Source of the DNA: Candidatus Cloacimonadales bacterium
Lineage (GTDB): Bacteria; Cloacimonadota; Cloacimonadia; Cloacimonadales; JAIOQZ01
Length of the DNA: 64,000 nt
Assembly: GCA_963674825.1 (NCBI GenBank)
Contig: OY771587.1
Coordinates: 1,632,001 to 1,696,000 of the forward strand
Direction of reading: 5' to 3'
Positions 1 through 64,000 of this stretch are shown here, in pieces; position 1 is the stretch's first letter, and the number at the start of each line of letters is the position of its first letter. Both the position numbers and the translations under genes were made by a program. A model generated the notes under the pieces. That model was not told the DNA's origin, did not search any database, and worked only from the letters and a program-made list of their open reading frames with translations.

Positions 1-1
1 T

Positions 2-1156
2 CCGGTTTACTTCGATAACGCGGCTACCTCGTTTCCAAAGCCATCCACGGTTGTTCACGCAGTCGTGCACTATATGACGCAGATCGGCGCTAACGCGGGG
101 CGATCGAGTCATTTCCGCGCGGTGGAAGCAGGCAGGTTGTTGTTCAACGTCCGCAATTCGCTTGCATCCATGTTCGGGCTGGATAACCCGATGAATGTCA
201 TCCTGACCGAAAACGCCACCGGCGCACTCAGCCTGGCAATTCTGGGCTATCTTCGCGAAGGGATGCACGTCATCACCAGCTCGATGGAACACAATAGCGT
301 TATCAGACCGCTGGAGCATCTGCGCAAGCAAGGAACGATCCGGCTCGACATCGTGCAGTGCGATACCGCGGGAAAGCTCGATCCTGACGACATCCGCAAA
401 TCGATCTGCAACGATACGGCCCTGGTCGCGATCAACCACGCCTCCAACGTAAACGGAGTCGTGCAGCCAGTCGCCGAAATTGGTGCGATATGCCGCGAAA
501 AGGGGATCACCTTCCTGGTGGACGCATCCCAAAGCGCTGGGAGCTATCCGATCAATATGAAGGAAATGCAGATCGACCTACTGGCAATACCGGGGCATAA
601 AGCGCTCCTTGGCCCCACCGGAACCGGTGCTCTACTAATTGACGACAGCTTCGATCCCAAACGAATCTCACCACGTAAATTTGGCGGAACAGGCAGCGCC
701 TCCAGCATGATTGAGCAGCCTGATTTCCTGCCGGATCGCTTCGAAAGCGGTACACCGAACCTCGCAGGCTTCGCCGGACTGGCAGCAGGCTTGGATTATC
801 TTCAGCGTTTTGAAGGTGGAATCCAGAGGATTCACCAGCATGAATCGGAACTGAGAGAATATTTTGTGGAAAAGGCACTCCAGGAAGGAGTCGAGATATA
901 CTCGGACGAACGTAATCCGGCCACCGCAACCGTTTCGTTCCGAATCCCGAATTTCAGTGTTTCAGATGTCGCCAGAAGGTTTTCCGATGATGAAGGAATT
1001 CTGTGCCGGCAGGGCCTACATTGTGCCCCTCTGGCACATCGAACACTGAATACATTCCCCGAAGGCAGCTTGCGTTTCGGATTCGGGTTGTTCAATTCAT
1101 ACGAAGAGATTGATTATGCAATCGATGCAATCAGGAGGATACGCGATGCCCAATAG
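2..1156 (+). CDS. Cysteine desulfurase-family aminotransferase class V (5' truncated by window edge)
   Basis: Frame open from nt 2 (PVYFDNAATSFPKP); motifs EHNSV, DASQSAG, PGHK (PLP Lys), ESGTPN, GLHCAP. Confidence 0.9.
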   Translation, partial: PVYFDNAATSFPKPSTVVHAVVHYMTQIGANAGRSSHFRAVEAGRLLFNVRNSLASMFGLDNPMNVILTENATGALSLAILGYLREGMHVITSSMEHNSVIRPLEHLRKQGTIRLDIVQCDTAGKLDPDDIRKSICNDTALVAINHASNVNGVVQPVAEIGAICREKGITFLVDASQSAGSYPINMKEMQIDLLAIPGHKALLGPTGTGALLIDDSFDPKRISPRKFGGTGSASSMIEQPDFLPDRFESGTPNLAGFAGLAAGLDYLQRFEGGIQRIHQHESELREYFVEKALQEGVEIYSDERNPATATVSFRIPNFSVSDVARRFSDDEGILCRQGLHCAPLAHRTLNTFPEGSLRFGFGLFNSYEEIDYAIDAIRRIRDAQ

Positions 1157-1373
1157 CAGTTTTGTGATCCTGTTCCATTCATCCAATCATGCAATATGGG
1201 CTGAGGCCGCATTGAAAAAGGCCTGCATCAACTGCAAGATGATCCCGGTACCACGGCATCTGAGCTCTGATTGCGGGTATTGTGTGGAGTTCGAACACAC
1301 GGAGCATGATCACGTACTGGATATTCTGTCACATGGAGGTATCGAGTACGACCGGATCGCGATGTCGAAGTAG
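1146..1373 (+). CDS. DUF3343-like small protein
   Basis: F.S...A..AE..LK...IPVPR.LSSDCG pattern; overlaps desulfurase stop; commonly paired with this desulfurase subfamily. Confidence 0.75.
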   Translation: MPNSSFVILFHSSNHAIWAEAALKKACINCKMIPVPRHLSSDCGYCVEFEHTEHDHVLDILSHGGIEYDRIAMSK

Positions 1374-1375
1374 GT

Positions 1376-1723
1376 TTACTGCTTTCCCGTTTTCTTCAGA
1401 AGCGCTTTCAGGTCTTTGAGCTCCTGAATAACATTCATCTTGATCGCGGAGTGGTCATCGGAGAAGAAGATTTCTTTCTGAATGGGTTCTTTGGCTTCGC
1501 TGGCAAGCCGTTTGCGTGCACCTTCGATGGTAAACTTCTGGTTATGAAGCATATCCTTGATCCGCGTTAGCAGATCGATATCTTTCTGCGAATACTTGCG
1601 ATTACCGCCGCTGGTCTTCTGCGGACGCAGCTGCCGGAATTCGGATTCCCAGTAGCGGATAACATGCGTTTTGAGGTCGAGAAGGTTACTGACTTCGCCG
1701 ATAGAATAATAATATTTTTTCAT
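1376..1723 (-). CDS. MerR-family transcriptional regulator
   Basis: YYSIGEVS...HVIRYWE.EF..L.P.K..GG.RKY MerR HTH. Confidence 0.9.
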   Translation of the reverse strand: MKKYYYSIGEVSNLLDLKTHVIRYWESEFRQLRPQKTSGGNRKYSQKDIDLLTRIKDMLHNQKFTIEGARKRLASEAKEPIQKEIFFSDDHSAIKMNVIQELKDLKALLKKTGKQ

Positions 1724-1724
1724 A

Positions 1725-3299
1725 TCAATAATCTTTTCTTAGTGCTCGGTAATTTGATATTGTGTGATTTCGGACCCATGCAAACAGACCCATGACAAGT
1801 CCTATTAAACCCAGTACCAGCGGAAACGCGCGGAGTGGTCCACAATACAGGGACTTTGACTCATAGCGATACACCGGACTTTGCAATGTTCCACGCTTGA
1901 ACAATCCCAGCTTTTTCTCGATCCTGCCAGTAGGAAGCACGATCATTGAGATACCCGAATTTGCCGCCCTATAGATCTGCCTGCGAGTCTCGATCGCGCG
2001 GAATTTGACCATCATCGCATGCTGGTAAGTTCCAACTGAATGGCCAAACCAGCCGTCGTTGGTGAGATTAACGATGAAGTCGGCATCATTCTTTTCTATA
2101 TTGCACGTGAGATGCGGGAAAGCGATTTCGAAGCAAATCAGGGGTGAATATCGCAAGCCGTCAACTGTGTAATAAGCAGTGGAATCGCCAGGCTGGAAAT
2201 TCGCCTGTCCAAGCTGCATACTCCACAGGAACGGGAATGTATTCAGCCAGGGGGTTCTTTCCCCGAAAGGTACCAGCGCTATCTTGTTGTAGATTGGATC
2301 GGGACGTGTGTCGGGGTTGAACTGAGTACAGCTATTGTAGTCGTAAGAATCGACGTGAGGATTATCCTTGAGGATTACCATATGCGGAAATCCGGTAAAG
2401 ATTGGAACATCGAGCCTGTTGCTCCACCTCTGTACGGGATTAAACTGGCTGCGGAGCCTGCCGAGATACATGGGAATAGCGGCCTCGGGGTAGACGACAA
2501 GGTTAGCGCTATCTTTCCGGGCAGCTTCGGTCATAGTTTCGTAGACGGTGAGTGTGCTGTCCAGATAAGCACGATCCCATTTAATTTCCTGCGGGATGCT
2601 GGGCTGTACGATGGCAACTTCGGTGTTGGTTTTGTGCATGGGAAGACCATACAGTCTGATTCCGCCATAGACGAGCCATGCTGTCATCAAGATACCCAGC
2701 AGGATAAAATATTTCTGCGGTCTGCGATAGGTTTTATAGATCATCCAGTTGACCACAATAATCAGCACTGATACAAGGTAAACACCGCCAATTTCGGCGA
2801 CTTGAATCAGGATAGTATACTCGGAAAGTGAGTAACCGAGGTTGTGCCATGGAAAACGGAAGTCACCGAAGTTTTGCAGCCATTCGAAGCCGACCCATAA
2901 TCCAATGATCGCCAGCAATCGCCAAACACGGGAGTTTTTCCATACAGCGTCGATCAGACCGAAAAGTATGCTGAAGTACATCGAGAACAGAAACGTGATA
3001 CCCACCCATATTCCTAAACCAATTGGAACCTCCGACCACTTGGGTACCATCGCATGACGTGCCGTGAAGATAACCCAGTGGAGCGAAATTATGGTATAGA
3101 GTGTGGCAAAAAGAACGCCGGCCGTGATGATTTTCGCACCGGATCGATCACGATTCTGGAAGAACGAGAATAGCGGGATCAGCGCAAAGAATACCAGAAA
3201 ACCCAAGTGCCAGTTCAAGCGCGACAATCCGAACAGGAATGCGGCCAGAAGAGGTTCCTGATAGGATTCCCAGAAACTATGGGAGTGGCTGTATCTCAT
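1725..3299 (-). CDS. lnt: Apolipoprotein N-acyltransferase
   Basis: Multi-TM N-terminus, FPW..LGY, nitrilase triad motifs YPEAA, K..LVPFGE, ICFE, NDGWFG, RAIE, RAANSG; start set at ATG 3299. Confidence 0.93.
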   Translation of the reverse strand: MRYSHSHSFWESYQEPLLAAFLFGLSRLNWHLGFLVFFALIPLFSFFQNRDRSGAKIITAGVLFATLYTIISLHWVIFTARHAMVPKWSEVPIGLGIWVGITFLFSMYFSILFGLIDAVWKNSRVWRLLAIIGLWVGFEWLQNFGDFRFPWHNLGYSLSEYTILIQVAEIGGVYLVSVLIIVVNWMIYKTYRRPQKYFILLGILMTAWLVYGGIRLYGLPMHKTNTEVAIVQPSIPQEIKWDRAYLDSTLTVYETMTEAARKDSANLVVYPEAAIPMYLGRLRSQFNPVQRWSNRLDVPIFTGFPHMVILKDNPHVDSYDYNSCTQFNPDTRPDPIYNKIALVPFGERTPWLNTFPFLWSMQLGQANFQPGDSTAYYTVDGLRYSPLICFEIAFPHLTCNIEKNDADFIVNLTNDGWFGHSVGTYQHAMMVKFRAIETRRQIYRAANSGISMIVLPTGRIEKKLGLFKRGTLQSPVYRYESKSLYCGPLRAFPLVLGLIGLVMGLFAWVRNHTISNYRALRKDY

Positions 3300-4107
3300 A
3301 CTTGCTCTCGTAAATGGTGACGCCGCCTTCGCGAACGACGACCCAAGCGCCTGATTCGATGAAGAAACTCTTGATGCGCTCAATACCCATGGCGAGCTTC
3401 GCGCCGGTCGATTGTTGTTCGATCGCGTTCGGAAGCATCGTGAATTTCTGGTTGAAGCGGTCGAGCTGCATGAAACCAGGGACGTCTTCCAGATGTTGCC
3501 CCATGGCGTTATAGATCAGCGTAGTATCGTCACCGGCATCATAGATCCAGACGTATTCGCGGTTGGTCGTGATGCGCTGTGGCCGGGTAAACTGGAATTT
3601 CCCGAAGGTAAAACGCTCTTCTTCCCGCGTACTGGTGACAATAGTAATATCCTTGCTGAAGTTGTCGTAGATATACATTTCCTCGTCATCGGTGACGTCA
3701 AACCGTGTAGGTTCTTTGAGGTAAGAAAGGTCGTAATCGGCGATCCACATTCCGTCTTTGTCGAACTTCTTGATCTTGCGGCTGAAACTGTCGAGCGCGA
3801 GAATTTTTCCGTCCGGTGCAAGTGCTATGTCGTCCAGACGGCTGAAATTAGACTTATCGAACCCGAGCTTGCCGATTGTGTTGATCCTCTTACCATCCCG
3901 GAAAATATGAATAGCGTTATCGTTTTCGGGCATGATATAGAGCGTTCTTGTGATGGTATCGTAGCAACATTTGCGGATGGATTGCTCGAAATCGAGCTGC
4001 TGGGGTTTGGTCAGGCCGACCGGAATCGATACCGGGCGATCCTGAAGAAAGGAGCATCCCATAAGCAGGACGATCAGGAGAAATAACCAGCTATAGCTTT
4101 TTCGCAA
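3277..4107 (-). CDS. Lipoprotein with NHL-like beta-propeller repeats
   Basis: Lipobox LMGC; repeats such as DIALAPDGKILALDS...IKKFDKDG. Confidence 0.65.
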   Translation of the reverse strand: MRKSYSWLFLLIVLLMGCSFLQDRPVSIPVGLTKPQQLDFEQSIRKCCYDTITRTLYIMPENDNAIHIFRDGKRINTIGKLGFDKSNFSRLDDIALAPDGKILALDSFSRKIKKFDKDGMWIADYDLSYLKEPTRFDVTDDEEMYIYDNFSKDITIVTSTREEERFTFGKFQFTRPQRITTNREYVWIYDAGDDTTLIYNAMGQHLEDVPGFMQLDRFNQKFTMLPNAIEQQSTGAKLAMGIERIKSFFIESGAWVVVREGGVTIYESKYEIQPLP

Positions 4108-5815
4108 AGTGGATGTCCTTTAGCTTGCCCTGGATCGAGGTCTTATCCTGCCAGGTATTCCACTCGAGTGAATAGGCGATGTCAATCATGATATTTTTAC
4201 GCAGGAACGGCAGCAGGTTGCCCATGTTGAAGCCGATAAGATCGAGCACGCAGCCATCTTTTTTGACCTTCATCTTGAGGTGGTTCCTGCCTACCATGTA
4301 CGGATAGCCCACCACGGTGACATTCCGGGTGTAAAAGATCGGACGCATGTTTCCCGGTCCGAATGGCGCAAATTTCTCCAGCCACTCGATAAGGTTGTCG
4401 TTTATCTCGTAGAGCTCAAGCTTGTATTCCACCTTAAGCGGTGGAATGAGCTGTTCCGGTAAAGTGTTTTCACGGACATAGGTGTTCAATTTCTGCTCGA
4501 ACTGGTCAAGATATTCTGGCAAGATGGAGAGCCCCGCTGCGTACTTGTGGCCGCCGAAGCTTTCGAGCATATCCTCGACACTGGAGAGCGCTTCGAAGAG
4601 ATCGAAATCGGAGATACTACGCCCTGAACCGCTGCCCACGCCTTCGTTTAGCGCGATCATGATGGTGGGACGATAGTATTTCTCGACCAGCTTGGAGGCG
4701 ACGATTCCGATGACGCCGGGATGCCAGTTTTCCGAAGATATGACAATGCAATGGACTTCGCTGAGGTTATTGTATTTACGTTCAATGATATCACAGGCTT
4801 CCTGGAAAGTCTGTTGATCGACCTCCTGCCGAAGCGTGTTTTCCTTCTCGATGACACGCGCCAGCTCTTCGCTCTGCGTGCGATCTTCCGAGATCAGCAG
4901 TTCGACAGCACGCATCGCGCTTCCCATGCGTCCGGCCGCGTTGATTCGCGGAGCCAGCCCGAAGACGATATCTGTCGTGTTCAGCTCTTTGTTGATGAGC
5001 CCGGAGATGTTGATTAACGCGGTAAGACCGAGGTTGCGTTTACGGAAAAGGTGCTTGAGACCCACACTGGCGAAGATACGGTTTTCACCGGTGAGAGGCA
5101 CGATATCGGCGATGGTTCCAACTGCGACCAGATCAAGGAAACGCGTGATGTTTTCTTCTGTCGCTACATCCATCTCGTGATACACCGCCATCATCAGTTT
5201 GTAAGCCGCGCCGACACCGGCAAGATCCTGATAGGGATATCCGCTGTTCTCCACCTTGGCATTGATAATGGAAAGAGCGCTGGGTAAAGTATCCTTGGGG
5301 TTATGGTGATCAGTAACAATCAGCTCCATCCCGAGACGGGTAATCTCGTCAACTTCTTCTACCGCATTGATACCGCAATCAACAGTGACGATGAGATTGG
5401 TACCTTCGTCACGAAGCTGCTGCACACCATTCATGGAAAGGCCGTAGCCATCGATCATACGATGGGGTATGTAGTAGTTTACAATTGCGCCAATACGTTT
5501 GAGCCCGAGGTAGAGCAGTGCTGTGGCGGTGGTTCCATCCACGTCGTAATCACCATAGATGGTGATCAGCTCCTGGTCTTCGATCGCTTTTCGGATGCGC
5601 TTGGCTGCGATCCGCATATCGCCGAAGAGGAATGGATCGTGGGTGTGATCCAAGTGAGGATTGAAGAATCGATTGATTTCCTCGATATCCGTAATGCCTT
5701 TTCTCAGGAGGATTTCAGCAATGATATCGGGTGCGTGAATCTCGTTCGCGATTGACCTTTTCAGCTCGTTTTGTTCATCGGTCAGGTCCTTTGCATGATG
5801 CCATCTTTTTTCCAT
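4091..5815 (-). CDS. recJ: Single-stranded DNA exonuclease RecJ
   Basis: GDYDVDG, TVDCG, TDHH, GTIAD, PRINAAGR, GSGRS, GGHKYAAG motifs. Confidence 0.96.
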   Translation of the reverse strand: MEKRWHHAKDLTDEQNELKRSIANEIHAPDIIAEILLRKGITDIEEINRFFNPHLDHTHDPFLFGDMRIAAKRIRKAIEDQELITIYGDYDVDGTTATALLYLGLKRIGAIVNYYIPHRMIDGYGLSMNGVQQLRDEGTNLIVTVDCGINAVEEVDEITRLGMELIVTDHHNPKDTLPSALSIINAKVENSGYPYQDLAGVGAAYKLMMAVYHEMDVATEENITRFLDLVAVGTIADIVPLTGENRIFASVGLKHLFRKRNLGLTALINISGLINKELNTTDIVFGLAPRINAAGRMGSAMRAVELLISEDRTQSEELARVIEKENTLRQEVDQQTFQEACDIIERKYNNLSEVHCIVISSENWHPGVIGIVASKLVEKYYRPTIMIALNEGVGSGSGRSISDFDLFEALSSVEDMLESFGGHKYAAGLSILPEYLDQFEQKLNTYVRENTLPEQLIPPLKVEYKLELYEINDNLIEWLEKFAPFGPGNMRPIFYTRNVTVVGYPYMVGRNHLKMKVKKDGCVLDLIGFNMGNLLPFLRKNIMIDIAYSLEWNTWQDKTSIQGKLKDIHFAKKL

Positions 5816-5880
5816 AATAACCTATTTTTTATTTATTTCTTTTCTAATAATAAAGGAATCCGGCTTGGATTCGATAATGT

Positions 5881-6316
5881 TGTCGGAGAAGATGATAAGC
5901 CGAATTCTGTACACTGCGTAACAGGCAGTGTTATGTCTATTTATCTGGACCGGGTCTCACGACTCCCAACTGGGATCGCTATGCGACCGGTTCGTGCTGC
6001 CTACCCGGGAATCAAACGGACCGGGCCGATCCTCTTCCCCTATTCGGCATTGCACCGGATAAGGCATTCCTGGCATTCCAGCTCACGCCGGAACCCGGTA
6101 GTCTCTTACACTACCATTTCACCCTTACCCAGCATCAAGATGTAACGGGGAATAACTTCCCTGAGAATAATATTGCAGGCAAATTTCGATGCTGGGCGGT
6201 TTATTTTCTGTGGAGCTGCTCTTCGTCACCGAAGCTTCCCGTTAGGAAGTATCCTGCCCTACGGTGTTCGGACTTTCCTCCCCACTATGGGAGCAGACAT
6301 GCTATCTTCTCCGACA
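5881..6316 (-). ncRNA. rnpB: RNase P RNA (type A-like)
   Basis: Minus strand has GAGGAAAGTCC near the 5' end and ACAGAATTCGGCTTAT near the 3' end (P4 consensus); terminal P1 helix TGTCGGAGAAGAT/ATCTTCTCCGACA. Confidence 0.93.
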
Positions 6317-6336
6317 CGATATCCGTAAAATAATGA

Positions 6337-7056
6337 TCAGGATTCGATGTTCTCCGGTTTCCGGACAATGATGCGGCCGCAACTTTCGCAGCTGATAATT
6401 TTATTCTCGCGTTCGATCTCGATGACAAGCTGAGGGCGAAGCTGGAACCCGCACCCGCCGCAAGCGTTGTTTTCCATAAAGACGACTGCCTTGCGATCTT
6501 TCGCTTTGATCAATGACACATAGCGTCTGACCAATGTCCGCGGAAGATCCTGCGCAAGTACGCTTCTCTCATTCTTGCGTTCTTCGATCTCGGAGTCAAG
6601 TTCATTAATCCTTTTTTTCAGCCGGTCCTCGTTTTTAGCAAGTTCGGCTTTCGCTTTGTTCACTTCCTCTTCCGCTTCAGCAAGCTCTTCTTTGAGCTTG
6701 TTTTCAATTTCCATCAGCTCAAGAATCTCATCGTCAATCGCAGTATTCTTCTCTTTCAGGTGGTTGATCTCGCTGTTAAGGGCTTTGTATTCCTTGTTAT
6801 TCTTGATAGCCAACAATTGATCTTCATACTTGCCCATCGTCTTGATATTGGTCTGGATATCGACATCTTTCAGCTTCTGGGTTTTCCGGTTCTCGTTGAG
6901 TCGGTCTTTCGCTGCGGTGAGATCGTCTTCAGTATTTCTAACGCTCTCGAGCAGGCTCTTCAGCTCAGCCGGCAATAACTGTTTCAATATTTCCCTTTTG
7001 CCGATTTCGGTATCCAATGCTTGCATTTCCACTAAAATACGCAAATCGTCTTTCAT
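6337..7056 (-). CDS. Coiled-coil protein with C4-type zinc ribbon (DUF164-like)
   Basis: Long heptad coiled coil followed by CGGC...CESCGRI; usual neighbour of rnpB. Confidence 0.88.
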   Translation of the reverse strand: MKDDLRILVEMQALDTEIGKREILKQLLPAELKSLLESVRNTEDDLTAAKDRLNENRKTQKLKDVDIQTNIKTMGKYEDQLLAIKNNKEYKALNSEINHLKEKNTAIDDEILELMEIENKLKEELAEAEEEVNKAKAELAKNEDRLKKRINELDSEIEERKNERSVLAQDLPRTLVRRYVSLIKAKDRKAVVFMENNACGGCGFQLRPQLVIEIERENKIISCESCGRIIVRKPENIES

Positions 7057-7059
7057 GCG

Positions 7060-7881
7060 TCACTCCTTAAACAATAAACTGATATCCAGCGATGTATAGG
7101 AATGGGTGATCATCCCTGAAGAAATATAATCAACACCCGTCGCGGCGATCTTGTTCACCGTCTCAAGGCTGACATTCCCTGATGCCTCCAGCTCAACTTT
7201 ACCACCGTATTTCTTCACCGCTTTTTTCATGTCCGTCACACTCATGTTGTCCAGCATGATGCGGTCCACGCCGCACGCCGCCGCTTCGTCCAGTTCCTTT
7301 AGATTGGTAACCTCGACCTCGATTTTATAGGTCACCATCCGCTTTCTCACCCGCTCTACCGCGATCGTAATCGATCCAGCCGACCGGATATGATTTTCCT
7401 TCAGCATCACCATATCGAACAGCCCGAACCGGTGGTTGAAACCACCGCCGACGCGCACAGCGTATTTCTCGAGCTCACGCAGGAGAGGTGTGGTCTTGCG
7501 CGTATCCAGCAGTCTCGCCGGGTAGGGTTTGATCGCTTCCACCATCTTATGGGTAATAGTCGCGATTCCACTCATGCGTTGCAGCAGATTCAGCGCTACG
7601 CGTTCCGCTTGAAGAATCTTTGAGGCTCTGCCGCTCACGCGTGCAATCACGTCACTTTTCTTCAGGCAATCGCCATCCTTGTAGTAAGCAATACAGTTGC
7701 AATCTGGATCGAGCTGTTTGAACACGGAAAGCGCGACATCAAGCCCGGCAAGGACTCCCTCTTCCTTGGCAATCAACGACGCCTGAGCACTCTTGTGCCC
7801 GAAGTCAAGGCTCTCGGTAGTGATATCGCCATATCCGATATCCTCGCGAAGTGCCAGCTTTACGATCTCTTCGATGTTCAA
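7060..7881 (-). CDS. nadC: Nicotinate-nucleotide pyrophosphorylase (quinolinate phosphoribosyltransferase)
   Basis: EDIG.GDITT, ERVALN, DTRKTTP, NHRFGL, KENH, IMLDN, EASG; TTG start after GGGGAG. Confidence 0.95.
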   Translation of the reverse strand: MNIEEIVKLALREDIGYGDITTESLDFGHKSAQASLIAKEEGVLAGLDVALSVFKQLDPDCNCIAYYKDGDCLKKSDVIARVSGRASKILQAERVALNLLQRMSGIATITHKMVEAIKPYPARLLDTRKTTPLLRELEKYAVRVGGGFNHRFGLFDMVMLKENHIRSAGSITIAVERVRKRMVTYKIEVEVTNLKELDEAAACGVDRIMLDNMSVTDMKKAVKKYGGKVELEASGNVSLETVNKIAATGVDYISSGMITHSYTSLDISLLFKE

Positions 7882-8096
7882 TTTCTCCCCCGTAAAACAA
7901 AAAAAGCATTTGTCGATTGTATGACAAATGCTTGCTCTATATAAACTATCTGTTGACCATTCTTCAAATATCGCATGGGTTTCCATCTCCCTGTCTATCA
8001 GGAAATTTTTTTCCACGTATTTTGTCAATGAGATTCTTCATCCATTTACAATGAAACGAGCTCCGGCTCATGATTTAATCCTTTATGATAAATCCT

Positions 8097-8399
8097 TCAC
8101 ACAGACTGGTCTATTTCCATGATACGATCGAATCCCGCGATCTCGAACATCTTTCGCACTTCGGGGGTCGGATCCTGTATCCGCAACGACTGAACGTGAA
8201 GGTTTTTAGCTGTTTCCAGACAAATACGTAAAAACAGAGAAGAGATGTAATCCACTTCCGCGATATCGAAGACAACCTTGCCCTTAAAACCCAGCAGAAG
8301 CTCCTTGTACTCTGGCTGCCACTCGGAACAGGTTATAGTGTCCTGTCTGCCCTTGAATGTGCAGATCAGGCTGTCGTTTTCTAATCGGTTCTGAACCAT
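8097..8399 (-). CDS. STAS-domain anti-sigma factor antagonist
   Basis: VVFDIAEVDYISS (phospho-Ser loop) ... VRKMFEIAGFD; ATG after GGAGG. Confidence 0.85.
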   Translation of the reverse strand: MVQNRLENDSLICTFKGRQDTITCSEWQPEYKELLLGFKGKVVFDIAEVDYISSLFLRICLETAKNLHVQSLRIQDPTPEVRKMFEIAGFDRIMEIDQSV

Positions 8400-8564
8400 T
8401 ACGGATCCTCCATTAACAAGATAACCGGAAAATAACGATCGCGCATCCAATGTAAAGAAAAAACGATCATGTAAGATGTATATCTATTGTCAGATGTACG
8501 TTGTGAACTTCCAGGCCAGAGGTCAATCCAACGAGGATTGAGAGATGATTGTTTTTGGGGAAAT

Positions 8565-8593
8565 AAAAAAAGGGCGGTTTATCGCCGCCCTTT
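8565..8593 (-). terminator. Rho-independent terminator
   Basis: Minus strand AAAGGGCGG-cgataaa-CCGCCCTTTTTTT. Confidence 0.75.
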
Positions 8594-8770
8594 GGGGGGA
8601 ATTGCCTTAGTCCAGTGCGTTTGAACCGGGCAATCAATTGACCCTCCACGCGTCTACCCTATCCTCCCCGACTGTCATCGTCGGTGCCTTTGTGCGCGTT
8701 TTTTCCTTTATACATCCCCACATATAAGTTCTAATTCAATGCTTTCGTTTTTGCTTTGCAAAATCCGAAA

Positions 8771-10912
8771 TTACTTGAGAAGGATCATCTTGCGCGTCAG
8801 AGCTTGATCCTCTGTCTGCAAGCGGTAGAGGTACACTCCGCCTGAGACGTTTTTGCCGCTCTCGTCGGTGCCGTTCCAGGTAACGTTGTTCTGGCCTGCT
8901 TCACAGCGGCTGTTGACCAACGTCTTTACCTTCTGACCTCTGATGTTGTAAACGCTCAGCTCGACTACCCCCGGCTTCTCCAGGCTGTAGGAGATCGTCG
9001 TTTCCGGGTTGAACGGATTCGGATAGTTTTGTCCAAGCGTATTGGCGTAAGCCGGTGCGCCACCGTTTTCGTCGATGCCTTCGGAGTGGAACGTGACATC
9101 GAGCGACATATAGGAAATCGAACCACCGTCGTTAGCTCCACTGTCGTTAATGAAGGAGCCATACGAGTTATCGTTGAAGAACATAAGCCTTAGGAGGCCG
9201 TGCTTGTCGCCGCTGTTATCAGTGTAGAGATACTCGATCTCGTCGGCGGGATAGATATAGCTGATGTTCATGCCTTCAAACTGCTCGACATAATTTCCGT
9301 CATCAGCGTTACTGTTATAGTGCATGCGGATGGGATCGGACCATGTCGTTCCAGCGTCACTGGAGATAGCAATGCAGATCTCCGGCTTGCTCTGCCAGTC
9401 ATCGTAACCCTCAACACCATCTTCAAAGAATTTGCAAAAAAGCGCATCCTGCCAGACGACAGCCAGCCAGCCCTGTTCGTCATTCCGACAAATTTTCCAG
9501 TTGTTCTCATCCCAGCCCTTCTCAGGATCCCAATAGTAAAAGGGCCAGCCAAGTTCCATCAGAACATTACCCTCTTCGTCATACTCATCGACTGATCCAT
9601 CTTCGTCCAGATCCCATGGAACCATCGGCGTACCATCTTCGGGATGCGCTCCCTTTGGATAAAGGTCAGAGAAGAAGAATTCCCCTGAATTCAGATCGAA
9701 ACCGAAAACCTTGGCATACGTAAGGTTCATAAACCATGTGAACGTGTTATTTTCAGTATCTCGTCTCAGTGCCATGTTGGCCGGGAAAAGCACCCTACTG
9801 TCCTCAATAAGTGTCGAATTGAAGTTCGTGCACTTTGTAAAAGAGAAATAAAGGTCCTCATATGGTTCCCCGGTCGTTTCAGCGAATACCCATTCCCCAT
9901 TCTGGTCCTGTACGTTGTTCTGCGCGAATTTGTAGTTCTGGATGTATTCGGTGAATTCCCCTTCTCCAAAATTGTCATTTATATAGGCATAAATTTCCTG
10001 AGTTGAATTTGAATAGCCCACGAATCCGACAGTGCCGTCTTCCGTGGCAAAGAAGGTGTGGTTACCCTGGTTGAAATCAGGTTCGTCCACATCCCATGCG
10101 TCCATCTGCGAGACGGTGTTGTAGTCCCAGTCCAGATCTTCGATACTGGGGTTGGGATCGCTGGTGTCGTAATCAGTATAGGCTATGATCGGATTATGAG
10201 CCGCATAGCCGCTCTCGTGCACAGTGTAATTATTGGCAACAATATACAGCCGTCGGTAAGGAAGTCCCTCCGGTGAAGGTCCGATGTGTACATACGGCCA
10301 GTTGTATTCGTTATCGACGCGCGGAAACACGTCGAAGCACTCTTCGAGATCGTTATCGATGATGACTTCGGGAATCGCGAGCAAACCAGGGCTTCCGATC
10401 AGATGGAAGCTATCCATGGTTAGGAGAATTTCCTGCGCGCCATCGTTATCGATATCCGAATGCCATGCAATGAACGGATCCGCCATATCGGGATCGATTA
10501 CAACACTCGAATAGCCTTCGCGATAGTTTTCTTGGCTGCAATAAGTGATCTGGTCAAGTGCGTCGTTCATATCGAAATATGCTGAATATACACGGCGTTC
10601 CGCGGATGCTGTCTCTTCCGATTGGAAAGTCATATAGAGTCCATCCGCTGCTGTTCCGTTACTACACTGTACAGGTTGCACTCGAAACGGACTGCCGTTG
10701 TAGCTGCCGGGCATATAGTCATAGTAAGATGTCTGGATTGCGTAAGGCTCAGTAACAAAGGTCCACTCGGGAACGTCACGGCTGCCTGCCGTGCGCTTGA
10801 AGTGGTCGTAATTCACATATTCTGCATTGTCGGCGTATGTAACTTCATTTGAAATGAGCGTGGATATAAGCATCAGTGCAATCAGTGCGAAAATGATTCT
10901 TGTGCTGCTCAC
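8771..10912 (-). CDS. Secreted acidic protein with FlgD-Ig/T9SS-type A-like C-terminal domain
   Basis: GTG start after AGGGG; signal peptide; C-terminal LGQNYPNPFNPETTI...YNIRGQKV...GVYLYRL...KMILLK. Confidence 0.8.
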   Translation of the reverse strand: MSSTRIIFALIALMLISTLISNEVTYADNAEYVNYDHFKRTAGSRDVPEWTFVTEPYAIQTSYYDYMPGSYNGSPFRVQPVQCSNGTAADGLYMTFQSEETASAERRVYSAYFDMNDALDQITYCSQENYREGYSSVVIDPDMADPFIAWHSDIDNDGAQEILLTMDSFHLIGSPGLLAIPEVIIDNDLEECFDVFPRVDNEYNWPYVHIGPSPEGLPYRRLYIVANNYTVHESGYAAHNPIIAYTDYDTSDPNPSIEDLDWDYNTVSQMDAWDVDEPDFNQGNHTFFATEDGTVGFVGYSNSTQEIYAYINDNFGEGEFTEYIQNYKFAQNNVQDQNGEWVFAETTGEPYEDLYFSFTKCTNFNSTLIEDSRVLFPANMALRRDTENNTFTWFMNLTYAKVFGFDLNSGEFFFSDLYPKGAHPEDGTPMVPWDLDEDGSVDEYDEEGNVLMELGWPFYYWDPEKGWDENNWKICRNDEQGWLAVVWQDALFCKFFEDGVEGYDDWQSKPEICIAISSDAGTTWSDPIRMHYNSNADDGNYVEQFEGMNISYIYPADEIEYLYTDNSGDKHGLLRLMFFNDNSYGSFINDSGANDGGSISYMSLDVTFHSEGIDENGGAPAYANTLGQNYPNPFNPETTISYSLEKPGVVELSVYNIRGQKVKTLVNSRCEAGQNNVTWNGTDESGKNVSGGVYLYRLQTEDQALTRKMILLK

Positions 10913-10925
10913 AATATCCCCCTTT

Positions 10926-11660
10926 TTATCGGTTTTCCGGTTTGGAACCGATAATGAATAGCCGTGCTGCTGAGCCAAGTCCTTTCTTGTAAAGACTTTT
11001 TTTAATTCGCTCCTTCTCAGCGCCCAGCTTTTCGTAGTCGGGGTGCTGCTTGATTCGGTCGTGATATGGATCAAGAATCGCGATCGTCTTCTCAACCGCC
11101 TCATCGGGAGCTTTCTGCTGAAAGTTAATATCGTAGAGCTTGATATTATCGAGCCCGAGGTCGTCTGCAAAACGCTCGAGGCGCTCACGCTTGTAGGTCA
11201 GGTGATGCGGGATCCCCATACGTTTGTCGATCCTGGCACACCAGTGATGCATGCGTACATGGTTCTTCTGAGCCTGAGTCTGGTCACCGTCACAATACAT
11301 TTCAGAGATGAAAAGAAGGCCACCGGGTTTGAGCACACGGATCATCTCGTCGATCACCTTCTTCGGCCGGTGCATGTGATGAACCGAATTGGAGATACAG
11401 GCAACGTCGAATTCGCCGTCGAAAAAATCCATCGCTTCAGCGTCCATCTGAATAACATCAACCGGGGCGTCCTGGAACTGCTGACTGCAGAAATCCACCG
11501 CACGCTTTTCGCTGTCGATGGCGACAAAGCGCTTGTATCCACCCAACGACGGCATCATCATCGCGATGAATTCGCCCCGCCCGGTGGCGACATCGAGTAT
11601 CTTGCCGGCTGATATGCCTTTAAGGCGCTCTTCCAGCTTCTCCATGTCCGTGGTTTTCAT
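10926..11660 (-). CDS. Class I SAM-dependent methyltransferase
   Basis: ILDVATGRG motif I, MDAEAM, RVLKPGG. Confidence 0.88.
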   Translation of the reverse strand: MKTTDMEKLEERLKGISAGKILDVATGRGEFIAMMMPSLGGYKRFVAIDSEKRAVDFCSQQFQDAPVDVIQMDAEAMDFFDGEFDVACISNSVHHMHRPKKVIDEMIRVLKPGGLLFISEMYCDGDQTQAQKNHVRMHHWCARIDKRMGIPHHLTYKRERLERFADDLGLDNIKLYDINFQQKAPDEAVEKTIAILDPYHDRIKQHPDYEKLGAEKERIKKSLYKKGLGSAARLFIIGSKPENR

Positions 11661-11950
11661 TTGATTCTTCCTTTCTCTTGACAGATATGTACGCCCTGTC
11701 CCGTTATCGTACACATATTCACAGCAAACTTTCCGGAAGCTATCAGGATTTCCTGAGTTTCCAGGTGAATCTCATTGATATAGTTAATATTTGATTCCGA
11801 AGTTTCATTCGGAAATGACAGACTCTGGACTGAAAGCGGGTGCTGATTCAGAGACAAGAAAGAAGAAAAAGGGAGGAAATCGATAAACGGCAAGCTTTGT
11901 GGTCCCAGATATGTCTTGTTTTTTTTGATCGTAACGCTTGCTAATTTCAT
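11657..11950 (-). CDS. Hypothetical small ORF downstream of sigma54 promoter
   Basis: GGAGG 5 nt before ATG 11950; stop overlaps methyltransferase start (ATGA); no recognisable family. Confidence 0.4.
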   Translation of the reverse strand: MKLASVTIKKNKTYLGPQSLPFIDFLPFSSFLSLNQHPLSVQSLSFPNETSESNINYINEIHLETQEILIASGKFAVNMCTITGQGVHICQEKGRIK

Positions 11951-11988
11951 CGTTTCCTCCGTTTCTTGTTCCGGCGATTTGTGTAAGT

Positions 11989-12004
11989 TGCACACCTCGT
12001 GCCA
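11989..12004 (-). promoter_or_regulatory. Sigma54 (-24/-12) promoter
   Basis: TGGCACGAGGTGTGCA = GG-N10-GC; downstream of a sigma54 activator gene and upstream of an SD/ATG. Confidence 0.75.
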
Positions 12005-12120
12005 CTGAATGAAGCTCATTTTTATCACATTTAATTGCAACACGTTAGTTATTCAGGTAGGGCCAAACCACTAAATTTCTTTTCAGACACCGTGCCAAAC
12101 ACCCTCAAAATTACCCCATT

Positions 12121-12543
12121 TTTCCCATATATAGGAAACCGTTATTCTCGTTTTGCCAATTTCCCGTTTTTTGCTTTGATCTCTTCATTGATTATATCGG
12201 CGTGAGTGACATAATACTCACGAGAATTATTGTTATAAAAGGATTTCAAGACAAACCACGCTATCAAACCGAACCGCTGTCAAATAATTACAGCCATATA
12301 ATCGACACTATGTCCCATATTTGGGAATCCTGTTTCGGCGTTATCCAACAGCTGGAGCGTGATAGTTGATTTACCTGATGTCGGAGCGAACTAACGATAC
12401 GCACTTAACAGATTCATTCATTGAAAGTGTCGGTCTAAAACTTTATTGATGGAGTAATCTCACAGATCGATTGATATGATTGGTGGACAGAGGTGATTCT
12501 TCTCAAAACCCATACATAGAGACCATGTCCCAAATATGGGAAT
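12121..12543. promoter_or_regulatory. Three palindromic TCCCA-W4-TGGGA-type boxes (putative enhancer sites)
   Basis: TTTCCCATATATAGGAAA 12121-12138, TGTCCCATATTTGGGAAT 12311-12328, TGTCCCAAATATGGGAAT 12526-12543. Confidence 0.6.
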
Positions 12544-12545
12544 TT

Positions 12546-15500
12546 CTATTCGTCTTTCTTATTCGCCAGCAGTCGATAGAAGGTCGAGCGAGTCAGGCCG
12601 AGTTCGTCCTGAACTTTTTTTGCAGAGCCGAGACAGTCTTTTCGCCACTGCAGATATGCTGCCACCAGGTCATCGACCGAGCCTATCGTTTCAGGGTCGA
12701 TCTCGAATCCGTCCATGGTGTTGTCGATGCGATCGCGTCGTGGCATGAGCAGCACCTTATAGACGCGGTTTTCCAGTTCACGGATATTGCCGGACCAGTT
12801 TTCTTTTATCCATTGCGAAATCGTATCATCGGGAATGCCGGTAACGATGATATCAGGTTGGATCTCCATGAAATTGCGGGTGAAATGCCTTACCAGCAGG
12901 GGGATATCCTCGAGCCGTTCCCGAAGTGGCGGGACATTCACCTGGAACGCGGAGATACGGTAATAGAGGTCTTCCCGGAATTCGCCGGTTTTCACCGCCT
13001 GATAAAGATCTCGGTTAGTGGCAAAGAGAATTCGTGCATTTGAGCGATGCTCTTTCTTAGCACCGATGGGATAATAAGTCTTTTCCTGTAAAACGCGCAG
13101 CAGCTTGGTTTGCATATCGAGTGGAAGGTCGCCGATCTCGTCCAGGAAGAGGACGCCATCCTCTGCAAGCGCAATTTTACCGGCAAAATCCTTGATCGCG
13201 CCGGAAAAAGATCCCTTCATATGGCCGAATATCTCGCTCTCGAAGAGGTCTCGCGGGATGGTGCTGACATTGATGGATATCAGATCGCCCTTGTAGTTGC
13301 CTTCCTGGTAAACCGCCCGGGCGACCATCTCCTTTCCGGTACCGGTTTCGCCGGTGATCAGTACGGGGAAGGGGACATTTGCGAGGGTGACGATCTGCTT
13401 GTAAATCTCTTTCATCGACTGGCTTTTACCCACGATACCGTGGAAGCTTTCCTGCACTTCGATATCGCGCAGACGCTTCTGCATCTCTTTCTGATTGAGG
13501 TGTTCCAGGAAAACACCCAGGATGGAAGCGAGATTCTCAATGTAGCGGATATCTTCTTCGCTGAGGGAGTGATCGCGCTTCACCGAGTGCATGTATATTG
13601 TACCCAGCAGCTTTGCGCCAACAACCATCGGCACGCAGAGCGCGCGATAGATACGCAATTTCTGGATACTGTCGTTGCGGAATCTCGATGAAGAGTCGTA
13701 TTGAAGCGTGTGATAGGCATCCTGCGTGTATTGCAGCAGGATATTGTTGCTGTATTCGAGTGCACGGTAGCTCTCTTCATCTTCGTGAATGATATTGCGG
13801 AATGGCACGAATCGGCCACTCTCTTCGTTGTAGATAAACGGTATCACGCTGTCAAAACGATAGGTAAGCTGGAAAAAGCTGCCCAGCTCGCGCAGGAATT
13901 CGTCCAGGTGCGAAATACTGGAAAACTTTTCAATGATATCGTTGATATCGAGCCGGCTGATCTGCCTGCGACGCAATTCCCAGTCTTGCAGAAGAGTCTG
14001 GGCATCTGCCGAGCGCGATTTTAGCCCCATGTAGTTGAACGTCTCCAGCGCATTCTGCATGAAGTCGATAGCAAGCTCGGGATTCCCCATTCGCTCCAGG
14101 GCAAGGCCAGTCCAATAGTACGATTCTGCCCGTTCGTAACCGCTTTTTGATTCGATCTGGGTCGAATACCGGATCACTTCCTGATAGCGCTCTTCAAAGA
14201 ATAGATCGATGATCTTCTGGTAGGGCTTAGTGGCTACGAAGCGGCTTCCGTTCATCTCGAACCGCGCCGAGTAACGCTTGCGAACATCCTCCGGAGCAAA
14301 GCGGTAGATGAGATAGGCCGTGTTGTCGTCATCACGCTGGAAGTATGATGACAGCTCCCGGGCATTGTCGTCGATAAGCTTTTCCATCCAGGGCTCAAAG
14401 GTGAACTCATGATCGTAGAAGCTACAGATCAGAAACACCTGGATCATGTAGGCGGTTGCATAGCCGTGTGACTGCCGGATGCGTGCGATGATGCGTTCTC
14501 GACAAATATCGTAACGCTCCCGCAGCATATCGTGATAAACCTGCACCGAAGTGAAATGGGTCTGCATGACCATCGGCAGGTATTGGATGGAGATCTTCTC
14601 GTAGAAATTGAGGATGAGCTCGATATCTTTCACGCTGCGTTGCGCGGTATGGTAGAGGTAATAAAAAAGCAGACGACCAATCTGATACTCGGAGCCGATA
14701 AGCAGCGAGAGGACCAGAAGGTAGTCGAGATATTCGTCTGCGAGCTTGAGCCGGGACTTCGCCTTGGCGAGAGTATTGAGAAACTCCTCGGGATCGGTCT
14801 GGGCCGCGATATAGTTGGAAAGCGTTACAAACACCTTGCGATCGAACGCCTCGGGCGAGATGTAGCACAGGACATCGATGTAGTGATAGACCATGATCCG
14901 CGTCTCGGGATAAAGCTTTTCTTCGCGGCAATAATCATTGAGAGTACGGAGGTCTTTGCTACGGTAGATTTCGCGAACCTTCTCGATCTGGGTGAGCTTC
15001 GAGCGTGTTTCAACGCTCATTTTCTTCAAAATATCGGGTGTTACAGGGAACATATCCATTGGTACAATATCAGAAAGCACATTTGCCTGATAAAGATGGA
15101 CGCGAAGCTTGCCGATCTGGTCCGGCTGGAGATTGTCCTGAGCCGCATAGAGACGAAGAAGTCTCGCCGCCAGCGTGAAATTACGAGTTAAGAAGTATCG
15201 GTGCAGCACGATGAAATCATCCGCCGGCATCCTGCCGATATCTTCGAGCTGTTTGTTTCCCGCATAGCGCATGCGATTCAGCAGATCGTTTCCCAGCCTG
15301 ACATAGGTATCGAAATCCCATACTTCCATCGCTTCGCGGAGCTGTCTCGTCGCTTCCAGAATCGGTAGGCTCTCTTCTTCGGCCAGCTTTGGCTTTTCGG
15401 GAAGATGCACCTTACCGTTTTTCCAGCCCAGGCCGGATTCGGCGATGATCTTCTGCAGCGATATTTTGTGATTGGCATCCACCTTGAATTGCTCGATATT

Positions 15501-16337
15501 ACGCGTACGTCTGAAGGGATGGATCAGGCAATATCTGCGGTAAAGCTCGAAAGTCTCACGATAGCTGAACTGATCGGTGTAAAAGAGGTCCGAAAGCCGC
15601 TGGTGAAACTCGAGATAATTGTTGTATGGCTCATCGTAAGGCAGCGTTAGGATTTTATCGCACTCCGAGAAACGCGCGATCCATTCGTCGAGATCCTGCA
15701 CACGTTCCCATGGGTCGAGCGCGAGGAACTTATGTGCCAGCCTGAACAGCGGCGACGCCTGCGGAAGCTGGATCGTCTGGCCTTGCTCAATCTTCTCCTT
15801 GATCTCGTCGGCGCTGGAATAAAGAGAAGCGAAAATTAGCGCGATGGTGAAGAGATTGGAGCGCCATGACATTCTTCCCTTCATTTGTTCCGGCGCGGCC
15901 CACTGCGGCGTTATACGGCTCTCGTGCGGCGTCAGGTCGATGATGCCGATCACCAGGTCATCCTCTTCGCGGCGCACGCGGATGTGCTCCGGCTTCATGT
16001 CGCCGATGAAGGTATTGTGGTATTTCAGGTAACGCACGAAGTGAAAGAGCTTCTCCCACAGGATGGGGATATCCTCCGGATGCCGCTCCATGTGGATGTT
16101 GATAGGCAAGCCGTCGAAGTACTCGTACTCGAACCGGGCGCTGCGTTCGTCGAACCGGTATTTGACCAGCGGAACGAAGTAAGGATGGCTGTATTGCCGG
16201 AAGAAATCCACCTCCGCTTTGAGCTGCGAGCTGACAAGAACGCCCGGATTCGTGTAGTATTTCACGATCCGCTTGCCCTGCGAAGTCTTCTTCAGGTATA
16301 TTTCAACCATGTCTTTCTTCTTGAGATAGTATTTCAT
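12546..16337 (-). CDS. Sigma54-dependent enhancer-binding protein with N-terminal Ser/Thr kinase-like domain, helical/TPR region and GAF domain
   Basis: GDMKPEH...WAAPEQ; GAF ALCVPM...LGTIYM; GETGTGKE, FESEIFGH.KGSFSGA, LFLDEIG, FREDLYYR, W.GNIREL; C-terminal HTH LGLTRSTFYR. Confidence 0.88.
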   Translation of the reverse strand: MKYYLKKKDMVEIYLKKTSQGKRIVKYYTNPGVLVSSQLKAEVDFFRQYSHPYFVPLVKYRFDERSARFEYEYFDGLPINIHMERHPEDIPILWEKLFHFVRYLKYHNTFIGDMKPEHIRVRREEDDLVIGIIDLTPHESRITPQWAAPEQMKGRMSWRSNLFTIALIFASLYSSADEIKEKIEQGQTIQLPQASPLFRLAHKFLALDPWERVQDLDEWIARFSECDKILTLPYDEPYNNYLEFHQRLSDLFYTDQFSYRETFELYRRYCLIHPFRRTRNIEQFKVDANHKISLQKIIAESGLGWKNGKVHLPEKPKLAEEESLPILEATRQLREAMEVWDFDTYVRLGNDLLNRMRYAGNKQLEDIGRMPADDFIVLHRYFLTRNFTLAARLLRLYAAQDNLQPDQIGKLRVHLYQANVLSDIVPMDMFPVTPDILKKMSVETRSKLTQIEKVREIYRSKDLRTLNDYCREEKLYPETRIMVYHYIDVLCYISPEAFDRKVFVTLSNYIAAQTDPEEFLNTLAKAKSRLKLADEYLDYLLVLSLLIGSEYQIGRLLFYYLYHTAQRSVKDIELILNFYEKISIQYLPMVMQTHFTSVQVYHDMLRERYDICRERIIARIRQSHGYATAYMIQVFLICSFYDHEFTFEPWMEKLIDDNARELSSYFQRDDDNTAYLIYRFAPEDVRKRYSARFEMNGSRFVATKPYQKIIDLFFEERYQEVIRYSTQIESKSGYERAESYYWTGLALERMGNPELAIDFMQNALETFNYMGLKSRSADAQTLLQDWELRRRQISRLDINDIIEKFSSISHLDEFLRELGSFFQLTYRFDSVIPFIYNEESGRFVPFRNIIHEDEESYRALEYSNNILLQYTQDAYHTLQYDSSSRFRNDSIQKLRIYRALCVPMVVGAKLLGTIYMHSVKRDHSLSEEDIRYIENLASILGVFLEHLNQKEMQKRLRDIEVQESFHGIVGKSQSMKEIYKQIVTLANVPFPVLITGETGTGKEMVARAVYQEGNYKGDLISINVSTIPRDLFESEIFGHMKGSFSGAIKDFAGKIALAEDGVLFLDEIGDLPLDMQTKLLRVLQEKTYYPIGAKKEHRSNARILFATNRDLYQAVKTGEFREDLYYRISAFQVNVPPLRERLEDIPLLVRHFTRNFMEIQPDIIVTGIPDDTISQWIKENWSGNIRELENRVYKVLLMPRRDRIDNTMDGFEIDPETIGSVDDLVAAYLQWRKDCLGSAKKVQDELGLTRSTFYRLLANKKDE

Positions 16338-16367
16338 CCGGTTCGTCCAAATCAATCGTAATGCAGA

Positions 16368-16418
16368 ATTGTACTTCCATGATGGATCGTGTCAAAGGAT
16401 TTTCTCAAATATGGGACA
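16368..16418 (-). promoter_or_regulatory. Sigma70-type promoter of the activator with an adjacent palindromic box
   Basis: Minus strand TTGACA (16395-16390)-N16-TACAAT (16373-16368); box TTTCTCAAATATGGGACA at 16401-16418. Confidence 0.6.
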
Positions 16419-16474
16419 GTTTTGCATGATACGCTGGGTACGTAGAGCTCCAGTTCCGCATTCTCTTTTCTCTT

Positions 16475-16531
16475 ACCCTCGCCCTTTTCGGGGAGAGGGT
16501 CGGTTCGACGAAGGAGAACCGGGGTGAGGGT
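16475..16531. repeat. REP-like palindromic element
   Basis: ACCCTCGCCC...GGGGAGAGGGT...GGGGTGAGGGT abutting a stop codon; shares the GGGGTGAG end with the repeats at 60.3-61.5 kb. Confidence 0.55.
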
Positions 16532-18177
16532 CACTTAAGCAGCGTCACCTTTTTCGTCTGGATGACATGACCATCCATCTTGAGCTTACAGAAGTAGATC
16601 CCACTCGAAAAGCCTTCGGCATTCCAGGTGATGGATGAGGGAAACCCCCTTTTATTCCCGTTTGAGTGATTCGAGTTTTTGCCTCCGGCAAAACTCACAC
16701 TTCTCAGGGGGATAGGGACTGAGTCCACCTTTTGCCCTCGTATGTTATAGATTTCTATCGTCAGATCGTGGTATTCGGTATCCGTTTTGATCTCGAACGA
16801 CACCTCTGGATTGAACGGATTCGGGTAAGCATTAAAAGTAATATCTGAAGATGGAACTGACTCGTCGCTCGTATCATCGGTATCCACCTCTTCAAGATCC
16901 TCATGTCCGCCGTAAACGTACACATGCCCCCAGTTCCAATAAGCGTTCCCGCCATCTCCATATGCTCCTACGGCGATATCATCGAACCCGTCGTTATCGA
17001 AATCGCCAACTGCATGAGAAAAGGTCATACCAAAACCATCTTGGCCATTTCCTCGATTAAAATCCCATGTTCCGTTTTGATCGCCAAGATAGAAATAGAT
17101 TATCCCTCCAGAATTTGTTATGTGATAAGGATTTACAATATCTCCTTTGCCGTCTCCATTCAGGTCGCCACAAGACGGCATCAGGTGAGAATAATACTCG
17201 ATATGACCATACCAATCCCAATGGATGGTCTCCCCCCCTCTCCATAGAGGGCAACCGATTGCAGTCATCGATTCCTCGTCCACATCATACCCCGAGATCA
17301 CGAAATCATCATAACCGTCGCCGTTCCAGTCTCCGGCAGGCCAGAGTTCATACCATAAATTTGGAATGGCGAGAAATTCTAATGTATAATCAGGGGTTGT
17401 ACTTAGAGTCGGTCCACCGTAAAAGAAGCAGTTATAATGGCGGTAATATTCATCCCAGTCAAGTTCGTAGTAATAGTTGAAGTCGTCGTAGCCGTCGCCG
17501 TTTACATCTCCTAAGCCGCGGAATCCCTTTCCGTTCCGCGTGTAGAGGGAATCCACGAACGGTACTCTTTCGAAGCTCCCGCCATAGACGATGGAATAGA
17601 ATAGTGTGTCGGCACTATCTTCGGTAATTCCCGCATCGTCGTAGCCGTCCCCGTTGATGTCGCCGAGGGGATTGATTGCTCGATCGGATGTACTATGTAA
17701 ATACCAGTAGTCAGGAATCGTATCATTTATCGTGTTACCTAGTAAAATCCCCGTATAAAAGCAATATTGGTAATCCCCATTGTTAATTGCATAGCTATAA
17801 CTAAATCCTAAATCGTCACAGTTATCACCATTCATATCACCAAGATTCTGAATATCTCTCCACAATTCAATGTACACTTTACTTGTATCAATGGGGGTAG
17901 AAATTGTAAGATCTGGTACGCTAGATAATCCATCGTCTGAGCCAAAATAAACATATAGCTTACCACGGTAGTAATGTATTTCTTCGTCAAGATAATATCT
18001 TCGAGCACTCACCGCCAAATCATCGATGCCATCGCCGTTGAAATCTAGCGCAATAACATAGTAGCCGTAATCATCGCAGGCTTGCTCGCCTTGCTGTTCC
18101 CACACTACGTTCATATAATTGGTGCTGTATAACAATGCGCTCATGGCGAGTAGAATCAATATGTATAGGTATCGCAT
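16531..18177 (-). CDS. Secreted FG-GAP (integrin-alpha-like) repeat protein with C-terminal sorting domain
   Basis: Signal peptide; repeated GDxNGDGxDD motifs; AYPNPFNP...IYNIRGQKV...SSGIYFCKL. Confidence 0.88.
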   Translation of the reverse strand: MRYLYILILLAMSALLYSTNYMNVVWEQQGEQACDDYGYYVIALDFNGDGIDDLAVSARRYYLDEEIHYYRGKLYVYFGSDDGLSSVPDLTISTPIDTSKVYIELWRDIQNLGDMNGDNCDDLGFSYSYAINNGDYQYCFYTGILLGNTINDTIPDYWYLHSTSDRAINPLGDINGDGYDDAGITEDSADTLFYSIVYGGSFERVPFVDSLYTRNGKGFRGLGDVNGDGYDDFNYYYELDWDEYYRHYNCFFYGGPTLSTTPDYTLEFLAIPNLWYELWPAGDWNGDGYDDFVISGYDVDEESMTAIGCPLWRGGETIHWDWYGHIEYYSHLMPSCGDLNGDGKGDIVNPYHITNSGGIIYFYLGDQNGTWDFNRGNGQDGFGMTFSHAVGDFDNDGFDDIAVGAYGDGGNAYWNWGHVYVYGGHEDLEEVDTDDTSDESVPSSDITFNAYPNPFNPEVSFEIKTDTEYHDLTIEIYNIRGQKVDSVPIPLRSVSFAGGKNSNHSNGNKRGFPSSITWNAEGFSSGIYFCKLKMDGHVIQTKKVTLLK

Positions 18178-18707
18178 GGTTGCCCTCCATTCTGTCGAAG
18201 TCCCTGTGAGCAGGATTTTAATATTCTTTTAGATCGTGTCAAGAAATCAGGCTGGAATCTTCCATTCATGCAATTGAATTGCCGCTCGAGGCTGGTTTGG
18301 CATCGAACGTGCATATTAATTTTCATGTATCCGAAAGCCTGCCAGCCTGAAGATACGACTGCCTCAGACCTTGGGGGAAACGAGGCCAATCCGGTATTGT
18401 CTGTGCGTCATTATGAGATATTACCATATAACTTTGATATGAACGCATGCGATTCATAATTCCTGCTCGATTAGCTGCCGGATTGACGCATACCACGGTC
18501 CGGCAGCATTTTTATATTTACATGTTTGCATTACTACATTATAGAATCCAATGACTTACGATCCGTCCGAATACGAACGTTTTTAATACATAATCGAACG
18601 AAATCCATGTTTCCGGTTCAGATTCTCCAGAAAATCCCATTGGAATCGGTCGTGCATATAGATTTCACTTGAGAGAGAGGAAATTCAAAACAAAGAGGCC
18701 ACATTTT

Positions 18708-21104
18708 ATGCTCGCAAAGATATTAATTGTAGGGTTCAGAAATTTGCTCAAAAACAAGACCTTCTCTCTGATCAACGTCGTAGGTCTCGCTGTAGGTCTT
18801 GCATCCTGCGTGTTTCTGATCCTCATCGCCAATTTCCATTATCACTTTGATGACTACCACTCCAAAATCGATCGCATCTATCGCCTCAACGACCGCATCG
18901 TGGGCCAGGGAAGCATCGATCACAACACTGCACTCACGCCACCGGAGTGGTCACCTGCCATGAAAGAGGAATACCCTGAGGTGGAAGACTTCTGCCGCAT
19001 CGAGGACGGAAACGTCAATTTTCGCGTCGGAGAAGAACTGAACAGCTACTACCTCGTTTACACCGATCCATCCTTCTTCGATATATTCGATTACCCGCTT
19101 ATAGCCGGCAATCCCAAGACCGCGCTCAACGAGCCGTACTCACTTATCCTGGGAAAAGATTACGCCGAGCAGCTCTTCCCGGACGAAGATCCTGTCGGAA
19201 AAACGCTCTTTTCCGTCGTCGAAAACAAAAACTACCTGGTTACCGGTGTGATGGGAGAAATACCCTACAACACCACCATGTATATTCCGGCTCTCTCATC
19301 ATACAGCACACTGAACAAGGATAATTATCAGTACTTCGAATCGTGGTACTACCACGCGGTCACAACATTCCTCCTCTTGAAACCGAACACAGATTACAAA
19401 AAGCTTCAGGAGAAATTCCCGGAGTTTATCGACCAGCACATGGATACAGAGAAGGTTGGCCGGTATAAGCCTTTCTTGCAACCGATGAAGAATTACCACC
19501 TCAAAAAGCGCTTTCTCCGCAGCGAGCAAGGTAATTTCATCGATCGAAACATCGTGCTTCTGATCGGCGGAATCGGGCTTCTGGTGATCGTTCTCGCATC
19601 GATCAACTATATCAATCTATCCAGTGCAATCTCCATGCGACGCTCAAGGGAAGTGGGTATGCGCAAGATATTCGGCTCCATGCGCAACCAGATCGTCACA
19701 CAGTTCATGGCTGAATCGCTCATTCTGTCCATCCCCTCCGGCATCGTCGGCACGGTTCTACTGGAACTCATCATCAAATACCTGAATTCAGCTTACTTCG
19801 ACAACATCTTCCCCACGCCCTATTATACCACGACGCACATCTTCGTCCTGACCATGATCATCTCGGTCATCGTTGGCCTTCTGGCAGGAATCTACCCTTC
19901 GTTCGTTCTATCATCTTACCGGCCTGCCGCAGCACTGAAAGACGGCTCCACCAAGGGACTAAAAGGGATGTGGTTCCGTAAGCTCTTCATCGTAGTGCAG
20001 TTCTTCCTGGCCATCACGCTGCTGGTCATCAATATCAATTTCTATCGCCAGATCAAATACATGGAGACCAAGGACTACGGCTTTAATCCAGACAGCATCT
20101 ACACCATCCCCAATCCCATCGGTTCCCGCTACGACCGGGCCGAAGTATTCCGTCAACGTTTGCTCGATGTTCAGGGAGTGAAAGAAGTCTCATTTTCCGC
20201 CAACACGCCAGGACTGGGCTACTGGTGGGGACGCTTCCTTCCCGAGGGTGCCGATCAGGAAGACGGCAGGATGTACAAGGTGCTGTTCGTTGACGATCGC
20301 GTTCTACCCATGATGGATTTCAAGCTGCTCGAGGGCCGATTCTTCTCGAACGAGTTCGCCACCGACAGCGTCAACACCGCAATAATCAACGAGGCTGCAT
20401 TGCGTGAATTCGGCTGGGATACTGCTGTCGGGAAGAAGGTTAACTACCTCTACCAGCAGTTCGGCGATACCACCCGTACCATTATCGGCGTGGTGAAGGA
20501 TTTCCATAGCGACAACCTCACCGAGCCCATCACACCCATGGTCATAATGTTCGATCCAAAGTTCATGAACGTCGCGAATATCAAGTACGATGAATCCAGA
20601 CGCAAAGAGATCCGGGATGAGATCGTCGAGATATGGAAGGAGTATCAGCCCGATTCGCCGATAAGCTACGGCACCTTCTTCGATGATGTTCTGGCCCGTC
20701 GTATCCATAGTATCAAGCCGTTCGTGCAAATGATCTCTATGTTTACCGGGCTATCCATCTTCATCGCCTGCATGGGCCTTTTCGGGTTGGTCTCGCTGGT
20801 GGCCCAGCAAAAACGAAAGGAAATGGGAATCCGCAAGGTGTTCGGGGCTTCGGGCGGCAGAATAGCCTACGAAGTTTCCTCGTACCTGATCAAATTTGTG
20901 ATCATCGCCAATGTTATCGCAATCCCGTTCGCGTGGTACGTCTTGAAGCAGGTAACCAGCAACATGGCATACGTGGTCAATTTCGTAGCCTGGCCGTGCA
21001 TTGTAGCCGCATTGGCCACGCTGATCATCGCGCTCTTGTCCGTTGGATGGCACGCGATCAAGACTGCTCGTTCCAATCCGGTGGATTCACTCCGATACGA
21101 ATAA
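18708..21104 (+). CDS. ABC transporter permease (duplicated MacB/FtsX type)
   Basis: RNLLKNK.FSLIN..GLA.G, INYINLS...R.REVGMRK..G, second FtsX repeat KEMGIRKVFGAS, C-terminal NPVDSLRYE. Confidence 0.92.
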   Translation: MLAKILIVGFRNLLKNKTFSLINVVGLAVGLASCVFLILIANFHYHFDDYHSKIDRIYRLNDRIVGQGSIDHNTALTPPEWSPAMKEEYPEVEDFCRIEDGNVNFRVGEELNSYYLVYTDPSFFDIFDYPLIAGNPKTALNEPYSLILGKDYAEQLFPDEDPVGKTLFSVVENKNYLVTGVMGEIPYNTTMYIPALSSYSTLNKDNYQYFESWYYHAVTTFLLLKPNTDYKKLQEKFPEFIDQHMDTEKVGRYKPFLQPMKNYHLKKRFLRSEQGNFIDRNIVLLIGGIGLLVIVLASINYINLSSAISMRRSREVGMRKIFGSMRNQIVTQFMAESLILSIPSGIVGTVLLELIIKYLNSAYFDNIFPTPYYTTTHIFVLTMIISVIVGLLAGIYPSFVLSSYRPAAALKDGSTKGLKGMWFRKLFIVVQFFLAITLLVININFYRQIKYMETKDYGFNPDSIYTIPNPIGSRYDRAEVFRQRLLDVQGVKEVSFSANTPGLGYWWGRFLPEGADQEDGRMYKVLFVDDRVLPMMDFKLLEGRFFSNEFATDSVNTAIINEAALREFGWDTAVGKKVNYLYQQFGDTTRTIIGVVKDFHSDNLTEPITPMVIMFDPKFMNVANIKYDESRRKEIRDEIVEIWKEYQPDSPISYGTFFDDVLARRIHSIKPFVQMISMFTGLSIFIACMGLFGLVSLVAQQKRKEMGIRKVFGASGGRIAYEVSSYLIKFVIIANVIAIPFAWYVLKQVTSNMAYVVNFVAWPCIVAALATLIIALLSVGWHAIKTARSNPVDSLRYE

Positions 21105-21125
21105 TTACTCCGTATGAAATAATAA

Positions 21126-21154
21126 GAAAGGGCAGCCGCAACGGCTGCCCTTTC
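21126..21154. terminator. Bidirectional terminator between convergent genes
   Basis: GAAAGGGCAGCCG-caa-CGGCTGCCCTTTC. Confidence 0.75.
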
Positions 21155-21175
21155 CTATATCTATAAGATGTTGTA

Positions 21176-21634
21176 TTACAATACGAATCGATACATGATT
21201 TGCAGGATGACGTTGCTGAGGATACCAGCCATCACGTCGTCTGCAGTGATACCCAGCCCACCGGTCAGCCGCTGTAATTGTTTCACGGGAAACGGCTTGA
21301 CGATATCGAAAAAGCGAAACAGCACAAAAGCGAGTCCGGCAGTAAGAATCGTCTGCGGAAGCATAAGCACCGCAATAAAATAGCCACATACCTCGTCAAT
21401 TACAATACGACCATCGTCATGCCCCAGTTCACGTTCCGCGAAATCGCTGAACAACACGCTGAGCAACGTCGTCGCCACAGCGATGATCCATAACACCGTC
21501 TGATTTACGGCCACCAGGCTCGACGATAGAATCAGATAAATTCCGGCGGTCAGCAGCGTGGCAAATGTACCGGGCGCTTTCGGAAAATATCCGGTATAGA
21601 AAAACGTAGCAAAAAAGACCGACAGCTTCCGCAC
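21176..21634 (-). CDS. pgpA: Phosphatidylglycerophosphatase A
   Basis: P.APGT, D.G.IVIDEV.G, FRFFDIVKPFP, GI.ADDV.AG. Confidence 0.93.
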   Translation of the reverse strand: MRKLSVFFATFFYTGYFPKAPGTFATLLTAGIYLILSSSLVAVNQTVLWIIAVATTLLSVLFSDFAERELGHDDGRIVIDEVCGYFIAVLMLPQTILTAGLAFVLFRFFDIVKPFPVKQLQRLTGGLGITADDVMAGILSNVILQIMYRFVL

Positions 21635-22905
21635 TATTCCTCGAGAAACACTTCGACGTATTTGTCTTTTTTGAGCTGACGAATCAGGTCTTCGTAGATT
21701 TCCATCTGCTTCTGATTTTCTACATAGCCGCGAAGCTGATCCTGGATCTCGGTATATTCGTAAGGACGTTCGGGAACCCTCTTCAGCTTGCCAAAGATGT
21801 ACAGCAGCTCGTCCTGACGGATCACATCGGTGTAGTCGCCGTAATCGAGTGCCATGAGCTGATCCTTGAACATCTCGGGATATTCATCGACACTGAATTC
21901 GCCCATGATTCCGCCATGAACCGCAGTCGAATCATCTTCGGAGTATGTCATCGCGAGTTCACTGAAATCCTCACCCGCGCGAAGACGCTGCAAGACATTG
22001 TCCATTAGCTGAATTTCAGCTTCAACATCCTCTTCGGAGGCAACGACCTGCTTAAGAATGTGTCTTGCACGGACATTATCGCCGTCACGTTCTTCAACCT
22101 TGATTATGTGATAGCCGAATTGGGTCTTCACAACATCGCTAATCTGCCCAGGACGCAACTCGAACGCTACCTTCTCGAATTCATAGACCATCTGTCCGCG
22201 ACCGAAGAAACCTAGATCGCCACCATTTTTCTTGCTGGGGCAATCGCTACGTTCTTTGGCCAGCTTGGCAAAATCGGCACCTTCACGGAGCTCGTCGAGA
22301 ATCTCGCTGATCTCTTTCAGCGCTTTTTCCTGCGTATCTTCACTAGCTTCTATTTTGCGCATGATCATACCGATCTGGTCCTTTTCTGGACGCAGTGGAA
22401 TCTCATCGCGGTGCTCTTCGTAGTACTCTTCCACTTCCGCTTCGGTAACGGTCACCTTGCTGCGGATTTCGTTCTGGAAGATAAGCTGCTTGAGCTGTTC
22501 TTCGCGGATACGATCCTGATAGACCTTCTTCAGGTCGTAATAGGTCAATCCGGCTTTTTGCATCTCTTGTTCCATCACTTCACGCGAAGGAAACTGTGCT
22601 GCGACTTTATCCAGCTCTTCCTGAGCCTGCAATTTTATCTTTTGTTCGTCAACATTATAGGCTTCGTCTCGCGCTTTCTGGATAATCAGGCGTGATTCGA
22701 TCATCTGATCCAGCACATCCATCTCTGTCATGTCGGGCGGCATCATCTTCATGCTTTGCATCTGCATGATCTGGGTCTGTAATTCGCTTTCCAGAATGAT
22801 CTCTCTTCCGATCTTGGCAACGATCCGATCCAGCACTTCAGCGCTTGCATTGGCGCAAAGAATCGTCAGCATGATTGCGATCCATATCAGTCGTGTGATT
22901 TTCAT
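21634..22905 (-). CDS. SurA-like periplasmic chaperone/parvulin PPIase
   Basis: DRIVAKIG.EIIL.SE N-domain; two parvulin domains (F.KLA...SD..S...GGDLG.F..G.MV.EFE, FGYHIIK). Confidence 0.88.
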   Translation of the reverse strand: MKITRLIWIAIMLTILCANASAEVLDRIVAKIGREIILESELQTQIMQMQSMKMMPPDMTEMDVLDQMIESRLIIQKARDEAYNVDEQKIKLQAQEELDKVAAQFPSREVMEQEMQKAGLTYYDLKKVYQDRIREEQLKQLIFQNEIRSKVTVTEAEVEEYYEEHRDEIPLRPEKDQIGMIMRKIEASEDTQEKALKEISEILDELREGADFAKLAKERSDCPSKKNGGDLGFFGRGQMVYEFEKVAFELRPGQISDVVKTQFGYHIIKVEERDGDNVRARHILKQVVASEEDVEAEIQLMDNVLQRLRAGEDFSELAMTYSEDDSTAVHGGIMGEFSVDEYPEMFKDQLMALDYGDYTDVIRQDELLYIFGKLKRVPERPYEYTEIQDQLRGYVENQKQMEIYEDLIRQLKKDKYVEVFLEE

Positions 22906-22924
22906 TCGTTTCTATTCCTTCGTC

Positions 22925-23728
22925 TTATATATTCGTCACGATCTTGGCTTTCTTTTCGAGTTCCTGGATGAGGTTCTCAGTCTCGCTCTTGAGCTTTTCG
23001 ACTCGTAGCTTCTCTTCTATTTCCGCTTTGACGTCTTCGAAGTCGGCTGCCTGGGTAGGAACCTTTCGACTCCGATAATGCAGGATAAGGTAATAGCCAT
23101 TATCAACCTGGACCGCAGCATATTCCCACGCATTTCGCTTGATCAGCTCGTTCCAGATGCGATCACCAAGTTCCTTGCGCGATTGGAAGCCAACCCAACC
23201 ACCATTTTTGCCGATTGCTTCCTCTGAATATTTGGTCGCGGCATCGGTAAACTTCATTCCGCCACGGATCGCGTCCTGTACTTCCTGAAGCTTTTCTTTG
23301 GTCGATACGAAGATTCGCTGGATCTTGAGTTCGGTTTCTTCACCGAGATAGTTCCGCTTGTAATACTCGAACGCTTCTTCTTCTGAGATATTGATCTGCC
23401 GGACATACTGTGCCAACACTGCATTGGCGAGCACCTTCATCCGAGCGCTATCAAGCTTCATACGAATGGCCGGTTGTTGATCGAGATGCATGCTCTGCGC
23501 TTCCTGACTCAAGAGGGTCAATCGCTTCCATTGGTTGACGATTTCCTGCTTGTCTTCGGTAGAGAGCGCGTTCCATGCCTCAGGAGAATATTCGGCCTGG
23601 AGATCTTCCAGCAACAGCACAGCATCGTTGACCTGTGCAACGACCGTACCCTGCGGTTCTTCTGCCTGTTTTTTGCAGGAAACAACCAGAAGCGTAATGA
23701 ACACCAGAAAAATAGTAAGGTATCTCAT
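22925..23728 (-). CDS. Parvulin-type PPIase lipoprotein
   Basis: Lipobox VVSC; VVAQVN; F..AA.KYSE....NGG..G. Confidence 0.75.
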   Translation of the reverse strand: MRYLTIFLVFITLLVVSCKKQAEEPQGTVVAQVNDAVLLLEDLQAEYSPEAWNALSTEDKQEIVNQWKRLTLLSQEAQSMHLDQQPAIRMKLDSARMKVLANAVLAQYVRQINISEEEAFEYYKRNYLGEETELKIQRIFVSTKEKLQEVQDAIRGGMKFTDAATKYSEEAIGKNGGWVGFQSRKELGDRIWNELIKRNAWEYAAVQVDNGYYLILHYRSRKVPTQAADFEDVKAEIEEKLRVEKLKSETENLIQELEKKAKIVTNI

Positions 23729-23729
23729 G

Positions 23730-24950
23730 TCAGAATTCCTCAATAAATGGTCTGGTGAATGTCACATCGAGATAGGGGTCTGATGTTGAAAGAATGTGTC
23801 CCAGATCACGATCTTCTTCGACAGAACGGATCAGGAAACCGTGATTTTCCGCTTCTCCCGACACAATCGCCTGAAGCAGCGAGGTTATATCGACCCGGAT
23901 TTGACCGGTATCTTCGTCGTAATACGCCACATCGTTTCCAGTATAGTAGAGGTAGTCTTCCGTGTAGATCAGTGGGACAGAAGGCTCTTCAGTCAGCATC
24001 ATATAGGCGCGAGCAGAGAACGTTCCATCCACAGCGTAAGATTGATCCGCGTCGATATCGAAGACCAGCTCCGCTCGGTTGATGGTGGTGTGCGTGTAAT
24101 CGTAGGCGGTGAGTTCATCAAGACCAGATACGGAAAGTGCTTCGTTGAACTGGTCGTAGTCGAAATTCAGCTTGATCACCGTACGATAGGGATAGATATT
24201 CGAGAGGAACATACCATCGAACGATTCGCCCAGGGTGGTGTCCTCATCGGGATTATTATAAATGGTCACATCGTCGATCGCGTCTTCGGAATAGGTCAAA
24301 GTCTCTCCATCCACCGTATAATCGAACTCGAGGAGCGGAGCATAATCAGAATCAAGCGAGTAGATCTCCAGAAACTGGTCCGGTGTGTCCGTGAAAAGGG
24401 CGATACCGAAGTTATTGGTTTCGTCTTCGTCATTGGTGATATTATCCAGCCATTCCTGCAGCAAATCGAGCGGGAACGTGACAGCCAGTGTATCGACGGC
24501 AGAATCGTACTGGAAACTCGCGATTGCTTCGTAATCGTGTCCGGGAGTTTCCCATTCGATTTCATCGGCTGCATAGGTCCAGGTGCAGTCTTCCTCTTCC
24601 CAGTTCTCGGGCATTCTGGCGATTCGGATCGTCATGCTGTCCGGAACGACATCGTTTACCGGCTTGATATACATAGTTGCGGATAATGCCTGAGCATCGG
24701 ATGGTAAATCGTCCCATCTGATAAGGGTCATGAGCCGGATGTTCTGGTAGTTGCCAAGTGTGTTGATGGTTGCACCATCGTAGTTCTGTACAGTATCACG
24801 ATAGTTCCAGGCATATGTAACCAGACTGTCGGACATGGTCACATTTTCAGGATCAAGGATATTGTTATCATATCCAGTTTGATTTGCTTTGTCGGTGCAA
24901 CCGACTGTCAGGAGAACTGCTGCAATGAGCAGTGCGATGAAAAACCTCAT
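23730..24950 (-). CDS. Acidic lipoprotein of unknown function (DNRLRE-like region)
   Basis: Lipobox TVGC; W.E...TW....W..PG.D and NFGIAL patterns. Confidence 0.6.
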   Translation of the reverse strand: MRFFIALLIAAVLLTVGCTDKANQTGYDNNILDPENVTMSDSLVTYAWNYRDTVQNYDGATINTLGNYQNIRLMTLIRWDDLPSDAQALSATMYIKPVNDVVPDSMTIRIARMPENWEEEDCTWTYAADEIEWETPGHDYEAIASFQYDSAVDTLAVTFPLDLLQEWLDNITNDEDETNNFGIALFTDTPDQFLEIYSLDSDYAPLLEFDYTVDGETLTYSEDAIDDVTIYNNPDEDTTLGESFDGMFLSNIYPYRTVIKLNFDYDQFNEALSVSGLDELTAYDYTHTTINRAELVFDIDADQSYAVDGTFSARAYMMLTEEPSVPLIYTEDYLYYTGNDVAYYDEDTGQIRVDITSLLQAIVSGEAENHGFLIRSVEEDRDLGHILSTSDPYLDVTFTRPFIEEF

Positions 24951-24960
24951 ACATAATCCT

Positions 24961-25212
24961 TATATGATTTCTATTTTATATTCAATACATAGAGATAATA
25001 ATAATAACAAGGGCTGTGGATATGGTGATAACCCTGTTTTTATAACGCAGAAGCTGCTGCCTTGTTACTATTTACAATGACACGGAAAATGTGGATAACC
25101 CGTGTATTTCTTTTGAATAACATGTCAGTTATCCACGTACCTTGTTTTTGTCAAAGGAATTCCAAGCGTTATCCACAGTCATTAACACCATCCTGTGTGG
25201 ATAAGTGGATAT
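24961..25212. other. oriC, dnaA-downstream part (AT-rich region, DnaA-trios, DnaA boxes)
   Basis: TAA TAA TAA TAA CAA GGGC TGTGGATAT GGTGATAAC at 24996-25032; boxes TGTGGATAA 25090 and 25196, TTATCCACG 25129, TTATCCACA 25169. Confidence 0.85.
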
Positions 25213-25328
25213 CGGGATTTTGACCGATAATTTCATACTCGTAACTCCTTTCATATAAAAAAAATCCCACTGGCCTCGCATGATTTTGAATCCTTCGAAA
25301 CACAGTGGGATAAATTTCAGGTTCACGT

Positions 25329-26663
25329 TCAAGGATTCTTGATTTCCTTGATCAGCAGCTCGATTTGAATACGAAATTTATTGTCTGAACGGAACTGGTT
25401 TTCGATCATTTTCTTGGCGTGAAGCACCGTTGTGTGGTCCTTGCGCTTGTAATATTCCGCGATTTCCTTCAGCGATGCCTGTGGAATCAACAGATTGGAA
25501 AGATACATCGCCACCTGTCTCGGGAAGGCGATGTGCTTCTTACGCGTTTTATCGAAGAGCTGTGTAGGTGTGACGTTGTACATGTCGCACACCTTCTGCA
25601 TGATCGTATCGAGGTTGATATCGCGCACTTTTTCCGAGATCAGGTCGGAGAGGATCTCCTTGGCCAGATCGGGGTCGATATCTTCGGTATTGAGGTTGTT
25701 GTAAGATGCGTACGCAAGGATGCGGATCAACGATCCTTCCAGCGCGCGTACGTTGCTGGATACATATTCCGCGATGAAACCGATGACATCTTCGCGCAGG
25801 AAGATATCTTCGTTTTCGGCCTTTTTGCTCAGGATTGCCGCACGAGTCTCGAAATCGGGGCTCTTGAGGTCGGCCATCAGTCCCCACTCGAAACGGGTTA
25901 CAAGGCGTTTTTCGAGGTCATGGATATCCTTGAGCGGTCTGTCGCTGGTGATAACAATCTGCTTTTTATTCTCGTAGAGAGCGTTGAAGGTGTGGAAGAA
26001 AGTTTCCTGGGTACTTTCCTTACCGGCCAGGAAGTGGACGTCGTCCACCAGAAGAACATCGACATTACGGAACTTATTTCGGAACTCGGTCATGTTCTTG
26101 GTCTTCAGTGCTTCGATCATTTCGTTGGTGAATTCTTCGGCTGTTGTGTAATATACGTATCTGGAGCTCTGCTCTTCACCCAGAAAATTGCCGATAGCCT
26201 GCATGAGATGGGTTTTTCCCATACCCGATTCCCCATATATGAATAGTGGGTTGTAAGCGGTTCCTGGTGATTCGGCGACGGCCATTGAGGCAGAGTGTGC
26301 AAAGTTGTTGCTCTTACCCACTACGAATTGGTCGAAGGTGTATTTAGGGTTGAGCTTGCCGCTGCTCTGCTGTTGATTACCATTGAGCTTGAAGCTGCCG
26401 TTTTTCTGCTTCTTGAGCGGGTAATTGGTAAAGCGAACCTTATATTCTTTTTTATAGAGGTTGTAGGAGATTTCTGACAATAGAACCGTGTAATTCTGAT
26501 TCAGGAAATCGGCGGTAAATTTTGTAGGCACCTGAACCAGAAGGATATTGTTGTCGATATCGATCAGTTTTGTGTCGCTGAACCAAGTTTTAAAACTTTT
26601 CGGGTTGATATGATCTTCCAATGTATTTAAGACATTTTCCCATATATCCTGATCTCTTTCCAT
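25329..26663 (-). CDS. dnaA: Chromosomal replication initiator DnaA
   Basis: LNPKYTFDQFVVG.SN, YNPLFIYG..G.GKTHL, LLVDD, FFHTFN, RF.WGL, NVR.LEG, RQVAMYL, DHTTV.H. Confidence 0.98.
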   Translation of the reverse strand: MERDQDIWENVLNTLEDHINPKSFKTWFSDTKLIDIDNNILLVQVPTKFTADFLNQNYTVLLSEISYNLYKKEYKVRFTNYPLKKQKNGSFKLNGNQQQSSGKLNPKYTFDQFVVGKSNNFAHSASMAVAESPGTAYNPLFIYGESGMGKTHLMQAIGNFLGEEQSSRYVYYTTAEEFTNEMIEALKTKNMTEFRNKFRNVDVLLVDDVHFLAGKESTQETFFHTFNALYENKKQIVITSDRPLKDIHDLEKRLVTRFEWGLMADLKSPDFETRAAILSKKAENEDIFLREDVIGFIAEYVSSNVRALEGSLIRILAYASYNNLNTEDIDPDLAKEILSDLISEKVRDINLDTIMQKVCDMYNVTPTQLFDKTRKKHIAFPRQVAMYLSNLLIPQASLKEIAEYYKRKDHTTVLHAKKMIENQFRSDNKFRIQIELLIKEIKNP

Positions 26664-26700
26664 TAAGACTCCTCGGAATAATTTCTAACTCTGCGGATGT

Positions 26701-26998
26701 TTATCCACGAACTTATCCACAGAAAACCGACGGGATACGAAATACCTTAACTACATCAAATACAATATTTAAGAGCAAGCATTACAATAGGTACTCCTCG
26801 ACTTATCCACATCAGCACATGATGTGTCATCCCCGGCAAAGAAAGCTGGATGAGGCATGTATTAAAGCATAGAATTCCCATGACTGTTGTATCATGCTTT
26901 TCCCATCCACAATCAATAGATTGCATATTCAATCGGATCCGTCATTTACAAAGAACCAGGTCCTTCCGGCATCGACGAAACCAGTATTGTTATCCACT
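26701..26998. promoter_or_regulatory. DnaA-box cluster upstream of dnaA
   Basis: TTATCCACG 26701, TTATCCACA 26713 and 26803, CCATCCACA 26903, TTATCCACT 26990. Confidence 0.8.
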
Positions 26999-27507
26999 GC
27001 ACGAGTCGTTTCAGACCCACACAACCTTTCAAGATTCTACATGACGAGATAATTTGTCAAGGCGCGTTTGTTTGATTTCTTCCATAGAAGAATCGAGACA
27101 AAATTGTTATAATATATTGAAATATATAAAATTATGTGAATTGGTAGTATTTTTGATTTTTTAGGATCATAAATTCTAATGTGATGAACCACATGGATCA
27201 ACCGATCTGTGAAGAATTCCTGTAAAAAAAATTTGGAAATGATGAATGGCATATTTTACGGACATGTAATGATCTATATATCAGTATGATAGGATTAATC
27301 TGGGGCATGAATACTCCTGTATATGTTGTTAGTTTCCTGAAATGATTGATGTTGTCGTGTCGACAGGTTTAATATTAACGAATATGAAAAAACAAAATAA
27401 ATAGATTAACTGAGTGTAGCGGAATAATGGCTATCGGGTTCAGCTTTTCAATTGACAGAAATTTCTGAACGAAAAGGATTGTGATACGAAAAAATAAGGA
27501 TACAAAA

Positions 27508-28833
27508 ATGTCGCCATCACATACAAGTAGATCAATAGAAATCGAGCATCCGGAAATCTTCAGAAGAAAGAGCAAGGTAAGCCTTGAGTCAATCAACCGG
27601 TTCGTCTTACTTGCATTTGCATTTAGCCCCATTATATCGATTGTTACGTGGGTATCGATTCAGATAAGTGGGAAGTTTTTATTCGCAACCATTATGATCG
27701 TATTGACCTTTATGAATATGTTGAATCCCAGGAAAAAAGGTAGTGGGTTAAAAAATTACTACTTCATTTTAGCGTTATTGATTGCATATCATCTTATCCT
27801 TGATATTGTTTACGGTCGAATATCCTTCGACAGAATCCAATTATTCGCATACAAGAACTGGGCTGTACAAACTCTTTGCGTTTTGTATCTTATTGATAAC
27901 ACGAAATTTAAAACAAAGAAAATACATTTATATGTCCGTTTCATGGTCATTGTTGCGATAATGGCCGTGGTTGTATCTTTTATTCAGATTAGGTTTGATA
28001 AGAATTTCCTCATTCAAAAGTATTACTATGAGGGACAATCAAATTACTCACTGGTTTCGGCTCAGTCGATCTATTCCTATATCGATAGGAATGCGATTGG
28101 ATTCGACTTTGTACCAATGATGGCTGCTTTAATAGGTTGGAGTGTTTTCTTTGGCAGGCAAAATCTGTATCTGATCAATGTTCTGATAGCCGGGTTCGTT
28201 TCGATGGCTTCTACAAGAAGGTACGTGATGTTGGCGGTCGTGGTCGCATTGTTTCAGTTTGTATTTATCAAGATGCATGCAAAAAAGAAGACATTATGGC
28301 TTATAGGTGTTGTATTTGGTGTATCGATTGTTATCATGCTTTTCTCATTTGTTTTTTCTGGTTCAGGATATTCGCTTGATAATTATTTACATAAAAGGAT
28401 TCTGTCAGAGTCTGCGATGTCTCGAATTGAGGCTTTTAGTTTGTTCAAAAAGCACTTCCCGCGAAACATCTGGCTGGGCACAGGTGGTGGACAGGATTTC
28501 GAATTGAAAACTGATATCCGTAGTGGATACACATCCCAGATTCATGTTGGGTACTTGTCATTCTTGTACCAGTATGGTATTTTTGGTGGAGTGCTATTCT
28601 TCATGTTTATCATTACGTTTCTAGTAAAATTGATTCGAGAGTCGAGTTATTCGAAATTCTATGGAGGATTGTTTGCTTTCATTGTTATCCTGGTAAATTA
28701 TGCAACATTGGTGCAGTTTTCATTACTATATACCGGTGTCGCATTCGGATTGATTCTGCACAAGTTCTTCTATGAGCAAAAGAAGCTCGAAGATGAACAG
28801 GCTCGGCTTCTATCAGTAGAAGTTGTCGAGTAA
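27508..28833 (+). CDS. O-antigen ligase/Wzy-like polytopic membrane protein
   Basis: About 11 hydrophobic segments, S..R, WLGTG, H.GYL..LYQYGIFG; visibly AT-rich; next to rfbA. Confidence 0.75.
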   Translation: MSPSHTSRSIEIEHPEIFRRKSKVSLESINRFVLLAFAFSPIISIVTWVSIQISGKFLFATIMIVLTFMNMLNPRKKGSGLKNYYFILALLIAYHLILDIVYGRISFDRIQLFAYKNWAVQTLCVLYLIDNTKFKTKKIHLYVRFMVIVAIMAVVVSFIQIRFDKNFLIQKYYYEGQSNYSLVSAQSIYSYIDRNAIGFDFVPMMAALIGWSVFFGRQNLYLINVLIAGFVSMASTRRYVMLAVVVALFQFVFIKMHAKKKTLWLIGVVFGVSIVIMLFSFVFSGSGYSLDNYLHKRILSESAMSRIEAFSLFKKHFPRNIWLGTGGGQDFELKTDIRSGYTSQIHVGYLSFLYQYGIFGGVLFFMFIITFLVKLIRESSYSKFYGGLFAFIVILVNYATLVQFSLLYTGVAFGLILHKFFYEQKKLEDEQARLLSVEVVE

Positions 28834-28887
28834 ATTCTATTGCTATACGTGATCAATGGTTATCCTTAGTCATTTTGGGAGGTACGT

Positions 28888-29769
28888 TTGAAAGGAATAA
28901 TACTTGCAGGGGGAAGCGGAACTCGTCTGTATCCAGCTACGAAAGCTGTAAGTAAGCAGCTTCTTCCCGTTCACGACAAACCCATGATCTACTATCCTCT
29001 GTCGGTGTTGATGCTTTCCAATATTCGTGATATCCTAATCATCTCAACTCCAGACGATTTGCCAATGTTCGAGAAGCTTCTAGGCGACGGAAGTGAATTC
29101 GGCTTACGATTAAGCTATAAAGAGCAACCACGCCCGGAGGGAATCGCCCAGGCATTCATTATCGGGAAAGAGTTTATCGGAGATGACGATGTGTGTCTTA
29201 TCCTCGGCGATAATATTTTCTACGGCGACAAGCTTAACCGTTATCTGACGAACGCGCTCAAGACTGTGGAGAACGACCGTAATGCGGTTGTGTTCGGCTA
29301 TTGGGTCAAAAACCCTCAGCGCTACGGCGTGGTTCACTTTGACGATGAGCAGAACGTGCTAGGGATCGAAGAGAAGCCAAAGGAGCCAAAATCGAACTAC
29401 GCGGTAGTAGGGCTCTATTTTTACCCTAACGATGTCGTGAAGGTGGCAAGCGAGATAAAGCCATCCATGCGAAACGAGCTGGAGATTACTGATGTCAACA
29501 AAGAGTATCTGGCCCAGAAGCGATTGCAGGTAGAGATCCTCGGTCGCGGTTATGCATGGCTTGATACCGGCACGCACGAATCTCTGGCAGATGCATCTGT
29601 GTTTGTGCGAGCATTCGAGGAGCGACAGGAGCTCAAGATTGGCTGCCCGGAAGAGATCGCGTTCAGGCAGAAATTCATCACTCGTGATCAGCTTCGAGCT
29701 CGGGCCGAGACAATGAAAAACAACCAGTACGGTCAATATCTGTATTCTCTACTCGAATGGATCAAATAG
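28888..29769 (+). CDS. rfbA: Glucose-1-phosphate thymidylyltransferase
   Basis: [50 protein letters not shown] start after GGAGG. Confidence 0.96.
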
Positions 29770-29786
29770 CAGAAAAGGAAAGAGGA

Positions 29787-30821
29787 ATGAAAGATATTCG
29801 ATTCGCCCTTATCGGATGCGGAAGAATCTCGAAGAACCACTTTGAATCGATCAGAAAAATAGACCACGGTGAGATTATTGCTTGTGCCGATATCATAGAA
29901 GAGAGAGCTAAAGAATCTGCTGAACGATACGAGATCAAAAGCTACTATAAAGACTATATTGAGATGCTGGATAAAGAGAAGCCGGATGCGGCGATTATCT
30001 GCACACCCAGCGGAATGCACCCGGAGATGGGTATTGAAGCGGCCAATCGCGGCATTCACGTAATCACGGAAAAACCAATGGCCATCCAGCTCGATGATGC
30101 AGATAATCTGGTGAAGGCTTGTGACCGTAACCACGTTCTGTTGTTCGTGGTGAAGCAAAATCGCCTTAATACGACCATGCAACTTCTCAAGTCCGCAATC
30201 GACAAGGGACGCTTCGGTCGCATCTTCATGGTGCAGTCGAATATCTTCTGGCAGAGACCGCAAGAGTACTACGATCTTGCTAAATGGCGTGGAACCTGGG
30301 AGTTTGATGGTGGTGCGTTCATGAATCAGGCGAGCCATTACGTCGATGCCCTCCACTGGCTGATCGGTGAAGTGGATCATGTCCTTGCCGAAACTGCGAC
30401 CTTGGCACGCAGAATCGAGACGGAAGATACCGGATCTGCAATACTCAAATTCCGCAGCGGTGTGATTGGCACAATTAATGTAACCATGCTGACCTACCCA
30501 AAGAACTTCGAGGGATCGGTTATCGTGCTCGGTGAGAAGGGAACAGTCAAAATCGGTGGAATCGCGGTCAACAAGATCGAGAAATGGGAGTTCGATTCAT
30601 ACGATGACGACGACCGTATCGTGTCCGAATCGAATTACCAGCCGCCGAACATCTATGGATTCGGCCATATTCCGTACTACAAGAACGTTATCGACACGCT
30701 ACTCGGAAACACGGCTCCGCATACGGACGGTAGAGAAGGCAGGAAATCGCTCGAAATTATCCATGCGATATATCGCTCGGCCAAGACCGGTCAAAAGGTA
30801 GCACTACCGCTCGATTATTGA
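29787..30821 (+). CDS. Gfo/Idh/MocA oxidoreductase, WbpB/WlbA-like UDP-sugar 3-dehydrogenase
   Basis: IGCGRI, TPSG.H, EKPMA, VVKQNR, W.RPQEYY, WRGTWEFDGGAFMNQASHY.D. Confidence 0.88.
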   Translation: MKDIRFALIGCGRISKNHFESIRKIDHGEIIACADIIEERAKESAERYEIKSYYKDYIEMLDKEKPDAAIICTPSGMHPEMGIEAANRGIHVITEKPMAIQLDDADNLVKACDRNHVLLFVVKQNRLNTTMQLLKSAIDKGRFGRIFMVQSNIFWQRPQEYYDLAKWRGTWEFDGGAFMNQASHYVDALHWLIGEVDHVLAETATLARRIETEDTGSAILKFRSGVIGTINVTMLTYPKNFEGSVIVLGEKGTVKIGGIAVNKIEKWEFDSYDDDDRIVSESNYQPPNIYGFGHIPYYKNVIDTLLGNTAPHTDGREGRKSLEIIHAIYRSAKTGQKVALPLDY

Positions 30822-30901
30822 AGATTGCAGATATCCACGAAAAATCCTTGACACGAAACAGCGGTTTTTTGCATTGTTCCTAACACGTTATTGAATGATG
30901 T

Positions 30902-30978
30902 GGGTGATTAGCTCAGTTGGTTAGAGTACTTCGTTGACATCGAAGGGGTCACTAGTTCGAATCTAGTATCACCCACCA
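30902..30978 (+). tRNA. tRNA-Val (GAC)
   Basis: Acceptor GGGTGAT/ATCACCC-A-CCA; anticodon arm CTTCG-TTGACAT-CGAAG; TTCGAAT T-loop. Confidence 0.96.
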
Positions 30979-31008
30979 CTTTTTTCATATACCTGCTATT
31001 TTTCGAGT

Positions 31009-31085
31009 GGGTGATTAGCACAGCTGGTTAGCGCGCATCGTTCACATCGATGAGGTCACTGGTTCGAATCCAGTATCACCCACCA
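31009..31085 (+). tRNA. tRNA-Val (CAC)
   Basis: Acceptor GGGTGAT/ATCACCC-A-CCA; anticodon arm CATCG-TTCACAT-CGATG. Confidence 0.95.
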
Positions 31086-31369
31086 CTTAAACCAAACAAC
31101 TTATTTATTTGTAATAAGATACTAGTGTAAAGTTGTAAAGTGACTGTGTAAAGTGACACCTTCATTTTCCACTTTGTGACAGCATGATTTCCTTACTTCC
31201 GAAATGGAAGTGACAGGAAATGTTCTTAACTCCCGCACCATCAATCACATTCATGCAGTCACTTTCTCAAGTTGCAAGTGACGGCAGTCTTTCCATTGAA
31301 TCGTCCTGATTTTTTTTGCCGTTGTCAGTTAACTTAGTTTCCGGGCTGCAGGTAATCTGGCTCAACCAA

Positions 31370-31465
31370 GCCAGTTCCATCCTGAAGGGAAAGTAGTGGT
31401 TTTCCAGCATGATCGCGTTTCTCGCTTTGATCGGCGAAGTGCGGTTTATTTCAAGCCTATCCTGT
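31370..31465 (-). pseudogene. Possible IS3-family transposase remnant
   Basis: Translates QDRLE...RNAIMLENHYFP, resembling the QGKIER...KN.I.LENYY.P segment of integrase-core transposases. Confidence 0.3.
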
Positions 31466-31583
31466 TACTCCATACACTGCACTGATACTTGTTATGTGAA
31501 GAAATATATAGACACAGTTCTACCTGAAAACAATATTCACCGAGTACGATTCAGAAAATCAGTTTTTAAGTAACGGAGCAGCA

Positions 31584-34082
31584 ATGAGAAACAATGAAAA
31601 ATGGTTTCATAATCAGGTAAAGCAATATCAACAGGATCGAGAGAATTACATCCAATTGGCTGATGTGCTTCAGCAGATATTATTCCGAGCATCTGAGATA
31701 TATTCACCACTTGCCATCATACAGACAAGACCGAAGTCAGTATCGAGTTTCGCTGAAAAATGTCTGAGAAAAGCGGATAAATATATCGACCCGGTTCACC
31801 AGCTTACAGACCTCTGTGGTGGTCGAATTGTTTGCCACACCAATACGCAGGTGCAGCGCCTTTGCAGGTTCATCCTTGAAGAGTTTATTGTAGACAATGC
31901 CAATAGTCTGGATGCAGGTTCACGTTTGCGAAATGAGGAGTTCGGATATTTGTCGGTCCATTACATCGTTGAAATAGATAACGAGAAGATTCTTGGGATT
32001 GGAGTTCCGAAGTCGTGCCGTAATCTCAAAGCGGAGATACAGATACGCACGCTGCTGCAACACACCTGGGCGGATATAATCCATGACCTGATTTACAAGA
32101 CACCGATTCAGGTTCCTTCCCAATTTATCCGAGAGTCCGCGCGGTTGGCAGCGATTCTGGAAAAGGCTGATGAGTCCTTCGAGAACTTCATGAACACCCT
32201 CTTGGAATACAAAAACAGTGCGCCCGAGATGTTCACGCAAAAACAGTTCGAAACCGAGAAACAAACGCTTGATTTGATTCAGTCAAGCGAGCCGGATCCG
32301 AAGAAGAAAGAAGAAATTGCTATCAGGCAAGCGCGGCTTTATCGATCCACCGATCAATTTCATGAAGTAGCGACGATTCTCCGAAATCATATCGATTTCA
32401 GCAAAAAACCACCGGATGAAGCGCTCTACTATCTTGCAGAAGCCCTGTTGATGCTCAAAGAGGATTCTCAATATTCTGAAGGACAATCCCAATTGAGAAG
32501 GATCATCGAAGAACATCCGCTTACATCCGAAAATATTGATAATCTGCGTCTGATGAACCCTGATGATTTCAGGATTCTGACAAAAGCATGTCATCTCTTT
32601 GGAATTTCATATATTGGAAAGGATCGGGATGAAGCTCTACCGTTGTTGAGAGAAGCATTCCATCTCGCTCCGGATAATCCCCGCTATGTTGTCGATTACA
32701 TTGAATGCTGTCTGCTCCTTGGCGATTCGGATTGTTGTGAACTGCTCAAGCCAATGATCCTAAATGCGATTGAGCACTGTACAACCAATCTGGATATACA
32801 TAAAGCCCGGATCGAGTTATATCTGTTGAAAGGTCGGTTGCTGCTCTATCTGAATCAGAAAGAAAACGCGATGGCATCGTATATGAAAGCCATTGATGTC
32901 ATCCGTAAACAGAAAACATCCAAAGCGATAAGGCTGTTGATGAAGGAGAAAAAGTCACTCGAAGTCCTGCAGAAACAAACGAATGATATTCGATGGAAGT
33001 GGGCTGTCGATCTGCTGAATCTGGCATACATGATAATCCATCGAAACAAGACTGCCAGCACAAGAACTTATATCATTGCAGGGAAATCCGATTTTCTGGA
33101 AGACGAGACCAGAAAAATGCTTGTTGATTCGTTTTACCGTGGCTTTCGATGGGGAAATCCGAAAATTATCAGCGGTGGTACCAACACCGGTATTCCCGGA
33201 TGTATCGGGGATGCTGTTCTGAAAATCAAAGAGGGTAGTCGCAAATTGATCAGGTTACATGGATATATCCACGCCAATATGCCGGATCAACTCAAGCATG
33301 AGGGCTACGATGAATGGATTGTTACGGACGACGACAAATTTTCCTTCGGGGAGGTGCTGGCATATTGGAATGATCTGTTACCATACGGTGATATCAAATT
33401 GATCGGCTATGGCGGTGGGGCGATCTCTGGTTTGGAATACCGCCTGGCGTTAGCTATGGGGGCGAAAGTAGCGTTGGTTCGAGGTTCGTACGGTGCTGCC
33501 GAGGAAGTGTATCACAGCCCGGAATGGGAAAAGCACGAAGGCTTGATTGTGTTGCCTGAAGATGCGGATACAATCATAGCATTTATCAATGATCGATACG
33601 ATAATCCAATGGAAGAAAACGATTTTGAAGGCATCGCTCGTGAAATACACAATCATTATCTCGAAGAAGAAATCAAAAATGGGAAGACAGCATCGGACTC
33701 GATGGCTCCTTGGGAACTATTACCGGAAACATATAAGGCTTCCAACCGTAATCAAGCATCATTCTGGATGTTCAATCTACTATCAAACGGCTTCCAACTT
33801 CGCGGTGGGCAGCCTTCGGAAATTGTCCCGATTACCTTCACTAGGGATGAGGTCGAGCGGCTATCGAAGCTGGAGCATGGGCGATGGACGTTGAATCGAT
33901 TAAATGATGGCTGGACGTATTCACGCGAGAAGGATCCACGAAAGAAGAGAACACCCTGGTTGGCAGGCTGGAACGAATTGCCCGAAGAGATCAGGGAATA
34001 CGACAGAGAAGCGGTTCGCCGCATACCGGTGCTGCTTGCCAGCCTTGGATTTGAAATTATCAGATTAGGAGATGAAACATGA
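31584..34082 (+). CDS. RelA/SpoT-type nucleotide pyrophosphokinase fused to TPR, SLOG-like and tandem RyR domains
   Basis: RPKSVSSFAEK, TDLCGGRIV, GYLSVHY, EIQIRT..QH.WA...H..IYK; helical repeats; ISGGTNTG and GYGGGAISGLEY; AREIHNHY...PW..LPE..K.SN and LEHGRW.....GW.Y....D.......L..W..LPE..REYD. Confidence 0.85.
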   Translation: MRNNEKWFHNQVKQYQQDRENYIQLADVLQQILFRASEIYSPLAIIQTRPKSVSSFAEKCLRKADKYIDPVHQLTDLCGGRIVCHTNTQVQRLCRFILEEFIVDNANSLDAGSRLRNEEFGYLSVHYIVEIDNEKILGIGVPKSCRNLKAEIQIRTLLQHTWADIIHDLIYKTPIQVPSQFIRESARLAAILEKADESFENFMNTLLEYKNSAPEMFTQKQFETEKQTLDLIQSSEPDPKKKEEIAIRQARLYRSTDQFHEVATILRNHIDFSKKPPDEALYYLAEALLMLKEDSQYSEGQSQLRRIIEEHPLTSENIDNLRLMNPDDFRILTKACHLFGISYIGKDRDEALPLLREAFHLAPDNPRYVVDYIECCLLLGDSDCCELLKPMILNAIEHCTTNLDIHKARIELYLLKGRLLLYLNQKENAMASYMKAIDVIRKQKTSKAIRLLMKEKKSLEVLQKQTNDIRWKWAVDLLNLAYMIIHRNKTASTRTYIIAGKSDFLEDETRKMLVDSFYRGFRWGNPKIISGGTNTGIPGCIGDAVLKIKEGSRKLIRLHGYIHANMPDQLKHEGYDEWIVTDDDKFSFGEVLAYWNDLLPYGDIKLIGYGGGAISGLEYRLALAMGAKVALVRGSYGAAEEVYHSPEWEKHEGLIVLPEDADTIIAFINDRYDNPMEENDFEGIAREIHNHYLEEEIKNGKTASDSMAPWELLPETYKASNRNQASFWMFNLLSNGFQLRGGQPSEIVPITFTRDEVERLSKLEHGRWTLNRLNDGWTYSREKDPRKKRTPWLAGWNELPEEIREYDREAVRRIPVLLASLGFEIIRLGDET

Positions 34083-34498
34083 ATAACAGACCAATCGTAG
34101 CGGTTCGGGTAATCCTGCGTAATGAAGACAACTCGATTCTCCTGCTGAAACGTGCTCAAACAAGCTATAGCGAAGGTGCGTGGTGTCTGCCGGGCGGAAA
34201 AGTTGATTACGGACAAACGCTCGAAGAAGCATGCGCCAACGAACTGAAGGAAGAAACCGGCCTGGACATCGGCGAGATCGAGTTGGTTGCCTGTCAGGAC
34301 AGTTTACCCGAGAAGGATGGGGATCCACACTTTTTGAACCTCTATTTCGAAGCGGAATACACAGGCACGATCACCTTGAACAACGAATCCTCGGCATATC
34401 AATGGGTTTCCAGCAACGAACTCGACAATTATCAAATCGTATTCGGAAACCGCGACATCATTGAGCAGATGTTCGAACAAGATACATCGGGAGATTAG
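34079..34498 (+). CDS. Nudix hydrolase
   Basis: ILLLKR...W.LPGG.V..G.....A...ELKEETGL; ATGA overlap with the upstream gene. Confidence 0.9.
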   Translation: MNNRPIVAVRVILRNEDNSILLLKRAQTSYSEGAWCLPGGKVDYGQTLEEACANELKEETGLDIGEIELVACQDSLPEKDGDPHFLNLYFEAEYTGTITLNNESSAYQWVSSNELDNYQIVFGNRDIIEQMFEQDTSGD

Positions 34499-34499
34499 C

Positions 34500-37400
34500 A
34501 TGGCGGAGAATAATCGAGAAATGCGAGTTTTTATCTCATCAACATTCCGGGATATGATCAATGAGCGTGATCATCTGGTCAAGCAAGCGTTTCCGAAGCT
34601 TCGGCAACAATGCGAGGCACGAGGCGTTATCTGGGGTGAGGTTGACCTCCGCTGGGGAATAACCAGCGAGCAGCAGGCCGAAGGGAAGGTGTTGCCGATC
34701 TGCCTGGAAGAAGTCGAACGCTGCCGACCATTCTTTATTGGAATCCTGGGTGAACGCTATGGATGGGTGCCATTGGAAATCGATGAAGATTTGATCCGAA
34801 AAGAGACTTGGCTTGCGGAGCACAGAGAACGCTCGGTTACAGAACTCGAGATCCTCCACGGCGTGCTGAACCACAAGGAGATGCAGGGCAAGGCGTTCTT
34901 CTATTTTCGCGATTCTGCCTGGCTGGATTCGATCTCTGATGAAGAAAGGTATAAATACCTCGAAGGTCCTACGGATCACGAGATTGAAACTCTTGGTATA
35001 GATCGAGCGGAACAACGGGCACAGGAAAGACGGATCAAGCTTCAGGAGCTGAAGAAGAAGCTGGAGGATTCTCCCGGTACGGTTACGCGCATATTTACAT
35101 CGCCTGACGAGTTAGTGGAAATGGTCACGGAGGACATGAGTCGGATCATCGACGAGCTTTTCCCGAAAGATCAGACTGTAAATCCATTCGAGATGGAGCG
35201 TATCGCTCATCACGCGGTGTCTGTGCAGAAATCAACTGTATATGTCAAGCGTCCCCTCTATTTCGAGCAAATGTATCGATTCATTGATGGAGATGAATCC
35301 TGCCTTCTGATATCAGGAGCTTCCGGTACCGGAAAGACTTCGATGGTTGCAAACTGGACCGAAGAATATCGTCAAACCTATCCCGACGATAACGTGTTTA
35401 TCCATTTTATCGGTTCCACCCCGCTCTCGAGCGATATTGAGAATCTTCTGTGGCGATTATTGGGAGATTTGAAAGACTGGTATAACATTCCCGAAGGTAT
35501 TCCACAGAATCCTGCAGAATACGCGCAGACGCTCGCAAAATGGCTAAAGCAGATATCAGATCAACAAAGGTGCGTCATTATTCTGGATTCGCTGAATCAA
35601 CAGGAAGACAAACCCGGCGTATCGAGCCTGACATGGCTACCGGTAGAGTTTCCTTCCAACGTGCGGCTGATCGTTACGAGCCTGGAAGGACCAGCATTCA
35701 CCGAACTGCTGAAGCGGAATGCACAGCAAATGGAGATCATGCCCTTCAAAGCGGATAGCAAGAAGCTGCTGATCGATAGTTACCTGCGCTGGTGTCACAA
35801 GAGTCTGGATTCCGAATCGGTTCAGCGGCTGATTGAATCAGATCATACAGACAACCCACTATATCTAAAACTTCTGTTGGAGGAATTGCGACTCGAAGGT
35901 AAGTTCGAGTCCCTCACCGAGCAGCTTACAGAATTCCTCAAAACGGAATCGATACCCCAATTGATGCTGCTTATTCTCGATCGACTGGAGCGTGATTACA
36001 TTGGCACAGACCACAACCTGGTACGCGATGCGTTTAGCTATCTTTGGGCATCCCGAACAGGGCTTTCGGAAGTGGAGCTACTCGATCTTCTCGGAAAAGA
36101 TGGACAACCGCTTGCATCGGGTATCTGGTCGCCTCTATCCTATGCCTCACGTCATCTGATCTCGATGAACTCCGGTAGACTTGTTATAACGCACAACTAT
36201 TTCAGGCAGGCAATCGAAGAGAAATATCTGACCGATTTCGAGGAACAGCGTCGGTATCGTCTCTTGCTGGCAGACTATTTCGGCAAGACGACGGTTACCA
36301 GATGGATGATGGAAACTCCCTGGCAATACGCCAAAGCCGGAGAGTGGATGATGCTGCGCGACCTACTCCTTCAAGACAACTTCCTATTCAAGGCGTGTAA
36401 ACAGATCGAATTCGAGTACTATGCCTATTGGGTGCAGATTGAGAAAAACACCAACATAACATTTCTCGAGTCGCTTGAAAAGTACATCGAAACACCGGAG
36501 CAGTTCGAAGCTCAAACCCTCTGGCAGATCGCTGGAATCCTTCACTATAAGATGGAAACAAAGAAGAGCATTAAGCTTTGGGCTTATCTATACCATTCGA
36601 TGAAAGACAGTCCAGACCGATTCAGGTATCTAGAAACGATCTTGAATTACTCATCAACGCTGAGCAGTGGAAATTCGGAGCAAATCAAGTTCTCATTAGA
36701 ACTCATGGATGAAGGCATGGCCCTTGCGAAAGAGCTTGGATTGGAAAATCGATATTATAGCTTGCTCATGAATAAATCGCTCGTGTTTGATCGATTGGGA
36801 CGTATCGATGAAAGCATTGAAATGAAACACGAATGTGAGAAGTATTTCAGGCAAAGTGGTCACAAAGAAGGTCTGCAAGCAACTCTGGCGAATATCATGA
36901 GCGTATATTTCTGGCGGGGGGATTATGATAAGGCTATCATATACGGCAAAGAATCACGGAAACTCAGTATCGAAACAGGAAACAAGTGGGCGGTCGTGAA
37001 TCTTGATAATTCTCTTGGTACGATCATGATTTATGCTAACAAACTGGAAGAAGCCGAAGCCACTCTCAATGAAGCGCTTGAGACTGCTCGAGAAATTGGG
37101 GACGATTATCATATTCAGATGATCCAGCAAACACGTTCCATGTTATTCTGTAATCTTGAAAGGCTGGAAGAAGCGCTCGAAGCAAACCGGGAATCGAAAG
37201 AGGTATGTGAGCGGATCCAGTTTTTGCAAGGTCTTATGAGCGCGTACTGCAACGAAGGCTCAATATTATTGTCATGTGAGAGGTTTGAAGAATCTCTTCA
37301 ATCAAGCTTCAAAGCGATAGAGTATTCAGATATTGCCGATCCGGATGGCTGCCGTTGTGTGTCATTCGGAAATATCGCCGCAGCCTTCATTCGAAAGGGG

Positions 37401-37640
37401 GATCTCGACCAAGGAGAAGAAGCTCTCGCCAGGTTCAGACAACTTGCAATCGAATCACAAAAACCGGACAGTCTTGCCTGGGCGTATATGCATCTGGCAG
37501 AACTACACTTTGCCAGAAAACAGTATCAGGAAGCACTAGAGGCAATCGAAGAGGGTGTAGAACATTGTAGTCGGTATGGACTTGAATTGATCATTGATCA
37601 GAGCGAGATATTGAAGGATCAAATCATTGAAGAAATGTAA
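34500..37640 (+). CDS. DUF4062 - STAND/NACHT-like NTPase - TPR protein
   Basis: RVFISSTFRDM..ER..L...DLRWG...CL.E...C.PFFIGILGERYG, SVTELE; Walker A GASGTGKT; Walker B VIILD; NPLYL; C-terminal TPRs. Confidence 0.88.
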   Translation: MAENNREMRVFISSTFRDMINERDHLVKQAFPKLRQQCEARGVIWGEVDLRWGITSEQQAEGKVLPICLEEVERCRPFFIGILGERYGWVPLEIDEDLIRKETWLAEHRERSVTELEILHGVLNHKEMQGKAFFYFRDSAWLDSISDEERYKYLEGPTDHEIETLGIDRAEQRAQERRIKLQELKKKLEDSPGTVTRIFTSPDELVEMVTEDMSRIIDELFPKDQTVNPFEMERIAHHAVSVQKSTVYVKRPLYFEQMYRFIDGDESCLLISGASGTGKTSMVANWTEEYRQTYPDDNVFIHFIGSTPLSSDIENLLWRLLGDLKDWYNIPEGIPQNPAEYAQTLAKWLKQISDQQRCVIILDSLNQQEDKPGVSSLTWLPVEFPSNVRLIVTSLEGPAFTELLKRNAQQMEIMPFKADSKKLLIDSYLRWCHKSLDSESVQRLIESDHTDNPLYLKLLLEELRLEGKFESLTEQLTEFLKTESIPQLMLLILDRLERDYIGTDHNLVRDAFSYLWASRTGLSEVELLDLLGKDGQPLASGIWSPLSYASRHLISMNSGRLVITHNYFRQAIEEKYLTDFEEQRRYRLLLADYFGKTTVTRWMMETPWQYAKAGEWMMLRDLLLQDNFLFKACKQIEFEYYAYWVQIEKNTNITFLESLEKYIETPEQFEAQTLWQIAGILHYKMETKKSIKLWAYLYHSMKDSPDRFRYLETILNYSSTLSSGNSEQIKFSLELMDEGMALAKELGLENRYYSLLMNKSLVFDRLGRIDESIEMKHECEKYFRQSGHKEGLQATLANIMSVYFWRGDYDKAIIYGKESRKLSIETGNKWAVVNLDNSLGTIMIYANKLEEAEATLNEALETAREIGDDYHIQMIQQTRSMLFCNLERLEEALEANRESKEVCERIQFLQGLMSAYCNEGSILLSCERFEESLQSSFKAIEYSDIADPDGCRCVSFGNIAAAFIRKGDLDQGEEALARFRQLAIESQKPDSLAWAYMHLAELHFARKQYQEALEAIEEGVEHCSRYGLELIIDQSEILKDQIIEEM

Positions 37641-37830
37641 ATACAATCTACCGTGCTTGTATAGCAATTCGACATGTCAAGACAGAGACTACTGAATTGA
37701 ACCGATATGCGCAACCAGTTCCTAAGCTAAACAGATAGAGCATATTACAGAAGAGGTGAGAGCCGCCCGTCAAACAAACACCTGTGAGATCGCTAAATCG
37801 TTTTTGCAGGATGGAAAGAAGGGTGTCAAC

Positions 37831-37920
37831 TTACAACTTCAACGCGTCGTCGTGATCCTTGAATGTTCGCTCCGGCCCCAACTCATGCTTCAGAATCCCG
37901 ATGATTCTTGCTTCGACTTT
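37831..37920 (-). pseudogene. IS3-family transposase C-terminal remnant
   Basis: Translates EARIIGILKHELGPERTFKDHDDALKL*, resembling AER.NGILK.E.GL...F in IS3-type transposases. Confidence 0.5.
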
Positions 37921-38024
37921 TTATTCGGAGGCTCGTATTTTCCGGGTGTAGATTGGCTACTCAAGCAAAAAAGGTGTGTTTTCCCACTCCGTTATCGTTT
38001 AAAATTCTAATTGCATCTTCATAT

Positions 38025-40025
38025 TTATTCTCCAACATGCACTTTCTTGAAATACTCACACTCCTTCAAGCCCTGAAAGATTTTATCTTCGCTGGTACTC
38101 AATTGATTTTGATAACCTTCGAGTTTATTCAGCTCAGCAATATCTTCCTGGGTTGCCTGACCCATACTCAAGCCAATCTTTCTCATTTTTTCGATGAGAT
38201 TCCTGATTCCTGAAATTGCGATCATCATGTTTCGGAATTCCTGTGCGATGTATTGACAGCCACCGATCTTCTCGATGATGAGAGATGCCTGAAACAGTTG
38301 TTCGTGTGCGATATCGAGCTCGTTGAAGCACTCCTGGGCGTAGTAGTTCAGTTCTTCCCAATTGGCGTCGTATTTATCACCTAGTCCGTCCTCTTGTATT
38401 CTGATCAGATATTTCGTCGCGGTATCTTTGTCCAGGTTGAAAAGATTCATCTGATCAATGGCACTACTGATATGGACATAAAGGGGATCGTAGGAGTTTT
38501 CATTATCTATAAGAATCGTTGGCTGGATGCCATTATTCAGCATTTTTCCATCCAGTATGGTATAAATTGCATTTGTGCCTTCATAGGCGTATATATTTCC
38601 AGAATAAGGTAAAGCGGATATCATTGTGCCCGAGAACCAGTATCCATCCACCCACTGGTATTGTATTTGTCCGAGGTTAACCGGGCCGGTTGATACTACC
38701 TCGTAAGCCTCGGAAACCTCGATTTCTTTCGGATGCAGGGGCTTGAACTCCAGACTCTTGATTGTGGATGTATCCGAATTGTAGTTCATCTCGATTATCA
38801 TGTGGTGCTTCTTATCGGTTACTCCCTCCGGCATCGAGACGCAAGTGTATTTGGTAGTCGATCGAACGTATTCGGGACCGAATTTCTTTTCGATTTCATC
38901 GTAGCTCATTTGTTTATCCAACCCGTACATGGTTAATTCGGATTCCCGATCGATCCTTAACAGGATCGAACAGATGACTCTGTCGTAGTCGGTCGTCTGG
39001 ATAACAATTTTACTCCCGGGCGCTACTGCGAACACGCCGTCTTTTTTGAAGCCGTATTTCTCCCGAAGTACCGTCCAATCCTCGTTCGAGTAGTCCTTTT
39101 TTCCAAACATCTCGATCATGTTCTTTGTTTTGTTTTCAGATAAATATTGCTCCCAGATATCGGGATGGGACTCTGCTGGCTCAGGGTTGTCGATGTATTT
39201 CACACTGCGGAGTTCGGTTTCAATGTCCTGATTCGAAGTTTTAGCTATGTGCTCATACGGATCAACGTATGTCTCCCCGGTCGTGCTCTGTTCAGCGGCA
39301 ACGAGGTTCATGATCGATTGACGTTCTTCGCTGGGCAACATCTGCAGGAAATCCTCTGCATCCTCCTGCCAGATGTTAGGCGGTGATTTGATGTAATCAC
39401 CCACGATCGTCACTTCGTCCACGATGAAATCACCCGATAAACTGTAACTGTATCGCAAGCTTACAGTTGCATCCCGTCTGTTGCCCTTTGGATAATAGAC
39501 GATTTTTGCTCCGTTTGGGTTTCCTTCCGACGCAGTGTCCTCGATATCCCATACGGTATTAGCTACAAAATGATTTCCTTCCTGAATCGCTTTTCCATAA
39601 GCATCCCAATCGAAGTTCTCCCAATCGATGTTTTTATCGTCCATACCATGATCGCTCGCTGAATCGTTATAGCCAGCCGTTGCGAGGAAATCCTTGTACC
39701 TGATCGGCAGACCGTAGAAAGCCAGCAATTCGCCGAATAAATTCTCGGATTCTTCGTCCTTTTTGCAGGTGAAAATAATCTCCTGGAGTCCTCTTGCCAG
39801 CGACATCGTAACACTGATTTCGATGTTATCATAGTATTTGTGGATGGTCGTATCCCCATTGAGTTCTTCGTATTGAACGCCCAATCTGAGGGCATAGTAG
39901 ATCACGAGCGGGTCATCGGCGGGTTTTCCGATGACGAGGTGAATAAGGGGTGAAGACGGGATGAAACCGAGCGCCGGGATAGATAACGAGAGAAATGCGA
40001 TGGCTGCTGTCAGAATGTATCTCAT
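38025..40025 (-). CDS. Hypothetical exported protein
   Basis: 666 aa ORF, signal peptide, SD GAGG; helical C-terminus; no family recognised. Confidence 0.7.
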   Translation of the reverse strand: MRYILTAAIAFLSLSIPALGFIPSSPLIHLVIGKPADDPLVIYYALRLGVQYEELNGDTTIHKYYDNIEISVTMSLARGLQEIIFTCKKDEESENLFGELLAFYGLPIRYKDFLATAGYNDSASDHGMDDKNIDWENFDWDAYGKAIQEGNHFVANTVWDIEDTASEGNPNGAKIVYYPKGNRRDATVSLRYSYSLSGDFIVDEVTIVGDYIKSPPNIWQEDAEDFLQMLPSEERQSIMNLVAAEQSTTGETYVDPYEHIAKTSNQDIETELRSVKYIDNPEPAESHPDIWEQYLSENKTKNMIEMFGKKDYSNEDWTVLREKYGFKKDGVFAVAPGSKIVIQTTDYDRVICSILLRIDRESELTMYGLDKQMSYDEIEKKFGPEYVRSTTKYTCVSMPEGVTDKKHHMIIEMNYNSDTSTIKSLEFKPLHPKEIEVSEAYEVVSTGPVNLGQIQYQWVDGYWFSGTMISALPYSGNIYAYEGTNAIYTILDGKMLNNGIQPTILIDNENSYDPLYVHISSAIDQMNLFNLDKDTATKYLIRIQEDGLGDKYDANWEELNYYAQECFNELDIAHEQLFQASLIIEKIGGCQYIAQEFRNMMIAISGIRNLIEKMRKIGLSMGQATQEDIAELNKLEGYQNQLSTSEDKIFQGLKECEYFKKVHVGE

Positions 40026-40303
40026 AAACGATCCTCGAAATTTTTTTGAAGTTTGCTGACGGGAAAGATATCGTCAATATAAAAAGAGTATTCTGTGTGG
40101 GTTGAAACAACGATGTTGATACCCTGGAAATGTCGTAACATTTTCCTTATCACACTTGCGAATCGAATGTTTTCTATGCAAGAAAAAGAGAGGAGGATCC
40201 CTTGCACAATCCGTTTAACGAACGCGCTGCGCCGGAGATAAAAGACGAAACGATGGTGGCACTTCTACTACTTCTGAATACAAGAAGAGGCAGTAGTGGG
40301 CGA

Positions 40304-41791
40304 TTATCCATTTTGAGAATACTGATGCATCATCTTACGAAAATGGTAACCGTAGATAGTATAGGTAATAATCTTACGGAACGAATGTGGTTTTCGGAAA
40401 ATACTCCAGCAGAGAAGTTTCCAGTACTGGAATCGATCTTTGCCAATAACACCTAAGATTATAAATGTTTTCAACAACGCGATGATTTCATAGAAATGGA
40501 CCGATTCATGAGGGGGCTTTCGCTTATCGATTGACAGGAAGGTTCTCACTCGGTTGTAGAAAACCTTTGAAGAGTATAACTTATTCATTAAACGCTTGTA
40601 ACCGGGGATAAGGGTTTCTATTCTCATCGCTGGAATAAAATTCATCGATATATCAGTGTTATCGCCGGTCATTTTTCCGATTAGTCTTCCTTCCTCGTCC
40701 ATGCGTTTATATAGGGTAGTGTTGACCGGCGCATTGAGTAAGCCGACCATGGCGGTAACGATACCGCTATCCTGAATGAATTCAAACATTTTATCGAAAA
40801 TTGTAGGTTTATCATTGTCGAAACCGATGATAAACCCTCCCATGACCTCAAACCCGAAGGTCTGGATCTTTCGCACGGAAGCAATGATATCTCTCCGGCA
40901 ATTGGCAACCTTTCCACATTCAACGAGGCTGTTTTCGTCCACCGTTTCAATCCCTATGAAGACCGTGTCAAACCCGGCAGCCGACATCATTCGCATCAAA
41001 GGTTCATCGTCTGCCATATTGATCGAGCATTCGGTATAGAGAGAAAATGGATAGCGATGCTCCTGCATCCAGGAAATAATTCCAGGAAGAATATCACTTT
41101 TCAGCTTCTTGATATTGCCGATAAAATTGTCATCAACTAAAAATACTGCGCCGCGCCACCCATGGGAATACAGTGAAGTCATTTCAGCCAGAATTTGCTC
41201 GCGATTCTTCGTTCTTGGCACATTTCCAAACAAAACGGAAATATCGCAAAAACTGCAATGGAAGGGACATCCCCTTGAGTACTGAATGTCAATCGAAGCA
41301 TACTTTCTGAAATCGATCAAATCCCAACGAGGTAACGGAGTTGTTGTTATATCGGCCCATGTTGCGGCTCGATAGATTTTTTTCAGTTTTCCAATGGATA
41401 GATCGGTAAGGAATTCTGGTAGAATAACTTCCGCTTCACCAAGAAGTAGATGATCGACCATTGGAAAAGCATCTGGTTGTGATGTGAACAGCGGTCCGCC
41501 TGCCACAACCTTTCGTCCAAGATTATGGCATCGGTCGATGACATTCAATACGGATTTTTTTTGGATCGACATTGCACTTAAAAAGACCAAATCGGCCTGA
41601 AGAATATCCTGCTTCTGTAATTTAGACACATTCATGTCGATCAACTTGATCTGCCAATCACTGGGAAGCATGGCTGCCACAGTTAAAAGACCAAGTGGAG
41701 GATCGCTTGCCTTTTTTGAAATGAAATGCAAGGCGTAACGAAAACTCCAGAACGAGTCTGGACAAAATGGGTATATCAATAAAGCCTTCAT
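40304..41791 (-). CDS. B12-binding radical SAM protein (DUF4070-type)
   Basis: PPLGLLTVAA, AGGP, SRGCPFHCSFC (CxxxCxxC), DDNF, FIIGFD.D. Confidence 0.9.
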   Translation of the reverse strand: MKALLIYPFCPDSFWSFRYALHFISKKASDPPLGLLTVAAMLPSDWQIKLIDMNVSKLQKQDILQADLVFLSAMSIQKKSVLNVIDRCHNLGRKVVAGGPLFTSQPDAFPMVDHLLLGEAEVILPEFLTDLSIGKLKKIYRAATWADITTTPLPRWDLIDFRKYASIDIQYSRGCPFHCSFCDISVLFGNVPRTKNREQILAEMTSLYSHGWRGAVFLVDDNFIGNIKKLKSDILPGIISWMQEHRYPFSLYTECSINMADDEPLMRMMSAAGFDTVFIGIETVDENSLVECGKVANCRRDIIASVRKIQTFGFEVMGGFIIGFDNDKPTIFDKMFEFIQDSGIVTAMVGLLNAPVNTTLYKRMDEEGRLIGKMTGDNTDISMNFIPAMRIETLIPGYKRLMNKLYSSKVFYNRVRTFLSIDKRKPPHESVHFYEIIALLKTFIILGVIGKDRFQYWKLLCWSIFRKPHSFRKIITYTIYGYHFRKMMHQYSQNG

Positions 41792-42045
41792 AGGAATAAA
41801 CCTTTAGAATCAAGACAGTTGACATCAGTATTGCTTCGGAGCTTCATTTTGTCACATTTAAGATTAGGCCAGCCACATGCTCTTTTTGCAGTAAACGACA
41901 GGGGTGATTCTTCTGGCGCAATCCATCTCACAGTTATTTTTAGAAACACACACACTTATCTATAAGATAGTCTAATACCGTCCTTGCACGAAGTCAATTA
42001 AAATTACAGTGTCAACCTCAACTAGCTGAATACCAGTAAAGGCGA

Positions 42046-42206
42046 CATGTCTCTTCTGCCGATAACAGCAGTCTGGTGACGAACGGCCCATGGAGAAGCT
42101 TGGGAAGATGAGCGACAACAGCGCGAATGCTCCCATCATGCTCAAGAAAATGCAGTACGACCCAGTCAAGAAGCAGGTATTGCTCAAGCCGTTAGAAAGC
42201 TGTTGA
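42046..42206 (+). pseudogene. Degraded IS91-like (Y2) transposase fragment
   Basis: Frameshifted pieces HVSSADNS / GDERPMEKLGK...APIMLKKMQYDPVKKQVLLK resemble HSGFS.DN...D...ERL.RY..RAP.SL.K..Y....QV. Confidence 0.4.
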
Positions 42207-42268
42207 GACAACGAATTTCAAGTAGGCATTCGTGCTATCTCCATTATTATATAGAAGTTGGAGGAAAC

Positions 42269-42793
42269 ATGATGATCATACTTAGTATTGTAAGCATCGC
42301 ATTGTTGCTTACTGGTTGTGCTACAACCGCAGATTTGCCAGATCGCCCTACTGTACAAGAAGTGGAAATCGATCGCTATATTGGTAAATGGTATGAAATC
42401 GCACGTATAGACAACCGCTTTGAGCGGGATCTTGTTGGAGTGACAGCCGAATACACATTGCGTTCCGATGGTCGAATCAATGTTCTGAATTCCGGTTATA
42501 AAAACACGCTGGAAGGCAAAAGGAAAACAGCCAGCGGTGTTGCTAGAATTCCTGATCCTTCACAACCAGGGCGACTGCAGGTAACATTCTTCTTGTGGTT
42601 TTGGAGTGATTACCTCATTTTAGATCTGGACACGAAGGATTATCAATATGCGTTGGTAGGTAGTTACAGCAACGATTACTTATGGTTATTGTCTCGAACT
42701 CCATCAATGGATGAATCAATCTATCAAATGCTTCTGAATAGAGCCAGTGCTTTGGGATATGATACATCTAAGTTGATACTTGTAGCGCAGTAA
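42269..42793 (+). CDS. blc: Bacterial lipocalin lipoprotein
   Basis: Lipobox LTGC; RY.GKWYEIAR, A.Y.L..DG.I.V.N, Y.YALVG, LWLLSRTP. Confidence 0.88.
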   Translation: MMIILSIVSIALLLTGCATTADLPDRPTVQEVEIDRYIGKWYEIARIDNRFERDLVGVTAEYTLRSDGRINVLNSGYKNTLEGKRKTASGVARIPDPSQPGRLQVTFFLWFWSDYLILDLDTKDYQYALVGSYSNDYLWLLSRTPSMDESIYQMLLNRASALGYDTSKLILVAQ

Positions 42794-43148
42794 GCTAAAT
42801 GAATCTTGTTGTTTCGTCTCTGCGGATCCATGCTTTGTTGGTAATGCAAAGCAAGCAGCGTCAAATCATTAATGATCAGAAGATAGAAACGCTTTTTACA
42901 GAGTTGAAAGTTCACATAAGTCCGCAAGCAGAAGCGACAGTAAACATCCTTGTTTAGCGTCCTCTCTATCATATAATAACAATCCCTCTTCCAAGTTGAT
43001 AATGACGGTCGTTTCCCATGATTCTATTCTGATTATACGGCAAATACTTACACATCCCAAATTAGTCTGAGTTCTACATGGATTCTTGATCATATCGGAA
43101 CGAAATATGCATATTTTGGTAGGTAACTACTTCATAAGGGGTTCTGCG

Positions 43149-46100
43149 ATGAAAAAGTCCATGTTGTCAGTGTTTCTGTTATTTATATTTCTTACATTCC
43201 TTGAAGCAGCTCCTGTTCTACAGAGCGACGCAGATATCGTTGCGGAGAACTGGAGCAAGCACTGGAGCGAATTGCGCAACAGTGAAATAAACGTTCGATC
43301 TTCAGAAACTATTGGGACACAACTATATCTGTATCACTTGGATCCAGCCGGATTCCTTTTGATTTCAGCTGATGATAACCTTGAGCCGATTCTGGCTTAC
43401 GATTTTACAACCACTGCCTCTGAGACAAAGCCAGACAACTTTTTAAGCTGGCTGGATGTGTATCAGGAAGAGTGCGACTATGTTCGAAGCCATGAAATCG
43501 ATGACACGCGTTGTAATCAACTCTGGTCTGAACTGTTGACAGACGACCTCTCCCGCTACCAGAACACTCGCAATGTATCCCCGATGATTTGGTCGCAATG
43601 GGGCGAAGGCGACGATTGGAATGATGCCTGTCCCGATGATCCGGATGGCCCTGGCGGAAATGCTTATGCCGGTAGCCATGCTGTCGCCATGGCAATGTTA
43701 ATGAAATACTGGAATCATCCTGCGCAGGGTGAAGGACAAAATAGCTATTATCTTCCTGAATACGGTGCTGTCGAAGCAGTATTTGATACGACCCACTACG
43801 GCTGGACGCATATGCCGAACTCATTTAGCACCAACTGGACAGAAAACTTGATCTTCCACTGCGGTGTTGCGACATTTATGGACTACAGTCCAACATCTTC
43901 AACCACATCGATTAACGCGGTAGCTCAGGCGATGGTCGATCACTTCCGTTACAGCTCAGAAATGGATCTCCTGGCCAGGTCGGACTACGACGAAACAGTT
44001 TGGGAAGGAATGGTGCGAACCGAGCTGGAAAATGGAAGACCGCTGCTCTACCAGGGCGAAGGCACAGCCTTGCACGCCCACTTGCTGGATGGCTATCAGA
44101 ATACCGATTTCTTCCATTTCAACTGGGGTAACGAAGGGCAGTACAACGGCTACTTCCAGTTGAGCGCTATTACGCCATCTACGGCCAACTATACCTCGAA
44201 TCAGAAAGCCTTGTTCAATGTGCAGCCCAGTCTTGGGCCAGATACAATCGACGAGAGCTTCGAAAATGACTGGAATACATTTAACTGGGAATTCGCCGGG
44301 CAATCGGAATGGCAAATCGCAACAGACGAACACTTTTATGGCATCAAATCAGCTAAATCCGGTGATATCAACCACAACCAGACATCAGAGATTTTCCAAT
44401 CCTGGAATGTATTGGAAGATGGTCCCATCACGTTCTGGTGCAGGGTCTCCAGTGAAGACAACGGTAATAACGATTATGATCGACTGGAATTTTGGATCGA
44501 CGGAGTCGAAGCAGATCGATGGGGCGGCGAGCGTGACTGGGAGCAAATGTCGTACGACATCACTGCCGGCGTACATGAGTTCCGCTGGATATACCGAAAA
44601 GACGGTAGCCTTGTCTCTGGGCAGGACTGCGCGTGGATTGATGCGATCGACTTCCCGGATGGCGCTACGCCGTTGAACGCACCTCAGAACTTCACAGCAA
44701 GCATCGTGAATGATGACTCCGTTCTCATGACGTGGGAAGCACCGCTTATCCGCAACCTTCTCGGCTATCGCATCTTCAGGAATAATGTCGAGATAACGAC
44801 AATCCTGAATCCGAATACCCTTCAATTCATCGACCTCAACCTGCCCAACGGATCGTATTCGTACTACGCCAGAGCAGTTTATGATTCCGGCGTGTCTGAT
44901 CCTACGATCACCCATGTCATCAACATCGAGGTACTCTATCCACCCACAGCTCTCGTGGCATCGGTGTCGAATTTCGACGATGTGCTGCTTGCCTGGAACA
45001 TGCCAGCAACGCAGCAGGCACGGCGAACGCCTATTAATACCCGTAGCCTGATGGGCTATCGCATTTACCGCGACAACACCCTGATTGATTCTGTAAACAG
45101 CCAGACAACTTTACAGTACGCCGATAATGATCTGCCTGAAGGAACACACGAATATCAGGTATCGGCAATCTATTCATCCGGTTATTCAGAGCTGTCCAAC
45201 GTCGCCGTAGCAGCCATCGGCGTTCCCTGGCCACCCTCAGAGCTGACGGCGCAGGTACAGAATTTCAACGAAGTTTTCCTGGATTGGACAGCGCCTCCGC
45301 AGACATCGGAAACGCTTACAGGTTACAAGATTTATCGTGGTCTGGACCTTGTGCATGAAATGACGGACATCACCAGCACCAGCTACACCGAACTCGATCT
45401 GCCTAATGGTACTCATGTGTATCATGTTACTGCAATCTATGGAGAAGTTGAGTCTGGTCCATCGAACACAGCAGTGGCCACGATTGAAGTACCCTATCCT
45501 CCCCAAAACCTTATTGCAGATGTCGCAGAAGACGACGTGACGCTGGATTGGGATGCCCCAGCCACTGGATCGCGCAATCTCACTGCCTATTACGTCTATC
45601 GAAATAACAGCCCGATCGCCACGATCTGGAATACGAATGTGACATCATATTTCGACCCGATGCTGGCGAATGGATTCTACGCATATAAGGTCATAGCCGT
45701 TTACGGTGATGTATATTCGGAACCTTCGAACATCGTGAATATTGAAATGGATATACCATATCCGCCATCCAACCTATCAGCACAGATTGAGAACTTGAAC
45801 GATATCGTCCTGAACTGGGATCAACCGCCTGTTCAGGGGGGATTGCGCTCGTTTCTCGGATATCACGTCGTGCGTAACGGTGAAAATCATGCACTGGTTA
45901 CGGATTTCAACCAGTTGACCTGGACCGACGAGAATGTTGACAACGGTGTCTACGAATACTTCGTTTACGCTGAATATAACGCCGGGAATTCGGAATCCAC
46001 CAACGATGTCGAAGTTACGGTGGAAGTGCTGTACCCGCCGCAGAATCCCTCTTATACAATCGATGATGACGACGTCGTTCTCACCTGGGACTTGCCGGCT

Positions 46101-49100
46101 ACCGGCGGTGGCCTCACTCGTGACCTGCTGGGCTACACCATCTACCGTGATGATATCTTGATCCAGACAATCAACGATCCTGCCGTTCTTACCTGGACGG
46201 ATTTGAATCTTGCCAACGCTACCTACACGTATTACCTGCAAGCAACGTACACCTCCGGTGTCTCAGCTCCAACCGATAACCTTGATGTTATGGTTGAAGT
46301 GTTCTATCCAGCTTCAAACCTTGTTGGAGAGATTATCAATGAGGACGATGTTGCGCTGACATGGTCTCCTGCATTGAACTCCGGCGGTCTTCGCATGTTG
46401 CAGGGCTATCGCGTGTTCCGGAATGATATCGCGATAACCGATGTCACCCCCGCAGACACGACATGGCTTGATTCTACGCTTCCCAATGGCGATTACATCT
46501 ACTACGTGAAAGCACTTTACGAAAATGGGCTTTCAGCTGAAACTAATCACGTACCGATTCACATCGAAGTGATGTATCCAGCACGACAACTCACCGCCTC
46601 TGTAACAGGTGATGATGTCAACCTGGCCTGGCTTGAGCCACTCACATCGGGCGGTCTTTCAAGAGACCTGCTCGGATACAGGATCTACCGGGATTCAGAT
46701 GAGATCGCGGTTATCAACGATCCGGCTCAAGTAGCGTTCATGGATATGAACCTGGACAACGGATCTTACAGTTACACGGTAAGAGCGGAATATGCTGTTG
46801 GCTTGTCTGAACCTTCCAACACAGCGCTCGCATCTATCGAGGTGCTGTATCCGCCCACAAACCTCACTGCTATTGTTACAAACGATACAGTCAGCTTAAA
46901 CTGGAATATACCGGACAATGGTCCCACGCGTAACTTGCTGGGCTACACGATCATCCGGAACGGAAGCGTATTGCTGCAAATAGCAGATCCCGCGACCGTT
47001 GGTTACGAGGATACTGGTCTGGCGAACGGCGAATACTCCTACGAGGTTGTTGCCGATTACTCAACAGGGCAATCTGCGTCTGAGGGGCCTGTAACAGCAA
47101 CTGTTGAGGTTCTGTACGCTCCCAGAAACCTTGGCTGTTCACTCGAAAATTACTACAATGCCGTGCTTACTTGGGATCCTCCGCTCAATCAGGGGGGGCT
47201 GACTAGAGTGATGAATGGCTACCAAGTGTTCAGGGATAGTGTCCTCATCGCCGATGTAACGGATGTGAACTATACCGATAACGCCCTGCCTGACGGCTCG
47301 TATGATTATACGGTGAAAGCCGTTTACACATCAGGCGTGTCGCAGGCCTCCAATACCGTCAATGCTATCATCGAATACCCCTACGCTCCAAGCGGATTGA
47401 GTGCGGCGGTCAGTCAGGACACTGTTTCCCTGGTCTGGACAGCGCCCAGCAGCAATACAGTCTTGGGGTACACCATTTACCGTGATGGAGTTTCAATTGC
47501 CGATATCAACGACTCGGCTATCCTGAATTTCAATGACACAGGCCTTGCTAATGGTAGTTATTCCTACTACGTGATTGCCCGGTACAACGTTGATGATTCA
47601 GTTCCCTCAAACACAGTCACCGCTACGGTCGAGGTGCTTTATCCGCCGCAGAATCTTGAAGCATCCGTCATGCAGGACGAAGTGACACTTTCGTGGGAGC
47701 TTCCTGCCGTGCAGGGTGGACTGACCCGTGATCTGCTGGGCTACAAGGTCTATCGCGATGGTAATCTGATAGAGGAAATAACCGGATCCCTGACATACAC
47801 GGATATTGATCTCGCAAACGGCGCTTATGACTACGAAGTGAGTGCTGTTTATACAACCGGTGAATCGCAGATGTCTAACCTCGTTACCGCTACGGTTGAG
47901 GTGCTTTATCCACCGCAGAATCTTACATATGCGGTCACTCAGGATGAAGTAACACTCACATGGCAGCTTCCGGCCGTGCAGGGCGGCTTGACCCGCGATC
48001 TGCTGGGCTACAAGGTCTATCGTGACGGTGTTCTGATTGAAGAGGTAAGCGGATCCCTGACATACACGGATATCGACCTCGCAAACGGCGCATACGACTA
48101 CGAAGTGAGTGCTGTTTATACAACCGGCGAATCGCAGATGTCCAATCTCGTCACCGCTACGGTCGAGGTGCTTTATCCACCGCAGAATCTTGAAGCATCC
48201 GTCATGCAGGACGAAGTAACACTCACATGGCAGCTTCCGGCCGTGCAGGGCGGCTTGACCCGTGATCTGCTGGGTTACAAGGTCTATCGTGACGGTGTTT
48301 TGATTGAGGAGATAACCGGAGTCCTGACGTACACAGACGTTAATCTAGCCAACGGCGCATACGACTACGAAGTGAGTGCTGTTTATACAACCGGTGAATC
48401 GCAGATGTCTAACCTCGTTACCGCTACGGTTGAGGTGCTTTATCCGCCGCAGAATCTTGTTGCAGAAGTTGCTCAAGATGAAGTGACACTCTCATGGCAG
48501 CTTCCTGCTGTGCAGGGTGGACTGACCCGCGATCTGCTGGGTTACAAGGTCTATCGCGATGGTGTGGAAATCACCGAAACCAACGATCTCAACTATCTCG
48601 ATATCGACCTCGCCAACGGCGTATACGACTACGAAGTGAGTGCTGTTTATACAACCGGTGAATCGCAGATGTCCAATCTTGTTACAGCAACCGTTGAAGT
48701 GCTTTATCCGCCGCAGAATCTTGAAGCATCCGTCATGCAAGATGAAGTAACACTCACATGGCAACTTCCTGCTGTGCAGGGTGGATTGACCCGCGATCTG
48801 CTGGGTTACAAGGTCTATCGTGACGGTGTAGAAATCAACGAAACCAACGATCTCAACTATCTAGATATCGATCTCGCCAATGGCGCATATGACTACGAAG
48901 TGAGTGCTGTTTATACAACCGGTGAATCGCAGATGTCCAATCTTGTTACAGCAACCGTTGAAGTGCTTTATCCACCGCAGAATCTTGAAGCATCCGTCAT
49001 GCAAGATGAAGTGACACTAACATGGCAGCTTCCTGCTGTGCAGGGCGGACTGACCCGCGATCTGCTGGGCTACAAGGTCTATCGTGACGGTGTTTTGATT

Positions 49101-52100
49101 GAAGAAATAACCGGATCCCTGACATACACAGATATCGACCTCGCAAACGGCGCTTACGACTACGAAGTGAGTGCTGTTTATACAACCGGTGAATCGCAGA
49201 TGTCCAACCTCGTCACTGCTACGGTCGAGGTGCTTTATCCGCCGCAGAATCTTGTTGCAGAAGTCACACAGGATGAAGTGACACTCTCATGGCAGCTTCC
49301 TGCTGTGCAGGGTGGACTGACCCGTGATCTGCTGGGCTACAAGGTCTATCGTGACGGTGTAGAAATCAACGAAACCAACGATCTCAACTATCTAGATATC
49401 GATCTTGCCAACGGCGCATATGACTACGAAGTGAGTGCGCTCTATACAAACGGTGAATCGCAGATGTCTAACCTCGTTACCGCTACGGTTGAAGTGCTTT
49501 ATCCACCTCAGAATCTTGTTGCAGAAGTCGCTCAAGATGAAGTGACACTTACGTGGCAGCTTCCTGCCGTACAGGGCGGACTGACCCGTGATCTGCTGGG
49601 TTACAAGGTCTATCGTAACGGGATTCTGGTTGAAGAATTAATTGGAGTCCTGACGTACATAGACGTTAATCTAGCCAATGGCGCATACGACTACGAAGTG
49701 AGTGCTGTTTATACAACCGGTGAATCGCAGATGTCCAACCTCGTTACCGCTACGGTTGAGGTGCTTTACCCGCCGCGCAACCTTTCGGCAGTGGTTTCCA
49801 ATGAGGTTAACGCCATCCTGAGTTGGGACGCTCCGCTTACCAGCGGCCGTTCACTCAACGGGTATCTCGTATTCCGCAATGGATCGCTGGTTGCGACAAT
49901 CGGTTCTCCGGCACAGCTGACATGGACAGATTACAGCCTGCAGAATGGCGGATACGATTATTCGATTCAGGCATTCTACACCACTGGGATTTCTCCTGCT
50001 AGCAACATCGCGCATGTGGACATCGACTACAACCCGGTGCTGGATGCGCCATCCAATTTGAACGCGACCGTAGTCAACGGCAACGATGTCGAACTGAGCT
50101 GGACCGGACCAGAATCAACACAGATCGGCTATAAGATCTATCGTGACGGCGCAGAAATAGCGGAATTGACCGATCCAACAACCGTCAGCTTCACCGATAT
50201 CGGACTTCCGAACGGCGTGTATGTATACGCTGTCACAGCGATTTATTCCGAAGGTGAGTCATCGCCATCCAACACGGCAGTCGCGGATATTCTGATAACC
50301 TCACCGCCGCAGGAACTTGTAGCGCAGATCCAGAACGATAACGAAGCTGCCCTTAGCTGGAACCCGCCGGTTAATTCAGGATACACCGGCTATGTGGTTT
50401 ATCGCAACAATGTTGTTATCGCGGTGTTGGAAGCAAATACGGAAAATTACACCGACACCGGGCTTGCCAACGGTGACTACGATTACTACGTGAAAGCGCA
50501 GTTCAATACCAACCTCTCCATCGCCTCCAACACGGCTTCCGTCAATGTGGAGATTCTGTATCCACCTACGGATCTGACGGCAGATGTAGTAAATAGCAAC
50601 GATGTAACGCTTACCTGGGCGGCTCCGGTGACAGGCCGTAGTCTCCTTGGTTACAATATCTATCGTGACGGTGTTCTGATTGACGAAGTGACCGGAGCTC
50701 TGACATACACGGACATCAACCTCGCTAACGGCGCATACGACTACGAAGTGAGTGCGCTTTATACATCCGGCGAATCGCAGATGTCCAACCTCGTTACCGC
50801 TTCAATCGAAGTGCTGTATCCGCCGCAGAATCTTGAAGCATCGGTGATGCAGGACGAAGTGACGCTCACCTGGCAGCTTCCTGCCGTACAGGGTGGACTG
50901 ACCCGTGCTTTCCTGGGCTACAACGTCTACCGCGACGGTGCAGAAATAGCCAATATCAACGATCCGGCAACGCTCACCTATCTCGACATCGATCTTGCCA
51001 ATGGCGCATACGACTACGAAGTGAGTGTGCTTTACACGACTGGCGAATCGCAGATGTCCAACCTCGTTACCGCTACGGTCGAGGTGCTTTATCCACCGCA
51101 GAATCTTACATATGCGGTTATGCAAGACGAAGTAACACTTTCGTGGGAGCTTCCAGCCGTACAGGGCGGGTTGACCCGTGCTTTCCTGGGCTACAAAGTC
51201 TACCGCGACGGTGCAGAAATAGCCAATATCAACGACCCGGCAACGCTCACCTATCTCGACATCGATCTTGCCAATGGCGCATACGACTACGAAGTGAGTG
51301 CGCTCTACACAACCGGCGAATCGCAGATGTCTAATCTTGTTACAGCAACCGTTGAAGTGCTTTATCCGCCGACCGGGCTCACGGCCACTGTGACAATTGA
51401 TGATGTGCTCCTCAACTGGAACATCCCACAGACGCAGCGCAGAAACCGCAGCCTGACCGGCTACCAGCTATACCGAAATGGATCGATGATTGCAACGATA
51501 GACAATCCGGCAATTACGACATATACCGAGACAGACTTGGTGAACGGAAGCTACACATACGAAGTTATGGCGACCTATTCCTCAGGCAATTCTCCGCTGT
51601 CTGAGCCTGCTGTTGCCGTTATCGCCGTCGTGACGCCTCCCGAGAATCCGGCGTTCACGATCTTGAACGGAAATGATGTAGATATAACATGGGAATTGCC
51701 AATCAACCAGACCACGCCAAACTCCTATACGATTTACCGTGATGGCGCGGACGTCCATACCACGGAAAACGGAACCGTACTTACATGGACTGACACAGAC
51801 CTCGAGAATGGCGACTACAACTACTGGCTTACAGCTACGTATGATGCCGGCGAATCGATCGCAACCGAGACAATGCTGGTGCAGATCGCAGTGATGAATC
51901 CTCCCACTGGGCTTTCGGCCGATGTGACGCTGGATATGGTGGAGCTTACGTGGATTGAACCCGCAAACGCTAGCGGATTACTGGGATTCATTGTCTATCG
52001 CGATAGCGTTGAGATTGCCCAGATCAATGCTCCCGATGTCTTCGTTTACGATGACTTCGATCTGGCAGCGGGTGACTACCAGTACTTCGTCACGGCGAAT

Positions 52101-52964
52101 TATACCGTCGGCGAATCGGAACCTTCGAACACGATTGACGCAACGATTCTGCTTCCACCGCCGGGTAACGTCCTGGCTACGCCAGACAGCAGTGATGTTG
52201 TGGTGAGTTGGGATACGCCAGCGATGCGAAGCCTCGTTGGATTCCGCATTTATCGTGACGGAGCTGAGATCGTAACACTCGACAATCCAGCTCTGGTTGA
52301 ATACACTGATGCGAACCTGCCCAACGGCGACTATTCCTACACGGTTCAGTCCTTGTTCACATCTGATGTATCAGATCAAAGCACACCTGCAGAGTGTACG
52401 GTGGAAGTGCTCTGGGCTCCTGAAAATCTCGAGGCGGAACTCGGCGACAATGTATCGGTCAGCCTTACGTGGGATGCACATCCCATGGGTGTTACCATGA
52501 CAGCGTACAAGGTGTACCGTAATGATGTAGAGATAGCCCAGATTGACGACCCGGAAGTAACACACTATGATGATCTCGAGTTGGCTCCCGGGTACTATAC
52601 GTACACCGTAACGGCTCTTTACAACAGCGGAGAATCCGATCCTTCCAATGAAGTCGATATCGAAATCTACGCCACTGGTGACGAGCCTATTCCTCCAATG
52701 ACGACACAGCTCATTGGAAATGCGCCGAACCCGTTCAATCCGAGCACGACCATCATGTTCAGTGTCGCCAGTGATAGCGCTGTGAACTTGAGTGTGTTCA
52801 ACGTACGTGGGCAGAAGGTTGCCACTCTGGTGAACAACGAGGTTCTGTCTGCCGGTGAGCATCGTGTTGTTTGGAACGCCGGCAATGCTGGCAGCGGCGT
52901 GTATTTCGTACGCATGAGTACTCAGAAGAGCCAGTTCATCCACAAGATGTTGCTGGTTAAGTAG
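43149..52964 (+). CDS. Giant secreted protein: C10 (streptopain-like) prodomain and peptidase-like domain, 30 FN3 domains, C-terminal sorting domain
   Basis: GFLLISADD..PILAY prodomain; AMAM.MKYW, HA..LDGY, FHFNWG..G.YNGYF; 30 P..L...W...GY.IYR..Y.V.A.Y..GES units; APNPFNP...NVRGQKV. Confidence 0.9.
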   Translation: MKKSMLSVFLLFIFLTFLEAAPVLQSDADIVAENWSKHWSELRNSEINVRSSETIGTQLYLYHLDPAGFLLISADDNLEPILAYDFTTTASETKPDNFLSWLDVYQEECDYVRSHEIDDTRCNQLWSELLTDDLSRYQNTRNVSPMIWSQWGEGDDWNDACPDDPDGPGGNAYAGSHAVAMAMLMKYWNHPAQGEGQNSYYLPEYGAVEAVFDTTHYGWTHMPNSFSTNWTENLIFHCGVATFMDYSPTSSTTSINAVAQAMVDHFRYSSEMDLLARSDYDETVWEGMVRTELENGRPLLYQGEGTALHAHLLDGYQNTDFFHFNWGNEGQYNGYFQLSAITPSTANYTSNQKALFNVQPSLGPDTIDESFENDWNTFNWEFAGQSEWQIATDEHFYGIKSAKSGDINHNQTSEIFQSWNVLEDGPITFWCRVSSEDNGNNDYDRLEFWIDGVEADRWGGERDWEQMSYDITAGVHEFRWIYRKDGSLVSGQDCAWIDAIDFPDGATPLNAPQNFTASIVNDDSVLMTWEAPLIRNLLGYRIFRNNVEITTILNPNTLQFIDLNLPNGSYSYYARAVYDSGVSDPTITHVINIEVLYPPTALVASVSNFDDVLLAWNMPATQQARRTPINTRSLMGYRIYRDNTLIDSVNSQTTLQYADNDLPEGTHEYQVSAIYSSGYSELSNVAVAAIGVPWPPSELTAQVQNFNEVFLDWTAPPQTSETLTGYKIYRGLDLVHEMTDITSTSYTELDLPNGTHVYHVTAIYGEVESGPSNTAVATIEVPYPPQNLIADVAEDDVTLDWDAPATGSRNLTAYYVYRNNSPIATIWNTNVTSYFDPMLANGFYAYKVIAVYGDVYSEPSNIVNIEMDIPYPPSNLSAQIENLNDIVLNWDQPPVQGGLRSFLGYHVVRNGENHALVTDFNQLTWTDENVDNGVYEYFVYAEYNAGNSESTNDVEVTVEVLYPPQNPSYTIDDDDVVLTWDLPATGGGLTRDLLGYTIYRDDILIQTINDPAVLTWTDLNLANATYTYYLQATYTSGVSAPTDNLDVMVEVFYPASNLVGEIINEDDVALTWSPALNSGGLRMLQGYRVFRNDIAITDVTPADTTWLDSTLPNGDYIYYVKALYENGLSAETNHVPIHIEVMYPARQLTASVTGDDVNLAWLEPLTSGGLSRDLLGYRIYRDSDEIAVINDPAQVAFMDMNLDNGSYSYTVRAEYAVGLSEPSNTALASIEVLYPPTNLTAIVTNDTVSLNWNIPDNGPTRNLLGYTIIRNGSVLLQIADPATVGYEDTGLANGEYSYEVVADYSTGQSASEGPVTATVEVLYAPRNLGCSLENYYNAVLTWDPPLNQGGLTRVMNGYQVFRDSVLIADVTDVNYTDNALPDGSYDYTVKAVYTSGVSQASNTVNAIIEYPYAPSGLSAAVSQDTVSLVWTAPSSNTVLGYTIYRDGVSIADINDSAILNFNDTGLANGSYSYYVIARYNVDDSVPSNTVTATVEVLYPPQNLEASVMQDEVTLSWELPAVQGGLTRDLLGYKVYRDGNLIEEITGSLTYTDIDLANGAYDYEVSAVYTTGESQMSNLVTATVEVLYPPQNLTYAVTQDEVTLTWQLPAVQGGLTRDLLGYKVYRDGVLIEEVSGSLTYTDIDLANGAYDYEVSAVYTTGESQMSNLVTATVEVLYPPQNLEASVMQDEVTLTWQLPAVQGGLTRDLLGYKVYRDGVLIEEITGVLTYTDVNLANGAYDYEVSAVYTTGESQMSNLVTATVEVLYPPQNLVAEVAQDEVTLSWQLPAVQGGLTRDLLGYKVYRDGVEITETNDLNYLDIDLANGVYDYEVSAVYTTGESQMSNLVTATVEVLYPPQNLEASVMQDEVTLTWQLPAVQGGLTRDLLGYKVYRDGVEINETNDLNYLDIDLANGAYDYEVSAVYTTGESQMSNLVTATVEVLYPPQNLEASVMQDEVTLTWQLPAVQGGLTRDLLGYKVYRDGVLIEEITGSLTYTDIDLANGAYDYEVSAVYTTGESQMSNLVTATVEVLYPPQNLVAEVTQDEVTLSWQLPAVQGGLTRDLLGYKVYRDGVEINETNDLNYLDIDLANGAYDYEVSALYTNGESQMSNLVTATVEVLYPPQNLVAEVAQDEVTLTWQLPAVQGGLTRDLLGYKVYRNGILVEELIGVLTYIDVNLANGAYDYEVSAVYTTGESQMSNLVTATVEVLYPPRNLSAVVSNEVNAILSWDAPLTSGRSLNGYLVFRNGSLVATIGSPAQLTWTDYSLQNGGYDYSIQAFYTTGISPASNIAHVDIDYNPVLDAPSNLNATVVNGNDVELSWTGPESTQIGYKIYRDGAEIAELTDPTTVSFTDIGLPNGVYVYAVTAIYSEGESSPSNTAVADILITSPPQELVAQIQNDNEAALSWNPPVNSGYTGYVVYRNNVVIAVLEANTENYTDTGLANGDYDYYVKAQFNTNLSIASNTASVNVEILYPPTDLTADVVNSNDVTLTWAAPVTGRSLLGYNIYRDGVLIDEVTGALTYTDINLANGAYDYEVSALYTSGESQMSNLVTASIEVLYPPQNLEASVMQDEVTLTWQLPAVQGGLTRAFLGYNVYRDGAEIANINDPATLTYLDIDLANGAYDYEVSVLYTTGESQMSNLVTATVEVLYPPQNLTYAVMQDEVTLSWELPAVQGGLTRAFLGYKVYRDGAEIANINDPATLTYLDIDLANGAYDYEVSALYTTGESQMSNLVTATVEVLYPPTGLTATVTIDDVLLNWNIPQTQRRNRSLTGYQLYRNGSMIATIDNPAITTYTETDLVNGSYTYEVMATYSSGNSPLSEPAVAVIAVVTPPENPAFTILNGNDVDITWELPINQTTPNSYTIYRDGADVHTTENGTVLTWTDTDLENGDYNYWLTATYDAGESIATETMLVQIAVMNPPTGLSADVTLDMVELTWIEPANASGLLGFIVYRDSVEIAQINAPDVFVYDDFDLAAGDYQYFVTANYTVGESEPSNTIDATILLPPPGNVLATPDSSDVVVSWDTPAMRSLVGFRIYRDGAEIVTLDNPALVEYTDANLPNGDYSYTVQSLFTSDVSDQSTPAECTVEVLWAPENLEAELGDNVSVSLTWDAHPMGVTMTAYKVYRNDVEIAQIDDPEVTHYDDLELAPGYYTYTVTALYNSGESDPSNEVDIEIYATGDEPIPPMTTQLIGNAPNPFNPSTTIMFSVASDSAVNLSVFNVRGQKVATLVNNEVLSAGEHRVVWNAGNAGSGVYFVRMSTQKSQFIHKMLLVK
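47631..49758 (+). repeat. Eight near-identical in-frame tandem repeats of 264-267 bp (FN3 units)
   Basis: Recurring GTGCTTTATCC(A/G)CCGCAGAATCTT ... GAATCGCAGATGTC; related copies again at about 50660-51370. Confidence 0.92.
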
Positions 52965-52986
52965 CCTGTCGAACCTTTTCAATAAT

Positions 52987-53014
52987 GAGGGGAGCTTATG
53001 CTCCCCTTCTTTTT
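52987..53014 (+). terminator. Rho-independent terminator
   Basis: AGGGGAGC-ttat-GCTCCCCT followed by TCTTTTT. Confidence 0.7.
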
Positions 53015-53097
53015 ACACTTTCGCGAAGTTTCGATAACAATATTGACAAGTTAAGCCATACCAGAAAGCTTTCGGCAATGTTTCTGGAGGTGCTCAC

Positions 53098-54033
53098 ATG
53101 GTAGAAATCGCACGAAGAATTTCTGTTTACTACTTCATACTGATCATGATGTTTCTGTTTGCCTGCTCCATCTATGCACAATCACAGAATGAATACCGGC
53201 TGTCGAACGGACTTGAGCTCGCTACAAAGGCTACAATCAAAGACACTGGAAGAGGCCACCCGTTTGGGCATAGCTGTATGTATGCAGCGTATCCTATTAA
53301 TGGAGTTAGCGACGACGAAACCTATGGGCGCAGCCTTTCGAATCCCATTCGAGTTAACGAAGGGGTTGACAATGGAGGTTCGAAGCGGGAGCAAGAGTAT
53401 TTTCAGACCCTTGTGGACGATAAGGGCCGCCCTATAGCATTTGAACGACTAGGGGCCATTTATCCTCCTGTCAAGTCGCCACAGTTATTGGATGTGTACG
53501 AGATTACAACAGCCAGCGGAAAAGATACGCTATTCATCGATATGTATACTCTCGAAGCTCCCCAAGCGCCGACAGGATATCGCTATGCCACTTGGGATAA
53601 GGCCGATATCGAGCAGGTTTTGGAATCGACAGATCCACTCTTACGGTATCAGTACGACGCGATCGTTTGGAATATCTGCATGGATGGGATTGCTATGTCG
53701 AACAGTGCGACGAAAGAAGAGTGTCTTGAGGTTGGACAACCGTTGATGCAGTGGATGAGGAAAGATCCGCGCTATTGCCTTAAAATGGGCGATGAGCTTA
53801 GCGGATTCAGCGAAGATATCTCGTTTATTGTGTTTACCAAGTACATAGCGCTGTATCTTGATTATCTGCATCGAGAGTTTCCTAATCGTGTTGACGATGA
53901 AAAAGTCGTCCCGCTACTCGTCGAGCAGATCAGATTGATACCGGAGGGAAAATCCCCATCGCCAATTCCATTGGGTTCGGCGACTATTGAAGGCGAAAGC
54001 CGGTTCAATGAGACTGTTCTTCCTGTGTATTGA
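53098..54033 (+). CDS. Hypothetical exported protein
   Basis: SD GGAGG, signal peptide; YG....NPI.V..G..G...E..Y...L...G..I.F.R.G segment. Confidence 0.7.
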   Translation: MVEIARRISVYYFILIMMFLFACSIYAQSQNEYRLSNGLELATKATIKDTGRGHPFGHSCMYAAYPINGVSDDETYGRSLSNPIRVNEGVDNGGSKREQEYFQTLVDDKGRPIAFERLGAIYPPVKSPQLLDVYEITTASGKDTLFIDMYTLEAPQAPTGYRYATWDKADIEQVLESTDPLLRYQYDAIVWNICMDGIAMSNSATKEECLEVGQPLMQWMRKDPRYCLKMGDELSGFSEDISFIVFTKYIALYLDYLHREFPNRVDDEKVVPLLVEQIRLIPEGKSPSPIPLGSATIEGESRFNETVLPVY

Positions 54034-54113
54034 CAACATCAAAACAGATAACTAAGATCTCTCAAAAAAACTGCAAGACTTAGGAGCTGGACGCCTTCTA
54101 CAACTAATGCAAC

Positions 54114-56324
54114 TTACTGCCTGTATTTCATCAGCTTGCGACTCATTGTGCTTTCGGTGATACCTAAAAGCTGTGCCGCTCGTTTTTGTGAGTGTTCAGC
54201 AATTTCGAATGCGCCTAAAACGGCTTCTTTCTCCAATTGGACGAGATTGAGCGTACCGGTAAAATTGCCCGATGTGGTGGCCTTCTCGCATTTCAATTTG
54301 GGTAGCGAATCACCAGTGAGCGTGTTTGACTTCTCGAGGATTACACTACGTGTTATAATATTTTTCAGTTCCCGGACATTTCCGGGGAACGGATAACTCC
54401 TCAGTGCATCGAGATACGATTTATCGATACTCAAATCGCCTCTCTTGAGTGATTTACCCGTTTCACTGATGAAATGTTCGGCCAACAGTTCAAGATCGCC
54501 GTCTCGATCTCGTAGCGGTGGGATATGAATGTGAATGGTGTTGATACGGTGAAGCAGGTCGAGTCTGAAGCGATTTTGCCGTACAAGCAGGTCGAGGTCT
54601 TTATTCGTCGAGGCTACGATCCGTACATCAACGTCGATCTCCTTATCGCTGCCGATAGCCGTAATTTTTCCTGTTTCTATGGCTCGCAGCAGTTTTGCCT
54701 GAATAGCAATGGGCATATCACCGATTTCATCGAGGAATAGTGTTCCGCCGTCAGCCTGCTCGAAATAGCCGGTTTTATCCTTCAAAGCACCGGTAAACGA
54801 TCCGGCGATATGTCCGAAAAACTCGCTCTCTGCCAGAGTCTCGGTGATCGCGCTGCAATTGACTGTAAGCAGACGATTCTCGCGACGGTCGCTATTGTAG
54901 TGGATTAATCTCGCGATGATCTCCTTGCCAGTACCGGATTCTCCGGTGATGACAACATTGACGTTGGGTATGCTCGATGCTTTTTTAGCGATCTTGGTAA
55001 TTTCACGAATACTTGCGCTTTGACCAATTAGGTTATGTTTGACCGTGCTTTGCAGGCTGGGTGAGAGCAAGTTCTGGATGCGCTCTCTGCGATGAATAGA
55101 CTCCTGAAACGTTTCCAGAAAATCGCGGTTCTGATCTCGTAGCTGCTGGTCATAAAATTCCTCTGTCAACAAGGTTGCATCTTTCTGTACCTCGAAAGCC
55201 GTTTTATATTCTTTCTTTTGCAGGTGATATCTAGCGAGGACTTTTTTTGTTTTAATCACCAGTTCATCTTCCTTATTGGCTTCGAAGTATGCCAGGGCTT
55301 CATCGATCTGCTTGCGCATGCCCTTGGAAAACTGGTTGTTCAGCAGTCTGTAGTGAATGATGTTGATAAGGATCGTGTATTTTGGAAGGACACTATCCTG
55401 CTCGCAGGCTATATCGTAGGCTATTTTGAAATGCTTTATAGCCAGGTCGTTCTTTCCTGACTGTCCATATGTAAGCGCGAGATTGTTATGTATTTTGCGG
55501 AAATAGAGCTTATTATTGAGCGATTGCAACATCGTGAGAGCTTGCAGGTAGTATTTCTCGGCCTCTTCGTACTTCTGAAGACGCTGATATGACAGTGCAA
55601 GATTGAAATAAGCCATTCCCTGTCGAACTCCCGAGCCTGTTTTGCCAAAGCTTTCGATGATCTCCTTGAATACTGCGACCGCGTTTTCCTGGTCATAAGT
55701 ATTGAGCAGAAAAAGCCCATAATCGTGCAGCGCGATGTTGAGGTGTTCGGTACGACCCGTTTTCCTGAAAAATGTGATCGCCTCTATCAGGTGTTCACGC
55801 GCGTCGATGTATTGCCCCTGCCTGAGGTAGAGTTGACCGATTGTCATCATTGCGATAGCTACTCGTAGGTCATCATGTTGCTGACTGAACATGCGGAGAC
55901 CGGTCAGAAGTTCTGTTTCCGCTTCCTGATATTTTCGCAGCGACATCTTGGTATAGCCCAACGATTGATGAATACGGGCAACGATGTTCTCCTCTTCCGG
56001 ATCCATCAGGGACAATGCCTGAATCAACAGCTCATGGGCTATCTCATGTCGGCCACACAAGCTGGCTGCATTCCCCTTTTGCATGAACACGAATCCGCGC
56101 AATGAAATGAGATTGAACCTCCCGGCTTGCTCGGCAAGTTCGTCAAATATAGGATCGGCTTCATGATAGCCGCTCTTAATGAGCTTGCCCTTGGCTACAT
56201 ACACATCTGCCATAAATTTTTCGAGCTCAGTCGATGCGATTTCATACAGTTTGTTGAATTCGTCGCTGAAAGCACTGACCTCTCCTATCACCTTTTCAAA
56301 GCGGTTCACAATTTCTTGAATCAT
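54114..56324 (-). CDS. TPR-containing sigma54-dependent Fis-family activator
   Basis: About 7 TPRs; GESGTGKE, ESEFFGH..GSFTGA, LFLDEIG, FR.DL..R, FPGNVREL; C-terminal HTH. Confidence 0.92.
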   Translation of the reverse strand: MIQEIVNRFEKVIGEVSAFSDEFNKLYEIASTELEKFMADVYVAKGKLIKSGYHEADPIFDELAEQAGRFNLISLRGFVFMQKGNAASLCGRHEIAHELLIQALSLMDPEEENIVARIHQSLGYTKMSLRKYQEAETELLTGLRMFSQQHDDLRVAIAMMTIGQLYLRQGQYIDAREHLIEAITFFRKTGRTEHLNIALHDYGLFLLNTYDQENAVAVFKEIIESFGKTGSGVRQGMAYFNLALSYQRLQKYEEAEKYYLQALTMLQSLNNKLYFRKIHNNLALTYGQSGKNDLAIKHFKIAYDIACEQDSVLPKYTILINIIHYRLLNNQFSKGMRKQIDEALAYFEANKEDELVIKTKKVLARYHLQKKEYKTAFEVQKDATLLTEEFYDQQLRDQNRDFLETFQESIHRRERIQNLLSPSLQSTVKHNLIGQSASIREITKIAKKASSIPNVNVVITGESGTGKEIIARLIHYNSDRRENRLLTVNCSAITETLAESEFFGHIAGSFTGALKDKTGYFEQADGGTLFLDEIGDMPIAIQAKLLRAIETGKITAIGSDKEIDVDVRIVASTNKDLDLLVRQNRFRLDLLHRINTIHIHIPPLRDRDGDLELLAEHFISETGKSLKRGDLSIDKSYLDALRSYPFPGNVRELKNIITRSVILEKSNTLTGDSLPKLKCEKATTSGNFTGTLNLVQLEKEAVLGAFEIAEHSQKRAAQLLGITESTMSRKLMKYRQ

Positions 56325-56359
56325 GCGTCCTCCGATAGAACAAACAAGATGCGAATTAA

Positions 56360-56491
56360 TTGCATTATGTCAATTGCAAAATTGCAAGTGGGCGGTGTTT
56401 GAGGCGATAATAACTACGGTATATAGTTCGGTCTTGTGTTTTCTCTATTGACTATAGGAGGAAATTTTGTTTGACTGATGCAATTTTGCAA
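56360..56491. promoter_or_regulatory. Divergent promoter region with TGCA-N4-TGCA boxes
   Basis: TTGCAAAATTGCAA 56374-56387 abutting minus-strand TTGACA; ATGCAATTTTGCAA 56478-56491 just after plus-strand TTGACT. Confidence 0.5.
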
Positions 56492-56547
56492 GGTTACTGA
56501 CGTGGAATGTGAACAGAGCTAACGATAGGATACCATGAGAGGATACG

Positions 56548-57219
56548 ATGAACGTTGATTACAGTGCCCATGAGCGGCAGTATCGGGAGTTGCGGCAGAA
56601 AGATGATCGCATGGGTTGGGGAACGACGCAGGAGAAACAGGAGCAGATCGAGCAGTTTGAGAAGATTCTTCGCGATGTCGTGTTACCGGAAGGCTCGAAG
56701 ATAGTGGAGTTGGGCTGTGGTGCAGCGGAATTGGCGATACATTTCGCACGGAAGGGCTTCAATCTCAGTGGGATTGATATCTCGCCTACGGCAATTGATT
56801 GGGGACGTCAGAATGCTGTTAAAGAAGGTGTGGCCATCGAGTTGCATTGTGGCGATGTTCGTGAGCTGCCATTCGAAGACAGCTCCATTGATCTCGTGCT
56901 TGACGCATGTCTGTTGCATTGCATCATTGGTGACGACAGGGCAGCAACGATAGGGGAAGTATGGCGTGTGCTGAAGCTGGGAGGATTGTTTGCCGGCATC
57001 ACGATGTGTGGTCCTATAGAAGATATACTGCACGAGCAGTTCGATATCGTCGATAACTGCCTCTGCCGGAATGGTCATGCGCTCCGTTATATAGGTGATA
57101 GCGATGCAATCCTGTCCGAGATAAAATCAGCCGGATTCGAAATTGTTCGCTATGATATACTTGAGGTGGATGCCAACGGTACCATGGTCTATCTGGCAGA
57201 GAAAAGGAATGAAACATGA
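56548..57219 (+). CDS. Class I SAM-dependent methyltransferase
   Basis: VELGCGAA, GIDIS..AI, GDV.ELPF.D, RVLK.GG. Confidence 0.88.
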   Translation: MNVDYSAHERQYRELRQKDDRMGWGTTQEKQEQIEQFEKILRDVVLPEGSKIVELGCGAAELAIHFARKGFNLSGIDISPTAIDWGRQNAVKEGVAIELHCGDVRELPFEDSSIDLVLDACLLHCIIGDDRAATIGEVWRVLKLGGLFAGITMCGPIEDILHEQFDIVDNCLCRNGHALRYIGDSDAILSEIKSAGFEIVRYDILEVDANGTMVYLAEKRNET

Positions 57220-57620
57220 ATTACTACGAAATGGAATTGATTGTTACGCAAGATGATATAGATGAGCAGGGCCACGTCAACAATGTCCGCTATCTGCAAT
57301 GGGTGCAGGATGTCTCGAAGGCTCACTGGTGCGATGTACTGAGCAAAGAACTCTCTCGCGAGTACGGATGGGTCGTCAAGAGTCATCAGATCGATTACAA
57401 GCGTCCTGCTTTTCTTGGCGACAAGCTCAAGGTTGCAACCTGGATCGAGAAATTCGATGGATATCTCAGCTTCCGCACCGTTGAGATACGAAATGCCGGG
57501 ACAGATCGCATATACACTAAATCGATAACAAAATGGTGTCTTTACGACTTCGAGACACAGAAACCCATGCGTATTCCACAGGAGATGATCGACCTGCTTG
57601 CTTCAATCCAGGCTACATAG
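57216..57620 (+). CDS. Acyl-CoA thioesterase (4HBT/YbgC-like hotdog fold)
   Basis: DID..GHVNN..Y..W; IDYKRPA.LGD; ATGA overlap. Confidence 0.88.
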   Translation: MNYYEMELIVTQDDIDEQGHVNNVRYLQWVQDVSKAHWCDVLSKELSREYGWVVKSHQIDYKRPAFLGDKLKVATWIEKFDGYLSFRTVEIRNAGTDRIYTKSITKWCLYDFETQKPMRIPQEMIDLLASIQAT

Positions 57621-57686
57621 CTGCAATTGAAATTAATATTGCAGAATGAGAATAATCTTTCTCCATTTAACCATTGGAGGTGGATT

Positions 57687-57827
57687 ATGAAACTACGCTA
57701 TGCAGTTCTTCTACTTATTCTTGTTGTCGCCGCAGGTGCCCAGGAGATTGTCTGGAGTTACAGGTTATTTTGTTCCGATATAGAAGATCATCGTAGCGGG
57801 AGCGTAACCATGCTCGCTCAGGCGTGA
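57687..57827 (+). pseudogene. Truncated 5' fragment of a secreted protein
   Basis: GGAGG SD and clean signal peptide MKLRYAVLLLILVVAAGA-QE, then runs into the 3' end of a convergent gene. Confidence 0.45.
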
Positions 57828-58478
57828 TTTCAGTTGCTCTCCCTGTTCTTTGAGCGACGGGTAATCAGGATGTTCTCTGATGCGCTCAACGTACGGATCG
57901 ATCATAGATAGCAGGTGCTCGATCATTTCCGGTTGGTGTGGATCTTCGACTGGAAAGGTGAAGGGATAGGACTCAACATTTCGGAGCGGCAAGGCGTTGA
58001 TGATTTCATCTAGCAGGTCACGCGTGTAGGTTTCGGTGTGGTGAATTCCACGGATCATATCGATCTTGGCCCACCAGTGATGCAGGTCGATGTGATTTTG
58101 CTGGGACGGTGTGGGATCGAGATCGCAAACCATTTCGCGCACGATGAAGTTACCGTCTGGGCGCAATACGCGCATCATTTCGGCCAGCACTCTGTCACGA
58201 TCAGGCAGGTGGTGAAGTGAGTTCGAGATGGCTACGGTATCGAAGGATTCGTCATCATAGGTCAGATTCGATGCGTCCATAGTCTCGAACGACACCGGTT
58301 CTTCGCCGAATGCTTTGGCAGCAGCCTCAAACTGGCGATCCGAGCTGTCGATTCCTACGAACTTGGTGCAATCCTGTAAAAGTCTCATCAGTACCCGGAT
58401 AAATTCACCTCCGCCTGTGGCGACATCAAGTACTTTTCCGCCGGACATAGTTCTCATCTTCTCACATGCTGTGGGCAT
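57765..58478 (-). CDS. Class I SAM-dependent methyltransferase (paralog of 10926-11660)
   Basis: VLDVATGGG, ISNSLHH, RVLRP.G; SD GGAG. Confidence 0.88.
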   Translation of the reverse strand: MPTACEKMRTMSGGKVLDVATGGGEFIRVLMRLLQDCTKFVGIDSSDRQFEAAAKAFGEEPVSFETMDASNLTYDDESFDTVAISNSLHHLPDRDRVLAEMMRVLRPDGNFIVREMVCDLDPTPSQQNHIDLHHWWAKIDMIRGIHHTETYTRDLLDEIINALPLRNVESYPFTFPVEDPHQPEMIEHLLSMIDPYVERIREHPDYPSLKEQGEQLKSRLSEHGYAPATMIFYIGTK

Positions 58479-58864
58479 AGCTTCTCCTTCGTTGTAGAAT
58501 AGGTTTGTGATACGTGGTGTTGGATTTAGTTGCTCCTCCTGTGAATTACCTGCAAAAGACAGTTCACAATGGGTATCGTGTCAAGTGATTCGTTACATGA
58601 CGGCTTCTGGGGAATGGAAAAGGGGACGCTCTGGGCTTCCCCATGAAGCAGTGTAATCTATTATCTCGAATCTACCAGTTTGGGACAAAATCGATTGTGA
58701 AGCCGTCGTAGAAGATCGTGGCGGCCAGGTTCATCATGGGGCACATCAGGCATACGGTACTCCTGTTTTGGGGTTTCTGACTCGGTACCGTATCCGTATC
58801 ACGCATGAAATGCTACTTGTGTCGTTTGCCAAGAGACTCCAGAATTAAAATATCGATTTTAGTA

Positions 58865-59437
58865 TCAAGGGATATGCGGTATCGGGAATTCCCAGGCTGG
58901 ATAGAGTTTTGGCTCTTTGTGCGCTTTTTTAGAAGCTATTGCAATCTCCCGGTTGAGTTTCAGGATCATCTCATACCAAGTCTTTCCACCCTTAACTGAT
59001 GATGATTTCTTGAGCAGTTTGAAATTGAGTTTTCTGTAGTAAGGTATCAAGTTTTCGCGGCACATCAGGACAATAGCGAATTTGCGGTTGTGCATCGCGT
59101 ATTTGATGATATGCTTGATCAACAAGGTGCCGTAGCCTTTTCCGTGGCATGTACGTGATACCATCAGTGACAGGATGACCAGGAGCTTGCCGTCTGCATG
59201 GTGTATCTTCATGTTCTTCAGGTCATTGCTTGAAACGAGATCGAGCTCATCCAGGCAGGCAGTAATGATGCTGCCTACGACCTTGCCGTTGTTTTCGACA
59301 ACGAACATACCTTCGGGATACTCAAGGAATCGGTCTCTGATCGTATCGAAAGAATCCTGCACAGCCTCGCTGAACGAATCCATCTCGAGCCTGTAGATAG
59401 CTTCCAAATCTGAGCTGACAGCGTTTCTGATTCGCAT
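58865..59437 (-). CDS. GNAT-family N-acetyltransferase
   Basis: IR.A...DL.AI..LE..SF; HGKGYG acetyl-CoA loop; L.C...LIPYY.K..F. Confidence 0.85.
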   Translation of the reverse strand: MRIRNAVSSDLEAIYRLEMDSFSEAVQDSFDTIRDRFLEYPEGMFVVENNGKVVGSIITACLDELDLVSSNDLKNMKIHHADGKLLVILSLMVSRTCHGKGYGTLLIKHIIKYAMHNRKFAIVLMCRENLIPYYRKLNFKLLKKSSSVKGGKTWYEMILKLNREIAIASKKAHKEPKLYPAWEFPIPHIP

Positions 59438-59520
59438 GTAATCATTTACCTCATAAATATATGCCCACCCAGCCCTTCTCAGTTTTCACGAGAGGAGTTG
59501 GATGGGCGTAAATCAATAAT

Positions 59521-60216
59521 CTACTTTTCTTTCCCAATCGCGCGATACAGAAATCCTCCAAGGGCTCCGCCGATAATCGGGAACACCCAGAAGAACCACA
59601 GCTGCTGGATCGCCCAGCCACCTGCGTAAATGGCTACGCCCATGCTGCGAGCGGGGTTAACGGACGTGTTTGTCACGGGAATGCTGATAAGATGGATGAG
59701 GGTAAGTCCGAGACCGATCGCGATGGGGGCAAAACCCGCCGGAGCGCGTTTGTCCGTTGCACCCATGATAATCAGCAGGAACATCATGGTCATCACGACT
59801 TCACAAACAAGGGCTGAAAACATCGTATATCCGCCCGGTGAATGCTCTCCGAAGCCATTGGAGGCGAATCCGCCGTCCAGGCTGAAGCCGGCGCTGCCCG
59901 AGGCGATCAGATAGAGAATACCGCCACCGATCGCGCCGCCAATGACCTGCGCGATGATGTAAGGAAGCACTTCTTTACCCGGAAAACGACCACCGGCCCA
60001 TAGTCCGATCGATACTGCGGGATTGAGGTGACAACCGGAGATATGCCCGATGGCGAAAGCCATGGTCAACACCGTAAGACCGAATGCGAGCGACACACCC
60101 AAAAGCCCGATTCCGACATTGGGGAACGCTGCGGCAAGCACTGCGCTTCCGCAACCGCCGAGGACAAGCCAGAAAGTTCCGAACATTTCCGCACTGAGAC
60201 GCTTGGTTAGTGGCAT
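59521..60216 (-). CDS. aqpZ: Aquaporin Z
   Basis: [40 protein letters not shown]. Confidence 0.96.
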
Positions 60217-60284
60217 AGTGTACTCCTTTGATGTGATTTCGGTAGCATTGCATATTGATTACAATCGTCAAGATAAATCGTATT

Positions 60285-61460
60285 GGGAAACTCCCCCCAC
60301 CCCCTCTTTGATGAAAGAGGGGGAGTAGAGAGATCGTAAGCTCTATGCTAATGGCATTTTAAGTCCCTATCTTTTTCCAAAGAGAGGGGTTTGGGGTGAG
60401 TTTAAAATCCTAACTCATCAGTAATTGTTCGCATAACCCGATCAAGATCAAGCTTGATTTCATGATTACCGAATCGCAATATTCTGATATTCATACTGTT
60501 AATCGTCTCTGTCCGTACTTCATCGTATGTCTTTCCTTCAACCGTTTCATGTTGTTTGCCGTCGATCTCAATCACAAGCTTGTGGCTTGGAGCATAGAAA
60601 TCCGCGACATAAAATCCAATACTGAATTGCCGATAGAATTTGATCCCAAAGAACCTGTGATTTCGCAGAGCTTTCCAAATGATATCCTCTTCAGGAGTCT
60701 GATTCTTTCGAAGCAACCTGCGTCGCTCCTTCATGTCGGTACGGTTGTAAATACGAATAACTCCCCCTAGCCCCCTCTTTGCAATATAGAGGGGGGAAAG
60801 AAAGGTTGGTAGCCGTGCATGGCTGGTCTTTTAAGCCCCACTATTCAGACGAAGAGAGGGGTTTGGGGTGAGTTTGAAATTCCATTTAACTATTCCCGAA
60901 TACTGGACATAATACAGAACATAGTGGCGGTATGGCCTGAATTAAGAAGCCGACAAAGAGAAGGACTGTTCCCAAATTAATGCGTTTATTACATCTTCTG
61001 GTCGGTTCTCTGAACTTCTCCTCCCAACTTTTTGGAAACCAATATTCGGGTCCAATTTTATCCTAAGTCATATTTTCTTCAATTAGTTTGAATGATTGAA
61101 TTGCAGCCTCTACGAGAGAGGATTCCTTGTTTATTAGAAATACTGCTCCTATGGTGCTGACAATTAGTCCTAATGGGGTAACTAATGACTGATAGATCAT
61201 ATTGAACTCCTCAAGATGAATTAACTGATTTAGTTATTGTGTGTCGATGTGTCAAGAGAAACTCCCCCTGCCCCCTCTTTGTGAAAAAAGAGGGGGGGCA
61301 GAGAGGATGATGAGCCATGCCGGTCGTGATATAGGATAGAGGAAGAGGGGATTCAGAGAGGATGGTGCTCGGATTTGGGTATTCAGGTGAAAGTTAGGGA
61401 CGTTGCGCAAAAAAAAGCCCCTCTCTTTTTGCAAAGAGAGGGGTATGGGGTGAGTTTCCC
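60285..61460. repeat. Three composite palindromic (REP/REPIN-like) elements around a DUF559 gene
   Basis: Copies at 60288-60403, 60759-60875, 61259-61457, each AACTCCCCC...CCCCCTCTTTG...AGAGGGGG ... AGAGAGGGGT(T/A)TGGGGTGAGTTT. Confidence 0.8.
60402..60734 (-). CDS. DUF559 (Vsr-like) endonuclease-domain protein
   Basis: R..LRK.QT..E...W..LR.....KF.RQ..I..YVADFY....LVIEIDG.QH...D..RT..I......ILRF.N. Confidence 0.9.
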   Translation of the reverse strand: MKERRRLLRKNQTPEEDIIWKALRNHRFFGIKFYRQFSIGFYVADFYAPSHKLVIEIDGKQHETVEGKTYDEVRTETINSMNIRILRFGNHEIKLDLDRVMRTITDELGF

Positions 61461-63230
61461 CTAATTATTCTTGATCCAGTTCACGAGGCCCTTCATTCTG
61501 ATGACGTCCATCAGCTTTTCGGGGAGCGGCGCGAAACTGAGCTGTTTGTCTGCGATGGTGATCGAGCCTTTCTCGAAGTCGATGTCGACTTTGTCGCCGG
61601 GCTTGTAGGCATCCACAGCCTCGGGCAGCACGATGATCGGCAGGCCCTGATTGATCGCCGAGCGGAAGAAGATGCGCGCTACCGATTTCACGATAACCGC
61701 TTTCACACCCGCGTAGGCGAGTCCGACGGACGGATGCTCACGCGATGACCCGCAGCCGAAGTTTTCACCCGCGAGGATGATATCGCCCTGCTGCACGCGT
61801 TCGGCGAAGTTGTCGTCGAAGCCCTTGAAGAGGTGCTGCGCGACCTTGTCCGGTTCGGAGCTGTTGATGTTGTAGGTGAGGTTTCCGGCAAACATCTGGT
61901 CGGTGTTGAGGTTATCGACATCGGTGTAGTTCCAGGCTCCGTCGATGCGACGATTGTCGTCATCGGCAACCACGGTGGTAGCGCTCTGCTGCTGTTTGTA
62001 GGCGTACTGTTCGTCGCCTGCCACAGCGCGCGGATCGGTGATCTTTCCGTTGAGCGCGGAGACTGCCACGGTCACGGGCGAGCCGAGGTAGATACTGGCG
62101 GCTTTGTTTCCCATGCGGCCGAGGAAGTTGCGGTTCGCGGTGGAGATCACGTTGATGCCGTCAGCAGGAATGCCCTGACCGGTGCCCAGGCAGGGACCGC
62201 ATGAGGGCGACAGGATGTTGGCACCTGCATTGATAAGCGTCTCGATGGTACCGTCTTTCATCGCATCCAGGTAGATCGCCTTGGATGCGGGAATGACCAG
62301 CAGTTGGACGCTTGCCGGGATCTTCTTACCCTTGAGCACGGCTGCCGCGGCCTGAAGGTCGTCGAGCCGGCCATTGGTGCAGGTTCCTACCAACGCTTGC
62401 TGGATCGGCGTTCCCGCCACTTCCGCGATACCCTTTACGTTATCCACATGATGTGGGCATGCCAGGACCGGGAAGACCTTCGCCAGATCGATCTCCACTT
62501 CGCGGAAATAATCGGCTTCATCGTCTGCCCAGACGCCTTCCACCTTCTCACCCAGAAACGCCTCGAGTACTTCGTCCGCCGGGAATACGGCGTTCTTGGC
62601 ACCCATTTCGGAGGCGAGATTGGAGAGGGTCATTCGCTCGGAGATGGAGAGGGTCTTGACGCCCTCGCCGTGGTACTCGATGGACATGTAGTCGGCGCCA
62701 CTGGAGCCGTACATACCGATGATCCACAGCGCCAGATCCTTGGCGGTGACGTTTTCGGGAAGCTGGTTGTGCAACGTGATCTTGATCGATTCCGGTACGC
62801 GGAACCAGGTCTCGCCCTGTTTCCAGATACCGGCGGTTTCGGTGCGGTCGATACCGGCTGCCAGCGCGTTGAATGCGCCTGCGGTCGATGTGTGGCTATC
62901 GCTGCCCACGACGATGTTGCCAGGGCGTGCGTAGTAGCTCATGATCTGGTGACATATTCCGTCGCCGACGTCGTGGAAGCGCTTGATTCCCTCTTCGTTG
63001 ACGAAATCGCGGATGCGCTGGTAGTCGTTGGCGAGCTTGCTGTTTGTGGGAGGCGCGTTGTGATCGAGCACGATAAGCGGCTGATTCGGATCTGCCACGT
63101 GCTCACCGCCCATCTTGCGGAAGGTCTTTTCGATACTGGCTGTATTATCGTGGGAAAGCACGATATCCGGTTTCTTGAAGACGATTGCGCCTTTCTTTGC
63201 TCCGAGAACTTTCTCGATGAATGTTGCCAT
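61461..63230 (-). CDS. Fused LeuC/LeuD-type aconitase-family dehydratase (homoaconitase-like)
   Basis: SHDN, DH, GICH, GSDSHT, GTCTNGR, CGPC.G, STANRNF.GRMG; C-terminal swivel NLNTDQ, GENFGCGSSREH. Confidence 0.9.
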   Translation of the reverse strand: MATFIEKVLGAKKGAIVFKKPDIVLSHDNTASIEKTFRKMGGEHVADPNQPLIVLDHNAPPTNSKLANDYQRIRDFVNEEGIKRFHDVGDGICHQIMSYYARPGNIVVGSDSHTSTAGAFNALAAGIDRTETAGIWKQGETWFRVPESIKITLHNQLPENVTAKDLALWIIGMYGSSGADYMSIEYHGEGVKTLSISERMTLSNLASEMGAKNAVFPADEVLEAFLGEKVEGVWADDEADYFREVEIDLAKVFPVLACPHHVDNVKGIAEVAGTPIQQALVGTCTNGRLDDLQAAAAVLKGKKIPASVQLLVIPASKAIYLDAMKDGTIETLINAGANILSPSCGPCLGTGQGIPADGINVISTANRNFLGRMGNKAASIYLGSPVTVAVSALNGKITDPRAVAGDEQYAYKQQQSATTVVADDDNRRIDGAWNYTDVDNLNTDQMFAGNLTYNINSSEPDKVAQHLFKGFDDNFAERVQQGDIILAGENFGCGSSREHPSVGLAYAGVKAVIVKSVARIFFRSAINQGLPIIVLPEAVDAYKPGDKVDIDFEKGSITIADKQLSFAPLPEKLMDVIRMKGLVNWIKNN

Positions 63231-63260
63231 GATTTCCCCTTTTTTGTCGGGCGAGGGTCT

Positions 63261-63998
63261 CTAAAGCAGACCGCCCCGCTGATAGATTTCCATCTGAACA
63301 TCGTAGAACGGCGTGATCTGAACAGTTTTGCCATTCTCGAGGTTGGTAAGAATACCGGTTTCGAAATCGACCTTGATCATGTCGCGGTCTTTGAGCCCCA
63401 GCGCTTCGATCGAATCATATGTGAGTACCGGGAACGCGGCGTTGATGGCGTTGCGCTCGTAGATTGCGCCAAAGGAGTTTGCCAGCACGGCCTGCACGCC
63501 CAGCGACTTGAAGCAATCCACAGCCTGCTGACGGGAGCTTCCAGCGCCGAAATTCTTCGCTGTGATCACGATATCGCCCGGTTCGGCTTTCTTCGCGAAA
63601 TCTTCCCAGCCTTCGAGGTTATCGAAGGTGTACTGTCCCATCTGCGCGATGTCGGTGATGGTGAGGTAGCGATTGTGGTAGATCATATCGGTATCGATGT
63701 TGTCATGCATAATCAGCCATACCTTGCCTTCAACCACGGACGGTTTCGCTTCGGATGCTGCTTTCTCGACAACTTCGGTTTCTGCTTTCTCGCGTGCAGA
63801 GAAGAGTGCCGGCTTGTCTGGAATTGCGTCCGGGGTGGTCACGTATCCTGCGACTGCGGAAGCGGCTACCACGGCGGGAGATGCCAGATAGACCTTTCCC
63901 TTACCCTGCTTGCCTGCGAAGTTGCGGTTACCGGTGCTGATGGTCACTTCTCCCGGTCCGTTCTGGCCGATCTGCCCTGCCGCGCAACCAGCGCAACC
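63261..63998 (-). CDS. Second fused LeuC/LeuD-type aconitase-family protein (5' part outside window)
   Basis: Frame open to window edge: GCAGCAAGQIG...STGNRNF.GKQG, then NIDTDMI, NFGAGSSRQ. Confidence 0.88.
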   Translation of the reverse strand, partial: GCAGCAAGQIGQNGPGEVTISTGNRNFAGKQGKGKVYLASPAVVAASAVAGYVTTPDAIPDKPALFSAREKAETEVVEKAASEAKPSVVEGKVWLIMHDNIDTDMIYHNRYLTITDIAQMGQYTFDNLEGWEDFAKKAEPGDIVITAKNFGAGSSRQQAVDCFKSLGVQAVLANSFGAIYERNAINAAFPVLTYDSIEALGLKDRDMIKVDFETGILTNLENGKTVQITPFYDVQMEIYQRGGLL

Positions 63999-64000
63999 AG

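Follow-up and report, generated by a model that had tools for sequence, protein, structure and literature searches.

A three-gene operon behind two tRNA-Val genes

The DNA analysed is a window of 64,000 nt of Candidatus Cloacimonadales bacterium (GCA_963674825.1, contig OY771587.1, 1,632,001-1,696,000), and all coordinates given here are positions within this window. It harbors an operon of three genes, all on the + strand. The first one (31584..34082) is an open reading frame of 832 aa, whose product, referred to as P0001, was analysed by Pfam, an AlphaFold model, and VIA structure search. The second gene (34079..34498, +) encodes a Nudix hydrolase of 139 aa (Pfam NUDIX, E 1.3e-24); its start overlaps the P0001 stop (ATGA), and the top match of its profile is 3grn, an uncharacterised MutT-related protein (E 2e-35). 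The third gene (34500..37640, +, with its ATG at 34500) encodes an NLR-like protein of 1046 aa in which Pfam recognises a DUF4062 domain of the TIR-like NADase family (E 3e-14, over the cut-off), together with NACHT/AAA and TPR matches; both its S112VTELE117 motif and the Walker A motif GASGTGKT are intact. DUF4062 is likewise next to NACHT in TEP1/NPHP3, which belong to the DUF4062-NACHT proteins TEP1/NWD1/NPHP3. Neither partner gene was mentioned in a preliminary description of this DNA.

Two tRNA-Val genes (30902-30978 and 31009-31085, +) lie directly upstream of the operon, and the slot behind tRNA-Val carries other genes in a same-genus genome, i.e., it is a variable slot. The upstream edge is marked by a 148-bp dispersed repeat (31147..31294, no strand), with two more copies in the host genome and several in same-genus genomes. 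An integron cassette or a repeat-bounded element was nevertheless rejected, as the repeats of the relatives are not arrayed around the operon and the 148-bp repeat is present on the upstream side alone. A promoter scan was uninformative (3 sites vs. 1.8 expected), and PADLOC gave no whole-system match for the operon.

Domain architecture of P0001

From the N- to the C-terminus, P0001 contains a RelP/RelQ-type synthetase, a TPR solenoid, a TRPM2-like SLOG domain, and a single RyR Repeat12 domain made up of two repeats. The four-part fusion proposed in the preliminary description was confirmed by Pfam, by the AlphaFold model (pLDDT 93.7, pTM 0.90), and by the VIA fold matches, and all the motifs it listed were found in the translation at the places given. 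As it had also anticipated, no HD, TGS, or ACT domain was detected by a Pfam scan (E ≤ 0.1); unlike the long RSH proteins (Rel/RelA/SpoT), P0001 possesses TPR, SLOG, and RyR regions instead. The view that it is neither a long RSH nor a plain small alarmone synthetase agrees with these absences, with its 832 aa, and with its score against the NCBIfam YjbM model (NF053588), which is below the cut-off (49.7 vs. 320 bits). Since 158 homologues were retrieved at E ≤ 0.001, this architecture is not a product of chance; the best 120 of the 158 are mostly full length, with about 30-40% identity, and fusions of this type occur across many bacteria and archaea.

The RelA/SpoT synthetase domain (31584..32219, +; residues 1-212) was delimited by Pfam (RelA_SpoT, residues 48-173, E 3.9e-16), alignment with RelQ, VIA, and conservation in 78 and 103 sequences. 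Its motifs are R49-x-K51...S55...K59 (at 31728), D76LCGGR, G121YLSVH126, and E151IQIRT (at 32034). The residues R49, K51, K59, D76, Y122, H126, E151, Q153, and H167 are invariant in all the 78 aligned relatives, and K51, S55, K59, R62, D76, Y122, E151, and H167 correspond, respectively, to K80, S84, K88, R91, D107, Y151, E174, and H190 of RelP, whose roles are described in passages of PMC5794853. The nearest solved synthetases are RelP and RelQ (E 3e-21 to 1e-13, Z 17-18; Z 17.9 with RelP 6ewz in VIA), the sequence match to them (E 3e-21) being far closer than those to CapRel (3e-5) and FaRel2 (0.025). P0001 therefore stands at a distance in sequence from the solved toxSAS members (CapRel, FaRel, FaRel2, Tas1), even though in these, as in its family and in the long RSH proteins, the synthetase is paired with a hydrolase that is either encoded nearby or fused to the N-terminus. 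With RelP and RelQ it shares the ATP- and Mg-binding residues and the G-loop Tyr; however, they are single-domain proteins, whereas P0001 has 620 extra residues of regulatory domains, and their WA-x-x-EH motif reads WADxxHD in P0001, without the Glu before the His. The position before the Syn4 His is occupied by I166 in P0001 and, among the 78 relatives, by Ser (32), Gly (13), Ala (12), Leu (8), or Val (4), the Glu of RelQ (E154) being absent. We take this Glu (E154 of RelQ, E189 of RelP) to be a guanine contact; the literature passages searched mention no base-specificity role for RelQ E154. As judged from the sequence, the domain is a putative pyrophosphotransferase, the fold and the ATP, Mg, and acceptor residues of the RSH superfamily being present. 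A role as housekeeping stringent factor was rejected because the host genome encodes a separate long Rel.

The TPR solenoid (32229..33047, +; residues 216-488) was recognised by Pfam, the AlphaFold model, VIA, and conservation. The Pfam matches are weak (residues 279-440), and this is the least conserved part of P0001 (mean identity to relatives, 19%).

The middle domain (33054..33599, +; residues 491-672) is a SLOG domain of the LSDAT/TRPM type, according to conservation, profile scores, and VIA fold matches. The SLOG families were reportedly defined by Burroughs et al. in 2015. Its glycine motifs are S530GGTNTG (at 33171) and G608YGGGAISGLEY (at 33405), and the residues G500, S530GGTNTG, W595, G611, and E618 are conserved in the family, the LOG-type Glu E618 being present in 102 of 103 sequences. 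P0001 itself scores 15.9 bits with LSDAT_prok (PF18171), below the Pfam cut-off of 25.4, but several homologues pass it, and the model is matched at E ≤ 0.01 by 67 of the 75 aligned SLOG domains of the family. The Rossmannoid fold that had been named beforehand as the test of this assignment was retrieved by VIA with residues 491-672: the matches included TM1055 (1rcu; Z 18.7, rmsd 2.5, 160 aligned residues), TRPM2 (8sr7, Z 16.8), and the ThsA SLOG (7uxs, Z 13.2). Foldseek, run with the whole P0001 model, listed no SLOG folds, whereas the VIA search did. When the SLOG profile was compared with PDB sequences, the best match was Nematostella TRPM2, which is weak (E 0.021; a noise match, ribosomal L30e, appears at 0.26); the GGTNTG loop is common to the two proteins. 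According to passages of PMC6759353, the MHR1/2 (SLOG) region of TRPM2 binds ADP-ribose, and it has been published that the SLOG domain of ThsA binds 3'cADPR, thereby turning on the enzyme fused to it.

The C-terminal region (33615..34061, +; residues 678-742 for repeat 1 and 752-826 for repeat 2) was assigned by Pfam, Foldseek, hhalign, and pocket alignment. Both RyR-like repeats of the preliminary description exist (residues 676-742 and 750-828); nevertheless, since they align with each other at an hhalign probability of 98.1, they form one Repeat12-type domain, with a degenerate first repeat, rather than two domains. Pfam RyR (PF02026) matches repeat 2 alone (residues 757-825, E 1.5e-13, 51.2 bits vs. 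a cut-off of 27.4), and Foldseek joins the domain to RyR3 Repeat12 (9ls7, E 1.5e-5). It is the same domain as that of phage RyDEP and RyR Tad and of mammalian RyR Repeat12, and the pocket residues align: H75/W78/D117 of RyDEP with H765/W768/D807, and H129/W132/K147/D171 of RyR Tad with H765/W768/K783/D807. Among 65 RyR domains of the family, these positions are conserved in 64 (H765), 63 (W768), 64 (K783, as K or R), and 63 (D807) cases. The phosphate-binding His (H100 of RyDEP, H154 of RyR Tad) is replaced by T790 in P0001 and, in most of the 65 domains, by Ser (41) or Asn (16), with His in 6; because of this replacement, the ligand may differ from that of the phage domains. The latter employ this His, Trp, and Asp to bind or cut 2'/3'cADPR made by TIR (PMC13232231; 10.64898/2026.06.04.730250), and they are free sponges or glycosidases, whereas the RyR domain of P0001 is host-encoded and fused to an effector. 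The same module is also fused to two-TM RCK channel-like proteins (19 ORFs) and to AAA proteins (11 ORFs); since it joins unrelated outputs, it was read as a receptor. A homotypic RyR-RyR adaptor between the synthetase and a channel was rejected: P0001 carries the sole RyR domain of this 99.6%-complete genome, so that such an adaptor cannot be needed here. The sensing of a nucleotide ligand by the C-terminal domains, as initially proposed, receives good support from homology, which also points more narrowly to ligands of the ADP-ribose type.

Recurrence of partner genes in related loci

The neighbourhood counts refer to 77 related loci, 48 of which have at least 5 kb on both sides. The SLOG domain was found in all the 77 loci, and RyR is missing in seven loci with ample downstream DNA; across these loci, SLOG is the constant putative sensor and RyR is dispensable. 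A TIR or DUF4062 match lies within 8 kb in 47/77 loci, and in 33 of the 48 well-flanked ones (15/48 have none), to be compared with a background of about 0.018 per 16 kb (~2% expected), estimated from 139 matches over the 122.5 Mb that 20 of these genomes comprise. The neighbouring DUF4062 shares the strand in 25 of 27 cases, and the S-x-T-x-x-E motif is present in 25 of the 32 neighbouring DUF4062 matches. The clade member P0241 is a synthetase family protein fused to TIR_2 (E 1.1e-15).

A Nudix gene occurs within 8 kb in 43/77 loci (42 on the same strand), and Nudix is fused to the synthetase in 4 of the 120 best-listed homologues and in 4 of 150 representatives. Within 3 kb and on the same strand, either Nudix or HD is present in 46/77 loci and neither in 31/77. 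In seven loci, an RSH-type HD hydrolase occupies the adjacent upstream slot, and none of these has a Nudix gene on the same strand within 3 kb; since this swap is confined to one 13-row subclade, it happened once or twice, and the significance of the exclusion is overstated by the Fisher p of 0.005. One relative, G004, retains the STAND gene with no adjacent Nudix.

Among 41 genomes of the order to which the host belongs, there are four RyR genes, and each of them adjoins a long DUF4062-STAND gene; three encode the synthetase and one an AAA-RyR protein, so that, as far as gene content indicates, the effector appears to have been exchanged while the receptor stayed the same. The operon has a patchy distribution (2/40 relatives carry it in full length), no full-length copy was found in 72,556 plasmids, and the synthetase tree, a quick one, mixes phyla and archaea. 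Of 120 other neighbours sampled, PADLOC at E ≤ 1e-25 recognises only three (two sigma-54 activators and one patatin), so these loci are not typical defence islands; this scarcity counts against an anti-phage role.

A possible relay from NAD-derived signals to alarmones

The domain anatomy, the intact motifs, the operon structure, and the recurring partners support a relay of the Thoeris kind, whose alarmone synthetase would be turned on by a signal of the ADP-ribose type and reset by the hydrolase; in our opinion, the chances that this is correct are even. The DUF4062-NACHT-TPR (STAND) protein, likely the sensor and signal maker, would oligomerise on a trigger, most probably infection but possibly another stress, and, once active, would cleave NAD+ to ADP-ribose or a cyclic isomer. 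This molecule would bind the SLOG pocket, and probably the RyR pocket too, and binding might be transmitted through the TPR solenoid, relieving an inhibition of the synthetase. The latter would start to synthesise an alarmone of the (p)ppNpp type, the product presumably being (p)ppGpp and not (p)ppApp or a modified tRNA, and growth would slow until the Nudix enzyme, likely a reset/detoxifying one, acts on the alarmone; by analogy with the Nudix domain of TRPM2, it could equally degrade ADP-ribose. Several observations count against the relay, i.e., the 15/48 loci without TIR/DUF4062, the 31/77 without a same-strand hydrolase, G004, the lack of plasmid copies, T790, and the linear ADP-ribose product: the characterised DUF4062 domains are NADases yielding ADP-ribose, and the proteins kill via NAD+ depletion, making the linear form and no cyclic signal (10.64898/2026.05.01.722283; 10.64898/2026.06.25.731849).

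It is unlikely that the wiring is reversed, with the TPR sensing the trigger directly, a pppNpp-type product as the signal, and SLOG and RyR either binding this product or ATP as feedback or destroying a TIR signal (RyR as a glycosidase, SLOG as a LOG-like hydrolase) and so damping it. The retention of the RyDEP catalytic dyad (H75, D117) as H765/D807 and of E618, the TPR being the fastest-changing part of P0001, the loss of RyR in seven complete loci, and the binding of ATP analogues by mammalian Repeat12 (according to the title of 9ls7) are consistent with it; however, the majority of the phage homologues sharing these residues bind without cutting (PMC13232231), the presence of the module on unrelated RCK channel-like and AAA outputs is a receptor pattern, and the enzyme-plus-SLOG layout is that of ThsA.

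We consider it improbable that two independent modules merely travel together, the synthetase and Nudix/HD being a toxin-antitoxin or abortive pair (toxSAS-like, acting through (p)ppApp or tRNA pyrophosphorylation) and the DUF4062-STAND gene a stand-alone NAD-depleting system of the Avs/Swarozyc kind, with no signal between them. The pairing of a synthetase with a hydrolase next to it is known from toxSAS modules (passages of 10.1101/2021.04.30.441581), DUF4062 proteins defend as single genes, and the E154/E189 position is Ser/Gly/Ala/Leu in this family; but two ADP-ribose-type pockets on a synthetase, P0241, G004, and the 4/4 RyR genes adjoining DUF4062-STAND would be left unexplained, and the synthetase is far nearer to RelP/RelQ than to CapRel or FaRel2. 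Equally doubtful is a metabolic sensor without a dedicated signal maker, in which SLOG and RyR would follow the cellular levels of ADP-ribose, NAD+, or ATP and adjust an additional supply of ppGpp, helping slow-growing anaerobes and soil microbes to adapt to stress, since the few defence neighbours, the RelQ-like enzyme, and the 15/48 loci without a TIR-like neighbour are countered by the strong TIR/DUF4062/STAND enrichment and by a patchiness within the genus and a phylum-mixing tree unlike those of housekeeping regulators.

The Thoeris-like relay would resemble type I Thoeris (ThsB TIR plus ThsA SIR2-SLOG) in having an enzyme effector fused to SLOG and an adjoining TIR-like gene; the effector, however, is a RelA/SpoT synthetase instead of SIR2, TPR and RyR are added, the signal would be made by a DUF4062- or TIR-STAND NLR rather than by a small ThsB, and a hydrolase gene is present. 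The terms RyR, ppGpp, SpoT, Nudix, and synthetase are absent from the main text of the survey of Thoeris types I-XI (10.64898/2025.12.03.692087). Swarozyc and Evangelion are single genes depleting NAD+, whereas the DUF4062 gene studied here sits with a putative receptor-effector (10.64898/2026.05.01.722283; 10.64898/2026.06.25.731849). TRPM2 (MHR1/2 SLOG plus NUDT9-H Nudix) shares the LSDAT SLOG subfamily, the GGTNTG loop, and the SLOG-Nudix pairing, but its output is a pore and not an enzyme, and ADP-ribose binding by the P0001 SLOG is putative. No description of the synthetase-TPR-SLOG-RyR architecture was found in the literature covered, which included the main text of the Thoeris survey; it may be mentioned by Burroughs et al. 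2015.

We tentatively suggest, as a possibility, that these loci represent an undescribed NLR-triggered family, in which ADP-ribose signals made by TIR/DUF4062 reach an alarmone synthetase through SLOG and Repeat12, the RCK channel-like and AAA proteins being alternative RyR-gated outputs. If this were true, NAD-derived TIR signals and ppGpp-type alarmones would meet in one protein. Immune signals derived from NAD would thereby be connected directly to (p)ppNpp for the first time, and the effectors known to respond to TIR signals would come to include an alarmone synthetase. The sensing of cADPR by RyR and TRPM2 would have a precedent in prokaryotes, and a soluble enzyme read-out would be available for the ligands of the RyR Repeat12 and TRPM-type SLOG domains that hosts encode, which bears on the way in which cADPR affects animal ryanodine receptors; the RyR-domain sponges of phages would also be accounted for. 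Lastly, the Nudix-synthetase fusions of the family copy the hydrolase-synthetase-regulator order of the long RSH proteins, and might then be regarded as a convergent "long RSH" with another hydrolase.

Domain anatomy and putative ligand pockets of the fusion protein

The gene located at 31584-34082 (+ strand) is an ORF of 832 aa, whose translation carries each synthetase and SLOG motif at the position reported in the preliminary description. A Pfam scan recognized RelA_SpoT at residues 48-173 (E 3.9e-16) and RyR at residues 757-825 (E 1.5e-13), whereas TPR matches were weak and HD, TGS and ACT domains were not found, as had been claimed. An AlphaFold model was built from a 103-sequence alignment and was confident (pLDDT 93.7, pTM 0.90); in its comparison with 48,161 solved chains, residues 4-208 resembled RelP (Z 17.9, rmsd 2.8, 188 aligned), residues 211-486 matched TPR solenoids and residues 491-672 matched SLOG folds (TM1055, Z 18.7; TRPM2, Z 16.8; ThsA SLOG, Z 13.2), which bears out the predicted nature of the middle domain. 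The C-terminus of the model resembles RyR3 Repeat12 (Foldseek), and its two RyR repeats align to each other (probability 98.1); the two repeats previously proposed are thus present, but they form one two-repeat domain rather than two domains. The synthetase-TPR-SLOG-RyR fusion is therefore confirmed.

The SLOG belongs to the TRPM-associated LSDAT type (67/75 family domains at E<=0.01), the window protein's own SLOG scoring below the LSDAT cut-off. Its GGTNTG loop recurs in Nematostella TRPM2. In TRPM2, ADP-ribose is described as binding the matching cleft (PMC6759353); in type I Thoeris, the SLOG is reported to bind 3'cADPR, activating the fused enzyme (10.64898/2025.12.03.692087). Phage RyR-domain proteins, in turn, are described as binding or hydrolysing 2'/3'cADPR (PMC13232231; 10.64898/2026.06.04.730250; 2026 preprints). 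Gap-free alignments with two of them place RyDEP H75/W78/D117 on H765/W768/D807 of the window protein, and RyR Tad H129/W132/K147/D171 on H765/W768/K783/D807. The position of the phosphate-binding His is taken by T790 in the window protein, and only six of the 65 family domains have a His there, so that the exact ligand may differ.

The synthetase clade and its linked genes

The RelP residues reported to bind ATP, Mg and acceptor (K80, S84, K88, R91, D107, Y151, E174 and H190; PMC5794853) correspond, via RelQ alignment and spacing, to K51, S55, K59, R62, D76, Y122, E151 and H167. Six of them (K51, K59, D76, Y122, E151, H167) are invariant in 78/78 family sequences, while S55 is kept in 76 and R62 in 69, in keeping with the intact motifs noticed earlier. 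The family synthetase profile is nearest to RelP/RelQ (E 3e-21 to 1e-13), matches to CapRel (3e-5), long Rel (2e-3) and FaRel2 (0.025) being far weaker. The Glu preceding the last His (RelQ E154), which we take to be a guanine contact, is replaced by a small or aliphatic residue across the family; for this reason, it would be premature to take ppGpp as the product. Membership of the clade goes with the four-domain architecture: of its best 150 representatives, 105 carry the complete set, RyR alone is lacking in 16, one has the layout synthetase-TPR-TIR, and the other 28 are shorter, in many cases probably through truncation. One homologue (P0041) has two synthetase domains, and an archaeal one (L061:1466-4648) a C-terminal KaiC-like ATPase; in L038, L044 and L077 the gene lies in two ORFs, either a real split or an assembly frameshift.

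A Nudix gene (34079-34498, +), whose start overlaps the stop codon of the synthetase gene, is followed by a DUF4062-NACHT-TPR gene of the NLR-like STAND class (34500-37640, +). DUF4062 is described as a TIR-like NADase family yielding ADP-ribose (10.64898/2026.05.01.722283); the SVTELE motif is intact in the window domain, and its final Glu would be catalytic judging from TIR topology. A scan of GTDB genomes confirmed at least 608 relatives, and the counts rest on the best 77 loci (scored with local profiles), which span many bacterial phyla and archaea. Synthetase and SLOG occur in all 77, and RyR is missing in 10, seven of which have at least 4.7 kb downstream. Within 8 kb, a Nudix gene is found in 43/77 (42 of them same-strand, 33 no farther than 700 bp away), an HD gene in nine (in seven of them adjacent and same-strand), a TIR or DUF4062 gene in 47 and a STAND gene in 30. 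Of the 48 loci flanked by 5 kb or more on each side, 33 have TIR or DUF4062. The background, from 20 genomes of these loci picked for long contigs, is 46 DUF4062 and 93 TIR_2 in 122.5 Mb (about 0.018 per 16 kb; Pfam), so the TIR/DUF4062 enrichment is large though approximate, since background and locus profiles differ and such genes cluster.

Two kinds of RyR-bearing neighbour recur: 19 ORFs combine RyR with TrkA_N/RCK and a pair of predicted TM helices, and 11 have a weakly PfkB-like N-terminus followed by AAA ATPase and RyR. The former, which mostly retain the pocket His/Trp/Asp, are candidate nucleotide-gated channels, and stand beside the synthetase gene at L002:6624-8495, L025:10990-12729, L027:10685-12442 and other loci; AAA-RyR proteins of about 900 aa are found at L003:5880-8486, L059:5853-8495 and L085:6801-9557. 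A ClpB-like AAA gene (about 765 aa) lies near the synthetase in L025, L036, L041, L050, L055, L063, L065 and L076, four of these eight loci also having a YbjN-like gene.

This effector architecture is real, widespread and uncharacterised, and would represent a new form of TIR-type nucleotide signalling. It belongs neither to Thoeris type I nor to RelP/RelQ or long RSH; the earlier view that it is neither a long RSH nor a plain small alarmone synthetase holds, as HD, TGS and ACT are lacking and the synthetase is fused to TPR, SLOG and RyR. Full-text literature searches returned no paper on the architecture (Burroughs 2015, outside their scope, could mention it), and a term search did not find RyR in the available text of PMC3153485, PMC7159879, PMC9503650, PMC12691689 and 10.64898/2026.06.25.731849. 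The main text of the 29-type Thoeris survey, which excluded Avs-type TIRs, does not contain RyR, ppGpp, SpoT, Nudix or synthetase, which its figures or supplement could mention (10.64898/2025.12.03.692087). Database names of family members are only "RyR domain-containing protein" or domain-based.

The hydrolase partner and a possible signalling relay

The Nudix domain is fused N-terminally in P0069, P0076, P0106, P0107, P0233, P0253 and P0258, and C-terminally in P0239. At the site of the N-terminal fusions, P0174, P0194, P0256 and P0188 have in common, within residues 1-140, an extension of about 130 aa without Pfam match. The HD neighbours bear RSH hydrolase motifs, and their profile matches the host's long Rel (E 6.7e-14). 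Within 3 kb on the same strand, no locus of the 77 has both, 39 have Nudix only, seven HD only and 31 neither. This exchange suggests that Nudix does the job of an alarmone hydrolase, although it represents one or two swaps, since the HD cases all group in a single subclade (13 rows) of a quick tree. A ppGpp-degrading Nudix is described in Thermus (PMC3153485); alternatively, the enzyme may act on ADP-ribose. The best match of the Nudix profile, the uncharacterised "MutT related protein" PDB 3grn (E 2e-35, the next being 6e-21), may belong to the synthetase-Nudix system.

In the most likely arrangement, to which as a whole we give about an even chance, STAND would sense a trigger and oligomerise, its DUF4062 domain would release ADP-ribose or an isomer, the constant SLOG and the optional RyR would bind this signal, and the TPR arm would pass the change on to the synthetase, whose alarmone would later be cleared by Nudix. 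The evidence for this relay is anatomy and linkage. A reverse or damping wiring of the parts is unlikely; two independent modules travelling together, and plain metabolic sensing, are each somewhat less probable still.

Weighing against a role in defence, the three operon genes gave only single-domain matches in PADLOC, and among 120 other neighbours (drawn from 232 ORFs of 36 loci, some likely spurious, without a control set) only three matched at the strict E<=1e-25. No full-length copy was found in 72,556 plasmids, and a phage search using only the RyR region as query returned 11 records. The trigger could thus be other than phage.

Genomic slot and distribution

The fusion gene is single-copy in the host genome, which has no other RyR domain and encodes a long Rel separately; of 40 relatives, two have a full-length homologue. 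In a genome of the same genus (G001, 98% complete), the slot of the operon, behind a tRNA-Val pair, is occupied by unrelated genes, phage-like in our reading. RyR is present in 4 of 41 genomes, which are kin and hence non-independent, and each time adjoins a DUF4062 protein of more than 1000 aa. One relative (G004) has the synthetase and STAND genes but no Nudix next to them; in another (G008), AAA-RyR and TIR replace the synthetase next to a DUF4062-STAND.

Dispersed repeats of same-genus genomes match the window intergenic stretches 31147-31294, 31296-31421, 37696-37841 and 42005-42133, the second of which recurs every 2-6 kb in G003:C4:75855-97767, resembling a cassette array. The window also carries dnaA (25329-26663, minus strand), followed just upstream of the tRNAs by genes for O-antigen ligase-like, nucleotidyltransferase and oxidoreductase proteins (27481-30821) in a stretch of low GC (0.37-0.38 at 26-29 kb). 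At 43086-52964 it encodes a protein of 3292 aa that combines peptidase C10 with numerous fibronectin type III repeats and has a Por-type sorting domain at its C-terminus. A full-length 830-aa homologue (P0113, KAL4778615.1) is annotated on a 32-kb contig of the fungus Aspergillus varians and, being a single-member cluster, represents transfer or contamination.

Follow-up and report, generated by a model that had tools for sequence, protein, structure and literature searches.

Known systems resemble different parts of the locus analysed here. In Thoeris of type I, ThsB, a TIR protein, produces 3'cADPR, which acts on the SLOG-SIR2 effector ThsA, and several sensors can surround one effector; the main text of an expanded Thoeris survey names no alarmone effector. 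The toxSAS enzymes (FaRel with its SAH antitoxin ATfaRel, FaRel2, CapRel) are small, essentially single-domain alarmone synthetases, and SAH antitoxins neutralise them (PMC7229694). Swarozyc and Evangelion are single genes in which a DUF4062 with a catalytic glutamate and a small auxiliary domain act through NAD+ depletion, a defence that DUF4062 can mount on its own. Human TEP1 also has this glutamate, and TEP1, NWD1 and NPHP3 share a DUF4062-NACHT-repeat layout; one of four human DUF4062-NACHT proteins was active, and the Evangelion paper sets TEP1-like proteins apart. RyDEP, a stand-alone phage anti-Thoeris protein, consists of a RyR domain (PF02026); such domains bind or cleave 2'/3'cADPR, and among eight RyDEP homologues tested none was catalytic and six bound the signal (PMC13232231). 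Finally, the TRPM2 chanzyme pairs a SLOG sensor of ADP-ribose (MHR1/2) with a Nudix eraser (NUDT9-H) (PMC11479946).

Within the window, a stretch of 64,000 nucleotides from a Candidatus Cloacimonadales genome, we describe an operon that combines such parts. It resembles an immune-type relay not yet described, where a sensor would cut NAD+, ADP-ribose would switch an alarmone synthetase on and a hydrolase would switch it off. No description of the operon was found in the literature searched, a coverage outside which Burroughs 2015 lies, and, in line with the preliminary description, a PADLOC run on the three genes matched no named system. The features are as follows, in window positions:

31584..34082, + strand, RelA/SpoT synthetase-TPR-SLOG-RyR protein, 832 aa, predicted effector (Pfam, homologues, predicted fold)
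31596..32207, + strand, small-alarmone-synthetase domain, aa 5-208 (Pfam, alignment, fold)
32220..33044, + strand, TPR-like helical solenoid, aa ~213-487 (Pfam, fold)
33051..33599, + strand, SLOG domain, LSDAT/TRPM-like, aa ~490-672 (fold, homologues)
33615..34061, + strand, tandem RyR (Repeat12-like) domain, aa ~678-826 (Pfam, alignment to RyDEP)
34079..34498, + strand, Nudix hydrolase, 139 aa (Pfam NUDIX, alignment)
34500..37640, + strand, TEP1-like DUF4062-NACHT/STAND-TPR protein, 1046 aa, predicted sensor and NADase (Pfam, PDB match)
34515..34958, + strand, predicted DUF4062 TIR-like NADase domain (PDB 11gz match)
35277..35789, + strand, NACHT-like P-loop NTPase (AAA_16 above cut-off; Walker A and clade-type Walker B)
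36717..37619, + strand, C-terminal TPR repeats, predicted trigger-binding region (Pfam)

The operon is real and recurs elsewhere. As the preliminary description had it, three co-oriented open reading frames are tightly coupled: the first two share an ATGA at 34079-34082, and a single base (34499) separates the second from the third, whose start is the ATG at 34500. Its domain calls also held under profile and fold checks, with SLOG recognised by fold.

We lean, by a modest margin, towards a Thoeris-like two-tier nucleotide relay with a new effector. The STAND protein would bind an invader cue through its TPR region and oligomerise through its NACHT module; the TEP1-like DUF4062, whose catalytic residues are present, would then split NAD+ into ADP-ribose or a cyclic derivative. 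In the 832-aa protein, this signal would enter the pocket of SLOG and/or RyR, where folds and residues suited to such a ligand are found, and would free the RelA/SpoT domain to pyrophosphorylate G or A nucleotides, or possibly tRNA, arresting the cell. The genetically linked Nudix enzyme would hydrolyse the alarmone and/or ADP-ribose, setting a threshold and resetting the system, and the His/Asp pair of RyR could open a cyclic signal into a linear one for this enzyme. If true, NAD-derived immune signalling and stringent-response alarmones would be joined in a single cascade.

Judged from the alignment, the active site of the synthetase is intact. Residues R49, K51, K59, D76, G79, R81, Y122, H126, E151 and Q153 occur unchanged in all 106 aligned proteins, which favours the relay, and the domain fold, taken from a predicted structure of the whole protein with pLDDT 93, matches RelP (6ewz; Z 17.7, rmsd 2.9, 188 aligned). 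Mapped by motif spacing, R49, K51, S55, K59, R62, D76, G79, R81, E151 and Q153 are spaced like R64, K66, S70, K74, R77, D90, G93, R95, E145 and Q147 of FaRel2. The protein thus shares an intact small-alarmone-synthetase site with toxSAS; unlike them it is 832 aa long, with TPR, SLOG and RyR parts (Pfam reports RelA_SpoT, TPR and RyR). The PADLOC model PDC-S33 covers only the synthetase part (profile positions 29-177 of 349), and a search for longer fused forms found none, which is weak evidence.

The SLOG domain has no Pfam match in this protein, and LSDAT_prok (PF18171) matches 51 of the 120 homologues listed. Its fold resembles 1rcu (Z 18.7), the TRPM2 ADP-ribose sensor (8sr7, Z 16.9) and ThsA (7uxt; Z 13.8, rmsd 3.3, 158 aligned); the likeness to TRPM2 and ThsA argues for the relay and makes the domain a candidate sensor, on modelled structure, for a ligand of the ADP-ribose family. 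The argument is weakened because pocket residues could not be mapped by sequence onto any solved structure, a SLOG-only profile having retrieved no SLOG structure. Within the operon's SLOG clade, 69 of 73 full-length representatives have the synthetase-SLOG-RyR architecture, a further point in favour of the relay.

The RyR domain matches RyDEP by family profile (E 2e-11) and hhalign (83%), pairwise blastp of the operon's RyR repeat against RyDEP being non-significant. The His, Trp and Asp with which RyDEP binds cyclic ADP-ribose (H75, W78, D117) are kept as H765, W768 and D807, which again favours the relay, and among synthetase-fused copies the dyad His is present in 93/93 and the Asp in 91/93. 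The phosphate-binding H100 is replaced by T790 (His in 4/93 fused copies), and this weakens the relay, as does the fact that TEP1 and Swarozyc yield linear ADP-ribose whereas RyDEP binding was shown with cyclic forms. Unlike RyDEP, the RyR domain here is chromosomal, tandem and fused to SLOG and synthetase, and under the relay bacterial RyR domains, hitherto characterised just as phage anti-defence proteins, would gain a function in the host. We also entertain, with roughly one chance in three, the broader idea that host RyR domains serve as receptors for (cyclic) ADP-ribose in an immune network widespread among prokaryotes, with NLR-like TIR/DUF4062 writers and RyR-effector readers, of which the operon would be the minimal form. 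It would then be the first example in which one second messenger controls how another is made, and would represent a prokaryotic precursor of both TRPM2-ADPR and RyR-cADPR signalling. The RyR-bearing effectors in this proposed network are the alarmone synthetase, a 2TM-RCK-RyR channel and an AAA-RyR ATPase. SLOG and RyR ligand-pocket types also occur in animal calcium channels. As a soluble enzyme with both pockets and a simple nucleotide readout, the synthetase would make the long-debated binding of cADPR/ADPR to RyR Repeat12 directly testable.

In the Nudix protein, the box glutamates E55, E58 and E59 are invariant in 46/46 aligned sequences, with Q and N at positions 46 and 54, where E and R are usual. 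PADLOC PDC-S07 aligns over positions 8-131 of 135 (E 1e-17), the generic NUDIX match being stronger, and a single-sequence fold prediction was of low confidence (pLDDT 37). Of 124 non-redundant synthetase loci, 61 have a Nudix gene next to the synthetase and 10 a SpoT-like (SAH-like) HD hydrolase; none has the two together, so that one or the other adjoins it in 71; in 4 of the 120 homologues listed, Nudix is fused to the synthetase. We discarded a Fisher test of this exclusion (p 1e-4), because the HD loci fall in one or two clades. This adjacency favours the relay, and an SAH-like gene in place of Nudix points to alarmone removal, although the swap, in Bacteroidota, amounts to just one or two events, and 15 of the 63 loci that extend 5 kb or more to each side have neither hydrolase; both facts count against the relay, as does genome G118, where no Nudix lies between synthetase and STAND. 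The Nudix target may instead be ADP-ribose. The operon resembles TRPM2 in pairing an LSDAT-type SLOG with Nudix; its output, by contrast, is a synthetase instead of a channel, and its Nudix is separate and MutT-like, not NUDT9-like.

That same chanzyme pairing, with the conserved catalytic RyDEP dyad, would suit a reversed logic in which RyR (as glycosidase) and Nudix mainly destroy the TIR/DUF4062 signal, the synthetase being a recovery or dormancy switch that shields the cell from its own NADases. We hold this improbable, at about one chance in ten: none of the eight RyDEP homologues cleaved the signal, which six of them bound, and the SAH-like gene stands in place of Nudix at some loci.

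The DUF4062 domain matches the TEP1 structure (PDB 11gz, E 8e-27), with R17, K63, R86 and E117 corresponding to TEP1 R908, R954, R976 and the catalytic E1008 in a numbering offset derived by hand from the alignment. This match, with E1008 kept, supports the relay. We regard DUF4062 as probably an NADase that writes a signal in its own right, which would make two nucleotide tiers. The sensor/writer/eraser module of the preliminary description agrees with the conserved neighbourhoods and intact catalytic motifs, and needs refining in that DUF4062 is probably a second writer and Nudix may erase ADP-ribose. Pfam NACHT scores 23.3 bits, below its cut-off of 26.7, while AAA_16 exceeds its own; the protein has the effector-NTPase-repeat layout of TEP1-clade STANDs with Walker motifs intact. 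Unlike Swarozyc and Evangelion, it carries a NACHT-like NTPase and TPRs after DUF4062, and the predicted NADase shares an operon with a second-messenger enzyme. It could serve as a bacterial model of TEP1-type NLR NADases.

The likeness to Thoeris lies in a TIR-like, predictedly NAD+-cleaving protein beside a SLOG effector (at sequence level, DUF4062 E117 corresponds to TEP1 E1008, and the domain is not a TIR of ThsB type; the SLOG matches ThsA 7uxt by fold). In the operon, however, the effector is a RelA/SpoT synthetase and the sensor a DUF4062-NACHT-TPR NLR, and there is also a RyR pocket, plus a Nudix/HD eraser of its own. By effector type the operon is not a Thoeris member, and the PADLOC Thoeris models gave no ThsA or ThsB match to the three genes at E<=0.1.

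Neighbouring genes bear on whether sensor and synthetase belong together. A TIR or DUF4062 gene flanks 31 of 50 genome loci (TIR 19/50 against 0.52 expected; DUF4062 17/50 against 0.18), and all four synthetase-bearing genomes of the phylum have a DUF4062-STAND (4/4, against 7/228 others); both the enrichment and this co-occurrence favour the relay, as does the presence of TIR or DUF4062 in the synthetase's co-oriented run at 34/124 loci. Where 5 kb or more is available on each side, 21 of 63 loci lack TIR/DUF4062, which weakens it. In one 50-kb island a lone synthetase with its Nudix is accompanied by six DUF4062-NACHT and two TIR genes, several sensors around one effector as in Thoeris, and this too speaks for the relay. 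The contiguous RSH, Nudix and DUF4062-NACHT triad occurs in 8/160 loci, so the expected co-occurrence of the three genes was borne out, though as one arrangement among many. Louvain families 7 and 10 were dropped as presumed antisense-frame artefacts.

A plausible minority reading, to which we give between a fifth and a quarter of the weight, is that two independent modules share an island: a self-sufficient, NAD-depleting NLR of Swarozyc/Avs type, and a synthetase with Nudix as a toxSAS-type pair answering another cue. DUF4062 can kill without a partner and only one in four human DUF4062-NACHT proteins is active, which weakens the relay; seven phylum genomes have DUF4062-STAND without the synthetase; toxSAS likewise have an adjoining hydrolase, SAH-like in one clade of the operon's relatives and neutralising in theirs; and the hydrolase link is tighter than that to TIR or DUF4062, which lie in the synthetase's co-oriented run in 34/124 loci. 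Set against toxSAS, on the other hand, the usual partner here is Nudix and the linkage is to TIR-like NADases; PADLOC on 140 of 312 sampled neighbours gave 17 matches, six of them TIR domains and none R-M or Cas; the synthetase contains two kinds of domain known from other proteins to bind NAD-derived signals; and in G118 it still adjoins STAND despite the loss of Nudix.

These neighbourhoods are not classic defence islands, contrary to the expected defence-island enrichment, and classic defence genes are scarce in them, so an anti-phage role is one that we infer. A non-antiviral stress or metabolic circuit, in which SLOG/RyR sense NAD+/ADPR or ATP/ADP and adjust (p)ppGpp alongside the housekeeping Rel, STANDs acting as regulators, seems unlikely to us, at a little over one in eight. 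It would fit the adenine-nucleotide binding of RyR Repeat12 given in PDB titles and an abstract listing, the sigma-54 activators, 2TM-RCK channels and AAA ATPases in related loci, and the lack of full-length copies on plasmids (two partial matches) and in viral contigs (13 loci, all synthetase-only matches); querying phages again, this time with a fragment of AAA-RyR, gave no matches. Yet the synthetase is very patchily spread (4/232 phylum genomes, 1/3 other same-genus genomes), and a tRNA insertion site and expanded, variable STAND arrays are likewise typical of conflict systems.

In the complete 3.89-Mb genome, the sole RyR and sole DUF4062 matches are both in the operon, DUF4062 being the only TIR-like domain with the profiles used, which suits the relay, and RelA_SpoT occurs there and in one 746-aa housekeeping-type Rel. 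The flanks contain:

30902..30978, + strand, tRNA-Val(GAC), first of a tRNA pair at a variable insertion site
31009..31085, + strand, tRNA-Val(CAC), second of the pair
31147..31294, no strand, 149-bp dispersed repeat (sequence copies in this genome and in G115)
31296..31421, - strand, degenerate Rhs-core-type gene fragment (aa matches to Rhs-type ORFs)
37696..37835, no strand, repeat that in same-genus genomes adjoins a prophage-like element at its repressor end
37836..37908, - strand, IS3-type transposase C-terminal remnant (aa match to a same-genus transposase)

The tRNA-Val pair, said to lie about 500 bp upstream, ends 498 bp before gene 1. A search of the genome for att-like duplication of the 3' ends of tRNA-Val (16-25 nt) had no result, GC showed no clear anomaly at the operon, and a promoter/terminator scan was uninformative (14 sites against 10.6 expected, 4 against 5.1). 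Transposase-like remnants had been claimed on both flanks. The downstream one stands, with 79% aa identity at 37837-37908 to the C-terminus of a same-genus transposase that we take from ORF motifs to be IS3-type; an upstream one was ruled out, that flank being the 149-bp repeat and a fragment presumably of Rhs type, a name given from its motif, which has 35-45% aa identity with such ORFs of the same genome and matches an array of them in G116. The 149-bp repeat has two further copies in the genome, and in the same-genus genome G115, where another, prophage-like insert occupies the tRNA-Val site, its copies flank that insert on both sides.

The preliminary description had proposed three linked open reading frames, about 500 bp downstream of a tRNA-Val pair and flanked by transposase-like remnants. 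The three frames are present, joined by the ATGA overlap and 1-nt gap described for them, and the operon starts 498 bp after the pair. Of the remnants, the downstream one stood; an upstream transposase was rejected, that flank holding a dispersed repeat and an Rhs-type fragment instead.

31147-31294, dispersed repeat, upstream flank
31296-31421, Rhs-type gene fragment, upstream flank
31584-34082 (+), gene 1, 832-aa synthetase-TPR-SLOG-RyR protein
34079-34498 (+), gene 2, 139-aa Nudix protein
34500-37640 (+), gene 3, 1046-aa DUF4062-NACHT/STAND-TPR protein
37837-37908, transposase C-terminus remnant, which we take to be IS3-type, 79% to a multi-copy transposase of the same-genus genome G115

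The host genome is complete (3.89 Mb, 99.6%); the nearest relative (83% identity) carries the label Candidatus Cloacimonadales. In a genome-wide profile search, the only RyR match and the only DUF4062 match fall in the operon, RelA_SpoT is confined to the operon copy and one 746-aa frame, Nudix has four matches and TIR_2 none. The operon occurs in four of 232 phylum genomes and in one of three other same-genus genomes. Because the tRNA-Val site of G115 is occupied by a different, prophage-like insert, and other genes surround the tRNA pair and operon in G117, the operon behaves as variable cargo.

The G115 element (C2:2723900-2758700; L177, L184, L187) spans ~35 kb between direct copies of the 149-bp dispersed repeat listed above at 31147-31294 and carries presumably Mu-like genes; pieces of its end lie in the window at 37696-37835 and 42005-42133. 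Same-genus G116 has an array of many Rhs-core/C-terminal-tip and immunity-like gene pairs next to tRNA genes (C4:72000-91999, L185). A 666-aa protein at 38025-40025 (-), with a copy at another place in G117, had no match in Pfam, NCBIfam or PADLOC. The 3292-aa protein at 43086-52964 is presumably secreted, with what we take to be a protease-like N-terminus, a long stretch of ~90-aa repeats that hardly differ from one another, and a sorting-type domain at the C-terminus.

Gene 1 had been described as a RelA/SpoT synthetase fused to SLOG and RyR. Pfam assigns RelA_SpoT, TPR and RyR, and the SLOG domain was recovered by fold match: in the AlphaFold model (pLDDT 93) this part matches TM1055, TRPM2 and ThsA (Z 18.7, 16.9 and 13.8, respectively). 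Structure search also matched the model to RelP (Z 17.7) and TPR solenoids, and Foldseek to RyR3 Repeat12. All 106 aligned proteins share synthetase residues R49, K51, K59, D76, G79, R81, Y122, H126, E151 and Q153 without exception, and the active-site spacing is that of FaRel2 in the available text of PMC11782079; the acceptor may be G, A or tRNA. Among 8000 candidates, 158 matched gene 1, and RelA_SpoT and RyR occur together in all 120 homologues listed. Relatives lie on 330 stretches from genomes and no fewer than 550 from metagenomes; 80 of each, picked by synthetase motif, were retained (160 loci, reduced to 124 at 90% synthetase identity) and span many bacterial and archaeal phyla. A SLOG-only search returned 742 representatives; among the best 150, 73 have at least 780 aa, 69 of these being synthetase-SLOG-RyR. 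The SLOG module, with or without RyR, also appears in a few other architectures (P0163, P0192, P0240): ~920-aa proteins begin with SLOG-RyR, and a P-loop protein ends in SLOG. In the fungus Aspergillus varians an 830-aa homologue is annotated that has the full synthetase-TPR-SLOG-RyR length (P0112, KAL4778615.1), which may reflect horizontal transfer or contamination.

For gene 3, the claimed TIR-like DUF4062 on a STAND-TPR protein agrees with Pfam (DUF4062, AAA_16/NACHT-like, TPR), with intact Walker A and B motifs and with a match of residues 6-153 to the TIR-like domain of human TEP1 (E 8e-27). The accessible text of 10.64898/2026.05.01.722283 describes DUF4062 as a family of NADases; TEP1 and the bacterial Swarozyc yield linear ADP-ribose, and three further human proteins of the family are inactive. 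TEP1 R908/R954/R976/E1008 correspond to gene 3 R17/K63/R86/E117 (residue offset derived by hand), and the motif with the TEP1-E1008-type Glu is found in 29 of 39 DUF4062 matches in related loci, most misses being fragments. At the sequence level, gene 3 carries an intact, predicted NADase-type domain on an NLR-like sensor.

According to the accessible part of a 2026 preprint (PMC13232231), 2'/3'cADPR is bound or cleaved by RyR-domain proteins of phages via H75, W78, H100 and D117; RelA, SLOG and fusions do not come up in that part. In a family-profile alignment, these residues of RyDEP, a phage RyR-domain anti-Thoeris protein, fall on H765, W768, T790 and D807 of gene 1, so that His, Trp and Asp are common to both whereas RyDEP H100 faces T790. 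Of 93 synthetase-fused RyR copies, all 93 retain the His, 85 the Trp and 91 the Asp, but only 4 have His at the H100-equivalent position. ADP-ribose-family ligands are bound by TRPM2 MHR1/2 (PMC11479946, PMC13143021) and by the ThsA pocket, in the portions of the sources available. Gene 1 is a synthetase with two pockets of kinds that bind such ligands in other proteins.

Two recurring neighbours also carry RyR. One family (A4; L122:4740-6692 and 22 aligned relatives) has two predicted TM helices, TrkA_N/RCK (TrkA_N 23/23) and RyR (22/23, His kept 23/23), and looks like a ligand-gated channel. The other (A3; L039:10649-13270 and 15 aligned relatives) joins an AAA ATPase and RyR in ~870 aa, its N-terminal half lacking a domain assignment; most copies have all four RyDEP-type residues (H100 equivalent 10/15), and Ascomycota is the commonest phylum in one Atlas cluster.

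Of the 124 loci, 32 have DUF4062 in their flanks and 43 have TIR; 64 have at least one of the two, and 40 have an additional RyR gene. Copies were counted genome-wide for 50 genome loci, the first of the 80: DUF4062 lay within the fetched flank at 17 (at three of them broken or as a fragment), where chance would give 0.18, and TIR at 19, where chance would give 0.52, both ratios being inflated by kin and island clustering; 31 of the 50 had one or the other. The same co-oriented run holds a TIR or DUF4062 gene at 34 of 124 loci, and DUF4062-STAND occurs in 11 of 232 phylum genomes, including all four with the synthetase. The preliminary description had treated the three genes as one module, and synthetase, Nudix and DUF4062-NACHT are contiguous in 8 of 160 loci (6 non-redundant), with the window's gene order in L001, L008 and L152. 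Against the association, among the 63 loci whose flanks reach 5 kb or more on each side, 21 lack both TIR and DUF4062. That two independent modules are co-located seems to us rather unlikely.

PADLOC matched 17 of 140 other neighbours scanned (of 312; first 330 aa each), six of them as TIR domains and none as R-M or Cas. The synthetase loci therefore associate specifically with TIR-type genes, but these neighbourhoods are not classic defence-island evidence. Metabolic signalling is in our judgement improbable.

A same-order genome has a ~50-kb island (G184:C38:9930-60936; L188-L190, L181) in which six DUF4062-NACHT genes, two TIR genes and two further genes with RyR domains (682 and 980 aa) precede one synthetase gene and one Nudix gene. 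In 10 of 160 loci (e.g. L107:1125-2834) the module is preceded by sigma-54 activator genes.

On balance we lean towards a relay, which we infer as follows: a trigger would lead to NAD+ cleavage, cleavage to ligand binding by the synthetase protein, binding to alarmone formation or tRNA pyrophosphorylation, and these to arrest, with the Nudix setting the threshold and resetting the relay. Such working would resemble Thoeris, from which the operon is excluded by effector type; it differs by architecture from toxSAS and Swarozyc. On this reading the operon would tie an NADase sensor to the synthetase in minimal form. As to named systems, the three genes gave only partial or generic PADLOC matches. 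A full-text literature search found no description of the architecture or operon, although Burroughs et al. 2015, who reportedly defined the LSDAT SLOG domains, or supplements could contain it. Neither the architecture nor the operon was found by term in the accessible text of the Thoeris survey, the Evangelion and bNACHT papers, PMC9503650, PMC7159879 or the PADLOC-candidate preprint.

Gene 2, claimed as a Nudix, is NUDIX by Pfam, MutT-like and without a specific family assignment. A co-oriented Nudix gene adjoins the synthetase in 61 of 124 loci and a small HD gene, resembling the SpoT/Rel hydrolase domain, in 10; the two never occur together (0/124), and 53 loci, many on short contigs, have neither. 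In a quick tree the HD-gene loci are one or two events in Bacteroidota. The Nudix genes fall into at least two sequence types, placed either side of the synthetase, and Nudix is fused in 4 of the 120 homologues listed. Gene 2 is a linked, predicted pyrophosphatase. That the arrangement serves signal damping strikes us as the least probable reading. SAH proteins act as antitoxins (PMC7229694, accessible text). That an SAH-like gene can take the place of the Nudix points to the alarmone as what the Nudix would remove, and the TRPM2 parallel points to ADPR.
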